DNA of 64,000 bases, from positions 179,931,741-179,995,740 of the forward strand of contig CM041465.1 in assembly GCA_023213395.1 (NCBI GenBank). The letters run 5' to 3'. The notes below the pieces were generated by a model. The model did not search any database. It had not been told where the DNA came from and saw only the letters and a program-made list of their open reading frames with translations. A program made the translations under genes and the position numbers. Position 1 is the first letter of the stretch. The number at the start of each line of letters is the position of its first letter. This DNA comes from Cycas panzhihuaensis. Its lineage: Eukaryota; Plantae; Cycadophyta. Positions 1 through 64,000 of this stretch are shown here, piece after piece.

Positions 1-1308
1 CCGCTAAGTGTAGAGGAATTGCAACTTCAGTTGATGGTCTCCGCTATCTTCTTTACTTCTTTGGCATTCCAGATATCTGTTAGAGTTCTGTTTCTCAGTT
101 GCAACGGAACTTTAATCAGCATTGGAAAAACTTGGGCCTGCATTTGTTAAAATTACTCGAACTATCTCTTCTCAGCATAGCCAATAATCTTAATAATGTT
201 TCAATAATCTTAATAATGTATATACGCCCTTGTATCGATAGCAGAAACGGTGGCAGCCCAGTTTTTTGCTCTTTTGCAGCCTTGGGAGAGAGTGCGTAGC
301 CTGCACGTCTTTTGCCTTGCTGCACGAGATATTATTAACCCGTTGTTGAGTGCCGTTTTATTATCATTCACGTTTGGGAGCCATTTTATTATCATTCTCC
401 CGTTTGGATGCCGTTTTTACGGCTAGCAGCTTGTATCGATTGCCTCGCATATACGTTTGGCGTCTCACGTGCTGTGTTAGGTTAACACTTCACGTTTTTA
501 TTAATGCGTTGCCTCCGTCTTCCGTCATCTGTCTGGAGCTAATCCGTTTGGCACGCAGCTAGCGTGATTTCATTAATAACAGCGTATTGTTCCGAACTTC
601 ATTAATAACAGCGGCGGCGTGTCTTCAATAACATCGAACCAGCGTATTGTTCCAAATGGCATTAATAATCAGCGGCGTAGTGTCTTCAATAACATCGAAC
701 CCTGAACCCTGAGCTTGATAACAGCATTAATAATCGCAGCTGAGCTTGATAACAACATTAATAATCGCAATTTAGCGCTGATAACAAAGACGCTGCGCTC
801 AACGCTTTGAGATAAGCGAGCTTTCCCTCATTGCATTCAGCATTCGTCTTGTTCGTGCAACTTTTATATATATGTGTAGCCCTGACGGCAACGCATATTG
901 CATGGTTCATTATTTTAATTTATTATACAGCGACGCATATTGCATAGCAATGCAGCCGACTTCAGTTTTTTATATAGTTTTAATAATATAAAGTTTAAAA
1001 AAATAAAAATTTATTGTATATTTTTTCAAATCCAGTTTTAAAGGTTTAAGCTCTCAGCCCTTGGTCTCATTTAGTCATCACGTGACAGCTAGCCACTTTC
1101 AAAAAGTTTTTAAACGTTTTTCATTTTTATTTTTTGTTTTTATTTTTATTTTTATAGAGTTATTGGCGTTTTTGTTGCCATAACTTCTCACTAGCTTATC
1201 GGTTTCAGACGAAACCTATTCCAATAGATCAGAAATTTTTTGTACACCAATTTCGACTAGTTATATGACCAATTTAGTGAGGTCACGTGGAAGGTGTCTC
1301 CCGTCACA
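1..1308. mobile_element. Terminal part of a CpG-rich (young-looking) LTR, probably Ty3/gypsy; other end lies outside the window
   Basis: CpG-rich tract ends in an LTR-like terminus ...CTCCCGTCACA (1308; TGTGACGGGAG on the minus strand). A GCCATAACTT...TTATCGGTTTC...CAATTTCGA block (1177-1257) is of the type seen in gypsy LTRs. Short internal repeats at 568-800. No ORF with recognisable homology. Confidence 0.45.
568..800. repeat. Degenerate short tandem repeats with a CATTAATAA core
   Basis: CATTAATAA recurs at about 571, 600, 660, 726 and 756. CAGCGTATTGTTCC, GTGTCTTCAATAACATCGAACC and CTGAGCTTGATAACA each occur twice. Confidence 0.8.
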
Positions 1309-2510
1309 GAGCGTCTTCGAGTTGAGGAAGAGATTCCTTCTGTAGAAGTGATAAAAATAAAGAGAACATTTTGGCATGTGCTGATGTAGACTGCAAGGTT
1401 GCTCAAAATTAGACAAGTAATGGAACTTCCAAACAGCTGGGGTCAAGACAACATAGAAAGGAGCAATAGCACGCTACTCTGCATATACATCTGGGCTATC
1501 CATGAAATTCACGAAGCACTGGTGGCCACCATCCTTTACCAAATCACCAAGGTGACTTGTCAAGAGCAAGAATCTTTGTCCATATGGCAGCAGACAGAGC
1601 CCAACACATGACAGTTTTTTTTTTCTTTCTTTTTCTTTTCTTTTTTTTTTTTGAAAATAAACATAAGAATATAGGCCAGATTTGAAGGCCTTGAATACAA
1701 AATTTTTGAGCATAACGAAAGTACATATCAACAAAAATATATGTATAACTCAGAATCAGAATCTTTAAAAGTGGAGTCTCTTCTAGCTTCCGGATAGCGA
1801 GAAGCACTCACTCAACCATCAAGTACAGTTCCTACGGCACTTTGTCCACTGACATGCAAAGGAGGTAGCTAAACAGTAGTTGAATCTGCACAAAGAATTT
1901 AGTGGACTTTCACAAGCATGCAAATTTATTGTGGTACCACATGTAGAGAAAATGTCCACTAAGCAGTATCGACAGGCTTCAAACAGTCACAAAACTTCAA
2001 GACAGGCTTGAAAATAGCCTTTCCTCATCATCAAAATAGCCCTTCAAACTTGATATCAGTCCCATAACAAAATATGCATCAGATATAACTTGAAATGATC
2101 TTCAACTTGACAAAGTCATGAAACAGGCACATCAAAAAATTTACAAGGCTTGAAAGCTAAAAAAACATGAATGACATGTACTAGGATTTGCAAGAAATGT
2201 CTCCAAGGGTTGAACCTTGGGCTCTGATACCATGTTAGGATTAGTAATTTGACAAGCATATCAAACCCTAATGGTGAGCAACAAAAAGATGAAGTATGCA
2301 CAGAATAGACACCATGTTGGAGAATTGGCCAAAACTCAATTATGAACAAATAAGAGTACATACTTATAGTACAACCTCACCACTAGAGAAAGAACCCCAT
2401 TGGACTACTTAGAGGTGGCATACATATCAAGGTGGCCCACAACTCTAATACAATACAAATGATAGAGAGAGTTTACATAGGGCTAATGGAATTGAGTATT
2501 ACACCCAACA
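1309..2510 (-). mobile_element. Non-autonomous copia-type/TRIM-like LTR element fragment: 5' LTR 2233-2510, tRNA-iMet PBS 2221-2232, non-coding internal region
   Basis: GCTCTGATACCA (reverse complement TGGTATCAGAGC) lies directly next to a 278-bp TGTTAGG...CCCAACA LTR with terminal inverted repeats. It abuts and truncates the gypsy integrase that starts at 2511. Confidence 0.8.
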
Positions 2511-2514
2511 CTGA

Positions 2515-3395
2515 GGCCCTACAGCCCATTATCTCTCCATGGCCTTTCTCCCAATAGGGACATTGAGGCCATAACCCCTCCTTCTTCATCATAGTACAAG
2601 TTTATCTTGACCACGACATAATATTTTAGTAAATGGGCCAAAGCAGTCCCTTTGTCTTCCACTTTCGGTAAGATGATAGCTACGTTTATCTATCAAAATA
2701 TTATCTATCGATTTAGGGTCCTTGATATCTTGATCACAGACAATAAAACTCCCTTTTGTAATAAGGAAATGGATGAGCTTTTGTGGGAAGTTCAAGATAT
2801 CCCATAAGACTTCCTCTCCTTATTACCTTTAGGTCAACTACTAAATCGAGTCCTTCAATAAGACTCTCATCAACATCCTAAAGAAAACTGTTGCCCAATC
2901 CCAAAAAGATTGGCACCTTCAACTTCCCTCTGCCTTATGGGCATATCGCACTTCCATTCGCATGGCCAAAGGGATGACCCGATTCTCCCTCGTGTATGGA
3001 ACCGAAGCAATCCTCCCTTTGGAAGTTGAAATTCCCTCCTTGCGAGTTTCCCTTTGAGGTCTTATCGTCGAGGAATCCTATCGTCAGGCCCTCCTCCTCA
3101 ACCTTGAAGCCTTAGACGAGAGATGTTTGACAACGTATCAAGTGAATATTGCCTCTAAAGCTAGGGCGTGAATAACGTATAACAAATGTCTTTTCCCTCA
3201 TCCTTTGAATCCCAAGGACCACATCCTTAAGCTAGAATATCTCTACTATCACTTGTCCAAATTCGAGCCCAAATGGGTTGGTCCTTTCATCATTATCGAA
3301 AGCCTCAATAATGACACCTATAGGATCACAACTCTAGAAGGTTTGGAGTTTGAGAAGGCCATCAATGGTAAATTCTTGAAGAAGTTCTATGTGTT
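2515..3395 (+). pseudogene. Decayed gypsy (Tat) integrase
   Basis: Translates to YFSKWAKAVPL, ALWAYRTS..MTRFSLVYGTEAILPLEVEIPSLRV and KFEPKWVGPFII...KAINGKFLKKFY with internal stops. Near-identical to 48002-48900 (-). Confidence 0.93.
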
Positions 3396-4249
3396 ACCTC
3401 CCCTAATCCCGAGAAGGCTAGACACACCCTTCTCTCTTTCTCGCTCCAAAATGAGCCTAAACTACCACTCTAAGTGCATCTTCATTCCCTTAACCATAGG
3501 TAGAATGACAGCTTAGGGTGGCCTCTCACCTTTGTAATTTCATCTCTTCTATTATATCCTTTTGTTTCCCTCACGAGGGAGACCTCTCAACCTAGTTGGG
3601 TGTACAAACTTCCTCCGTTCCTGAGCCTAAAATCACACTCCAACTAGGGCCTCTTGCTTGAGTATCCATACTCCCTCTTTGTCATTGTCTCCTTTGCATA
3701 TCTGTTATGCTCCTTTGATGGACATACATGGTTCTCCCTCTCCTAGCCACATACATGCCTATCACTTATACACATGATAGTCGTGTGTGCCTGCTACGAG
3801 TGTGGTCCTGCATGAAAGGAGATGCGTGTATCATCCACATGATCTAACAACAAAAACCATGTATAACAATCAACTAAAACCATTATAATGCATGATCCCT
3901 CATGCACCTGTACACCTATATCTCCATGCATCTATCTCTCCATGCATATGTATAAATAAATTAAGCAAATAAATAATACAATAATACCACAAAACCATCA
4001 CCATGCCATCATCATAGGTCAAATGGGGTACCAATTGGCCCCCGTCTATATATACAATGAATCATATCATATAAAGCCATATACTACATCATCCTTAGGA
4101 AGTTGGAATCCTTGCAGGGAGGAGTATAATCATGTGTCTACATATGGTATGACTCCCTGGAGGTCTAATGTTTTCTTGCTCAAAACTACTAATGCATCTA
4201 GCTCCTCGATGCCCTACCCTCAAGAGGTGTCATCTCCTTATCTGTGAGA

Positions 4250-5220
4250 CCCCTCGCCAAGAGACCATATGTCTCCTAGGCTCCTCCTACGCCACTACGA
4301 GCTCCTTGCCTCACCTCCTGTGACTCTTGATGGGCTAGCCTCATTGCCTCCATCGTTGCCACCACCCTTGTCTGGGTCATCTCTCAACACTCCCACTGTA
4401 TTGTCGCCATCTCAATGTATCCCTCTATATGGGTCTAATGTATAGTCTGCTAGGGTGAGGAGGTCTAGTGATGTCACCTCCACTGATCTTTGCACATGAA
4501 CCCGATCCTTAGTTCCCCTGAACTGAGTCTACCACTTGTAGCCCATAGGCACTCATGTTGAGATAGGATGAGGCCCTCTAAGTGGTGCCACTACACCAAA
4601 GCAATCAAAGAACTAGCATTATAGTAGAGTACAATATAAGAAACTACCTCTCCCTGCCACTCGGATCATGTCTAACAGTTCCACTATGTTTTCTGCTATT
4701 AAGTCGGCCCAATCCAACCTCTCTTCGGCCTTGCATCTCCTCACCGTGGCTATCCACCCACCTGGAATGTCCCTGTAATTCTATTTCTGGAAGATCTGGA
4801 ACATAATGCCTAGTGTAATGAGCTTCCTCACCTGAGGAATCCTAGACATCACCATAGTCTATACCGACACCCCCTTGTCGGTCCCATCTGCCCTGGCCTG
4901 TGAAATACATAGCCACCTCTGTGTGCACCGCATCTGTACTAGGCAATGTTCCTAATGATGCTAGCACCCATCCTGTTGGTACCCCCAAAATCTTCCTGAT
5001 ATCCCCTAGTGTGATAGTGGCATCTCCTATTTGGGGGAGGTGGAAGATGTGTCACCTACGATCTTAATGGGAGACTATATCCACTAGGAGATGCTAATCT
5101 AATGCATATTGGGATGTCCTGATGATCTTCAGGAGCCTGCAATATTTTAGTACCCCTTTATCTCTTCGTGACATCATCTCTATGAAGCTCATCATCACAC
5201 AACTCCGATGTTCTTGTAGT
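4250..5220 (-). pseudogene. Plant Mobile Domain (PMD, aminotransferase-like) extra ORF of Tat copy A, antisense to pol
   Basis: Minus strand, about 4975-5190, reads SFIEMMSRRDKGVLKYCRLLKIIRTSQYALD*HLLVDIVSH*DRR*HIFHLPQIGDATITLGDIRKILGVP. This matches the PMD signature (L.ALVERW..ETHTFHLP.GE.TITL.DV..ILG.P). Lower boundary is approximate. Confidence 0.8.
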
Positions 5221-6506
5221 TGTCCACCGTAAGAACTGCTTGTAAAACAACCCAAATGTCAATCCAAGTACTATTTATACCATACCTAGCCACCCTTAGG
5301 ATGCCTCTTGCTCCACTCGGATGAGCTAGCCATCTTTTTGGGCCTCTTTTCTTCTTTTTTCCATAGTTTCCTCTCTACCCTGCATTAAACTTTGTGATAC
5401 CATAGAGTTTGATATGATCCCTGCTGAGATTTTCGTGTCCCTTCAGGGGCCACGTGGAAAACTTTGCAACATTGTAATCTTTGTCATGGGGCTGTTGTTT
5501 CCCCACATAAAAAGGTGGGGAGGATGCCTAAAAAACCTCAAAATTTTTCTATAGTGGGCTAAGGCCTAGCCCAATGGGACCAGGGCTACCTAATGCCCTA
5601 GTCCTCCCCCTCTCTAGGACTCATTCAAACTCCATAGGATCCCAAATCACCCTTAAGGGGCCTAAAATAATCTCTACAAATCTCAAAAATCCATTAAATG
5701 TAAATGATAAAATGAAGGGGATAGGGGATGATCCACTCGCTAGATTTAGCCTCGCCACTGCCATCTCGACATCCTGACCACGTGGGATGTCTCTTCACCT
5801 TGATCTAATGGTCAGATCTCCCACTGTGTGCTTCTGAAGTCAGGTAGGGCTCTACTACATAGAAGGAAGGGCTCTAAAATGATCATGGGACCTATGAAAA
5901 TGAATCCTATTTTTACCTTCCTTCCTTTTTATACGCGAGGGTCTCAAGGGGCACTTTCTCCTTTTCCTTTGTCATGATAGCCCTCGAGACTGTTTTCTTG
6001 GCCTCATCACCTTTGTCTTCAGGGTCCATCCCCTATTTTTCCTTTATGGCCTCCATTTCTAATGTTTTTGGTGCATTTATGATGACCTAGTCAGTGTCCT
6101 ATAGAAACTTCCTATCTTATTTTTCATATTACTTTGAAACATACTTATGTTTATACTCCTTTAACCCATTTCACCATTCTGGATCCATTTTTTATGCTTG
6201 TTTGAGCCTTTGAGGCTCCCAAAGGAAGTGCTTTACCTTTCCTAGACCTCACCTTAGTCCTTTTAGAAACCTTTAGGACCCCAAAGGGGCCTTTCTCGCC
6301 ATTGTTTCCCTGCCTCTTCACGAGGTCAGTTTCCTCGCTCCCAGGTAGCCTTTTCCTTGGACTCTCTTGTCTTTTATGACCTATATTTGTAGCCTTTTGA
6401 GTGATCATAGCCTCATCACTACCTATTATCCCTTTCTTCACCTTTTGACCTTATCATCATTATTCCTTTCGTCGTTCGATAGAAACCTTACTCCTTCACC
6501 AGGGTA

Positions 6507-6871
6507 CTCCTTATCTTCACCGACGGAGGAAGTCGTGGAAATCTAGGTCCTTCTACCACTGCATGGATCCTCTGTGACCCCTCTGAATATGACTACATGC
6601 ATTCTGAAGTCTTCCTCCCTGAGGCCACCAATAACAAAGTTGAATACATAACTATTATTGAGGCCCTTACGATGCACTATGTTTCCACCATAGCCCTATC
6701 GTCCTTCTTTGGGACTCTCAAATTGTTGTATCATACCATACCCAGATTTATCAGGTACATTGCCTACGTTTGAGAGCCCTCACTTTGAGTACCATATCTC
6801 TCCTATCTTACTTTACCTCTGTGGACATTCAACACATTCCTCGAGACCTAAATGCCAAGGCAGATAGTTTT
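6507..6871 (+). pseudogene. Archaeal-type RNase HI (aRH) domain of Tat copy A, downstream of integrase
   Basis: Not in the ORF track. Manual translation gives LLIFTDGGSRGNLGPSTTAWILCDP...LPEATNNKVEYITIIEAL, then a frameshift, then VLLWDSQIVVS...YFTSVDIQHIPRDLNAKADSF. All four acidic catalytic positions (D, E, D, D) and the HIPR..N..AD motif are present. Confidence 0.9.
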
Positions 6872-6928
6872 ATTCATTGCATCCTGGGGTATTGTCTCCC
6901 CATTCTTGATGACCCTCCATAGGGGGCT

Positions 6929-9900
6929 TATTAGGTTGCCTAGTCGCCCAGGTTCCAGGGTCATCCCATCCTTCATTCTACGATCCATTCGCACCTCTGA
7001 AAGTTGGCCACTAATGAGGTTAAACTATGGTGATCACTAGGTTTATTTCTTCACTTTATTCTTCGTACCACCCATGGCACGAAGCCCCTATATTCTAATC
7101 TCCATATGTACATATTTCTTATTTATATTATTTGGTTGACCCTACTCAAGACTGTCAGTATCTTTCACCTTGCATAGGTGTAATGGGGACATCCCCCTTA
7201 TCCTCCCTCTCTTTCATTGGATTTTAGAGTGACTCATAGGCAGCCCCTATGTTGCCCCTCTTTCCTCCTGTCTACATGTTCTAACACGACACTCACCACA
7301 TCCTTAGGTGATGACACCACCACACTTTGATGTATGATACTAACCTTTGTGTTGACAGCATTCGCCATCGCATCACACTTCCAAGCAATGAGGCTCTACT
7401 GCCAATGGGGTAGTGTTTCCTAGCTACCAAGAATGGACATGGATGACTCACATTAGGTAAGTGTAGGTATGTGTCTATCCTCACTTTCATTGGCTTCAAG
7501 ATGTTGTTGGATTGACGATAGATACACATTGCATGTTGATTGATTGATTCCCTAATCATTGTACTTGGCTTGCCTGCATATTCATGTGTGCACATAATAT
7601 TTCATCCTATGATGACTCGAGATATATATCCCACATCTTATGGCCCTCTGCCATGTCTCCATAATGTCCCCAAGTACTCTTGGCTCCCACAGCCCATCCT
7701 TTATCACTTCTTAGCATGACTTGATCCCTAACAACTCATTTAGTCCTGGTCATCATCTTTGTTCGCCATTTGTCTCTCTTTAGGGCCTTGTTGCCACCCT
7801 TTCTCATTTATCATGGTCTCTCTAGGTCGTATAACCCCTCTTGGCATATCAACATTGTATTATTGCCCTTTTGGGATCTAGGGCCCCCTTTTTGGAGAGC
7901 CTTTTGAGCTCCCATTTTTTAATTTTTTGCCTAGTTTTGAGCACACTGCTATAAATTCTGTGGTACTGCTACAAATTTCACAATACCATGAAGTTTACCA
8001 TGGTGCGACTATTCATTTTTTTTTTTTGTCTGGCCATGAATAATTTCGTATTAAATGCAAAATTAACACATGACATTGGGTTGTTTCCCGCCCAGGGCAA
8101 GTCCTAATCACCTGTTAGGCTAGGGTTGGGATTAAAAATTCAAAATTTACCCCATTCCTCCTTCTTCTTCCTCCTCATCTTTAAGAAAATTTTCTAAAAT
8201 AAGGGTTCTCATCTGTTGTACCTATCCACTATTCCTGCCATCATCTCCTTTAGGGTAAAACCCTAAGTTGCAGGTCTACAGTAGTAAGCTTTAGGACAGA
8301 TCTCATCCACAAGCATCCCATTAAGGCACAAGCACCAGATTTGTTTGCAGGTCATGCTCTTCCCTTACACCATTATAGAGGTTTTTCACTAGTCCTCTAA
8401 GAGAAGCCTCTCTCCCAACCATTACACAAGGTAAATCTGCCTTAGATCTTCTCTTACCAGGTATTTATAGGCCTGCACACTATTCTTTTCCTTAAGCATA
8501 AGGGTTTTCTCGTTTACTTTTGTAGTTACAATGTGAAACTACCCCATATTTGTCCATTTCAAAAGGCAAACCCTTCCCTTTCTCAGGTATATTCCCTTAC
8601 ACCTTGAGGTTTCATTTGGTTCTACTTAAGGAGGTGGATAGAAGGGAGTCCATCAAAGAGAGAAAGGAGTTTCAGGTAGGGTTTCGTACCCTTTTGCCAT
8701 CTCCTCAAGGGTAACACCCTACTCTTCACTCCTTTTCTTCTCCCAATACCTACCTTGTCCACCCGAAAATCCTTGGGGTAGGGAGCCTTATTGGTTGCAA
8801 CGTTAGTAGCACCTTGCTATGCCTGCAACCAGTCATCATAGCTTCAGAAAATCTAATTTTTAGTAGTAGCTTATTGGTATTTACACAGTTTCAGTCTTGT
8901 CTTTGTAAAATCTTACAAAAGTTGCTCATTGCAACTTTTGTAACTTTTCCATTTCCTTGCAACTTTCTCACATATGAAGTTTGTTGCTCTTTTACTATTG
9001 AAAAAACTTAGCTTTTGTCTCATTTTCTTACTTGAGTGCTTGGGGTACACGAAGACATCCCATTAGAGGGTTAGCCATTTTGAGGCTACCCTTCTCTCTT
9101 CATTTCAACCCCCTTTCCTGCAACCATTGAAACATGTTATATGCATAATAAGGAAAATTAACATTGTACATGGTGCACATTGGAAGGATTTGCATAAGGT
9201 TACTCTCCCTTTGTTCCTTTTCCCTTTTGATAAGCACATATATATATGATTACTCCATGCATATTTATTAACCCTTGGGAAAGGGTAAACTATTTGTTGT
9301 GTGGGTCTCACCTCTTTAGGGCAACCAAAGGTTTCCACGAAAGGTGCGTATACCTCCCTTATTGTTATTACATTATTCAAAACTTTATCATAAGCAATCC
9401 TTCTTTTTTTCCTTTGGTTTTTTTTGCACTTAGACATTGGGGAAGGTAAGGATACCCCGCTAGTGCTCCTCTTGCAATATCAATCATGACAAGGAGAATT
9501 AAGTGGATGAGTGTGGATCGCAAAGAAAGTCACAAGGCGTCTACACTGGCCGTCTGATTTCTGGGTACATTTCTTGCTATCTTATTGCCTATTCCTTTCC
9601 CCCCTTTATTCCCAAAAGAAGAAAAAGAAGAACAAAAAGAAGGATAGTTAGTGTTTCACTATTCATTGTTTGACTTGTATGATCATATAGGGGAAGGATA
9701 ATTGCTTTGCACAAGTAGGTGACAATCCCCACTAGTTGCATCTTTACACCCCTCTCTTGGCTCAAACTCTCGCATTTGCTAGAGTTTAAGTGCAAAAGGT
9801 TATGAGTCTCTCTACTCTCAACCTATCCTCCTTCCTACCTATCATTAGGTTGACTTGAATTAGTCTTCACATCCTATTCCTATGCTTCTTGCCTGCTTGT

Positions 9901-10600
9901 TTCCTTTTATGCTCATAAAAAGATAAAGAGAGAGAGGCTAGGATTTAGGAAGAGAAAGAGAGTTATTATCTTGTTTACTTTCTTTTTATTCAAATACGAA
10001 CTAGAGATAACAATAACTTGTATTACCATGACACTTCATTATATAACAAAAACAAAGAAATAAAAACACATTGCCTTATCCCCTACATCTAGCTAACCAT
10101 TTCAGGTGTAGGCACCTTAGGGGTACTTCCCCTTTATGGTCTTCCTCTCTCCTTTTGATAAGGCCCCTCTTTGCCTTACCTCTATTTATAAGTTGGCATT
10201 TTTCAGCCCAACTTCCCCTTCTTATCCACACTACCAGTTACTCATTACTTGCATGTGGGTGCTTCCTCTTTCGGTTAGGACCTACCTCTCCCTTTCCCTC
10301 TCCTTAGGAAGGGTGTATTTATCTTGATCCTCCTTCCTTGGCCATCCAAGATAGGAGGGTCCCTTAAGGTTATTCAACAAACCGAGAGGGCCTCCCTTTT
10401 ATCCATCTCTAATTGAGAAGTTGCTCACCTCGAGGGGGAGTTTGTGCACCATCTACGGGTCCTCGAACCTGTGTTCTAACACATGAATGCCCCTTGTGGG
10501 GAATCATTTCCCTCACTTCTATAGATCCTTTAGCCCTGTAACTATTGATTATATCGACTTGATCTCTTTGTATCTAGTGACCCCCAGAGGTATGCTTCCA
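6929..10600 (+). repeat. 3' LTR of Tat copy A (about 3.2-3.7 kb; start uncertain between 6929 and 7410)
   Basis: Follows the PPT-like TAGGGGGC. Homologous to the PBS-adjacent LTR of copy B and ends ...GTATGCTTCCA, like copy B's ...GTGCATCCA. Confidence 0.65.
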
Positions 10601-10607
10601 GGCTACA

Positions 10608-11790
10608 GAAGGGCTAGCAGAATTGAAACTATTATCAAATAACAAACAATTATTTTTTTATTAATAAAAAAATAATAATAATTAACTTATAAAGATTTAG
10701 TATCCACCCATTTTAAAATAGACCCTCGATCATGCGAGGTTCTCTATATAATCACCCACTAACGATTAGGTGCCTCCCATAGAATTAAGACATAATACAA
10801 TCTATTTAAATTTCCTTGAAACTTTATAAAAATAAAATATAAATCAATCAAAAGATTTGTCACATGGCTCCTGTGCGAAAATAAAGAACTAAACGATAAT
10901 CAAACTTGTTTGAATCTATTTGAACATGATTAGATCGAGTAAATATGTAATGGGATCACCTCTAAAATAGTGTGGAAATAAAGTAGGATTTATCCAAGTT
11001 GAAAATAGGGGGCCCATAGCCTTAATACTCCACCTACAGATATATGACCTCCATGATTAATGGTGGACAAATAGAGGCTAAGATTCCTTAAAGATTGATC
11101 GAAAGGGATTATTATATAGTTATGTAATTGTGCAAGCTCCCTATAGGTTGACATGAGGTTGGTAGGGCACCATGTAAACTTGAATAGAAGCCACACAAAC
11201 TTACTTCGATGGGGACAAAGTCTAAACAATACAAAACAACACCAATGGGATATCATTTTTGCTTGAAACTATTTCAACGAGGATATAGAGGACTGCTACC
11301 AACTAGCCAAACTACAAATGAGAGCTGCTACGTGAAGAAAACACCCTAGAGTAGTATTGGATTTGCTAGAAAATACTAAAATTGATTACAAAATATAAAA
11401 ATAGAGATGAGTAGGGTGTCATTATTAACAAACAAGCCACCGTTTCTCAATTAAGCTCACACTCTAATACCATGTCAAATTCATCAATTGGATTGAATAA
11501 AAATATGCATTTAAATATAACTTAAACAAACAAAGATTAATCACAAAATAAGAAAGCAAATTATTGCAGAAATGTACTATGGGTAAATTGGTTATACTGT
11601 GCATCTAAATTTTGGCAGAGCTTCTGTATATGAAAACTTTTAATGTATAAATGAATAGGGTCGTGCTTAATTTATAAGCATACAACGCCCAAATACAAAT
11701 GATATAATTAACTAGCTTAGCGACAAAGGTGGTAGACTAGACCAAACTATAGATTACATTTAAATTTACAAAGTGGGGGTCACACCCTGT
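10608..11790 (-). mobile_element. Degenerate copia-type fragment with PBS and LTR start
   Basis: Decayed tRNA-iMet PBS ACTCTAATACCA (11461-11472) followed by TG (11473). Outer limits are approximate. Confidence 0.4.
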
Positions 11791-12067
11791 GATACATAAG
11801 TACAAATATATGTAAAATACAATACAATGAAGGGTCATTATATGTTTTAACAAATAATTGGAGTGTAGCTACCAAAGTTGATAAAGAATGGTGGGATGAA
11901 CTGATACAAGAAACTAGATAAGAACTTGCAATAAAAAGATGTGATAATGCAATATAGGACTACGATAATGTAATAAAGGACTGTAATTGCGACAGAGGAC
12001 TGTAACACTACAATAGAATTATGTAGCACTATGGCAAAACACTATAATATTATGCCATAAATTTGCA

Positions 12068-12460
12068 ATGAGAAGATCAAGACTTATAATCATATAAATC
12101 AGAACAAGTATGATGTCACAAAAGAAGATAAGGAGCTAAGAAGCAACTATGTAAAGCAAGATAGAATCTTGTAGTAGTTAGCAAGAAAGATTCAATCTTT
12201 AAAATAATTGAGCAATGAATTTTCTTTTACTAAAAATTAAAAAAATAATTATAATATTATACCATAAATCTATAATGAGAAGATCAAGATTTACAATCAC
12301 GCAAATCACAACAAGCATGATGCCACAAAGGAATATAAGGAGCTAAGAAGCAACTATGTAAAGCACGATAGAAGCCTGCAACAACTAGTAAGAAATATTT
12401 AATCTTTAAAATAATTAAATAGTGAATTTTTTAAACTAAAATTTGAAAAAATAAGCTACC
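12068..12460. repeat. Tandem duplication, period about 208 bp
   Basis: ATGAGAAGATCAAGA...TAAGGAGCTAAGAAGCAACTATGTAAAGCA at 12068 and 12276. Confidence 0.85.
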
Positions 12461-13959
12461 ACAGTTGCATGAAATTTAGTTATATAATAGTGTAAAAACT
12501 AAATTCAAGCATGTATGTTTTTAAATAGAATGGAATAAAGAGGAAAGATTAGGTGTACCTTGTGCAATCCTCCTTAAATGATGATCTATTGCTTTGGTTT
12601 CAAGCTTATAAAAGGGGAGAGGTTGGATCACAGCCTCATGTCATTTATGGTGTGGATCCCCTCCATCCATATGGGGTTGCCCCTCCTTTAGAAGGCGCCT
12701 ATGGGCAAAACACACTTCCTCATCCATCATTTTATAACACTTCTATTTATCCAAAGGTGCCTATGGGTGCCTAGCCTAGTCCTTCACCCTACCTACCTAT
12801 TGGATTCCTACCTTCAATAGCCACCCTTATCCCAACAACTTTTATAGACCTCTCTTGTTCCACCCTACTAGGCCTAATGAGCCTAACCTACTCCTAGTAC
12901 CCTAGACATAGGTGCTTCCTAATGGATTCCCTCTCATGTAGTAATCTCGTGACCTTTTATGGTAACCCTAAAAATGGTTAAGGCACTCCCTTAGTTAATC
13001 TAACCTTACTAGACATATTAGTAAGGATAATCCCCTTATGGTATCATCCTAGGCCAATGGCCCTCACCTCAAGTGGTAACCCTACACCCAACTAGGATAA
13101 TCCCCTAGCCAAAATTGATACCTCATGGATTGATCCCCTAACCAATAACATCAAACATGGCAACTGCACACCTCCATTCAATAACCATGCACCATAATAT
13201 GAAAATCCCACATTAAGTCAGGGTAATCCCTTAGCCAACCACACAACCCATTTTTAAGAAAGAAGAAGGAAATAAGGATGAATAATTAGGCCTTTTGTTC
13301 TAAGGTGAAGAGTGTAAATTTGATCAAGATTCCCCTCCTCATAGACTAGTTATGGTCCTCTTTGCACCCATTAGCATGGAGCGCTATGCATACCTTAGTA
13401 TCCCTAATGTTCTAGAATTTGATGACAAGGATGTTCATGTATAATGATTAGGTACCATTGATTGTATTTAGGATACAAGTGAGATCTCATTAGTATACAA
13501 GCATCTCTACATTAAACCCCTCTCATACCTAACTTTAATCTTGATCCTTTTACATTATGTAATAAACCTACTATAGGTGATTCCCTCTCTAATTCCTTGT
13601 AATAGATCTTTGGCCCTCCTCTTCTTATAGAATCATTTATAAGATCCACTTGAGTATTTTTTATAAGATATTAAACCTCTATATTGAGATGACTCTTCAA
13701 AATAGTCCTTAAAAATTATAAACTAGGGTCATAATGATACTCTTAATCCCCTCGTATACCTCAAGTCAAAGACAAACCAGTCCTAGGTGATGATCACCCT
13801 AAAAATAACAAAGTAGTAATCTCACACCTAACTAGGTTAATTCCCTAGTTATTTCCATCTTATTGAACCTACCAACAAGGGTAGCTCCCCTATGTTTGTT
13901 CCCCCTAAATAGTAACTGCATACCCCTACATGGCTGCTTCATTATCTAGTAGGCAACAC

Positions 13960-15060
13960 CCAAAAATGCCCTTTAAATTATGAATCATTAATTATGTTAA
14001 ACTATGGTGATCTCACTTAAAATAATGAATCACTACTTAAATGCCCAACTGAGTCAGTCCCCTAGCCAATCTTATCTTACCATGTAGAAACCCCACACCT
14101 TACAAAAATAGTCCAAAAATTTCCCTTGAGTCACCAATCATTAACAAGTCTAAACTACAGTAAGCACCACGAGGCACTACCTCATCACTTGGAAGAAAAA
14201 GCCTAAAGATTCCAACTAAGTTATCAATAACTAATGAGGTTAAACTATGGTGATCTCATTTTAAATAAAAGCATCCTAAAGGGCAACACATTCCTAGAAG
14301 AAAAATATTTTAAAAACTATGAAGCACTACCTCATGATCTGGTAAGTAATACCCAAAAATCCCCTCTAAGTTTCCAATCATTAATGAGGTTAAATTATGG
14401 TGATCTCATTTCAAGTAACGAAGCACCATTTGAATGTTCAGTTGGGGTGGTCCACTAGTCAATCTTATCTCACCACATGATAACCCCATACTCAATAAAA
14501 ATATCCAAAAAATTCTCTCTAAGGTACTAATCACTAATAAGGTCCAACTATGGTAAGTACCATAAGGTACTACCTCATCACTTGGTAGAAAGAAGCACAA
14601 AAATTCCATCTAAGTTATCAATTACCAATGAGGTTAAATTATTATGATCTCACTTCAAACAAAAGCATCCTAAAGGGTAACACCCTCCTGAGAGAAAATT
14701 ATTTTAAAAACTATGTGGTACTACCTTATCATTTAATAGAAATAGCCCAAATTTTTCCTCTAAATTAATCAATCATTGATGAGGTTAAACTATGGTGATC
14801 TCAATTCAAACAATGAAGTACCACTTGAATGTCTAGCTAGGGTAATCCCCTTAACTAATTTATACTACCATGTGGTAACCCCACACCTAATAGAAAGAGC
14901 CCAAAATTTTCCTCTAAATTGTTAACCACTAAGGAGGTTAAACTATGGTGATCCCATCTTTAACACAATTCTGTAATGAGTTGAGCTCTTTGAAGAGTTC
15001 TAAGACCTACTAAAACTTTTGAAAAATTAATCACGAAGGAAGTTAAATTGTGGCAATCCT
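13960..15060 (+). repeat. Higher-order tandem repeat (about 393-bp unit = about 150+150+90 bp subunits) built on ACTAATGAGGTTAAACTATGGTGATC
   Basis: Motif variants at about 13990, 14140, 14230, 14380, 14533, 14623, 14775, 14927 and 15031. Offsets of about 390-395 bp recur (13990-14380-14775; 14140-14533-14927; 14230-14623). Confidence 0.85.
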
Positions 15061-16532
15061 ACCCACAATATGAGAGTATAACCTAGCCTTCTCCCAAGTC
15101 ACGACTTTAAGGACACTATACCCTATAATAAGTCTAAAGTAGCTAATCTCCTCTATAAGCTTAAACTAGAACTAAAACCTCATAATACTTTGAGCAAATC
15201 TATATACTACAACCACTCCCCCTTGGTTATATGCTTGGGGGCATCCCACTCTACAATGAGTATAAAATAACTATACTCTAAAATGAGGGTAAATTAATAT
15301 CACTCTATAATGAGTATAAACTAGTTGCACTTTATCATAAGTATAAACTACCATTTTCATTCCAGCACCTCTATCATAAGAATGCACTTGCTTACAATGA
15401 TCCCTTGTGATCCTTGTCATAATAGATATCTCCATGGATGCTATAGTAGCCTTATAATAACCTTTTTCAAGCATTTTGAAAGTATTGTACTCGAAGAAAA
15501 CCTATACACATAACCTAAATTTACCCCATGGTTTGGCCACCAAGGGTTTGCTTTTAAGTCCTATCATGCCCTCACTTTGTAAAAGGTTACACTACCATTT
15601 TAGATGGTGTGGTTTCCCATGTACTGGTTTATTACTATTGCATTTTCTCAAACCTAACACATGCCCTAGTATGATGACTTTAAAAGAAAAAAAACATAGA
15701 GAGGAAAAAAAAGAATATACCTATATTGCCTTCTTGGTACTTGAGGTAAGTCACATGTCAACTTTATCCCCACCTATAATATGCAGTTTGGGTCTAAATG
15801 TATGGGTCATTTATGACCTTTTAATTTAGTTCTTTGGGTTCCTTATGGACACAATCATGATCAAAACCTATTTGACACTATAAGCATAAAACCATTAGCC
15901 TTGAGAACTTACAATAATACTAGTAACAAGCCACTGGTGTGGCATATTCCTAACCCATTTGATAGTCAAAGTTGAACCCATGAACCTGATTCCCTTCCTC
16001 ACTAATTGATTCCCACACTACTCCCTACATTCATCAAGTTATCTCTAAGCTACCCTTGCATCCTTATTACATTGATCATCCATGTTGATGGGGGAAGCCA
16101 TGGGAATCATGGATTTTTTATTATCACTTATATCATTTATGACTAAATAAGTATCTTTCTAACAAATGCTACAATATACATTTTTCTCTAAAGGACAATC
16201 ACTAATGAGGTTAAAATATAGCAATCACTTGTAGCTTTCAAGCCCATTGATGACATTTGGTTTCTCAGCTAGCCTCCTCATCCCTACTTATCAGATTACT
16301 TTAAAATGATTCTAAACTATATGTTACTTTGAAATAAGCATAAATTATTCGATATACTAGTAGAAGGTTAAACTATTATATAAATTTATATATACCATCT
16401 TTAGTATGTCTTCTCCAAAAAGAAACTCTACCTTGTTATGAATTTAAACTAGAACTAACTCTACCATTAGTCTAAATTAATCTCTAGTTTATAGATATCA
16501 TTCCAGTATGGTCTTCCAAAAGGGGTAATTCC

Positions 16533-19500
16533 TATTAGGATGTAATATTAAATAAATTTATGTGTTGATTATCCCTCATGTTTAACAAGGGATGCACATC
16601 TTTAAGGTACTCTTAATAGGTAGGCTATATTAAAAGACATGCTATTGGTTCATAAGTTGTTATAGAGGCTCACTATTATGATTGACCTACAAAGAGGTCA
16701 TTGTTATAATATATGTACTTATTATTAATGTAAACTCCTTGAGGGATATATATTTATTCACCAATTCTATTTGCATATTTTTTAAATACATGGTTATTTG
16801 ATCTATTTATTTATACTTTATACATGGTTTAGTCTTTTATTTTCTAACATGTGGTATCAAATCTATAAGGTCTGATATGTAGTAAGTATATATGTTTAGA
16901 GTTTTTAAATTTATATTATTGGTTTGAGACTTATTTTACAAACATATATTACTATTATACATGTTGGTATATTGATGGGTGTGATGAATATTCAATTGTG
17001 GGGAAGTCCTAGAGTCAAATCCACTATGACACTTGTGAACACCTAGATGTGTGAAATATTTAGATCCCTATTACACAAAAGGTAAAGATTATTAGCTATT
17101 GTGAAGGTGAGAAATTGGTGAAGATAGTGGAGGCATCCCTATTTAACTGCTAAATTTTATCAATATAGAAAAACGTTGAGCAAGGATGTTGCATAATAAA
17201 GGATGAGTTCTTAGAGATTTAAGGGGCACCAAATCTCAAGAACCTTATGAGTAAAAGGTTGTTGGCATGTATAGGGGCCCCATTCATTTATTAAAGTAGT
17301 TATTAGTATATGCAGAGGAGAGTCCATGTTTTGGGGTTGTTGGGTAATGATAAATATGATACACCTGAGTTTAGTTAATGAAACTCCTTCCATTTCTGAT
17401 CTAGAGCAAAATAGAGAGGCATGAAGATGAATGACTAAGGTTTCACATGGTTGGGCTATTTGTGCAAATTACTTTATAGTAGAACCAAGTTATTAGGCAC
17501 TAGTTTTTTTTATCTACTTGCTTGTTGCATTATGCACATCATTGTTGGGTACTTATTTAAGGTTTGATGGCCTTGTTGGGAAGATAGATGGATTAAAAGT
17601 CTATTAGGTACCTCCCAACAACTATAGATACTTTTTAAGAATGTTTAGATGAGTTCCAAGCATGATGAGTAGCTTTGTTTATGGCATGTCTGTGTGTTGT
17701 AGTAATCATAGGGCATGGTAGTATGTTAAGCAACTTTGGAGGCTTGTTGGGTGCTTACTATGATCATTGAAAGTTATTACCAACAAATACAAAAGTGTCA
17801 ATTCATTTTTCAATTAAAAATCTTCATTTTTCATGCCTTCCGAATGATCAAATCAATCATAGTTAATCAAAATCATCATTGGATTCTCTATGATATCCAC
17901 GTAGGCACACGTGATAATTTTTTTCAAAGGATATGTTGATTTTTAAGGTTATAATATTTTATAACATTGTATTAATATATTAAAACATTCTTAGAAGTTG
18001 TGTGAAGTCCACAAGCCCTCTAGAGTGGTCACATGGTTATTTGATGTAACCAGACATATTTTTGAAGGGGGAGCCTAATCTTAATTTTTGCCCTATTTTT
18101 TTTTTTTCATGACCTATTACCAGTGTCTCCTTTATAACTTTTCAATGCAGTGTCATATTGAGGTGTCATCCATTTTTTTGAATTTATTGCTTTGATGTAG
18201 TTAAAATGAATGGTTGTATGACCTATTTTAATCTTTTCCAGAAGAAAATTTTAATAAAAAAACTTGATGCTTTCATGGTGAAGTATTTTAAAAAGGTTCT
18301 TTTTGGGTGAAATTAGCATATGATTAACATAGTTTTGATAAGAAACTATGAGTTGTGCCTGGTCAATGTGCTGAAATTTGTCACATTATAGTGCAAGTAT
18401 GCTTTGAATGGACCCGATGACAAGCTCATGTTTGGAAAGGTTTCTGATAGCTACAATGGTTATTTATAGGTCTTGTGAATAGGTTGTTGTTGAATAGCTT
18501 ATGTTCTTTATTCAATTTAGAGCTAAAAATGGGTATGAATAAGGAAAACACATATTAGGGAGAAGTTGATGAACCATGTATTCAAAGTGCATCCTAGAGA
18601 ACTAACAGGTACAATGGTTAATTACCCATGTACACTAGTAGATGGTTGTCTCTTCATATAGATGTCAATTATGACATGAATTAAATCTTATGGGGGAGAT
18701 TGTTGTGATGTAATATTAAATTTATATGTTAACTATCTCTAATGTTGACCAAGGGATGCACATCTTTGAGGCACTCTTAATAGGTGGGCTACATTAAGAA
18801 TCATATTATTGGTTCATAGGTTGTTATGAAAGCTCACTATTATGATTAGCCCACAAAGAGGTCATTGTTACTATATATATACTTATCATTAATGAAAACC
18901 CTTTAAGTGATGTATATTATTCCACTAATTATGTTTGTATACTTTCATATTACATGGTTATTTGATCTCTTTATTTATGCTTTATACATGGTTTAGTCTT
19001 TTATTTTCTAGCATGTGGTATTAGAGCCATAAGGTTTGATATGTAGTGAGCATATATGTTTAGTGTTTTCAAAATTATATTGTTGGTTTAAAACTTGTTT
19101 TGTAGACATGTGTCATTGTTATGCCTAGTGGTATATTATTGAATGTGATGAACATTCAATTCTAGGAAAGCCCTAGAGTCAAAGCCATTGCGATACATAT
19201 GGACACCTAGATACATGCAAGATTTAGACCCTATTGCATGAGAAGTAAAGATTATTGGTCATTGTGAAGGTGAGCAATTAGTGAAGACAGTAGAAACATC
19301 CTTATTTAATTGTTGAAATTTTCCAATATGGGAGGATATTAAACAAGGATGTTGCACGATAAAGGATGAGTTTTAAGAGATTTGAGGTGCATCAAATCTC
19401 AAGAACCCTGCCAGTAAAACATTGTTGCTATGTATAGTACCTCATTTATTTGTTGAAGTAGTTATTAGTCTGTGCATAAGAGAGTCCATATTTTAGGGTT

Positions 19501-21443
19501 GTTGGGTAGTGATAGATATGGTGCACTAGAGTTTAGTTGATAAAAATCCTTCTATTTCTAATTTAGAGTAGAATATAAAGGTGTGAAGATGAATGACTGA
19601 GGTTTCACATGGTCAGGCTATTTACGTGGATTACTTTGTGGCAGATTTGAGTTGTTAGCCATTATTGGGCACTAGATTTTTTGATTTGACTGTCTATTAC
19701 ATTATGCACACTATTGTTAGGTGCTTGTTTGAGGTTTTGATGGCCTTATTGAGAAGATAAATGGATTAAAATTCTATTGGGTGCCTCCCAACAATTGTAG
19801 ATCATTTTCTAGTGTGTTTAGATGAGTTGCAGGCATGATGAGTAGCTTTGTTTATGACACGTCTATGTGTTGGAGCAATCATAGGGAATGGCAATCCATT
19901 GGGTGACTTTGGAGGCTTGTTGGGCACTTACCATGATTATTGAAAGCTGTTACCAACAACTACAAAAATTTTGATTCAATTTTTAATTGTAGATCTTTAT
20001 TTTGTGTACCTTCTAAATGATCAAATTGATTAAAGTTGATCAAAATTATCATTGGATGCTCAACAATACTCACGTAGGCACGTGCAGTAAATTTGTTCAA
20101 AGGATATGTTAATTTTTTATGTTATAATATTTTATAACATTATATTAAGATATTTAAATACTTTTAAAAGTTATGTGAAGTTCACAAACCCCTTGGAAGG
20201 GTCACATGATGGTTTGATGTGACCAGACATGTTTTTGAAACATGGGCTAATATTAAATTTTGCCTTATTTTTATTTTTTTATGACCTACTAGCAATGTTT
20301 CCTCTATAACTTTTCATTAGGGTGTTGGATCAAGGTGTCATCTATTCTGTTGGATTCCTTGCTTCGACATGGTTAAAATGAGTGGTTGTCTGACGTATTT
20401 TAAGCTTTCCAAGAAGGAAATTTTAATTAGAAAACTTGATACTTTCATGGTAACGCATTTAAAATGGGTTCTTTTTTGGTGAAATTTCAGGTATGGTTTA
20501 GTCTACATATGTTTAACATAGTTTTAGTGAAAACCTATAAGTTATATATGGTTAATGTATTAAAATTTGTCACATTATAATATAAGTGTGCTTCAGATGA
20601 ACCAGGTGATAGGTTCATATTTTGATGGATACAATAGTTATTTACAAGTCTTGTGAATGGGTTATTATTGAATAGCCCATGTTCTTTGCCCTGTTTAGAG
20701 ATAAAGATGAGCATGCATAAGGAAAGAATATTTTAGTGGAAACATTGATGAGCCATATATTCAAAGAGCATCCTAGAGCACTGGCAAGTACAATAATTGG
20801 TTACCCATGTGTACTGGTACATGGTTGTCTCTTTATATGGATGTTAGCTTGTGACATAAATTAAATCTTATAAGAGATATTGTTAAGATGTAATATTAAA
20901 TTTATATGTTAAATATCCCTCATGTTGACCAAGGGATACACATCTTTGAGGCACTCTTTATAGGTGGGCTACATTAAGAGTTGTGATATTGGTTCATAAG
21001 TTATTATGGAGGCTCACTAGTGTGATCGGCCTACAAGGAGGTTATTGTTACTATATATGCACTTATCATTAATGTAAATCCCTTAAGGGATGTATATTCT
21101 TCCACCAATTCTATTTGCATACTTTCATAGTACATGGTTATTTAATCTCTTTATTTATGCTTTATGCATGGTTTAGTCTGCTATGAACCTCCTTAAAGGG
21201 TTTAATTAATTGTTTATTAAATGAATATGTATTATTGAAAAGGCACAACTTTCCATGAAAGGTCCCAATATGCATATAAATTTGGTGCCAAATGTAATAT
21301 GTGACATCACTTATCTTATCAATTAATATTAATTGGTCTTTTGACTATTTATTCTTTCAGTAGCGTTCTTATACTATCTTGAATCTGGCTATCTTTCCAA
21401 GTTACAAAAAAAGGTCTGTGACATAGAGTTTTATTTTCTAATA
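16533..21443 (+). mobile_element. Tandem non-autonomous LTR element (LTR-internal-LTR-internal-LTR; TRIM/LARD-like), period about 2.17 kb
   Basis: Three LTRs of about 315 bp at 16533-16849, 18701-19013 and 20881-21443 (the third is interrupted). Decayed iMet PBS after LTR1 (TGGTATCAAATC) and LTR2 (TGGTATTAGAGCC). PPT TGGGGGAGAT at 18691-18700. The two internal regions of about 1.85 kb align and have no coding domains. Flanks ATTCC/ATCCT are compatible with a decayed 5-bp TSD. Confidence 0.9.
21179..21423. mobile_element. Solo LTR (about 245 bp) inserted in the third LTR of the tandem element
   Basis: TGCTATGAACC...GGTCTGTGACA (TG..CA, imperfect inverted ends) splits the LTR consensus GTTTAGTC|TTTTATTTTCTAA. 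Flanks are TAGTC/TAGAG. Confidence 0.65.
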
Positions 21444-22879
21444 ATCCTTAGTGTTTTTCCCTATTATGGACTTTCCTCTCGTAGGTTTATTTTAAGTTTA
21501 TCTTCCCCCTAGTATGTCACTTCATAAAAAAATAATTAAAAAAAGAAAATTATAAGATAAGTCCAACCAACTCTTGCTTTTAAGCAATAATTACTAAAGA
21601 GGTTAAACTCTAATAATCACCTATGGCTTCTAAGTCTACACCTTTGGATTTTAGGGCAATCCCTCTTATGCCCAAGTTAATACTAGCTCTAAGACAAGCT
21701 CAAACAACTCTTCCTCCAAAGGGTACTTGTTAATAAGGCTAAACTAGGATGATAATCCTTGGCTTCCAATTCTAAAACCCTTAGCTTTTAAGTCCAATCC
21801 CTTTAGCCATTGAGGCAACCCCTTAGGTGCCTAAAATCACTTTGAAAATAGTCACTAATAAGGATAAACTATAGTGACACTTTTATACTTTACTAGGTCT
21901 CATCGTGGTTTCTAAGCTCATCATGAATTTTTAACTTTAGAGCTTATCTTTGCCTTATTTAGCATACCTCTAAAGCTATTACCAATGAAGATAAACTAGT
22001 GGAAACATTCCATGAACACCTACTAAGGAAGCTAAAGTATAGTAGACTACCTTCCCTTATCATTTTAATAGATGCATAAATAGTCTATGCATGGTATTGT
22101 TGGCAGCATTCATCATTTTGCACCACAAGTCTGAAGAGGTTCTGTTATAAAGAGGGCAAGTGTTTCTTATAAATTGAGAAGTTCATATTCATCCTAGCAT
22201 AGATAAGTGAAGGTATGTTCTTCTTTTTTCTTATTTTAATTTAGTTATTAGCTTTCATAAATATATTTAATAGTGTTTGTCTATTGTCTTAGTGAATGGG
22301 GGTATGTATGTATGTATTCAATCGATGATAAGTCTAATCATGATCAATGACAAAATAAGTTATCCACCTCATCTTAATAGATTGTAAAATGACTTCTAGA
22401 TACCTCTTTAAATGCTTTCTACCTTACTTCTATCTCTATTTGTAATGATTTTCCACTTATCTTGCTATGTTGGATGCTTTTTCTATCACAACCTTCCTTT
22501 TTTTTACTTGTTTTTCCTTATGCCATGAAAATTTCTATATGTTATAGATTCTTTATCATAGAGTACATGTGTTTTAGATCTTGGGGAGGTAGTGGACATG
22601 TTTTTGTCCTTAGAAAGATGGTTTAAATTATATAAGTGGCAAAATAGTTATTAAGAAATTTTGGATATATGGTATTAAAGTTATACTTTACTAGTAGTCA
22701 TCTTCTTTCATGTTTGTCAGGGTCCTAAGCAAAGTGAGTTCTTATTTTAAAAGTTATTATTGTTGAGAGGTATTTAATCATATTCGATGAGTGTTATAAA
22801 TTTAAAGTTATAGAATTTTGAATCCCCTAATAGATTGAAGTTTCATGTTTGAAGTTTATAATCAACCAATATACAAGTT

Positions 22880-24560
22880 GAAGATTATGTCAAAGTTTGA
22901 ACCTCTTATTTAAGGTGTGATACATGCCAAGCTAAAGTAAAGAGCTATAAGTAAGAACTTGTTATGCTTGGATAAGAAGAAGGATGTGAAAAGCTAAATT
23001 TTTTTATGGTAGTTATACAAACACCATCCAAGCTCAAGAACAATGATAAGGACTCATACTATTGAAGTAGGAGGATGGAAGAATATTAGCATCCTAAGGT
23101 GGTTTTTTATCTCAATTAAAACTTAAAAGAATTTAACATGGAATTAGGTGCTTGTGAATATTTTCCATTACAGATTTGACTAGAGGCCCCATATCCTAAT
23201 TATTGCTAAAGAAAAAGAGAAGACATCACTAGAATGAAATGATTTTAGAATGTCATTAATAGAGCTTGGACTAAAACATAAATTACAAGTAAAGACATAG
23301 GCCATTGATATAAAAAATAGGAAGGCTTTACCTTTAATAACAAGCTATTTACTTACATACAATCTATGACTTTTTGTTTGGTAGTGGTTGAGAGACTGAT
23401 TCTAATCATAAGGCATAATGAATATCATTCATTAACCATAGAGAGCAACACAACACATAGGCTATATTTTATTGGCACCTAAAATCTACTTTTGCTTATT
23501 GCCTAACTTTGGACATAGATTGAAATTATGCAGGTAATGATTAATCTAAAGCTTTAAACTCAAGATAATCTTCTAATGACAATTCGTTAGATCAATATAA
23601 TTATGTTTTGATACCAAGAAATAAAATATTTATTCATATGTTTAATTCTAAAGTTAATGGGTACTTGACTAGGCCTTTGGAAACCTAACTCCTTTATTGT
23701 TATTTGTTTGAAGACTTATTTAGTAGTAAGTATTACTCCTTAAACTTAACAGAAACCTTCTTAGTAAAGGATGTGACTTAGTCATAGTTGTAGAATCAAT
23801 AATCTTTTACCAAATGGCTGTCAAAATAGTTGGGTATTGTTGTGTTATCAACTTGAAAGTTAATTTGCATGAAGAACATTCGCGAAATACCATGCAGACA
23901 TTGGCATTACAAAACCTAAAAGTAGTGTTGCCATCATATTAGTTGTGAAAGAAGATACCTTAAAGGTTTCATGTAATGAGCCTTGTCACAAAGGATTATT
24001 CTATCATTCAAATCTCACAAAGCTTATCAATAAGTAAAAGCACTTTCACTATTGACTAACCTTCTTAATTCTTTTATTTCTATGAAAGCATGGCTTAACA
24101 TCATGATAGTATCAAGTTGTTAAGAAGAAAAGAAGTATAAATCAATAACAAACATTTCTAGTGCTTTATTCATTTTAGGTTTAGGTGACACTCTTAACAC
24201 GAGGGTACTCAACTAAGCGGCCTCTTTTAATATTATTCCAACTCATCAATGTTGCCTAAGGGGTGATCTTAATTATGTGCTGGGCATATAGATAGTTTTT
24301 TAATAGAATTTGAGACGATCATTTTCTTATGCCAACAAACATTTAATGTTAATACTAAGAGGTTTAGGTATTTTTTGAACATTATCATTTCTAATTTAAT
24401 TTTATAATATAAGTGATATACTATTAGAAAATATTTATTGCCATTAATTTTATGTCTTTCTAAGTTGATTAGCATTTAAGGGACTTATCAAGTTAAGGAA
24501 ATTGATGTCTACATTCAACCATTTATTAAGGAAATATTTGCAATTTGAAATGAACTATAA
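22880..24560 (+). pseudogene. Highly decayed CACTA/En-Spm Tnp2-family transposase remnant
   Basis: 24498-24550 reads EIDVYIQPFIKEIFAI*, matching the Tnp2 motif DIDVYLQPLIDEL..LW. Weaker upstream motifs EYFPLQI (about 23157) and LGLGD (about 24175) are in the expected order. No CACTA termini found. Confidence 0.55.
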
Positions 24561-24922
24561 TGGACGATATATCTCATGTTATTTTTTATTTAAGTATTAT
24601 AGGTACTATGAGAAGTATTATATGTTAGATAATTTATAACTTCTAAGGGCTAAGAGCCTACTTAAGTAAAGGTCCATATTTAAACAAACTTAATTTTGAC
24701 ATGATATTTCAATTAAACTTACCTAATCTTTACATAATATTTCAATTCTTAGGTTGTATATTATTAGATTTAAAATGGCATTATTGCATTAAATAAGTAA
24801 CCACTTTTAATTTTCAAAATTATTTCCTTAAAAGAAAGTAAAAATAAAGGATTTGAATTATATGAAAGTTATATAGTGAAAGTTACATTTGGCTCTTAAT
24901 TTCAATTAACACTTAGAAAATG

Positions 24923-25413
24923 TAGGGTTATTGATTTCATAACCCTAGTTAACAGGGTTAAAGAATCTAGTTTGGACATGAACTAGGTGCACAAGTTCAA
25001 TTTTGAGTTTGGTCAAACCCCAAATTACATCCTTTTTTGTTTATTTATAACCATTTTAGGACTATTTCTAGGTCATTTATGGTCATTTTAAAGATATTTC
25101 AAGGTTGTTTTTAGTTACTTTTATGTAGTTTTAGGTTTTGTTCTCTCTCTCTCTCTCTCTCTCTTTGTTAGCATATATTTTACTACTATTGTATGCATAT
25201 ATACACAAAAATACTTTTGCTTTTATTTATAGAGATGTTTAATGTATCATTGTGTATGTGTTTAATGACTATTCACAATGTTTATGATTTTTTTTATTTT
25301 AATTAAAAAAAAAAAAAAAGAAGCCAAACCTAAACTTGTGAATCCAATTTTCAAAGGGAGGAACCAGATTCTTCAGAACTCAAAATCTGCAAACCCCAAA
25401 CCCAACAACCTTA
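24923..25413. mobile_element. hAT-type MITE (about 490 bp)
   Basis: TIRs TAGGGTTATTG / CAACAACCTTA. 8-bp flanks AGAAAATG and GGAAAAAG (6/8 identical, degenerate TSD). CAAACCC-type subterminal repeats and an internal (CT)n. Confidence 0.7.
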
Positions 25414-26058
25414 GGAAAAAGAGTTTTTATTACATACTCTACAATATAAATGTACTTGATTAATTTGTCTTTAAGTTTTCATTATATTTCCACTACATAA
25501 AAAACACTTGATTTACATAAAGTGTGATAAAATTATAGTAGGCTTAGTAAATTTATGAAAAGTTAACAAATCATTCCCTTGATTTGAAAGCATTAATAAT
25601 TAATGCTAGTAGATTGGATCCAACCCAAGATCAAGATTAGAGTTATTAGCAATCTATGTCATAGAATGCACATAAACATGTATATAACAAGTTTTAATAT
25701 AAGTAAAATTATTTATTATAATTATTTCATAGTCAAAGCTAGATAGCATTTATCATCCTGGCAATCTATCCCATGATAAATTACTTAATGATATTCAAGA
25801 ATATTCTATGACCATGTGACTTTAATGTTATTATAAAGAAGATATTTTAGCAACTAATTTGCATACAATTGTGTAAGTAGCTCAACAAATGATTCAAGAG
25901 ATCATAAAAATGATGGTAATCAGGAAGCCATATAATTAGTTGCTTATAAATTATATTTCCTTTATATTTTATTATTACAATTCAAAATACTTTCCCTTAT
26001 TTTATTTTAGCAAAGAGATGTTGGCTAAGAGTTATCATTACTTTGGAATAACGTAAAG

Positions 26059-28630
26059 TGTCACAACTCTCATCATAAGGGTTATTATAATACCATAATA
26101 TCACCACCCTCTTGCTTTACATGAGGACTCTAACACAACAATATGACAATAATCTCCAAATATCACCACCCTCTTGCTTTACATGAAGGAAGCTCTAATA
26201 CAACAATATAATAGCGCTTTCCAAGAGTACTTAAGCTTAAAAGACATATGCAATAAAATTATAGGATCGATAAGCAACACACTGTGCCAATAATCTACAT
26301 AATTACTAATATACATGTGCATTCTATATGATGCCATTATGCAATGAAACATGCTTACAATGAAAAGATAATTATTTAGACATGCAACAACATCATAATA
26401 TGCAATATTTGATAAAATAAATGACTATTCAAAAATTAGATTAACATCGCTTAGTTTTATAAAAGTATCCATATAAATTCAAAGTGCGAGAACCCTTTCT
26501 TTTTAAGGAAAGCCTAAATAGCTCAAAGATATTCACCACCTAGCCAACTAGAAACCTATCATAAAAATTTGATACCAAACTAAGACACGTGACATGAATA
26601 TAAGAGTACTATTTTTTTAATACAAGCTTTTACAACTCCCTCCTAAACCATTAGAACAATAGAATAATAACTTAATGGTCATTGTGACAATAATAAATAA
26701 CCCAAACTAACTATATGGCTTAGCAATAACAACTTTATGATTCAATATTACACCTCATATATGTGCAACATAAAACATCTGTATATATCAGGCTCTCTAC
26801 AATGGAGACAATACCATCCTATGGCACCTTACCATATCAATATATTAAGCCCAACCAATGGTTTCATGCTATAATTGGCATCACACCATGTTAAAACTAT
26901 GTCCATAAATAAATTGTGGTAGTCATAACTCCCTTAGTATCACACCAAGACCTTTAGTATCATACCAAAATTAGGACATTACACTCACGTATACATTGTG
27001 ACACTTCACTATACAACTCCCCAAACATCACAACAAGGCACTATAGTATCACACCAAAGTTAAACAATCACACCCATAACACAATGAAAATCACCACATA
27101 AAGTATCATACTATAATAGTAGTCTCATACATTACCACAATAAAAACTATTATGGAATGCTAGTAATCAAATTATAAAAGGGCCTTTGCAGAATAAGCAA
27201 TATTATTTAGAAATCCAAAGATAAGAAGACTACCCTGTATACAAGGGTAGTCTCATCATATATGTGTTGCCAAAAAAGCCCAAAATCTAGAAATATGGAA
27301 TGTTGAAATTCCAAAAGCTAAAATGGCAAGAAACTTAAGGTGTTGAAAAATAAAAAATACTCAAATTATACACCCCTCTTAATTATAGTACAAGTTAATT
27401 GCCTCATGAGATTAGTTAACTTTTTCCACAACTTCATTTAATCAATGTAATTTAGAAGAGAATTTGAATAAATCCTTGATTCTAATCATGCTCTAAAAAG
27501 AATTAAACATATACATAAATGTGGATTCAATTTTCTCCACCAACCCTCATTAATAACTAGTCAACTCATTATAAGGAAATTAGATACTAGTCAAAATTTA
27601 AAACCTTGCCCCCTCAAATTAGGACATCACACTCACATATAAACTATATAACATGTCACTCTATAACTCCCTAGTGGGACACTAAGGTCTTATAATATTA
27701 CACCAAAGTTAAGCAATCGCACTTATAACACAATAAAAATCACCACATAAAGTATTGTACTATAATAGTAGTTTCATATATTACCACAATAGAATCATCA
27801 TAAGATGCTAGTGATTAAACTACAAAAAGAGCCTTTGTGGAATAAGGTGTGTTCTTTAGAAATCTAAAGATAAAAAGACTATTTGCATGCAAAATAATTG
27901 AAAAGCTTAAAAGATAGAATGTTAGAAAACCAAAAGATAAAATGCTAATAAAGTCAAAGGTGGTAAAAAAATACTCAATTTATGTACTCTTAGTTTTTAA
28001 TAAAAACTAATTACCTAATATGATGAGCTACCTTTTGTAGCAACCACCTTTGATTAATACAATTTAGAAGGGAATTAAAATAAATCCCTAATTCTAATTA
28101 TGCTTTAGAAAAGATTAAACACATATGTAAGTGTGGGTTCAATATACTCCACTAACCCTTGTTAATAACTAGGTTGACTCGTTAAAAAGGAATAAGACAC
28201 AAGAGTTAAAACTTAAAACCTCTCCCCTTAAAAATTCCTCCTTTGTTCATCTCATGTGTCCCCTTCATTTTTCCTTTAAGTAATCCATCCATAGTTGATT
28301 ATTAATGGGCTTCTTATTTACATCATTTATAATGCATTTGAGCACTTGTCCCCTTAAGATAATCATATATACATAGGCCTTATACCTCTAATGTTATGAA
28401 ATATTACACTTCAAATATGAAAATGTATAAAAATACATCCTTCACACATAATAAGCTATTTCAACATAAAAGAAATTTCTTGAAGATCATACTATAGAGT
28501 GAAATATTGTAATAAATGCCCCTTAATGTTATAAAGGAAGATGATTTCATTATATCATAAGATGAAATGCATGACACCAAGATGTACAATAAAATATACA
28601 ATAAGTATGTATACCAAGTAGAATGTTACA
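26059..28630. mobile_element. Probable gypsy solo LTR (about 2.6 kb) with internal duplications
   Basis: TGTCACA...TGTTACA termini with flanks TAAAG/TAAAA (4/5 TSD). Contains a 63-bp duplication (26098/26159) and a tandem duplication of about 645 bp (26969-27615 vs 27617-28230). Confidence 0.65.
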
Positions 28631-28949
28631 TAAAAGCTAAACCTAAAAGAAATGTTTGGTAATTAAGACATCATTTTGTGTAAGCTATCAAATATGTTAA
28701 AAGAATTAGTAGTGATCAACATAAAATGATGGTTGAATGGTTAGTGAACATGTGAAGCAAACTTATAAGTATTGTTCGTTAATAATCACATAACTAGCAA
28801 CCCATTCAAATGTTCTGTAAATGTGCGAATCTTCTTTTTAAAAAAGAAAAAAAATCTGACAATTTTAAAGTTAAAATATATTCATATATAAAAAATATAT
28901 AAATAATCATGAATATGTGTTGTAGTAATACCTTCTCGAACTCACAAGC

Positions 28950-30900
28950 CAACTTCAATAATTCAATAATAAAAGGTTGGAGACAACGCGAATGACGCGT
29001 GAGTCTCCTAAGTGCGAAAGCAACGTGGATTATGGATTAGGGCCACCTCCAACGTGCATGGAAGCTTTGATAGGACATTGGACAGATGTGGGATTGCCTT
29101 TACAGTCAAATCCAAATGTCTCCTATTTAGTGGCCCATGGTTGGCACTTTAAATAGTGGGCCCCAATTTCAGCATTAATGGCCATTATAACCAAAGTTCT
29201 TGTGGAGCCACTAATCCCAATTTATTGAAGGCGGGGGATTATCACCGGTACAAATATTCGAATTCAGTGCGAGCACGGAGAAATCCAATACGTGCACATG
29301 GAACGCCTGGTGACCATCTCCCAAAAACGTAGAAGCTCTGCAGCGGCCCCTGGATGACGCCGTTTAATTCGGATCTCGAACACGAATATTCGACACTTCA
29401 CATAATAAATCGCCTGTACCCAATGTTCGGAATTCTTTTCGAAACAGCTGGGAAGCACGGCAGCTCTCTGATTGGAGCATTTAATTCGAATGTGGGCCCC
29501 GCAGGTGCCACGGTAGGCCATGCCATGGTCTATTATTGGGGGAGTCCGACTCCATCTGAGGTCCACCGCACGTGTCCGCCACGTCATCACACCCGTGGCG
29601 AACAGAGGTACTCCGCCAAATGCATTACGATACAAAGTCCGTATCCACGTTGGTCCTTGCAGGATGACGTGGTTCCGACAGGAGCGAATGCGTGAAGAAA
29701 CGGTGAAGGACCGGGCAGAGGTACACCCAGCAGAGTAACTCGCCCGTATCTTCTTAAAGCGGCAAATTCTGCACGGTGCGCCTCTGGGTACAAGACCACT
29801 CCGTTCGGTCACCAGAAACTGGGATTACCCTCATTTTAAGGGTGCGGTTCCATGCAGAGGCTGGGGCTCTTACTTTTTGGAAATTGTAGTTCCCTACGTG
29901 CGTTGCAGAGAAACTTGTCGACCGGAGAAAATAAAATTTTATCATAGTTTCAGCGACTTAAAGGGGACTGAATTCAGTGAAAAGTGCCAAGGCGAGTGCA
30001 TGTACCGGTGGTGGTTATCTTATTTTCCCTTTCAGCGCCCCAAAAATTGCAGCATTACCGTTGAGACTTTTTCGAAAACCCCGTTCCATGGGACCCTGAC
30101 CCAAGTCCGCTAAGACTCCCGCTAATCTGACCAGCATTTAATGAGGCAATAATTTTGCACGAGGTGTTGTCACACGGCCACAAAAAGTAAAACAATAACA
30201 GATGAAATTAAACTTATTACAATACACAGCAGTTGAAACCCACATCATGAGTTTTGAAGTTAACGCATACTGTAAAATTATACGGAAAACCAGGAGTGTA
30301 CCGCTTTTTTTGAGATTATTGTAGTGAATTTCGATATCTTGCTGCTCTTCCGAAAAATAGTCCATCCCTTTGTTTATTTATTGTATGTACTACAACGAAA
30401 CTCCTTCCAAATATAATTTTCTGTGACAACAAAGCGACAAACATGTGGCGTTTGGGGGTAAAATATTCTGAATGAGATTTAACAGGGAAACATTAGGCAC
30501 AATTTGTGGGAAGGAATTTGAGCTGTATGACGACGAGGGAATGCAGGCAAACTCAAATTTAAAAAATACGCAGTTAGTTGCCTGTCTGCAGATTTACATT
30601 GTTGACGCTACAAATCCAAAACAATATTTCAGAGGACATAATTTAAGTACACATCATTTATTGATGATGATGGCAATAGCTACATATGCAAGCAAACCCA
30701 TTCCTTCCTTCCATTCGGCCATGAACGCAAACAAACTTACCTTTGCAGGCTGCATACATTTTTACAGATACACCAAACCCTGTTTGAACACCAAGGCATC
30801 GTACAAGTACAGGAATTTCCCCGCAAAGGACAGCCTCAAACGTGCCCCTCAACTTCCAAGTTCGATTAAGGTTTATGATTATACGAGTCTACTCCATACA
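28950..30900. promoter_or_regulatory. CpG-rich non-TE island with dense plant TF motifs; candidate unmethylated promoter or enhancer
   Basis: Abundant CpG against strongly CpG-depleted flanks. ACGT boxes CACGTGTC (29569), GCCACGTCA (29578), CCACGTTGG (29645), TGACGTGG (29665). TCP-like GTGGGCCC (29492) and GTGGGGCCCCA (about 29156). CCGACA (29675), CCAAT boxes and 11 GTAC cores between 29248 and 30810. Confidence 0.6.
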
Positions 30901-31346
30901 CTTTTTAGTTGATGAGCAACTTTATAATATATTTATTTTTATATATTTACAATGTTATTCATTATTCCCTTATCAATTTTAAAGCATATAATGGGATAAA
31001 TTTGTAAAACAAAGCATTGAAATATAATTCAAAGTTTTAGAAATCATTAGACATGCTCCCATAATTCCTTCCAATTTCATCTTAATAGCCATGTAATATG
31101 TGTAATAATTATAGTTTCCCTTTTCTCTTTAGAATTTTACCATTTTTAGTAATAAGAATAAATTAATGACAAATTGAACAATCTTTCTATGTCAATAGGC
31201 AAAGATGCACATCGTGCACACGTAAATTGCAAATCATTCAAACAATTCAAGGATAGTATCATAGTTTAATGTAGTAACTGTCATGAAAACATGATATGAA
31301 AAACTTTAACTCGAACAAAGAAGGGATGCCGTGTTATATGTTAGTA

Positions 31347-31430
31347 TTTATGCAGAGCATGGAAGGTGATGTTGTGAGTCATTGTAGAATCATTGGATCT
31401 CCTGCCATTGTCTTCCTTCCTCTGTCGTAG
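31347..31430 (+). ncRNA. Candidate miRNA-like fold-back (unverified)
   Basis: GCAGAGCATGGAAGGTGATG (31352-31371) pairs with CATTGTCTTCCTTCCTCTGT (31406-31425) at 18/20 positions, including 4 G:U pairs. The stem extends on both sides. Confidence 0.35.
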
Positions 31431-32289
31431 TTTGAATTACCCTCTTTTTTATGAATTCATCCTTGCTTGAAAGATAATGTAAAATGTAATTTTGTTCTTG
31501 TTAAATTGTTGATATGTTCATTCCATTCGGTGTAATTGTGGACATTTAATTTGTTGAAACTATTGCAATATCTATTAGTTGCACCCACCAGTCTACGCAA
31601 CATGGCAACATGTTCCACTAAGTTCACTATATTTTTCTCTTTTTGTTTTTTTTAAATTAATGGAAGCAAGTGGGAGGCCTGATTTGACACTCCCCACCGA
31701 AATGTCTTAAGGGCGCCTATCAACACAGTAATAGTATAATAATAAACAAATGCAAAATATATAAACAAAATCAAAACATGGCCTACATAAATCACACCCC
31801 CCTAAAATGACATTGTATGAAAGGTTAAGAAAAGAGATGTTGCAAACTAAATGGGTTTCATGGTAAGCTCATGCCTTATTCAAGAATATTACTTTTCCAT
31901 ATCAACTAAAAAGGTTCCTTAAGTAGGTTTCAATTAATGATTAGGTCTTTACAATGAAATTATTGAGGAATATTTGTATTATTAAAGCTACTTCTTTATA
32001 AAATAATATATTACTTTTATTAAAGGACATTATTGTTGTTGATATTATTGTTATTTAGCTTATTGCATATACAAAAGAAAATATTTAAATTCATTTTATT
32101 ATTTATCTTACATATTTATATATATGGGATACCTTTTGACACAATACACAGTATTGTTTAATACTGTCACATAGATTACTTATTGTTTCTTAGCTTCTAA
32201 GAATGACATCGACATGACACAGGTAACTGCAAGTACGCGTCACCATCTTCATTTTCCTATCACATTTGTTATTCTATTCTATGTGATGC

Positions 32290-34473
32290 ATTGATTGGTT
32301 GTTAGACGTATGCTTGTTTGACTTGCCTATGCCTTCTTTCATGCCAATAACGACTAGGACTCTGATTCAATGGTCTTAGAGTCCCCATGTCAACCCATCA
32401 GTTGGAGATGGTACCTCTCTACATCCCTTCAATTATCTTTTGGGCCCATTCTAATTCATTTGGCCTCATTTCCTTCCTATTACTATTGGTTGGTCCTTGC
32501 CGTAGGTCATAAGATTGACTTTAGAAGTTAGAGTGGCCTTAAGGTAGGGTTTGGGCCCCCTCTCCACAATTTGCTACTACACTGCTACCATTTTTGGTGC
32601 AGAAAGCAGTACCACAGAGCAATTTGCAATACACTAATTTATCCATGGTATGACAATTGTAGCTCCTAGTAATTGCTTCAATGTCTAAACAACTCTTTTT
32701 GCCACCTTGTTTGGTGGGCCTAGGGTGCCACATCAACCCAAGTCTACTCGTCATGCTTAGGGAACCTCATAGGACCTCCAATTTCATTCTTTATTCAATT
32801 TTTCTTAAGATTTGATTCTCCCTCCATAGCTCTATCCATAGTTTTGGGTAGTGGTTTCTCCACCTTGTGGGCATGAAACCACCACCCCATCACCTTGTTT
32901 TTTCATATAAAATCCCTCTAATTTGAAGGAAGATCATGACACGTCTTCTATTCTTCTTACCAAATCGAAATGCTATTAAAATTCTACCACAACAACCCTT
33001 CTATTCTTAGAATAACTTGCATGCTTTGGGAGCTAAGGTGAAGAAGTTAGAGGTCAACCTTAGCGCAAGTGAGGGAGTATTGGAGGGCTTCACATTAGGT
33101 GGCCATCACTTCATGTCTCTCTATTGGATTGGGCATCCCACATCTCACCTTGATTTGCCATTTTGTAAGACTCCCTCTTACCCTTCCTCTCCTTGCTTTG
33201 TTGTTATTTTGCTGTATAACTAGGATTGTTTGGGTTTGGAAGCTTTTCTTCTTTCATTACAATAGTAGAAGATATGATTTGATTTGCTTGGTCTTTCCTT
33301 CCTATTTTTCATACACCTTTATTAAGTTGCAGGTTCATGCAAAAGACTCTCCTTAATACAACTAAAGGAGTTGCTTTTGTAGGGAAGGCCATGCCATTCC
33401 GAGGCACTTTTCCCTTCCTTGCTTCATATTTATTTTTGTTGGTATCCCACTATTTGTCATATATACATACATACATGTTTCCTAACTATATATTAGTTAA
33501 CTTTTTCATGCAATTAGATTAACTGAAAGATTGTTATAGTAGTTCTTCCTTAAGATCTAATTTATAGGTACGAGAAGGAGCAATCTTCTACTATTCATAT
33601 TATGTTTTGAAGAAGGTGCAATTGCAACAAGGTGAGCACCCCCTATCTTTTCCACTTATCATTGTACTACTGTCTTACTTCCTTCTTTTATTACTTTCAA
33701 TACATTGTCTTTCCATTTGGGGTGGGTAAGTAGAGCCCCCTTCATTACTCTTCAACCGACAACACAAGTGTTAGAAAAGAGGGCAAAGAGAGGTGAGGAG
33801 GAGCAACATCACCAACTTTTTACTAAACCCAGGTGCACCTCTTTTCCTCTTCTCTTTCCTATTTCACATTCTTATTATTATTCTCACTCTACTCCCCATT
33901 ATAAGAATTTTGCCCCCTTATTATTTATTCTTTTTTAGTTGGATTATCATTAAAAATGGGAAATAAGGAAGTAGGGGAGGGTTTCTTACATAACAAAAAA
34001 TAAAAGGAGATTAATTTGTAAGAAAGGAAATAGGTTTTCTTTTCCTTTTTATTTTAGTAAAAGGAATATTGAAAACAAGAGGATATTGGGCTAGAGTTGC
34101 ATATAGGAAAGGAGCATTCATCCTTCCCCCTCATTGTTCCCCCCTTGATTGAAGCCATTTTCCTTTCCCTTAATTGACATATATGTTTCATTTTAGAAAA
34201 GAGATAAGTGAGTGTTGAAGGAAAAGAGGGTGAGGTTTCTTTACTTATTTCACACCTCTCTTTTATTTAATTTTTGTTCTTGTTCAAATAATGCTACAAC
34301 AAAACTTGACCATACCCCTTTTGCCCTACCAAGTGGGTTTATGCATATTCTATCTCTTTACCTTTTCTCTCTCTCTTTCTTATCTTTTATTTACCATATT
34401 AGCCATATACAAAGGGAGTTGACCCAATTATGGCCCTTTCCTCCAAAACCCTAAGCAAACAAAGAGGGAACGT
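32290..34473 (+). mobile_element. Decayed LTR-like remnant (unclassified)
   Basis: CpG-depleted, pyrimidine-rich and LTR-like, with a TATAAAA at about 32906. Cut by the LTR at 34474. Termini not identified. Confidence 0.3.
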
Positions 34474-35253
34474 TGTTAGAAAATAATATAAGGAGAGCAT
34501 AACGGAGTAGGTATATACATACTAATCCATCATGAGAAACATAAAACAAATATTATATTATTCAATACATATTAATAGAGTTCAACAAATATCCAAATAT
34601 TAGTGGTGTCTTAAAACACTAGGGTTTTTCACCCTGAAAATATATAGTTATGAGTGAGGAGGGAAACCTCCTTAATCTTTAAAATTCAAACAATAATAAA
34701 ATAATACCTAACTCAATTTAAAATTAACCTTACCTAACTTACTTTAACATATGTACACTCATATGTACTAAAGGTGGAAGTAGGGTGATGAACATTAACC
34801 CCAACATACTCTATCTTAATGGTTATCACCATCATTCTTCATTTCTCCTTGAATTTGTGGTACTTGTATTTAAAAATGACTTTGAAAACTTATACTTTAG
34901 TTTGGTAATCAATATGCTTGATATAGTAAATGGTAACTTACTTTGTCATCTTATCAACAATGTGTGTCTCTTCAATATCATGTAATGATGGTAGCTTGCA
35001 AGTAGGTGTTGTGAATATAGCTTAATTTATATGAATGGAAATGACTTTGTTGTGATCTTTGACCTTCATTTGAGTTTAAATTCATGATACATAACATCTT
35101 ATAAAATGTGACATTAGAATCATTATTTTTATTGAAAACTATACTAGTACAAGAAATAATAGACTTTTCTTCATATGGTACCTGCTCTACCATCTACCTC
35201 ATGGGAAGAATGTCATCAATGTAGTTAGAAATATTAAAATCTAGGGAATCTTC

Positions 35254-35520
35254 CTAATAAAGCAAATTTAATATATTCCATACTAATTTGGATGTAGTTA
35301 GTTCTGAAATATTAGAAAACACATTATCATCAATGCTATAAAATAAAAGTGCAAAGGCTTCATTTTCCCTTTTCAAGTCTTCTTTATTATTTAGTTCATA
35401 TCTGTCATTGATATACTTCCAAAGGTTATTAGAGATTGGGTATAGTTTCATAATGGCCCTCCAAAGCTAAGAATCATTACCATCAAATATTAGAAAACTA
35501 ATGTTGCTTGGATGTATTGC
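35254..35520 (-). pseudogene. gag: Copia gag N-terminal remnant
   Basis: IFDGNDS*LWRAIMKLYPISNNLWKYI...ENEAFALLFYSIDDNVFSNISELTTSKLVWNIL, typical of the start of copia gag (DUF4219/UBN2-type). Confidence 0.8.
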
Positions 35521-35683
35521 CATTATATAAATGCTTTGGTACATAATCAGAAATATGTCTTTCAATGAATGAGTAATCTTCAAGTGAAAGTATAATGAAA
35601 GATTTTATAAAGTCACAATGAGTATGAGAAAAGATGATTAATATACTTTTTTTCTTTTATTCAAGGAATAATTAAGCAAGACA

Positions 35684-35686
<3 letters not shown>

Positions 35687-35725
<39 letters not shown>
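35687..35725. repeat. (TG)19 microsatellite
   Basis: Direct inspection. Confidence 0.97.
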
Positions 35726-35726
<1 letters not shown>

Positions 35727-38700
35727 TCAAAAAAATGATACACACTTTTATGAAATGGAAATATGATTCAAACTTTCTTCAAATAAAAAAAGTGCTATAA
35801 TCTTTCTTTAAATCATAATAAAATAAGCAAATAAATTAATGATGGTCTTCTTCTTTAAATGAACTAAAAAATATAAGCTAGTATGTAAACTAATTCTTTG
35901 AAATTGATATATTTTGTAAAAAAGATAAGAAACTATATGCTCATTTTGAATATAATGTAATAATAAATCTTTTAATGCTTTGAAATTCAAACTAGTTTTT
36001 AAGACAAATAATTAATGAAGTTTTGCAACTATGCTTTGTACCTCTCAAGCTGACAAAAGAACTAGAGCCTTTAATAAAAATAAGATGTTTTCTTGCCTAA
36101 TATGCAAGATAATATGAATACCAAATTATTCTTTTCATAAAGCAAAAATAGTTATATGAAACTTAAAATTTATAAGTAGAATTTATGCTCAAAGTAATTA
36201 CAAATGCTAGAAAGCTATATGTATTTGATTTATAATATAAGAAATAAAATAGATTCAACATATATAATACCCGTTTGTTGAATTTACACCACTTAGGTTA
36301 CTTGAAGCTTAAGGTGCTAAAAATAATATCAACTGGCTGAAAAATAGCTTAGAGTATATACAAAGATTAATAATAACTCCAAGAATTGATTAGTAATAAA
36401 CAATGCTTCAAGTATAATCATTTAAAATAATGAAATGCTAAAAAATGTTATAAAACAAGCATATTTAAGTTTGAACATAAATCTTAATTTAATCAGCTTC
36501 AAAAACCTATAAAATAATATCAAAATATAATAAAACTAATTCCAACTTGTAGTACTCTAAAATACCTTTTTGATGAATTTGATGGTTCAAATAACAGAGT
36601 TGATATGACAAAGTTATTATAAAAAGCGTAAATAAGCCTCTTTGTGATAACAACTAAAAAGGGGGTCACTTTGATTAATTCAAACTTAGTTGAAATGAAT
36701 TTAGATTTAATAAGTAATAATACCACACTGTAGTAATATGAAATATGGTCCTAATAAGACTAGTTTCACTAAAAACTGATATGCCAATGATAAGTTATAG
36801 CATTAAATATGACATGGACTTTTAAGATAAAATTATAAAGAAAACTTTAATAAAGCGCATTAGCCCCTTTTGAAAAATAGGGTACACAGTCATGTGGAGC
36901 TAATTTGAACCAAAAAATAGCAGCAAACCTCATGCACTTAGCAAATGCTCATTTATAGGGTGAATATACCCAAGATCAAAAATAGCTTAAAGAAAGGTAA
37001 AAATAACCTCTCAATGTGCTTAAGACTGAGGTCGCATGAAAAAATAAAATAAGGGGCTAGAGTAAAAGGGGACTAAGCCATTTTATAATATGGATCTCAA
37101 ATGTACTTAATAATAATTTAATTTCTTAAAACTTTAGAAACTTTAGGTAATAATTCAAATATTTTTAATATATCAAAATATATATGAAAGAGAAAATTTT
37201 AAATGATCGTGGGCCATGCAACCTTTGCGAAGATGCAGAGGTGAAAACAATAAAAAATGATAATAAAAATTCAATTTGGAAGCTATAGAGACAAATATAA
37301 CTAAGGGGAAAGCTCAAATATAGAGTCAGATTGAGCAAAAACTAAGCAATAAATGATTTAAAACTCATTTTAAAAGGTTATATGATGACGTAGAGAGAGG
37401 AACAGTCAGTGATAAATTTGAGAATAGAGGCAAAATACAGGAGGGATGATCACTAAATATTGATCAAATCTCTTCTACTTTGTTCACGAAATAAAGACGC
37501 CCAGTTATACATACACAAATCATTAAAAAATTTTAAAAAATATTTGTTATAAATAAAAAAATGAGGAAAAACTAGGATACAAAGATTCGGTCGATTCAAA
37601 CTTCTCATTGGATATACAGATCCTCATAAAATTTGAGACATAACTACTTACATTTAGTGGCTCTAAGTTGGTGAAATTTCACAAAGAATGGTTGCTTGCA
37701 GAGTTAGAACAAAGCTATAGAGTAAAATAGGCTAAAAATAGACATATACTGACACCAAGAGTGATATCTCTTAATATAATCAACAAAAAATTGTGAGATT
37801 TTTTCCAACATCTAGATGACTTACTTACAAGCAGAATAAGTAGTCATATGCTATGGTTCTGAGCAATGTAGGAGGCACACTAATTGGTTCTAAATTGGCA
37901 AATAATGGCTCTAAAAAATAAATAATAGAAAACAATGTAGTATAATGCAATATTAATAAATATTGATAAATTTCTCTATAGTTTGAATACTCTTTGACCA
38001 AATAATATCAATTTGTACCAAATAACTGTGAAGAAGTATTATAACGTGTGTACCAAAAGCACTAAACACTCACTATGATACCATATGTTGGAAAATAACA
38101 CAAGAAGAGCAGAGCGGAGTGGGTATGCACTTACTAATCCATCATGAGAAACATAAGATAAATATTATATTATTCAATCCATATTGAAAGAGTACATCAA
38201 ATATCTAAATGTTGGTGGTGTTTTAAGACACTAGGGGTTTTCACCCCAGAATATATAGTTGTGAGGGAGGAGGGAAACCTCCTCAACCTCTAAAATTTAA
38301 ACTATGAGAGAATAGGCACAAGTACAGCATTAACAGGATCAATATAAGCAAGAAATAACTAGAAAATAATACTGCACAAGTACACATCAATTGACAGGTG
38401 GAAAACCCCTTATGGGGAAGGAAAACCACCTCCTAAAGTTCTTGTTTTATTAAGAATAGTGAGAAATAGAAACTAGGTATAAAAACCACCTAACCACATA
38501 ACCAACCTTTAATCAAGTATTTGGACAGACCTCCTAGATTCCTGGAACCATCTTCATGAATCTAAGAGATGAATAAATACAATAGAGGTTCGTTGGAATG
38601 CAGTTCTGCATTTCAATGACCATCCATAAATTAATTAATATAAACCTAAGTTTAAACATTATAATCACTTAATTACAATTTAAACATGTGACTGAATACT

Positions 38701-38839
38701 AACTTAAAGAAACATAAAGTTTACATTATATAATCTAACATTCCCCTTTAATGTAAACTTTTATACTGGAGAGAAAAGAAGAGCTTCATCACGGTGATCC
38801 CCCTTTGATAGAGACTTCTTTTATTTGTAACAGATCTCT

Positions 38840-41800
38840 AAGGTTCAAGAATTTAATTTCAGTTAGAGACTTTGTAAGTATGTCAGCAATCTGTAAATCT
38901 ATTGGACAATAAGATAAAGAAACAAGATTATCATTAACTAAATTACGAATAAAATATTGATGTAATTCAATATGTTTAGTCCTAGAATGAGAAATTGGAT
39001 TTGTAGCTATAGCAATTTCACCTTGATTATCAACTTTAATTTTAATTGAAGAGTTTAGAGACAGACCAATTTCATTTAGTAGTGATTTAAGCCATAGTGC
39101 TTCTTTACCAACTTCAACTAATGCTCGATATTTAGCTTCAGTTATTGATAATGCTAGTCCCTACATTTTTTTGTTATACCAAGTAATAGGTGAGAAATCT
39201 ATAAAAAATACATAACCTGAAGTAGATTTACGATTAGATATATCACCTGCCCAATCAGAATCAGTATATCCAGTTAACGTTAGTGGTTTATTACAAAAAT
39301 ATAAGTTAGTCCATAAAAGATAGTATGCTTTAGATAACGTAAGATACATTTAATGGCTTTCCAATGAGATTCGTGTGGTTGTTGCATATAACGGGAACAT
39401 AAAGCAACAGCATAAGAAATGTCAGGGTGGGTGTGTGTTAGATAAATTAGACTACCAATGAGTTGTCTATATAGAGTTAGATCACATAATGGAGTTAGAC
39501 AATCAGTAGATAGTTTAACTCCTGATTGTAACAGATTAGATACAGGTTTAGTATTTTCCATGTTAAACTGCTGAATTAAGTCTAGAATATACTTAAGTTG
39601 AAATATTGTTATATTTAAAGGATTTTGATAAACTAGTAAACCAAGAAAGTAATGTAATAGACCTAAATCAGTCATTTCAAATTTGTTTATTAAAGTAGAT
39701 TTTAAATAATGAATATTAAGAATTGATGATCTAGTAATGATAATGTCATCAACATAGAGGATTAGAATAGTAAGATTTTCATTTTCATGTTTAAAATAAA
39801 AATTTAGATCATTAATACATTTAGTGTATCTAATGTGAATTAAATAATCATAAACTTTGGTATACCAAGCTCGAGGACCTTGTTTTAAACTGTAAATGGA
39901 TTTTTTAAGTTTGCAAACTAAATTAGGATTTTCAATAAATCTAGATAATTGAGACGATAGATCTCTTCTTTGAGAACACCATTCAAGAAAACACTCTTAA
40001 CATCCATTTGGTGGATTTCTCAACTAAACTTAGCTGCAAGAGCAATAATTATCTTGATTGTATTCATCTTTGTGACAGGAGAAAATGTTTTATTATAGCC
40101 AATGCCATCTATATGAGAGAATCCTTTGGTAACAAGGTGAACTTTATATTTTTCACTACGCGTTAAGTTATATTTAGTTCTATAGACCTATTTATAGTTG
40201 ACAACATTTTTACCAGGTAGGAGAGGAACAAGATCCCAAGTTGAATTTTTAATTAAGGCAACAAATTTAGTTCAGATAGCATCCCCGCCATACAGGATTG
40301 TTGTTAGCTTGTTTAAATATTTTGGGATCATTGTTATCCATTATTTTGCCATTAAGGTAAAATTAGCATGTAGTTTTATGCATATGTGCATCTAGAATCG
40401 GTAGGATTACCTACATCGATCCATCCTCGAAGCGTTTTGGTTTCCCAAACAAAGTTGCTTATGAGTAACTGTATCTGAAGATGCATGTTGATTTGATGAA
40501 CTAGCCTGAAAGCAAGGATCTATTTCAAGGTTCGGATAGAGTCCAATTTTAGACTTGAGTTGATAAAGATTCTATAACTTCTGAATCAACTTGTTTATCA
40601 GAAGGGTCAACTGAATGAGTGTTGGTTAACAAATTTTCAATAGGAAGTTCTACATAAGTAGATGGTGAAGAAGATCCTTCTTCATCAAATATTACATCAT
40701 GCAAAATAGAAATGTTATGTGACCGGATCTAAGAGTCTATAAGCTTTTACTCTTCATTGTATCCAACGAAGATATATTTTTGAATTTTTGTCTAATTTTT
40801 TACGTTTTCTTGAGGGATATATCCCCATGCAATCGCCAAAGATTCATAAATGATTGATAGATGGTTTTCCTCCGCACCACTTTTATTTTGGAGTAACGCT
40901 CAGAGACATTTACTAGGTAAACGATTTAATAAATAATTAGAGCGATTAATTGCTTCGCCCATAATTTTAAATCTAGATTCTTTGCATGTAACATGCAACA
41001 AGTCATCTCAACCGTAGTACGATTTTTGGCTCAAGAATCGCTTTGTTGAGGTGTGTAAGCAATGGAATGTTCGAATCAAATTCGCGTGTGATTTACAGAA
41101 AGAGGTAAATTTTCTACTTAAATATTCCTTAGTATTATCAGATTAAAATATTTTGATTCTTGAATTTGATTGATTTTCAACTAAGGTTTTATATTCAACG
41201 AAAATATCAAATACTTGATTGCATGTTTTAAGCATATAAACCCAACATTTTCTTGAATAATCATGTATGAATGTAACAAAATAACGAGAATCTAAGTATG
41301 ATGTTACATGAAAAGGTCCACATATGTCGACCGACAAGTTCGAGTGGAGCAATTGCTCAGATTGAGTTTTGTGTGGAAATGATTCCATGTGTTGTTTGCC
41401 TATCACACAGTGCTTCACAAACACCATAAATGTGTTTAAGGGTGGTAAACCATGAACCATTTCATGTTTCTTTAAATATTGTAGTTTGCCATAACTTTTA
41501 TGGCTAAATCTTACATGCCAACGTTTGTTGACTGAGTCAGAAATGGTAATAATGGCACTAAAAGATTTTGATTTATTATTTTGAAGATTGGTTAGACTAT
41601 AGAGACACGTGTTATGATCAATGTGTTCAAGCAATATATCCGAATTTGTTTGATGGTTCCTTTATGATAAATTTATTTTCCGTAATTCAACGACAAGGTC
41701 TTTGGCGCATCCGATAGACTAAGAGTAGGTTTGGTAACAAACCAGGTACGTAAAAGATGTCCTTGATTGAACCGCCTTTAGAATAATGTCACATAATCCT

Positions 41801-42950
41801 TTGACTTTAAGTTGATTACCACTTCTAAAAGAAATCTTTTCTTCGTAGTTCAGACGATTGATAAGTGGTTAAATTTTTCTAGTATCCAAATATGATGGGA
41901 CGCACTGTAGTCAAGGATCCACCGTGGTGGGTGATTTGAAAGAGCAACAAATGCGTGTTGTTGCTACTAAAGAATGATTATAAGATTGATGATTTTAGAG
42001 TCGTGATTAAGAATGAGATTGAAAATGAGATTGAGAATGAGATTGAGGTTTATTTTGTAACCCCTTGAAAGCTTTCCATGCTTTCAAGCTATTCTACTTT
42101 ACAGACATCAATAGTATGGCCTCTTTTATAACAATAGGCACAACTAGTGTTCTGAGAAGAAGTTGCATTGTTCCTATTAGAAAAGAATTGATTAGAAGTA
42201 TTCTGGTGTTTAGTTGGACAAGAATATTTAACATTATTTTGTGAATTAGACGGTGAACCTCTGTGAGGTTTCTAGAATTTTGGATTATTATGAAAATTAT
42301 TGTTCTGTTTGTTTTTAAATTATAGCTTAGTTTTAGAAAATAAAGCACGTGAAGGATCTTTTAATGCACCGTTTGAATTAACATTATTTGATGTTCAATC
42401 ACCGCTTGTCAACCGATTGAATGTTATAGGTGGGTTGCCACTTGTTGTTGGCGCTTTATAGAGATTAAAGTGTTTAGGTAGTTTGTTTATCGCAAGATAT
42501 ACGAGTGTGTCGTCGCCTTTAATATGGGTAGTTATTTTTCAACATCACCTTCTTTGGTTTTAGATTTGATGCGATTATCTAGATCTTTATTAATTGATTA
42601 AATTTTAGTTAAAAATCCTCAACATTTGAAAAGTCGTTAAAATTCGGGTTATACGTCGCTATTCTAAGATGTACCACTTGATGTGTATCAACCTTGTCAT
42701 ATTTTTCTTACAAGGTTTTCCAAACAGTGGCTAAGTCATCTTTTTCATAAAACTGGCCGATTTACGTGAGAGTGTATTTAATATGGTGCCTAAGGCGAGA
42801 TCCGAGTTCATCAGATATACCATAAGACTCTCAGTAGCATCTGCTTTTAGTTTTTGAAATTCACCTATCACATATCACCATATCTTTTCTTCGTTTGAGC
42901 TGATGGGATATGCGATTCCTCCATTTGGCAGAGTTTGAGCTAGTTAATAC
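38840..42950 (-). pseudogene. Copia gag-pol polyprotein (frameshifted)
   Basis: CCHC knuckle CAYCYKRGHTIDVC (about 42100-42145). Protease WILDYSASHHI (about 41890-41922). GAG-pre-integrase WHVRFSH and integrase DICGPF..YFVTFIHDYSRKCWVY. RT LYVDDIII and MTDLGLLHYFLG. RNase H GYTDSDWAGDISNRKSTSGY and HSRTKHIE. Confidence 0.95.
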
Positions 42951-43149
42951 TGGAATTGGAATGCAGGCGACTGTCCCTGGCATTAATGCCATATTGGGAG
43001 TGTTATGGTTTGATTATAGATTGAAGAGTTAAGAAGGTGATTGGAAAAATAATTACTTAGTGAAAGTACTAATCATGTTAACAGATATAATTCACGAAGG
43101 TATTCTAGTATGTATTAATTGTATTTAAGAAAAAAATCATGTGTTTATA

Positions 43150-44280
43150 AATAGATTGAATAAACAAACAACTTCTTAAAATGTTGCCTTAAGTAGTCCC
43201 TTTTGATAAACAGTTCTTTTTGAGAAATAATCTCCCTTTGATAAATAGTCCCCCTTTGATAAATAAATTAGTTTCCCTTACTCTAATGAAAAGTCCCCAG
43301 TCGATTAAAATAGTTCTTAAAAAAATTATATGTTGTTAAGCAAATAGTCCCCCTTTGATAGACAGTCCCTATTTAATAAACAAACCCCTTTTTGATAGAA
43401 AGAAATTGTCCCCTTTCAAAATAAAAAATCTCCCTTAATTAAAAAATAAACAGTTCTCTTTAACAAAGTATTTACTTAAAAAAGTTTAAGTTCCAAAAAT
43501 ATTAATAAAGTGTGGAATTAAAGCAATTAATTATCTTTTGAAATTGACTTTGTTAAGTGCTTTAAGATGATAATAATGTTGAAGATATAAAACTAGTATA
43601 TAAAGATATATTTTGCCAAAAAAAAGTCTATACTATCTAAAAAACTTTATAGTAAGGAGGAGTTAAAGGGGAGGAGATTTTGTTTATATATTAATTCTAA
43701 TAGATAAATTAATCTTTAACAATAAAATGTGAAGGGGGGTACTAATGTAATAAATATATTACACTATAGTAAGGGGCGGTATTTGATTATATCAAAATAT
43801 AATAAGGGAAAAGGGGGGCTACTGATTAAATTAAAATCAAAACATGATAGAAAAGGTGGGGGTGTTTGATTTTATTTAAATCAAAATGTGATTAAGGGTA
43901 TTGCTTATGTTTTATTAAAGAGAAAATGTTCAAAATGGGGGTGTTGATTTAATTTAAATCAACATATGATAAAACAGGGGGCGGGGGCTAATGTTAATTT
44001 ATAAATCAATAATAAAGTGTTGCGCTATTTTAATGTTAAGGGAAAAGAAAAGAAAAGAAAAAATAAAATTAAAGACCTTGTATTATAATAAAATGTAATA
44101 GAGGTATTTGATTATATCAAAAATATGATAAGAGATTAAATATAAATCAAAAGAGTAATAAGGAAAAAGAGGGGGTATAAAGTTTTATTTAAACTAAAGT
44201 ATGATAAAAAAGGGTATTTGATTTAATCAAAGTATGATAAAAGGGAGGGGCGGGTTATGTTTCATTTAAATCAAAAATAA
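43150..44280. repeat. Two degenerate short-repeat arrays in the copia 5' leader
   Basis: AAATAGTCCCCCTTTGATA-like units at 43190-43440 and GGGG..TTTGATT..ATCAAAATATGATA-like units at 43730-44280. Confidence 0.7.
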
Positions 44281-44459
44281 AAAAGAAAAAAACTAAACAT
44301 AAATGGACCCAGCGGAGTTTTAGATTATATTGAATGAAATTAAATTTTAATTAATTTTGAGATCCGAGGGGGTAAGGGAGACGAAACCCTACCTCATTTT
44401 CGCAATGGTGGTGGCACTGCTCCTGGTTTTCTTCTTTGTTTTGTTTTGTTGTAGGTCGA

Positions 44460-44539
44460 TTCTCCTGTGTAGGCATTTGGCAGCACGATCATGTAGAAAT
44501 CATTGCCAATGATCGGACGACTCCATCTTATGTGGCCTT
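44460..44539 (+). pseudogene. HSP70: Cytosolic HSP70 N-terminal fragment (about 27 codons)
   Basis: Reads [26 protein letters not shown] versus the conserved plant cytosolic Hsp70 [30 protein letters not shown], with a 9-nt deletion of QGN. Confidence 0.92.
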
Positions 44540-44866
44540 GGTACAGCTGCTGCCCTGATGCCTGACGATGTGATTGAAAATGCAGTTTTAATGGCTATTG
44601 AGAGTGGCTATAGGCATGTCGATACTACATCTCTGTACGAATCTGAGCGTGTCGTAGGGAAGGCCCTCAAGAAAGTATTTGAAAGAAGGCTTATCAACAG
44701 AGAAGATGCTTTCGTTACTACCAAGATTTGGTGCACAGATAATCACCTGGACTATGTATTACTGGCCCTGCAGAGGAGCCTCAAGGAATTACAGCTCGAT
44801 TGCGTGGACCTATATTTGATGCACTGGCCTGTGCGCGTGAAGGAAGGAATCGTGTTACCGATGTAA
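44534..44866 (+). pseudogene. Aldo-keto reductase (plant AKR4-like) N-terminal third, uninterrupted by introns; probable retrocopy fragment
   Basis: [45 protein letters not shown]...REDAFVTTKIWCTDNH...LQRSLKELQLDCVDLYLMHWPVR. The Asp-Tyr-Lys-His catalytic tetrad is present. The fragment is truncated at both ends. Confidence 0.93.
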
Positions 44867-45449
44867 CTCCCAAAGATAACCTACCCTTAAACAAGGATTC
44901 TTTCAAAGGGAATGAAGAGGAAACGTCAAGGATTTCTTCCTCTATCACGCCAGTAAGGCCAAGCACCTATTGATGAAGCGAAGGATCAATCCTCCTTTCT
45001 CGAAAGAATAGACATCGAGACATCACGACCATCGCCTTTCAAAGTGCCTCCGCACTGGGTTTCCATCATACCCTAGTTTGATGGGTATGGATGCAATAAG
45101 CTTTGGGCTCCACTGTTTCAAAGAATGTATCCTGCACCGCTTCTAGGGTTTTCCCTCTTCTATCGCAAGATTAGCATCGCCAAACTAGTGGGATCTACCT
45201 TGTTCCGATGCCGCGATCTTTGCCATGGGGCCTCGATCGCCGCGGACCCGGCCAAACTCGTGGTACCGCTGGTTTGACGCCATGAAGGTAGAATCAGAGA
45301 AAAAAGAGATGGGGCTCTAAGGGGCCTAAATCTCGATCAGGAGGAGCTGAGAAATAGCCTAAAAGATGAGGAATGTGTAGACTTGGCTCTGATTAATGTG
45401 GTTGGCATTTTACAGCCTATGATCGCAGTAGAAAACTGCGAGAATATAA

Positions 45450-46450
45450 GGATGGCTATGTTTAGTTTTATTGAGATGATGACCAGGGAGGATCGGGAGA
45501 TCCTACGGAGGTGTAGCTTGCTGAAGGTCACTAGGATGCCCTAGTACATGTCAGACGAGCAGCTATTGATCAACATTATGTCGCATTGGGACAGGAGGGG
45601 GTATGTCTTCCACCTACCCCAGGTAGGAGATGTATCAGTGACGCCAAGAGATATCGGAGAATCTTGGGGAGTACCAAAGAACGAGGAGGCCGTGGCACTA
45701 GGAGCGCTGCCCAGCAATGAGGCAACACACCGAAGGCATCAATATTTTCACAAGTTTAGATAGATGGAAGAGACAGGGATTCCTCTCAGACCATGGTCAT
45801 GTCGTGATTCCTCGAGTGAGGAAGTTGATCACACTATGCAACTGCTCTAGATCTCCTAAATAGAATTATAGGGACATACTGAGAGGATGGATGGGCACGG
45901 TACGCCAATGCGAGGTGGGAGAGCGGATGGACTAGGCGATCTAATAGCGGTGAACCTCGTCACGCCCAGACGCTTAGTGGTAGTGCAAGAAAGGACTCTC
46001 ATATAGTACGCTATTGCAGGTGTTGGTTCTTCGACCACTTTGGAGCAAAGGGCACCTGGGGGGACTACGCCCTATCGCAAAGTGGGCCCCGATGGTCCAT
46101 AGATGGCAGACAAGGCTTAGAGGGACCGAGGACCAGGCTCATGTCCATTGCTTGGTGGAGACCACATCACTAGATCTCCTCACTCTGATAGATTGCAGGA
46201 GGATCCGTACAGGTTGGTTAGGTGGGATAGTGACGATGAGGCTGGAGGAGAAGGGGTGCCCCCGGGAGATGATGAGGGCAGTGATGGAGGTGATGGGACT
46301 GGCCCATCATGAGCTGCAGGAGAGGCAGGTCCATCGGGTAGAGAGGCAGGCCCATCATGGACTGCGGAGGAGGGTAGAGGCCTAATGACACAGGCCCAGA
46401 GGCTACAGATCATCAGGAGATCTAGAGAGGTGGTAACTACACCAGCCACA
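45450..46450 (+). pseudogene. Plant Mobile Domain (PMD) extra ORF of Tat copy B, antisense to pol
   Basis: FSFIEMMTREDREILRRCSLLKVTRMP*YMSDEQLLINIMSHWDRRGYVFHLPQVGDVSVTPRDIGESWGVP: PMD signature, collinear with the copy A ORF. Confidence 0.8.
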
Positions 46451-48001
46451 AAGAGGAGGGATGCCCCAACAGTTGAGGCAGTAGCAGAGGAGGTATCCAA
46501 GGAGGAGGAGGTACCGCAATGGTGGAGTATCGGAGAGGGAGGCAACAGACGAGTTGAGGAGTGGCGGCTACACCAAGTGAGACATGACCATTTCCTACCG
46601 CCGTTTGATTGCAAGATATATACGTATTATGTGGTTTTAATTTGATATCTATATAGACATGGACTAATATGTAGCATGTTGGATTGCAATTATGGTAGAT
46701 ATTTAGAGGTTGGTGGAGGCGAGTCCGAGAGATATTCCCTCGTGCCTATGTGGAGGGACGACCTCCCATCCAAAGCAGCGATGAGCCCAGATCGGCAACA
46801 CACGACAAAGATTCGCCCCATTGATAAGGGCGAGAGACATATGGATAGTAGAGTTCCAAGAGCATGAGGCACATGTGGGGCATCTGCAGGCAGAGATGGA
46901 TGCCATCTGATCTGAGAGGGATGCCCTATAGACACAGGTGCAGGTACTAGAGGCTCAGGGATGATCCAGAGGGGATATGGGGGCCATATCCGGTGATAGT
47001 GCCGGAGGAGCAACTCCGGGATGGAGGAGAGGTTCTGACTCATGGAGATGGAGCAGATCATATCTAGGCACGATACAATCGATCGGGTGGAGGACATGGC
47101 ATCGAGGTTAGCATAGAGCAGGACGTAGACTCACACAGCAGTGACAACCTCGAGGAGGCCACGGGACGAGGGGAGCGAGGCAGGGAGCTCACAGAGACTC
47201 AGGAGGAGTCTCGGAGGGATGTGGTTCCCAGGAGAGAGATCACATCGACCAGAGACGATGCCCTAGGGCAAGCAGAGGGTAGTATATGTTTTTTGTTTTA
47301 GACATGGGAAAGCACGGGCCTCTAGGGGGTCACCATATATAGTCACATGATTGTACCCCCCTCCCTGTAAGGACACCTGCTTCCCATAGACAATGCACCA
47401 TACCATATGTATGATATGACACATGATTTTGATGTATATAGACAGGGTGATTGATACCTCATTTTAACATATGATGATGTGTATCATAATGTGTGTTTGA
47501 TGATATGTATGTTTTATTTACATGTTTATATGTGTGTGATGGTGCACAGATGTACGAGGGTATGTATGGTTATATTTTGAGTTGATTATTATATGAGATT
47601 TATGTTATGACGTTTGTTTAGGTTACGCATATTTCCTTTCATGCAGGGCCATATACCTAACAGGAGCACACACAACCACTATGAGTAGAGATGATCAACA
47701 TATGCAGGGTTAGGAAATAGGGCAACATGCATGTCCATATGGGAGCATGGCGGGATATGCAAAGGAAATACCAAGCGAGAGGGGAGTGACGATACTCCAA
47801 AGCATTGTCCTAGATGGGGGCTGCCCAAATAGGAGGACAAGGTCCTAAGGAAAATGGGAACAAGGGTTCCACGGGAGGAACTAGAAAGAAATGAAAGGGG
47901 CCATCCTAAGTCGTCATTCTACCCATGGCTAGGGGAAATGGAAACAAACTTAAGATGGTAGTTTAGGCTCATTTCAGAGCGTGAATAAGGTGATGGTGAG
48001 G

Positions 48002-49280
48002 TTACAAGTAGAATTTCTTAAGGAATTTCCCATTAACAACTTTTTCAAACTCAAGGCCCTCCAAGGTGGTGATCCTATAGGCACTGTTACTGAGGCTCTC
48101 GATGACGACAAAATGGCCAACCCATTTAGGCCTGAATTTTGCCAAGCGGTCATGAAGATACTCCAATTTAAGGACATGATCCCCGGGAAACAAAGGATGA
48201 GAATGAAGATGTTTATCATAGGTCCTTTATGAGTGGGCTTTGGATGCTAAGTTAGCTTGGTAGGCAATTAAGTGTCTCTCATCCAAAGCTTCGAGGTCTA
48301 GGAGGTGAGCTTGATGGATCAACTCCTCATCAATGAGACCTCGAAGAGAGACTTGCAAGGAGGGGATCTCTACTTCCAACAGGAGTACCACCTCGATACC
48401 ATAAACCAGGGAGAATAGGGTCATTCCCATGACAGAATAGACAAAGGTGCAGTACGCCCACAAGGTAGAAGGGAGCCGAAGGTGCCAGTCTCTTTGAGAC
48501 TCAGTGACAATTTTCTTTAAAATATTGATGAGAGTCTTGTTGAATGACTCCACTTGACTATTTGCCTGGGGGTAGTAAAGGGAGAAAGTTTTGTGAGAGA
48601 TTTTAAATTTCTCACAAAGCTCATCCATTTCCTTGTTACAAAAGGGGGTTCTGCTGTCGAATTAGGACATCGTGAATCCTAAAACGACAAATGATATACT
48701 AGTAAACGAAGGTAGTTATCACCTTGCTAGGGGTAGTAACTAGAGGGATGGCCTCTGTCCATTTAGTAAAGTATTCCATAGTAGTCAAGATAAACTTATG
48801 ATGCGACGAGGAAGGTGGGGAGATAGCCCCGATGAGGTCTAGACCCTACTGAGTGAAAGGCCACAGAGATATGATGGGGTGAAGGGCCTCGAAAGGTACA
48901 TGGGAGATGTTAGCGTGTTCCTGACATCGCCGACACCTCAGGGCAAAAGCATGGGCGTCCTTGAAGAGGGACGACCAAAAGTAGCCCATACGAAGGATCC
49001 TCTAGGCCATAGATTGGCCCCCAAAGTGACCCTCGTAAACGCCATGGTGGCATTTACAGAGTATTTGGTCTGCTTCGTCGATAGTGATGCAACGGAGGAG
49101 GATCTCATTGAAAGACCTCTTGTACAATACTTCATCCATGAGGAAGTATTGTCTAGCAGAAGTCTGGATATGATATCTAACCTTACTACTAGCTTCGTGG
49201 CTATGATTGCCGTGTCGTACGCACAATGTCGCCATACCACTCCTTGTCAATGAGTAGATGGAGAGGGACGTCTGAATAAT
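48002..49280 (-). pseudogene. Gypsy (Tat) integrase
   Basis: LYKRSFNEILLRCI..CHHGVYEGHFGG zinc-binding region; YYPQANSQVESFNKTL; WHLRLPSTLWAY; LAKFRPKWVG..VNGKFLKKFY. Confidence 0.95.
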
Positions 49281-49299
49281 CAAGATGGACTCATCGAAG

Positions 49300-52000
49300 G
49301 GAATTATTAATAGGGATATCGAGCGAGTTAGGGATAGGCGTGAGTTGCTTAGCCACTACCATCTCTTCTTCAATTTCCGTTAACGATATGAAGATTAAAT
49401 TCCTAAAGTAAGATGGCCCAACTACCACCCTACCGCCAGTCCGAACGAGTGCGAGATATCACAGGGATCGACTAGCCGATCACCTTGGTGGTGTTACCAA
49501 GCAAGTAATGTCTAAACTTCTTGGTCGCGTGGTCCAAGGAGAGACATTCCTTCTGGCCAGAGAGTAGTTAAGTTTGGAAGCCACAAGGATGTAGTTGATA
49601 AAGTAGATAGCTCTCTCGACTCACGAGACGCCTTGAGCCAACATAGCGCCAGGGACTCGTTAGTCGAGGTATAAAGAATGAAGGGCCTATCGAAACAAGG
49701 GGTACCAACGTAGAGTGGAAGCAAGGGCTTCCTTAAGTCCTTCGAAGGCTTGTTAGGCCTTATCAGACCAAACAAATAGAGCTTCCTTATTCAATAGGTT
49801 TGTCAGGGGTTTGACACTTATGGTAAAGTCTACCGAAGCGCTCAAGAAACCGAGCCTACCTAGGAACAAGTTGATCTGTCGTTGGGTTCTAGGAAGCGGC
49901 ATATCAAGGATGCCTTGACCTTATCAGGGTCAATCTAAATTCCTTATTTTGATAGAAGAAATCCAAGGAGTTTGCTAAAAGTAACAGCAAACACACACTT
50001 GAGTGGGTTTAAGCTTATATGGTACTTACAGCATCGAGTGAAGATAGCCCACAAGTCAAAGGGATGATGGGCCCTGACATATGAGAGACCCATCATGTCA
50101 TCCATAAAGACCTCCAATGTGTCATCGATAAGGTCATGGAAGGTAAAGTGCATCACTCTTTGGTAAGTAGCGCATGCATTCTTGAGACCAAAGGGCATTG
50201 CCTTGTATCCAAAGGTACCCCACGGGATGGTGAAGGCCATCTTGTGGCGGTCTTCATGAGATATTTAGATCTAATTGTAGCCAGAGAAGCTGTCAATCAA
50301 GGACATAACTTTGAACCTAGCAGTTCAATCAATGATTTAATCAATGAAAGGGAGTGGAAAGTTGTCCTTAGGACATGCGTTGTTAATATCATGGAAATGA
50401 ATGCATATCTGGATGGTCCTATTCTTTTTAGTAATGGGAACGATGTTGGATACCCATTTAGGGTAGTCGATAAAAGTAATAACTCTAGCATCCAAAAGCT
50501 TCTTGACCTCCATCTTGACGCCACGAGAGTTTAGGTGGAGAGGACGCCGCTTTTGATGCACGGATGTGCACCGTGAATGGTAGTGAGATTATAGGTAATA
50601 ATGGAGGGTCAATTCCTTTCATGTCAGAATAATCCCATGCAAAGACATCTCGAAACTCCTGGAACAAAAGGGAATATTCCCTTACCTCATCAGGGGAGCA
50701 TTATGCCCCACCTTAATGACCTTATCGAGGAGCTAAGACTATGTCTGGGTCACCCCATGCATATGCCATTTCCCTCCTCGAAATGGAGAGGGCAAGGTCA
50801 GGAAGAGATGGAATAGGGATGGGATTGGGTCACGAGTGTGGACCGATCGCTGTAATCTTCGGTGGCCAAGCCTATGGTGACCATAAGGAAAGTTGGGCAC
50901 AGAGCTTGCTAAGTGCTCAAGTACGGCTTCATCGTCTTCGAAGTAATCCACCCCATGAATGACCTTACTCGAATAGATGAAGTCTTTGGAAGAAGTAGGG
51001 ACAATGAGACCGTGATGGTCGCCAAGTCGTCCAACCTCCTCAGAAGACTCTAAGAGTGAGTCAAGAAGGGCTCCTCGAAGGGGCAAAGGAACTTCTCGAA
51101 ACCATCACCGCAGAGGGTGACAGAGAGGAAGGATCAATGAGCCGTAGATCAATGCATGCAATGACATGAGACACAATGGGGTGACTAGTCTCACCAACGA
51201 GAGGGGTTCCAGGTTGGGACCTAGAACAAGAAGGGTGCATCCTACTAGTGCGAGGAAAGAAACGGGTGAGGAAAGCCCTCATCCTTATCATAGCACTCAT
51301 CATCGCTAAACGAGGTGAGGTACCCGTAGTTCCCAACAATCGATAGAGCGAAATGCGTGAGATTAGAGGAAGAAGATGCAAGATCTTCTTCAATGTGGGA
51401 TGGATCAGATATGCCGATAGAACAAGCTGAGGCATGAGTAGAAGGGCCTTGGCTTCCTTGGTTAATCGATAAGTTTACTTAACAGTGGGCATTCGCAGAA
51501 ATAACCCTCATTCGTCCATCGTGGACAAATTTAAGTTACCCCCCTGGGTCGAACACACGACTCCCATCCGATCGAGCCATGCTCGACCCAAGAGAAGATT
51601 ATAGTCGATGTTAACGCCAAGGACTATAATGTCGCCGAGGACGCCTTACCCTCAAGAGTGAGTAGGATTGAAATGGATCTTAATGGAGTCTTTTCACTAC
51701 CGTCGTAGCCTTGGCATCACCATGGAACAGTTCCAAGGCGTAAATGCTAAGCTCTTGTATAACATGCAAGGGCATGGCATTCATAGAAGAACTATTGTCG
51801 ATAACATCCTTCAGAGAAACAGTCAAGTGTATCAATAGTGATGGTGAATGGGAAGTTCCATTGGCGTTCCCTTTCACATGCAGGGGGAAGGTCTTTAGGG
51901 TCAAAGGGAATGGCGGGCTCATGACTTTGGGTAACACCCAAAACGTGAATGGGCACGCCATTCGATCCTAAAGCTTCTAAAAAGAGAGTCATTGTTCGGG
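49300..52000 (-). pseudogene. pol: Gypsy (Tat) protease, reverse transcriptase and RNase H (frameshifted)
   Basis: Protease VIDNSSSMNAMP and DYNLLLGRAWLD. RT FAWDYSDMKGIDP, WVSNIVPITKKN..NNACPKDNFPLPFID, YKAMPFGLKNACATYQR and VFMDDM. RH RPFILY. Confidence 0.93.
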
Positions 52001-52515
52001 ATAACTCCTCAAAACATCCATCAAGGACATTCCCGTAGTGACAGTATGGAGCTCGTCAACGATAGAGAAAGGCTTCCCATTCACAGTAGGCTGGGTAAGC
52101 GCCCTTGAAACTCGTAATGACCAGACGATATGAATGGCCTTAGGAAATAGCGAAACTTCTAGAGGGAGTTTTCCAAGAGGATCGAGTGTGAGACAAGAAG
52201 AAGTGCCACCGCCTCTTTAGCAGCTTCTGACCAAGTAAGGGCATATAAGGGAGTAGCCTCAAGCATTTGAATTACCTTCTTTCCCTTATTCCGAGACTGC
52301 AAAGGTGAAAGAGTATGTCGGTGAGGGGAATGCAAAGAAGAAGATGAATCCCGAGCACCCTTCCCTTTATCACGGGAAGGATGGGAATTCAGGGATCTTC
52401 CCCAGTTCTAGTTGTTTTTGGGCTGAGTATTACGATCACGTTCCCCATGTTTGGGGAAAGGATCCTTGTGGACCGCTTGGTTTAGATTGGGCCTTGAGGC
52501 CTGCTTAGGGATAAA

Positions 52516-53490
52516 TCACGCCGAGGGGCATCCCAGGATGCCGGGCCCTACAAATGAGTCATCATAGAAATACTCCCCGTGAATGGAACACCACTTCTTC
52601 TCAAGTGAGGGACCAGGTTTTCTCGCTTGAGAGGACTGGGCGTTACCATTCCTAGGGAGGGAAGCTTGAGTAGCTTGTTGTATTTGTTTGTTAGAAGTGG
52701 GTGATGAAGGAGCTTGCAGTTTAAGTTCCTTCATCGTACGTTCAAATGAACATATAGCGGATGTAAGTAGATCTAGGGTCTTTTTAGTCAGATGAGAAGA
52801 GGACCTAGTGGATTGTTGTGGTTTGGTCTCTTTAGTTGGAGGTGGTGCCTCACATCGTTGCGAGAGATTAAGAGGCTTCTTGAGTCTAGCTCGGATCTCA
52901 ATAGCCTCAAGCGCTAAACACTTTGCGATAACGGAGTCGCATGTAGTCAACCCCATCTTAAGGACTTCAACATGGACTTCAGGATGAAGTGCATTAACGA
53001 AGAGATCCCTCTTCAATTCCTCGGGTAAAGTAACCTTAGTGGAATGAAGAAGGCCATGAAATCACCACACGAAGTCATGATTCATCTCATTGTGACCTTG
53101 TTTGAGCGAAAGAAGGGATTTTATTCCATTTTTGAATGGGTGAGCAACATCAAAATAATTGATGAACTCATCCACAAGTCACTGGAACGAGAAAATGGAA
53201 TGAGTCCGGTGTGATAAAACCACTTAAGGGCATCACCTTGTAAGGATTATAGGAATAGTTTCGTTAGAATGTGGTCATAGGCCTAGTAATCAATATACGT
53301 CATAGAGAAACTACGGACGTGCTCTACTGGGTCATGTGATGAAGTTCCATCGAACTTAGGAACTTTGGAAGGATGAGGCGGTAGATTGGTTCTCAACACC
53401 TCAACAGATAATGGTGTCGATCTATAGTCCATGAAGGGACGTGCCCTTGCCTGAACCATAGGATCGACAAATGATGTAGGAGGTAACACG
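52516..53490 (-). pseudogene. gag: Gypsy gag (retrotrans_gag) remnant
   Basis: PSKVPKFDGTSSHDPVEHVRSF, SLQGDALKWF, SLKQGHNE, KRDLFVNALHPEV and the knuckle-like KKWCSIHG. Confidence 0.85.
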
Positions 53491-54741
53491 CAAGGAACAG
53501 ATGGAGGTGGTTAACCCATCCCTCCTTGGGGAGGTGCCCCTTGCTGGAAAGGGACTTGAGAATAAACGCCTGAAAGGAAGCCGGGTTCCTTGTAAAGGCG
53601 CAGCTGAAGGAGCTACTGGATGGTATAAAAGAAGGGTGTGGAACCAGGTTTTATCCATATGGGCCACCCATGGGTGGTAGAACCCCATATGGATGTAGCG
53701 GGTCCACCCCATAAGCTGGAATATGATTCCCTTTACCCTGCCCTCAAGGTTGAGAAGTATAACCTAGGGGTATGTAAAGGGAAGGGCCATTAGGTTGGTT
53801 TTGAGGATACGTGGGAACGGATCCCACATAACTAGTGGTGGTAGCATTAGTAAGACCTCTAGGCCTACTAGGAAACGCATGCACCATGTTAGGAGATGGC
53901 ACATTAGCTTGACTTGGAAAAGGTATGCTAACCCTAAGCTAGGGGAGAGACACACCACGAGAGGGTCTCGAAGAGCTATGACCATGATAAGGAATAGAAG
54001 TCGCAACATGCGTCCCCAAAGTAGGTGTACGAAAGGAGCGGGATGAATATGCAGGCACAAAAGGGTTACTCGTTGTGGGAGGTGCAGATGAGGATGAAGA
54101 AGGTGGGACAGGAGCAGATGAAGAAGACAATCCACCATACAAAACATCTTCAAACTATCTGGGACGTGATTGAAGACGAGTCGTTTGAAAGCACTCACTA
54201 AGGGCTTCAACCACGTCGATAGGAGGGGGTATCTACATGATCGTAGGAAGTAGATGAGACTTCATACGAAGTAGACCCCTTGGGATGCTCCTCATAAGAA
54301 TCACCAACTGGATGGTGAATCTCGAGAGGAGATAGGCCCTCTACTGCGTGAGTAGAAGGATGGGTATTAAGTGGGTGACGTTGGTCAGCCGGGTAGTAAA
54401 TAGGATTGTCACCCTCTTGGGTGGATCCCAGAATAGATACAGGGAACTAATGAGTTCCCAAGGTAAATGCATGATAGGCCCAATTGGAAGGGTATCCTTC
54501 CATTGTCGGATCAGAATCTGACGATGAAAGAAGATGATACACAGGATCTTCTAACAATGGAGGCAAACCACATAGGCGACATGAGAAGCATCGCATACAA
54601 AGCTTGCTAACATGTTAGAAGAAGGAAAAAGATGCAAAGTGTATGTTGGGGGCTGCCCAACAAAAGAGATGAAGTGGAGGAAACCACTAGAAGGTAATAG
54701 TACCAACAGGAAGGGATAGAAACTAGCCCCCTTACTGGCAA

Positions 54742-54760
54742 GTCCCCAGTATGGTCACCA
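54742..54760 (-). promoter_or_regulatory. Primer-binding site, tRNA-Arg type (Tat/Ogre-like)
   Basis: Minus strand TGGTGACCATACTGGGGAC resembles the Ogre/Tat PBS TGGCGACTCCACTGGGGAC. It lies 1 nt after the LTR-terminal CA and upstream of gag. Confidence 0.7.
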
Positions 54761-54761
54761 G

Positions 54762-57420
54762 TGGATGCACGTTTACGGGATAGTCACCTAGCTCGATAGG
54801 AATGATGATGGTCGATGGTGGTATTGAGGGTGCGGGCAAAAACCTACAAGAGAAGTAAGTGACACGCAGGGCACCTCGTGTGCCAGAGCGCGAGTTTGGG
54901 ACTTGAGGATGATACCCAATTACCTTAGGGTGGTCCTCTATCCCAAAGAGAAAGAGGGAAAAAAGAAAAGGAGTCCGGATAAGCTCGAGAGGAAGATCCT
55001 CCCACCCTTGGATGGCCGGAAGGGGAAGAGATGAGTCCTCAAGGGTTTCCCTATGATGGAGGGAAACAAGCGGGGACAAAGTAGGCCATAGCCTATGATG
55101 AGACCAGGCTCCTCTTGGTTATTTGACCAAGCAAATAAGGCTAAGAGGGAGAGAGAGAAATGAGAATGGGACAACTAAACCAAAGTTTCCCCTAATGATT
55201 CGAAAAGGAAATAGGAAAGGAAACGGGAATAGGTGTCACGTATGTAAGCAAACAATGCTAGGTGGGAATAAACCGAGTGGGAAAACTAGGCTTTACAAGC
55301 AAGGGAAAAGGAAAGGGTAAGTTTCTTATAGGTCCTTTTCCTATGAGTGTTAAATGTGCGATATGCAAATACACAAACGTAAATAAAAGATATTGTTTCC
55401 CCTTTCATTTTTATGTGCAACCTACTTAACTAACACATAGATCCTAAATAAAAGTAAGAAAGGAAAAGCAAGGGTTAAAGGGAGGATGCACGACTCGAAA
55501 GATGTAGCGGTGATGGAGAACCTCACCCACAGAACGCACATCCCCGCGTCAATCCAAAGAGGCATGACCAAGTCTTGACGTGTATGACAGGGGCTTCCTT
55601 ACCTTCCCCTTTATGAAAAAGAAGCGAAAAGGAAAGAAGTAAAAGCAAAGAAACAAAGCGTTAGACCTTACCTAGATCTAAACACTTTATACCTTTACGA
55701 AAGCACCACGACAACTTGCACATGCATGGATTTATCCCTTCCAAGAAGGGGCTACAAAAGATAAACTATGTATATGCAAGTATATATGTGATATTTGTGT
55801 TAAAGTGTTAGCAAAAATAGTTGCTACAACAAGCTCTAAAACCCCCTCTCAAGCAAGGATAAATATTAAGCAAAAATAGGGTAAGGGAAGCCTCAGGATG
55901 GCTAACCCTCCGCTGGGTTCTCCACACAACTCTCAAGCACATCAAGGTAATGATAAAGGCAACTAAGAATAGCCAAAAGATGCAAAGAAAAGAGTAATGA
56001 AGCATTGGGGAAATATGCAAGACGCGAAATTGCTATGGGCAGTAATCTGATGCACAAACCCTTGCCAATGGTATAAAGGGGTACCCAACAACACAATGGA
56101 TACTACGGGGGTCTAACAAGAGGCGAGCAGGCGAATCGGTGCAACAAGGGGTTGCGACGTGGATGATCCAAAGGTGCAATCCTAGGGCTCAATCATTCCT
56201 AATAATCCCAAGAAGAGCATGGAGCAAGAGAAGAGAAGGTGGGAAGGGGTTACCCTTAGAGAGAAGGACTGAAAAGGGGGGCTGCCCTGCCTTACTCTCT
56301 TCATCCAACCTTATGACTCTTCTCTCACTGCTCCCTTGAAGAAAATTAGTGGAGAGAAAGGTGGAGCTGGGAGATAACAGGCTAAATATAATGGAAAGAC
56401 ACTTTGCAATGTGAGACTGAAGGAAGCAGTAAATAAGACAAGAAATAGGTCCAAAATGGGGATAACTTACTATAAATCTGGAAAAGAAGGGTTTGAGAGA
56501 CTGCTGGGAAGATATATGGCGATCCGGGCTGCTAACAAAGGAGGAAGAGGACCCCTACAAGCGTTCTTTGGAGAAATTCCAACGGCAAATTGAAAAGGGC
56601 ACTTCTTGGGCGAGTTGGAGAAGAAACAACACCAAAATCGCTTGATAAAACTCGGAGAGAGGCTTCCCACCATGGAAGCAAGGAGTTACAAGCAAATCAT
56701 GGCCTAGGGTAGTGTGAAATGCAGGCCTACAAGTATACCCGCAGAGAAAGAGCAGAGAGAAAGAGTTGCGAGGCATTGTTGCGTTAGAGAGCAAAAAATG
56801 ACCCAAGAGAGGGCCAAAATTATGAGGGTTTTGATACTTATACCCATCCTAGCCCTAAGTGAGCGAATAGGGCCGAGGTGGATGTGAGACCATGTGGCAA
56901 TTCCATAGGAAACATCAATGTGGCAATTCATGAAACATCCATATGGTAGTTTTGGGTTCCGAGAGCTTTGGGAGGTGATGTGGCAGGCCTGGGAGGGGCT
57001 GGCCCTCCTGTCTAGGTGGCTGAGATAGTTCAGAATACACGTGGACAGAGGCAAGCAAACACTAATGGGCAAAGGTCCCGTAAATAAGGTGCTAGGAACT
57101 CAAGGCCGGTGTATGAATGGGTCATATCTACCGTAAACTCAAGATGGTGTGGAGATAGCACGCAGAGTTGTAAAGTGCTATGGGGATGCCTACGTTGTGG
57201 AAAGGTAGGTCCTGTTGGGTTGTCATAGGCTCACGATACAACAAAAAGGCATGAACAGCAACAAATGCAAAGTAATCACACAAATGAAGCAAGCAGTCAT
57301 GCAAAGAGGCAACACTTTTGTCAACCTTTCCGACAAAATAATATAAATTAAAAGGGAGAAGCATACTTGAGCTTACCTAAGTCGACCTGCCCGTATCCAT
57401 TCCCGGTAGCCAGGAAACAC
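54762..57420 (-). repeat. 5' LTR of Tat copy B (outer end truncated)
   Basis: Shares homologous blocks with 7412-10600. At about 57420 the sequence switches to the repeat shared with 62994 onward. Confidence 0.75.
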
Positions 57421-58400
57421 CATGAAAGTGACTACACTGATTTAAGAAAGGCTAGATGCAAGCCAGAAGTACAATAAATGAAAAACCCTCAGCCTAGTAT
57501 ATAATGAGAGATAAAATGGAAGAAATGAGGGAAAGCCTAGTGAACTATCTCTCTCATACACACACACATAACTTCTATATACATGAATGCTCATTTTATA
57601 GTCTTTTCCCCTAACCATTTCTCAACTAAGTTATTAATGGTAGTTTGTTGATAATAATAATAATTACACCTACCATCATAATCGTAATCATGGTTCTAGT
57701 TGTATTTCTAGTAATACCTAAGCTACAATCAGATATTTGGTTACATTTATGATTGTACTTAAGCTATAATTAAAACTTTGATTATACTTTTGGTCATACT
57801 TAGGTTACGATCAAAATTTTGGTCGCACTTCTCTTAAGCTTGATTTTCCTCTACACATAACTTCCCTAACACAAAACTATCAAGTGTCATTGCTTAACCT
57901 TAAAATCTTCAAAATGTTTTCCATCTTTCCTTCCCTACAAAATTTTGAAATGAACAATATTCTAAGATATAAGTGACCTTGTTCTCCAAAAAGCCTTATC
58001 ATATTTGTTTAGGTAAACCATTGATGCTAAGGCATGGCCATGATCTCCTCAGATATCCTTTGATGGTATATTCTCTCTTAGGTTATCTATCCTCCCTTGA
58101 CATACTTTGTTATTTGTATATTTTGTGAAGCTGCCTCTTTCTACATCTATATTTTATAGAGTTACCTCTTTCTGCTATGTTAATCTACCTACTCAAATAT
58201 ATCAATGGGTTCCTTATACATACCATCTATTACATAGTAGAACTATTATAGCATAACTAATAATCATCATTAAAAAGACCTAATTACATCATCATATCAA
58301 GGACTAAATAAATTGTGGGCATACTAAATACAGTTCAACATTTTCCATAATGAGGTTGAAGTCTATATTAGGCATGAACATCAACTAAAACATACGGGTA
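57419..58400 (+). repeat. Long direct repeat, copy 1 (copy 2 at 62994-64000)
   Basis: Collinear similarity from ACCATGAAAGTGACT/ACCATGAAGGGGACT through (CT)n(CA)n, TAATTACACCTA and AAAAAGACCTAATTACATCATCATAT to GAAGTCTATAT..GGCATGAACA. Confidence 0.9.
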
Positions 58401-59447
58401 ACCAATGGTTATGTATGCTAGTTATTAGAATACCCTTTGAATACATAGTTCATCATCTTGTTAGCCTAAAGTCTATATAAGACACGACCATCCACCAAAG
58501 CACACAGGTAACTAACCATTAAGCTAGTTGGTTACTAGGACATTCCTTATAAATATGGTTCATCATGGCTTTGAAAACTAAATCTTGGGGATTATTTTAT
58601 GCCAATATATCTAGTGTTGTAAAATAGACTTGTTATTATTAGAAGTTGATGCAATTATTATTTTCTCTAGAAGTTATTATTGTACTTGTCGCTGCCATTA
58701 AAATCTTATTATGGACAACAAAAAACCATAAATTTTTTTAGATGGAAAAAACTTCCCTACCATTACCGTATATAGCTGTACCTGGTGGTCACCTTCTTCT
58801 TCTATGTTATACCTCTTATTAAAATCACTACTTATTCAAGAATTTTATACTACTAATCAATATTGGGTCATTATAACAAACTTGAAGTATGTTCAGATCA
58901 CACCTCAACATTTCTCAATATATAACCTATTCATAACTATACACAAAAAATGTTAGATGTTCAACTGATGAGCCTTATACCTAAAAGAAACATTCTTCAA
59001 CTAACCATGAGCAAATATCAATCATGCTCAATCATTAATTAATACCCTAAAGAAGAGGGGGGGAAATATGCAAGTATGTAGTGTTTATCAAGCATTGCAT
59101 TTGTTTACCATAAAATAAGGTATAACCATACATATACATATGAAGCTTATTAACAACATTAACTCCATTACAAGAATTATTAGTTGTAATCATGCATGGA
59201 TCTTCCACCAAGTTCTTACTACTATACTCTTAAAATAATTTACAAGTTGCATAAATGAGTTCAAGCCACTAACTTGATTTCCCTCCATAAGAGAGATGTT
59301 TAATTCCAACTTGCCTTAAATTCCATTAAATGATTTAATAATACATAGTCCAAGTATGAACTCGAATAACTATCATTCCTAGTAGCCTCTTATCATACAT
59401 TAACTTGGAATATCTATGTCCTTTAAGACTTCTTCATCTAAGCTCCA

Positions 59448-60160
59448 CTTTAAGGCATTCTAAGCTCTAGATAGAGACTAGAAAGATAATCCAAAGGGTG
59501 AAATATAAATATAATCTTGAAAATCTCTTTCCTTTTTAGGCCTTGGGTCAATTTTCCATCCTACAGCCAATAGATGAACCTTTTCCCATTCACCCAAACT
59601 CTTGTGTAACTCAAAAATAGAAACTATATTGTGCCATGATCTCTTGTTAGTCTAATATGTATTCAATCTACAAGAGGCATGGATATAGGTTTAATTTCTA
59701 GCCATATAATGGCTTGAGACCCTACCTTCCTCAAATCCTTTAACAACAAGAATTATTATCTACTTTGATTTCTTTGCTCAAAATGTTGTAATTTAGCCTT
59801 CTAAGTTTATGCCATGTCAACCAACCCTTTTTTTACCCTTCCATTTTTCTCTTTATAAACTTTTAGTTTCATACCTTTTTTATTTTTTAATTTCAAAATT
59901 CCTTTCTGATAATCGATACAACCATTGTCATATAGATTTGATTCTAAAGCTTTTAACAAATAATCTTCTTTTATAAATACATTTGAATTCTTGCTAATAT
60001 CCCTGCCAACCACCTTATTTGGAAGCTTTCCAAATGAAAAATAGTTATCTTTGTATTCAATAGTACTTTAAAGAATACCTTCTTCTAATTCCAAGGATCG
60101 ACTAAAATATATTCCAAATAATTGGTCATCATCAATCGATGACAAGACTAGGTAGTAGAT
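59448..60160 (-). pseudogene. Fragment of an IDM1/ROS4-family PHD-GNAT chromatin gene (DUF7028, MBD-like domain)
   Basis: 59448-59612 reads ELHKSLGEWEKVHLLAVGWKIDPRPKKERDFQDYIYISPFGLSF*SLSRA*NALK. This matches the family motif L..AGW.ID.RPR..RDY.D..YISP.G..YWS..KAY.AL. Both stops are TAG at aromatic (probably TGG) positions. A mostly open frame continues upstream to about 60160. Confidence 0.7.
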
Positions 60161-60534
60161 TACTAATGTAGCGGCAATTACATGTTGACTATAGCATTAC
60201 CATTTGTTAAATATTAACATAACCATTTGTTGGTGTATAATAGTGAAAACTCTCCTTTGGTATACTAGTATTATCACACATCCATATTAGAGAAGTGTCA
60301 CAAATGATTTTCTAAATAAATTCTTAGGGATTTAAACCACTACAATAGCACTAAAATATGTGCTCTCTACTTTCCACCAATAGAACTCAATGCAAGAAGG
60401 GAATACATAGGATAATAACAATCACATTACCAACCTAGAAGTATAAGTATGATATGCATAATAGATTAAGGTAAACCTTACTTTATTAACATGAAGGGGA
60501 TTATTCCAACCCGATTATTAAATTAATGTTCATA

Positions 60535-60960
60535 TGTGGATGAATTCATGTGAAGACAAACATATGTATGAGTCATATAGGTGATGTGATAAGTCATAGT
60601 AATTACTAAGTCATAAATAGACTTGTAAAATATGTCATAGGAGTTATTAAGGTCCTTAATAGGGATGTAATAAGTGTCACTTAGTCACAGATTCTTGTAT
60701 GAATCATTACTGATTCAAATGTATATATATAGGTGTATCATAAGTGTAATATACATGGATTGGAGAGGTCATTATGAATGAATGAGATTCAGGTCATAGG
60801 TAGACCAATTCTACCCAGTAATTCTCTCTTATCATTTTGATCAATTCATGTGCTTTATTGAATATTGTTTTGATCAGTTTTATAGTTCCAATTTTGATCC
60901 TTATCCTATATTTGGTATCAGAGTAGGTTATTGTTGTATCTTATGAATTAATTTTATAAT
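60535..60960 (+). mobile_element. Truncated LTR element: LTR about 60535-60910 plus iMet PBS
   Basis: TGTGGATGAA...TTATCCTATA followed by TGGTATCAGAG at 60913. Internal TATATATAGG. Confidence 0.7.
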
Positions 60961-61007
60961 TAAAGAAACTATTATATGCTTGTTTAAAAATTTTATCATT
61001 TGTTGTC

Positions 61008-61451
61008 TCTTATATAAGCTTCATCTAGAATATTTTCAAGTTATTCATCATACCTTTTACATTCTTCATTAGAATCAACATCACTTACTTCACCATCCTT
61101 ATTTTCTATTTGGTGGGCACCATTAATCCCATCCTCATTCAACATATACTCCTCATCATCACCCTTAGTTGTTTCTTTCATTTTATTTCTAATAGAAGGT
61201 AATTTCTCTTAGGGTGATAGTACCTTTCCAATGCATAAATGCCACTTCAATAGATTTTTAAACTCTTGTTTTCCAAAGACATGCAAATTATCACATAATA
61301 TTTTTATCTTAACAGTGGTCTTAGAATACTCCTTTATAGAAGAGCTTGTTGAATCGTCAAAAGAAATAAAAGTAACTAAGCCAAGAATTTTCAAAGGCTT
61401 CTCTTACCAAATAAAATCTAAAATAGGGCATGTCTTCTACAAAGTTGTGAC
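61008..61451 (-). pseudogene. SPB1: Fragment of 27S pre-rRNA 2'-O-methyltransferase Spb1/FTSJ3 (DUF3381 region) with an internal deletion
   Basis: VTTL*KTCPILDFIW*EKPLKILGLVTFISFDDSTSSSIKEYSKTTVKIKILCDNLHVFGKQEFKNLLKWHLCIGKVLSP*...GDDEEYMLNE / DVDSNEECKRYDE*LENILDEAY. Matches plant Spb1 motifs DFIWSE.PL..LG..TSISFDD, TTEEIK.LCDDL.VLGK.DFK.LLKWR and DSDEE..RYD.QLEE.LDEAYER. Confidence 0.88.
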
Positions 61452-62845
61452 TCTTGCTTTATTGTTGCCTATTTCTTCTCTCTTAGCATAAGCTAAAATT
61501 TTAGCTTTTGGATTAGTGTCTAGATTTATTTGGTGATGGTAATAGTAGGGTGCCTCTTTGATAAAATTTGAGGCTAATTCCATACATTTATGCAAAGGCA
61601 ATAGGCATTAGTCTCATGCAAAATGGCTCCATGATGAAGAAATACTTCCATACCAAAATTTCCCAACACCAAAAGTAAAGGATGTATGCATTTGAAAATT
61701 GATTAGGGTGAAGGATACAAAAGCATGATCAGGGTATCATGCAGTAGTTCTATAACAAAGTTGGTATTAGATGTCATGTTCTTAAAGTATTAATGCATAA
61801 TAATAAGCACATGCTCAACAAGAAAGCTTTCTCAGATGCCCATCTACTTTCATTATTCCATTAGAAGATGTTTCACTGTTGTAGTCATAGTTATGTAAAA
61901 TTTATTATGTCATGTCATTCATAATTTACAAACTAGTACTAAGGGTGGAACATTATACTTGTCAAACTTTTACTTACAATGCAATATGATTAGCTTGTTG
62001 TTTGATTTTTATGATTAGAATTATTTAATTCTTAAATATGTCACTGAGGTGAATACAGAGGATGAAGAAATCAAGTTGAATTACCATACACCTATAAACA
62101 TTAAAGGAGATCAATGCCTATGAAGGAGAATTGGAGTGCTTAGGACATCGAGAGGGACAATCTATATAAATCCGAATCAATAAACATAGAAATTTGATGG
62201 AAACTTGATCAATGCAGGCGACAAATTATACTACCATAACACATTAGATTAAAATTATTTTTTATAATGTTTAGATATTTAAATACTTTTAATTTTGAGT
62301 TAAGATCTATCCCTTCATGTATTAAGCCCCCTCATATTAGCCTTGGTCATATATATTAAAAAGGGATAAGGCTATATCTAAATCATAGGAGGATTGTTTC
62401 ACTAAATATAGAATACATCTTCATTGTACTTTTTAGTGTTCTTCTAAATGAACACGGTTATATTGAGTAATGATAACACCCTATGAAGTGTCTAATGTTT
62501 TAACTTTATTAATTAGAACTCTACATAGTGAAAAGAAGAATGTAACTATGAAAACAATGCATTAATAGAACTCTAAACCATACAAAGAACAAGTAAGATA
62601 AATAAACCAAGCACGTAATAAAGAACATCAAGATATTCTAGTATAAGCATAGACATTTTATAAATCTGAGTAATAAGTAAAGAATTTCAAAGATAAAAAC
62701 TCCAACTCTTCTCATTGACTCATCAAAGGCTCATCCAACCTCCTTACATATGTTGTTACAGAAAAATATATAGAAACAACTTTACAAGATACTACCTTAC
62801 AACTTTATAATATAATGGGCATAAATTATAAGCTGAAAAAGGTCC

Positions 62846-64000
62846 CCATGACGATAGAAAAGTATGTGATCTCTAATTGATGCCAATAGAACTCAATGCA
62901 AAAAAGGAACACACGGGAGAATAACAATCACATTATTGACTTAAAAGCATAAGCATGATACATATAATAAATTAAGGCAAGCCTTATTCCATTACCATGA
63001 AGGGGACTTCATTGATCCAAGAAGGGATAGATGTAGGCCTAAAGTCTAACAAATAAAGAACCCTCAACTCAATACACAATGAGAGATACAATGTAAAAAA
63101 TAAGGGAAATCCCAAGCAGTCTCTCTCTCTCTCTCATACACACACACTCTACTTCTATATGCATGAATCCGCTTTATTTAGTCTTTTCCCCTGACTATTT
63201 CCTAACTAACTCATTAATGATAGTTTATTAATAATAACAATAATTACACCTATCATCATAATTATAATCATGGTCTTGGTTGTACTTCTAGTCATATCTA
63301 AACTATGATTAAATCTTTGGTTGTACTTCTAATTGTACCTTATCTATAATTGAAACTTTTATTATGATTTTGGTTATACTTGGGTTACGATTAGAATTTT
63401 GGTGGCACTTCTTATTGTACCATGATTTGCTCTCTTAAGCTTGATTTTTCTTTGCACACATCTCCCTTAACATAAAACTTTCAAGTGTCCTTACTTGACC
63501 TCAAAAATTTTAAAATTTTTTACATCTTTCCTTCCCCCCAAAATTTTGAAATTAACAATATTATAAGATATAGGTACCCTTGTTCTCCAAAAATCCTTAC
63601 CATATTTGTTTAAGAAAAACATTAATATTATGGCATAACCATGATCTACTAAGATATCCTTTAATGGTATATTCTCCCTTAGATCGTCTATCCTTCTTTC
63701 ATATACCCTATTATTTTTATGTTTTGCAGAGTCGACTCTTTCCACTTTTATATTTTATGGATTTGTCTCTTTCTGCTATGTTAATCTATCTACTCAACTA
63801 TATTCTTGGGTTTCTCATACATACCATCTATTACACAGTATAATTATCATTGCATAATTAACAATTATCACCAAAAAGACCTAATTACATCATCATATAA
63901 ATGACTAAATAAATTGTGGTCACACTCGATATAATTCAATAGTTTCCACAATGAGGATGAAGTCTATATGAGGGCATGAACAATAACTAGAATACATGGG
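62846..64000 (+). repeat. Long direct repeat, copy 2 (runs off the window); its first about 160 bp are also copied at about 60338-60500
   Basis: CCAATAGAACTCAATGCAA...ATAACAATCACATTA...CATGAAGGGGA at 60377-60500 and 62883-63006. The remainder matches 57419-58400. Confidence 0.9.

What the first reader, a model, noticed from the sequence alone, without database searches (positions are those of the whole stretch)
2511..10600. Tat retrotransposon family with order INT - antisense PMD gene - stand-alone archaeal RNase H - LTR
Seen: in copy A an aRH domain (6507-6871, not in the ORF track) lies about 3.1 kb downstream of integrase, just before the PPT. A PMD ORF on the opposite strand sits between them. 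Copy B has the same antisense PMD and no aRH between RH and INT (only a short linker at about 49260-49330). Known: Ogre/Retand put aRH between RH and INT; aRH downstream of INT is, as I recall, the TatIII arrangement; PMD is the domain of the Arabidopsis silencing and genome-stability proteins MAIN/MAIL1 and occurs in some gypsy and MULE elements. Inference: the aRH must be expressed separately from pol (own promoter or splicing over the antisense gene). PMD and aRH would diverge from the 5250-6500 spacer, which could be an internal bidirectional promoter driving two accessory genes. I do not recall this combination being characterised.
Basis: partly seen in the sequence, partly recalled or inferred. 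Interest (0 to 1): 0.78.

Follow-up and report, generated by a model that had tools for sequence, protein, structure and literature searches.

The report
Retrotransposon with stand-alone RNase H gene
This is a decayed copy of a known seed-plant retrotransposon lineage (TatIII) whose second RNase H sits as a small separate gene, back to back with an antisense accessory gene, so the enzyme is likely made apart from the reverse transcriptase it would serve.

Summary
The layout is real: integrase (2511-3400), antisense PMD-like gene (~4100-5250), 1.25-kb spacer, archaeal-type RNase H (6501-6922), PPT, ~3.7-kb 3' LTR to ~10600. That LTR is colinear with copy B's 5' LTR. It is TatIII (Tat structure #3, 'post-integrase', likely the cycad/Ginkgo cluster I). 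Post-integrase aRH, a 'solo' aRH ORF and an antisense PMD gene in this lineage are all in print, so the element type is not new. What the data add: papers disagree on whether this aRH is part of Pol. Here it is a separate gene. It lies 3.1 kb past the integrase end, behind an opposite-strand gene. All 20 close database relatives have a Met at a subfamily-fixed distance before the first catalytic Asp, and contigs of four DNA runs read a start codon at that codon. B's native RH has Ser for its first catalytic Asp. TATA+initiator-like motifs face outward from the spacer (strong for PMD, weak for aRH), so paired internal promoters are plausible but untested; an env-like spliced mRNA is the rival. 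Copy B is cut at ~45200, so only copy A shows the full order.

The parts
2511..3400 (+). Copy A integrase, C-terminal part, broken; cut on the left by a Copia-type insertion
   Evidence: Pfam rve E 0.0011, SH3_Tf2-1 E 0.011; 69-71% DNA identity to B integrase
4100..5250 (-). Copy A antisense accessory gene with PMD-like N-terminal domain (core 4890-5192); stops and frameshifts; ends approximate
   Evidence: PF10536 E 0.00083-0.0063, below cutoff; tblastx to B; alignment A4
5250..6500 (.). Spacer between the 5' ends of the PMD-like gene and aRH; candidate divergent promoter region
   Evidence: sequence; motif scan
5901..5933 (-). Predicted core promoter of the antisense gene: TATA box at 5933-5927 and initiator-like TCA 32 nt downstream
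   Evidence: only strict match in the spacer; 0.85% of 2000 shuffles have one on the minus strand; 4 contigs of run X16 differ at one base and still read as a TATA box
6382..6415 (+). Weak predicted core promoter of aRH: TATA-like heptamer, initiator-like TCA 33 nt on, then an 86-nt ATG-free pyrimidine-rich leader
   Evidence: loose pattern only; 8.5% of shuffles; last upstream ATG at 6376
6501..6922 (+). Stand-alone archaeal-type RNase H gene (~140 codons); this copy has no start codon and a frameshift near 6716; stop overlaps the PPT
   Evidence: relatives' start codon:
6919..6927 (+). Polypurine tract
   Evidence: sequence; position between aRH stop and LTR
6929..10600 (+). 3' LTR of copy A, about 3.7 kb (start inferred from the PPT; end 10600, possibly 10607)
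   Evidence: 7411-10600 colinear with B 57422-54762, score 503 vs 304-327 in 5 shuffles; laid-contig cover drops beyond ~10790
54762..57418 (-). Copy B 5' LTR (outer part cut off by a nested element)
54743..54760 (-). Copy B primer-binding site, Ogre/TatIII tRNA-Arg type (match to the type is recalled)
   Evidence: sequence
48000..54500 (-). Copy B gag-PR-RT-RH-INT, broken; native RH has Ser at the first catalytic Asp; integrase ends in a stop at 48002-48000; no aRH
   Evidence: RVT_1 E 5e-15, Integrase_H2C2 E 7e-7, RT_RNaseH E 0.031
45400..47400 (+). Copy B antisense PMD-like gene, with ~840 bp not present in A; element cut at ~45203

Best explanation
Copy A is the decayed 3' half of a TatIII (post-integrase) Ty3/gypsy retrotransposon whose archaeal-type RNase H is a separate ~140-codon gene with its own start codon, likely transcribed from an internal promoter back to back with the predicted promoter of the antisense PMD-like gene, and likely supplied in trans to a reverse transcriptase whose own RNase H appears dead. 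Shown: the gene order in A, the LTR link to B's gag-pol, the catalytic residues, the subfamily-fixed Met in relatives, the stop ending B's integrase, and Ser for the first catalytic Asp in B's native RH. Inferred: a sense promoter near 6382-6415, an antisense promoter near 5933-5901, and packaging of the solo enzyme into the particle by binding RT/tether, Gag or RNA, where it would degrade the RNA template and cut the PPT primer. The PMD protein is likely a nuclear accessory factor (speculative, by analogy with MAIN/MAIL1 and Grande gene 23). Odds: TatIII 0.93; separate gene 0.88; internal sense promoter rather than spliced RNA about 0.55.
For: Domain hits. LTR colinearity ties aRH to the same kind of element as B's gag-pol. 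One search had no length limit; its 6 best hits are short plant-type proteins of 69-142 aa, and 11 of its longer hits scanned show no RT or integrase domain. 20 close relatives form one clade with three subclades (quick tree, SH-aLRT 93; 87/92/100), with Met 7, 14 or 16 residues before the first Asp: 5, 8 and 7 proteins. 18 of 20 were counted by script, 2 read by eye; in P0002 the Met is internal. 7 of the 20 are Ginkgo gene models, incl. the 142-aa Gb_11691. At codon 6501-6503 laid contigs read Met in all four DNA runs (depth 393/393, 486.7/486.7, 168.7/187.8, 47.4/53.4; 31, 39, 26, 11 contigs), in a strong Kozak-type context (context recalled). Promoter motifs. No 8-9-mer direct repeats flank the aRH or PMD blocks. 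Literature: PMC10508981 and PMC13468544 (solo aRH, degenerate native RH).
Against: Only one copy shows the full order; no listed contig spans PMD to aRH, and two metagenome scans found no related locus. Two single contigs join the INT side to aRH or LTR skipping PMD (3961-6562; 3465-7010, side 22), so PMD-less derivatives may exist. Gene callers start ORFs at Met, and could not see proteins over 249 aa. The sense promoter is weak (8.5% by chance), its pattern was chosen after viewing the sequence, and the scan missed the TATA-like site at ~10181 in the LTR. The pyrimidine tract and AG before the start codon also fit a splice acceptor. The native-RH change is read in one decayed copy. PMD is below the Pfam cutoff. 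PMC4408406 describes the Pinaceae aRH as the Pol C-terminus.
Confidence: 0.7

Rival explanations
1. Same separate aRH protein, but made from an env-like spliced subgenomic RNA that starts in the 5' LTR and joins an acceptor just before the aRH start codon; only the antisense gene has an internal promoter.
For: aRH sits where env sits, just before the PPT. 6301-6500 is 70% pyrimidine and has an AG at 6481-6482, 19 nt before the start codon. The sense TATA is weak. Ogre elements splice (PMC4408406, discussion).
Against: The leader is C-rich rather than U-rich as plant introns usually are (recalled). A TATA-like site with initiator at canonical spacing is present.
Confidence: 0.3
2. aRH is joined to Pol as a C-terminal domain by splicing out the whole antisense gene, giving RT-RH-INT-aRH.
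For: PMC4408406 places lineage III aRH at the very C-terminus of Pol; PMC13468544 calls the point controversial; fusion would solve packaging.
Against: B's integrase ends in a stop. Three subfamilies keep their own fixed Met. The laid contigs read a start codon at that place.
Confidence: 0.08
3. The order in copy A is an accident: PMD or aRH came in as separate nested insertions or by recombination between unrelated elements.
For: Only one complete example; the window is a nest of insertions; two single contigs skip PMD.
Against: INT-PMD is shared with the 71%-identical copy B. The LTR after aRH matches B's 5' LTR. No flanking direct repeats. INT.aRH order and antisense PMD are published for this lineage.
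Confidence: 0.07

Closest known systems
TatIII (REXdb, PMC6317226) = lineage III (PMC4408406) = Tat structure #3 'post-integrase', clusters H (Pinaceae) and I (Cycas, Ginkgo) (PMC10508981, PMC13468544)
   Same: aRH after INT and none between PR-RT or RH-INT; aRH as a solo ORF; antisense PMD gene in the 3' part; Arg-type PBS; degenerate native RH; nearest named relatives are Ginkgo proteins.
   Different: No difference shown. The texts read do not say that PMD lies between INT and aRH, head to head with it; the 2015 text puts aRH at the Pol C-terminus. Figures and REXdb per-element files could not be seen.
Ogre and Retand (Tat structure #1)
   Same: Long LTRs, long pol-to-3'LTR region, antisense accessory ORF (PMD in 57% of Ogre, PMC6317226).
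   Different: aRH is fused between RH and INT there; here it is absent from Pol.
Maize Grande gene 23
   Same: Antisense accessory gene in the 3' internal region, transcribed from its own promoter (seen only as a reference title and passage in PMC11963269).
   Different: Retand lineage, no PMD reported in the passages read, no second sense gene after it.
Tat structure #4 'pre-capsid' (mosses, a clubmoss)
   Same: aRH as an independent ORF with degenerate native RH (PMC10508981).
   Different: Located before gag, not before the PPT.
Archaeal-type RNase HI (Halobacterium RNase H1, PDB 4e19; Rv2228c N-domain, 3hst)
   Same: Free-standing single-domain enzyme with DED(R)D site; the 142-aa relative P0005 matches at E 1.9e-18 and 3.4e-17.
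   Different: Cellular enzymes, not retroelement genes.

Membership tests
TatIII / Tat structure #3 | aRH downstream of integrase, inside the element | tested here: met
TatIII / Tat structure #3 | No aRH between PR and RT or between RH and INT | tested here: met
   profile scan of copy B at shuffle level; A's pol 5' part is not in the window
TatIII / Tat structure #3 | aRH of archaeal type with DEDD plus Arg | tested here: met
TatIII / Tat structure #3 | Degenerate native RH | tested here: met
   first catalytic Asp is Ser in B, codon differs at all three positions; one decayed copy only
TatIII / Tat structure #3 | Antisense 3' eORF with PMD | tested here: met
   sub-cutoff PF10536 match in A, homologous gene in B
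TatIII / Tat structure #3 | tRNA-Arg PBS (64% of TatIII) | tested here: inconclusive
   B 54760-54743 resembles the Ogre-type Arg PBS as recalled; no tRNA set compared
TatIII / Tat structure #3 | RT/INT phylogeny within Tat clusters H/I | not testable with these tools
   no REXdb/DANTE or reference RT set on hand; the aRH tree groups it with Ginkgo solo aRH proteins
TatIII / Tat structure #3 | 5-bp TSD, 12.7-17.3 kb length | not testable with these tools
   both copies truncated; no genome held
Ogre / Retand | aRH fused between RH and INT | tested here: not met
TatI / TatII (structure #2) | aRH between PR and RT | tested here: not met

The most novel reading that the evidence does not exclude
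TatIII elements replicate with a two-part reverse transcription machine: Pol carries a dead RNase H tether, and the active RNase H is a free small protein made from an internal divergent promoter pair shared with the antisense PMD gene, so both accessory proteins are switched on independently of the LTR and the enzyme is recruited into the particle in trans.
Probability: 0.4. Interest if true: 0.62.

Novelty: new member of a known kind. Interest (0 to 1): 0.36.

Why it matters
LTR retrotransposons reverse-transcribe inside a cytoplasmic particle and normally carry RNase H fused to RT. PMC10508981 asks how a separate-ORF aRH could function, and PMC13468544 calls its status (Pol domain or separate ORF) controversial. 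The conserved own start codon and the intervening opposite-strand gene favour 'separate gene' for the cycad/Ginkgo-type group and give coordinates for a direct promoter test. It would be a natural case of RNase H supplied in trans. The element type itself is already classified.

Tried and rejected
No genome held, so no copy census. Word-indexed search with the decayed aRH found 0 of 2 candidates; the PMD search found 1 relative. Metagenome scans with an aRH relative (156 pattern matches) and the PMD alignment (197) confirmed none; alignment A1 gave no usable pattern. The viral scan gave 2 loci at 31-33% identity, not used. No RNA holder listed. One run guessed to be RNA (X18) and three of unknown type were laid: X18 contigs lie mostly on the PMD part, and none of the 14 listed joints links INT to aRH; contigs cannot show starts or splicing, so this is not counted either way. 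No ESM Atlas result was obtained for PMD. Alignment A3 and the row win2_16060 in the tree used a wrong frame and are ignored; the tree is the quick one, the careful search did not finish. No complex prediction: no intact RT-RH partner of this group was on hand. dN/dS not run: no intact copies. Earlier scan findings: 4 look-ups, one unrelated note.
Full report
Observation. Six-frame translation and Pfam by reference confirm, in copy A, a broken integrase at 2511-3400, a minus-strand PMD-like region and an RNase H at 6501-6922. The RNase H is split by one frameshift near 6716: N-half RNase_H E 1e-5, C-half RVT_3 E 0.0013. NCBIfam hits include the archaeal models RnaseHI_Halo and RNAseHI_Thmprot, all below cutoff. 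The C-half aligns to the 142-aa relative P0005 (E 1e-8), which matches Halobacterium RNase H1 in the PDB at E 1.9e-18. D, E, D, R and D of the active site are all present. The stop overlaps the purine tract at 6919-6927. PMD support is weaker: PF10536 E 0.0063 and 0.00083, below cutoff, plus homology between A, B and one database protein.

Boundaries. A is cut at 2511 by a minus-strand Copia-type LTR (2233-2510) with a Met-type PBS (type recalled). A 7411-10600 is colinear with B 57422-54762, which ends at B's PBS: score 503 against 304-327 for 5 shuffles. So the sequence after aRH is a 3' LTR of about 3.7 kb of the same kind as B's 5' LTR. Contigs of four DNA runs cover all 30 bins; summed depth is at least 508 in the three large runs from 2442 to 10787 and 15-89 beyond (depth is not a copy number). 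No 8-9-mer direct repeats flank the aRH or PMD blocks.

Copy B. It has gag, PR, RT (E 5e-15), RH, INT and the antisense gene. A profile of 20 plant aRH proteins finds no aRH in it. B matches A only down to ~45203, then runs into an aldo/keto-reductase sequence, so it has no spacer, aRH or 3' LTR. Its integrase ends in a stop. Its native RH has Ser where the first catalytic Asp belongs, a three-base difference unlikely to be simple decay. A and B are 71% identical in integrase.

Is aRH a separate gene? A length-unrestricted HMMER search (156 hits at E up to 0.001, 150 listed) put short proteins first; 11 of the longer hits scanned held no RT or integrase. A profile search limited to 28-249 aa added more (31 hits). 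The 20 plant-type proteins form one clade with the window's aRH, in three subclades (quick tree). Each subclade has Met at a fixed distance before the first Asp: 7 (5 proteins, the window's group), 14 (8) or 16 (7) (18 counted by script, 2 by eye). Seven are Ginkgo gene models. In copy A the codon seven before the Asp (6501-6503) is Arg, but laid contigs read Met there in all four runs: all depth in two, 168.7 of 187.8 and 47.4 of 53.4 in the others. Gene callers favour Met starts, but the fixed position and the contig evidence do not depend on that alone.

How it is expressed. The spacer holds one strict TATA+initiator match, on the minus strand (5933, spacing 32; 0.85% of 2000 shuffles), pointing at the PMD-like gene; four contigs of run X16 differ by one base and still read as a TATA box. 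A looser pattern also finds one plus-strand site (6382, spacing 33; 8.5% of shuffles; both strands together 0.45%), followed by an 86-nt ATG-free leader. The loose pattern was chosen after seeing the sequence, and neither pattern caught the TATA-like site near 10181 in the LTR. The same leader could be a splice acceptor. I favour two divergent internal promoters (about 0.55) over an env-like spliced RNA (0.3) and Pol fusion (0.08). Supply of the enzyme in trans follows from the dead native RH, and is inferred. The available runs say nothing on expression.

Against my reading. Only A shows the full order. No listed contig spans PMD to aRH. Of 15 joints listed (648 more not shown) one single contig joins 3465 to 7010, and one in the gap table joins 3961 to 6562, both skipping PMD. 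Two metagenome scans found no related locus.

Literature. PMC4408406 (parts 1-4 of 6 read; supplements listed, one read, searched): gymnosperm lineage III has aRH 'at the very C-terminus' of Pol and an antisense PMD eORF at the 3' end. PMC6317226 (passages; two supplements): TatIII has aRH after INT, 39 elements, 18% with a 3' reverse eORF, 64% Arg PBS; its per-element table and FASTA were too large to read and may show the order. PMC10508981 (whole text; supplement parts 1 and 3 and a search): structure #3 has aRH in a separate ORF in conifers, Cycas and Ginkgo. Its text says 'upstream of pol', its Table S3 gives INT.aRH. Native RH is degraded in all aRH structures, and it asks how a separate aRH could function; PMD is not mentioned in the main text. 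PMC13468544 (passages): 'post-integrase', 'solo aRH', status called controversial, 0 occurrences of PMD. PMC5418596, PMC9289625, PMC11963269, PMC5348765, PMC13477047, PMC8775202: passages only. Eight searches of an open-access library found no text stating the head-to-head PMD/aRH order or an expression mechanism; figures and subscription papers were not seen.

Verdict. A genuine, decayed member of a known lineage, probably from a cycad/Ginkgo-type host (inferred from relatives only). The useful increment is evidence that the post-integrase aRH is an independent gene, and a concrete promoter hypothesis. Interest 0.36.

Noticed in passing
window 16060-16230 (+): A second, more decayed aRH-like fragment (30.8 bits, E 4e-8 with the plant aRH profile; no Pfam hit), after a gag-like piece at 12614-12738 and a tandem array; no PMD or integrase seen before it. 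Possibly a non-autonomous Tat derivative.
   Followed up: partly
window 7010-7035 and 13987-14953: A 26-base motif near the start of A's LTR recurs five times in the tandem array (6 matches, 0 in 100 shuffles); looser copies lie at 16201 (inside the second aRH-like fragment), 21593 and 21854, and a similar stretch follows the integrase stop in A and B (~3450, ~47970). Candidate cis-element.
   Followed up: partly
window 44400-45200 (+): Aldo/keto-reductase sequence (Pfam E 3.4e-18), apparently intronless and broken, abuts the cut end of copy B in the same orientation as its PMD-like gene; a retrocopy or a captured gene piece.
   Followed up: partly
window 46322-47161 (+): B's antisense gene has ~840 bp absent from A, with acidic low-complexity stretches and a heptad-like segment that may be a coiled coil (by eye), a feature PMC4408406 gives only for later lineages.
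   Followed up: no
window ~5240 (-) and ~45405 (+): Both copies have a branch-point-like motif and a T-rich AG just before the PMD-like region, suggesting an intron in the antisense gene's 5' part (by eye).
   Followed up: no
window 2221-2510 (-): Copia-type LTR and PBS inserted into A's integrase; its internal part gave no Pfam hit at 1700-2232.
   Followed up: partly
window 38086-43000 (-): Decayed Ty1/copia element (RVT_2 E 6.7e-28, gag_pre-integrase E 6.5e-8); 38086-38302 repeats at 34474-34691.
   Followed up: no
window 57419-64000: Nested element with ~1-kb direct repeats (57419-58393, 62994-63997, 79%) cuts B's 5' LTR; not identified.
   Followed up: no
window 16535-21179: Tandem duplication of a ~2.2-kb unit at ~80% identity.
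   Followed up: no
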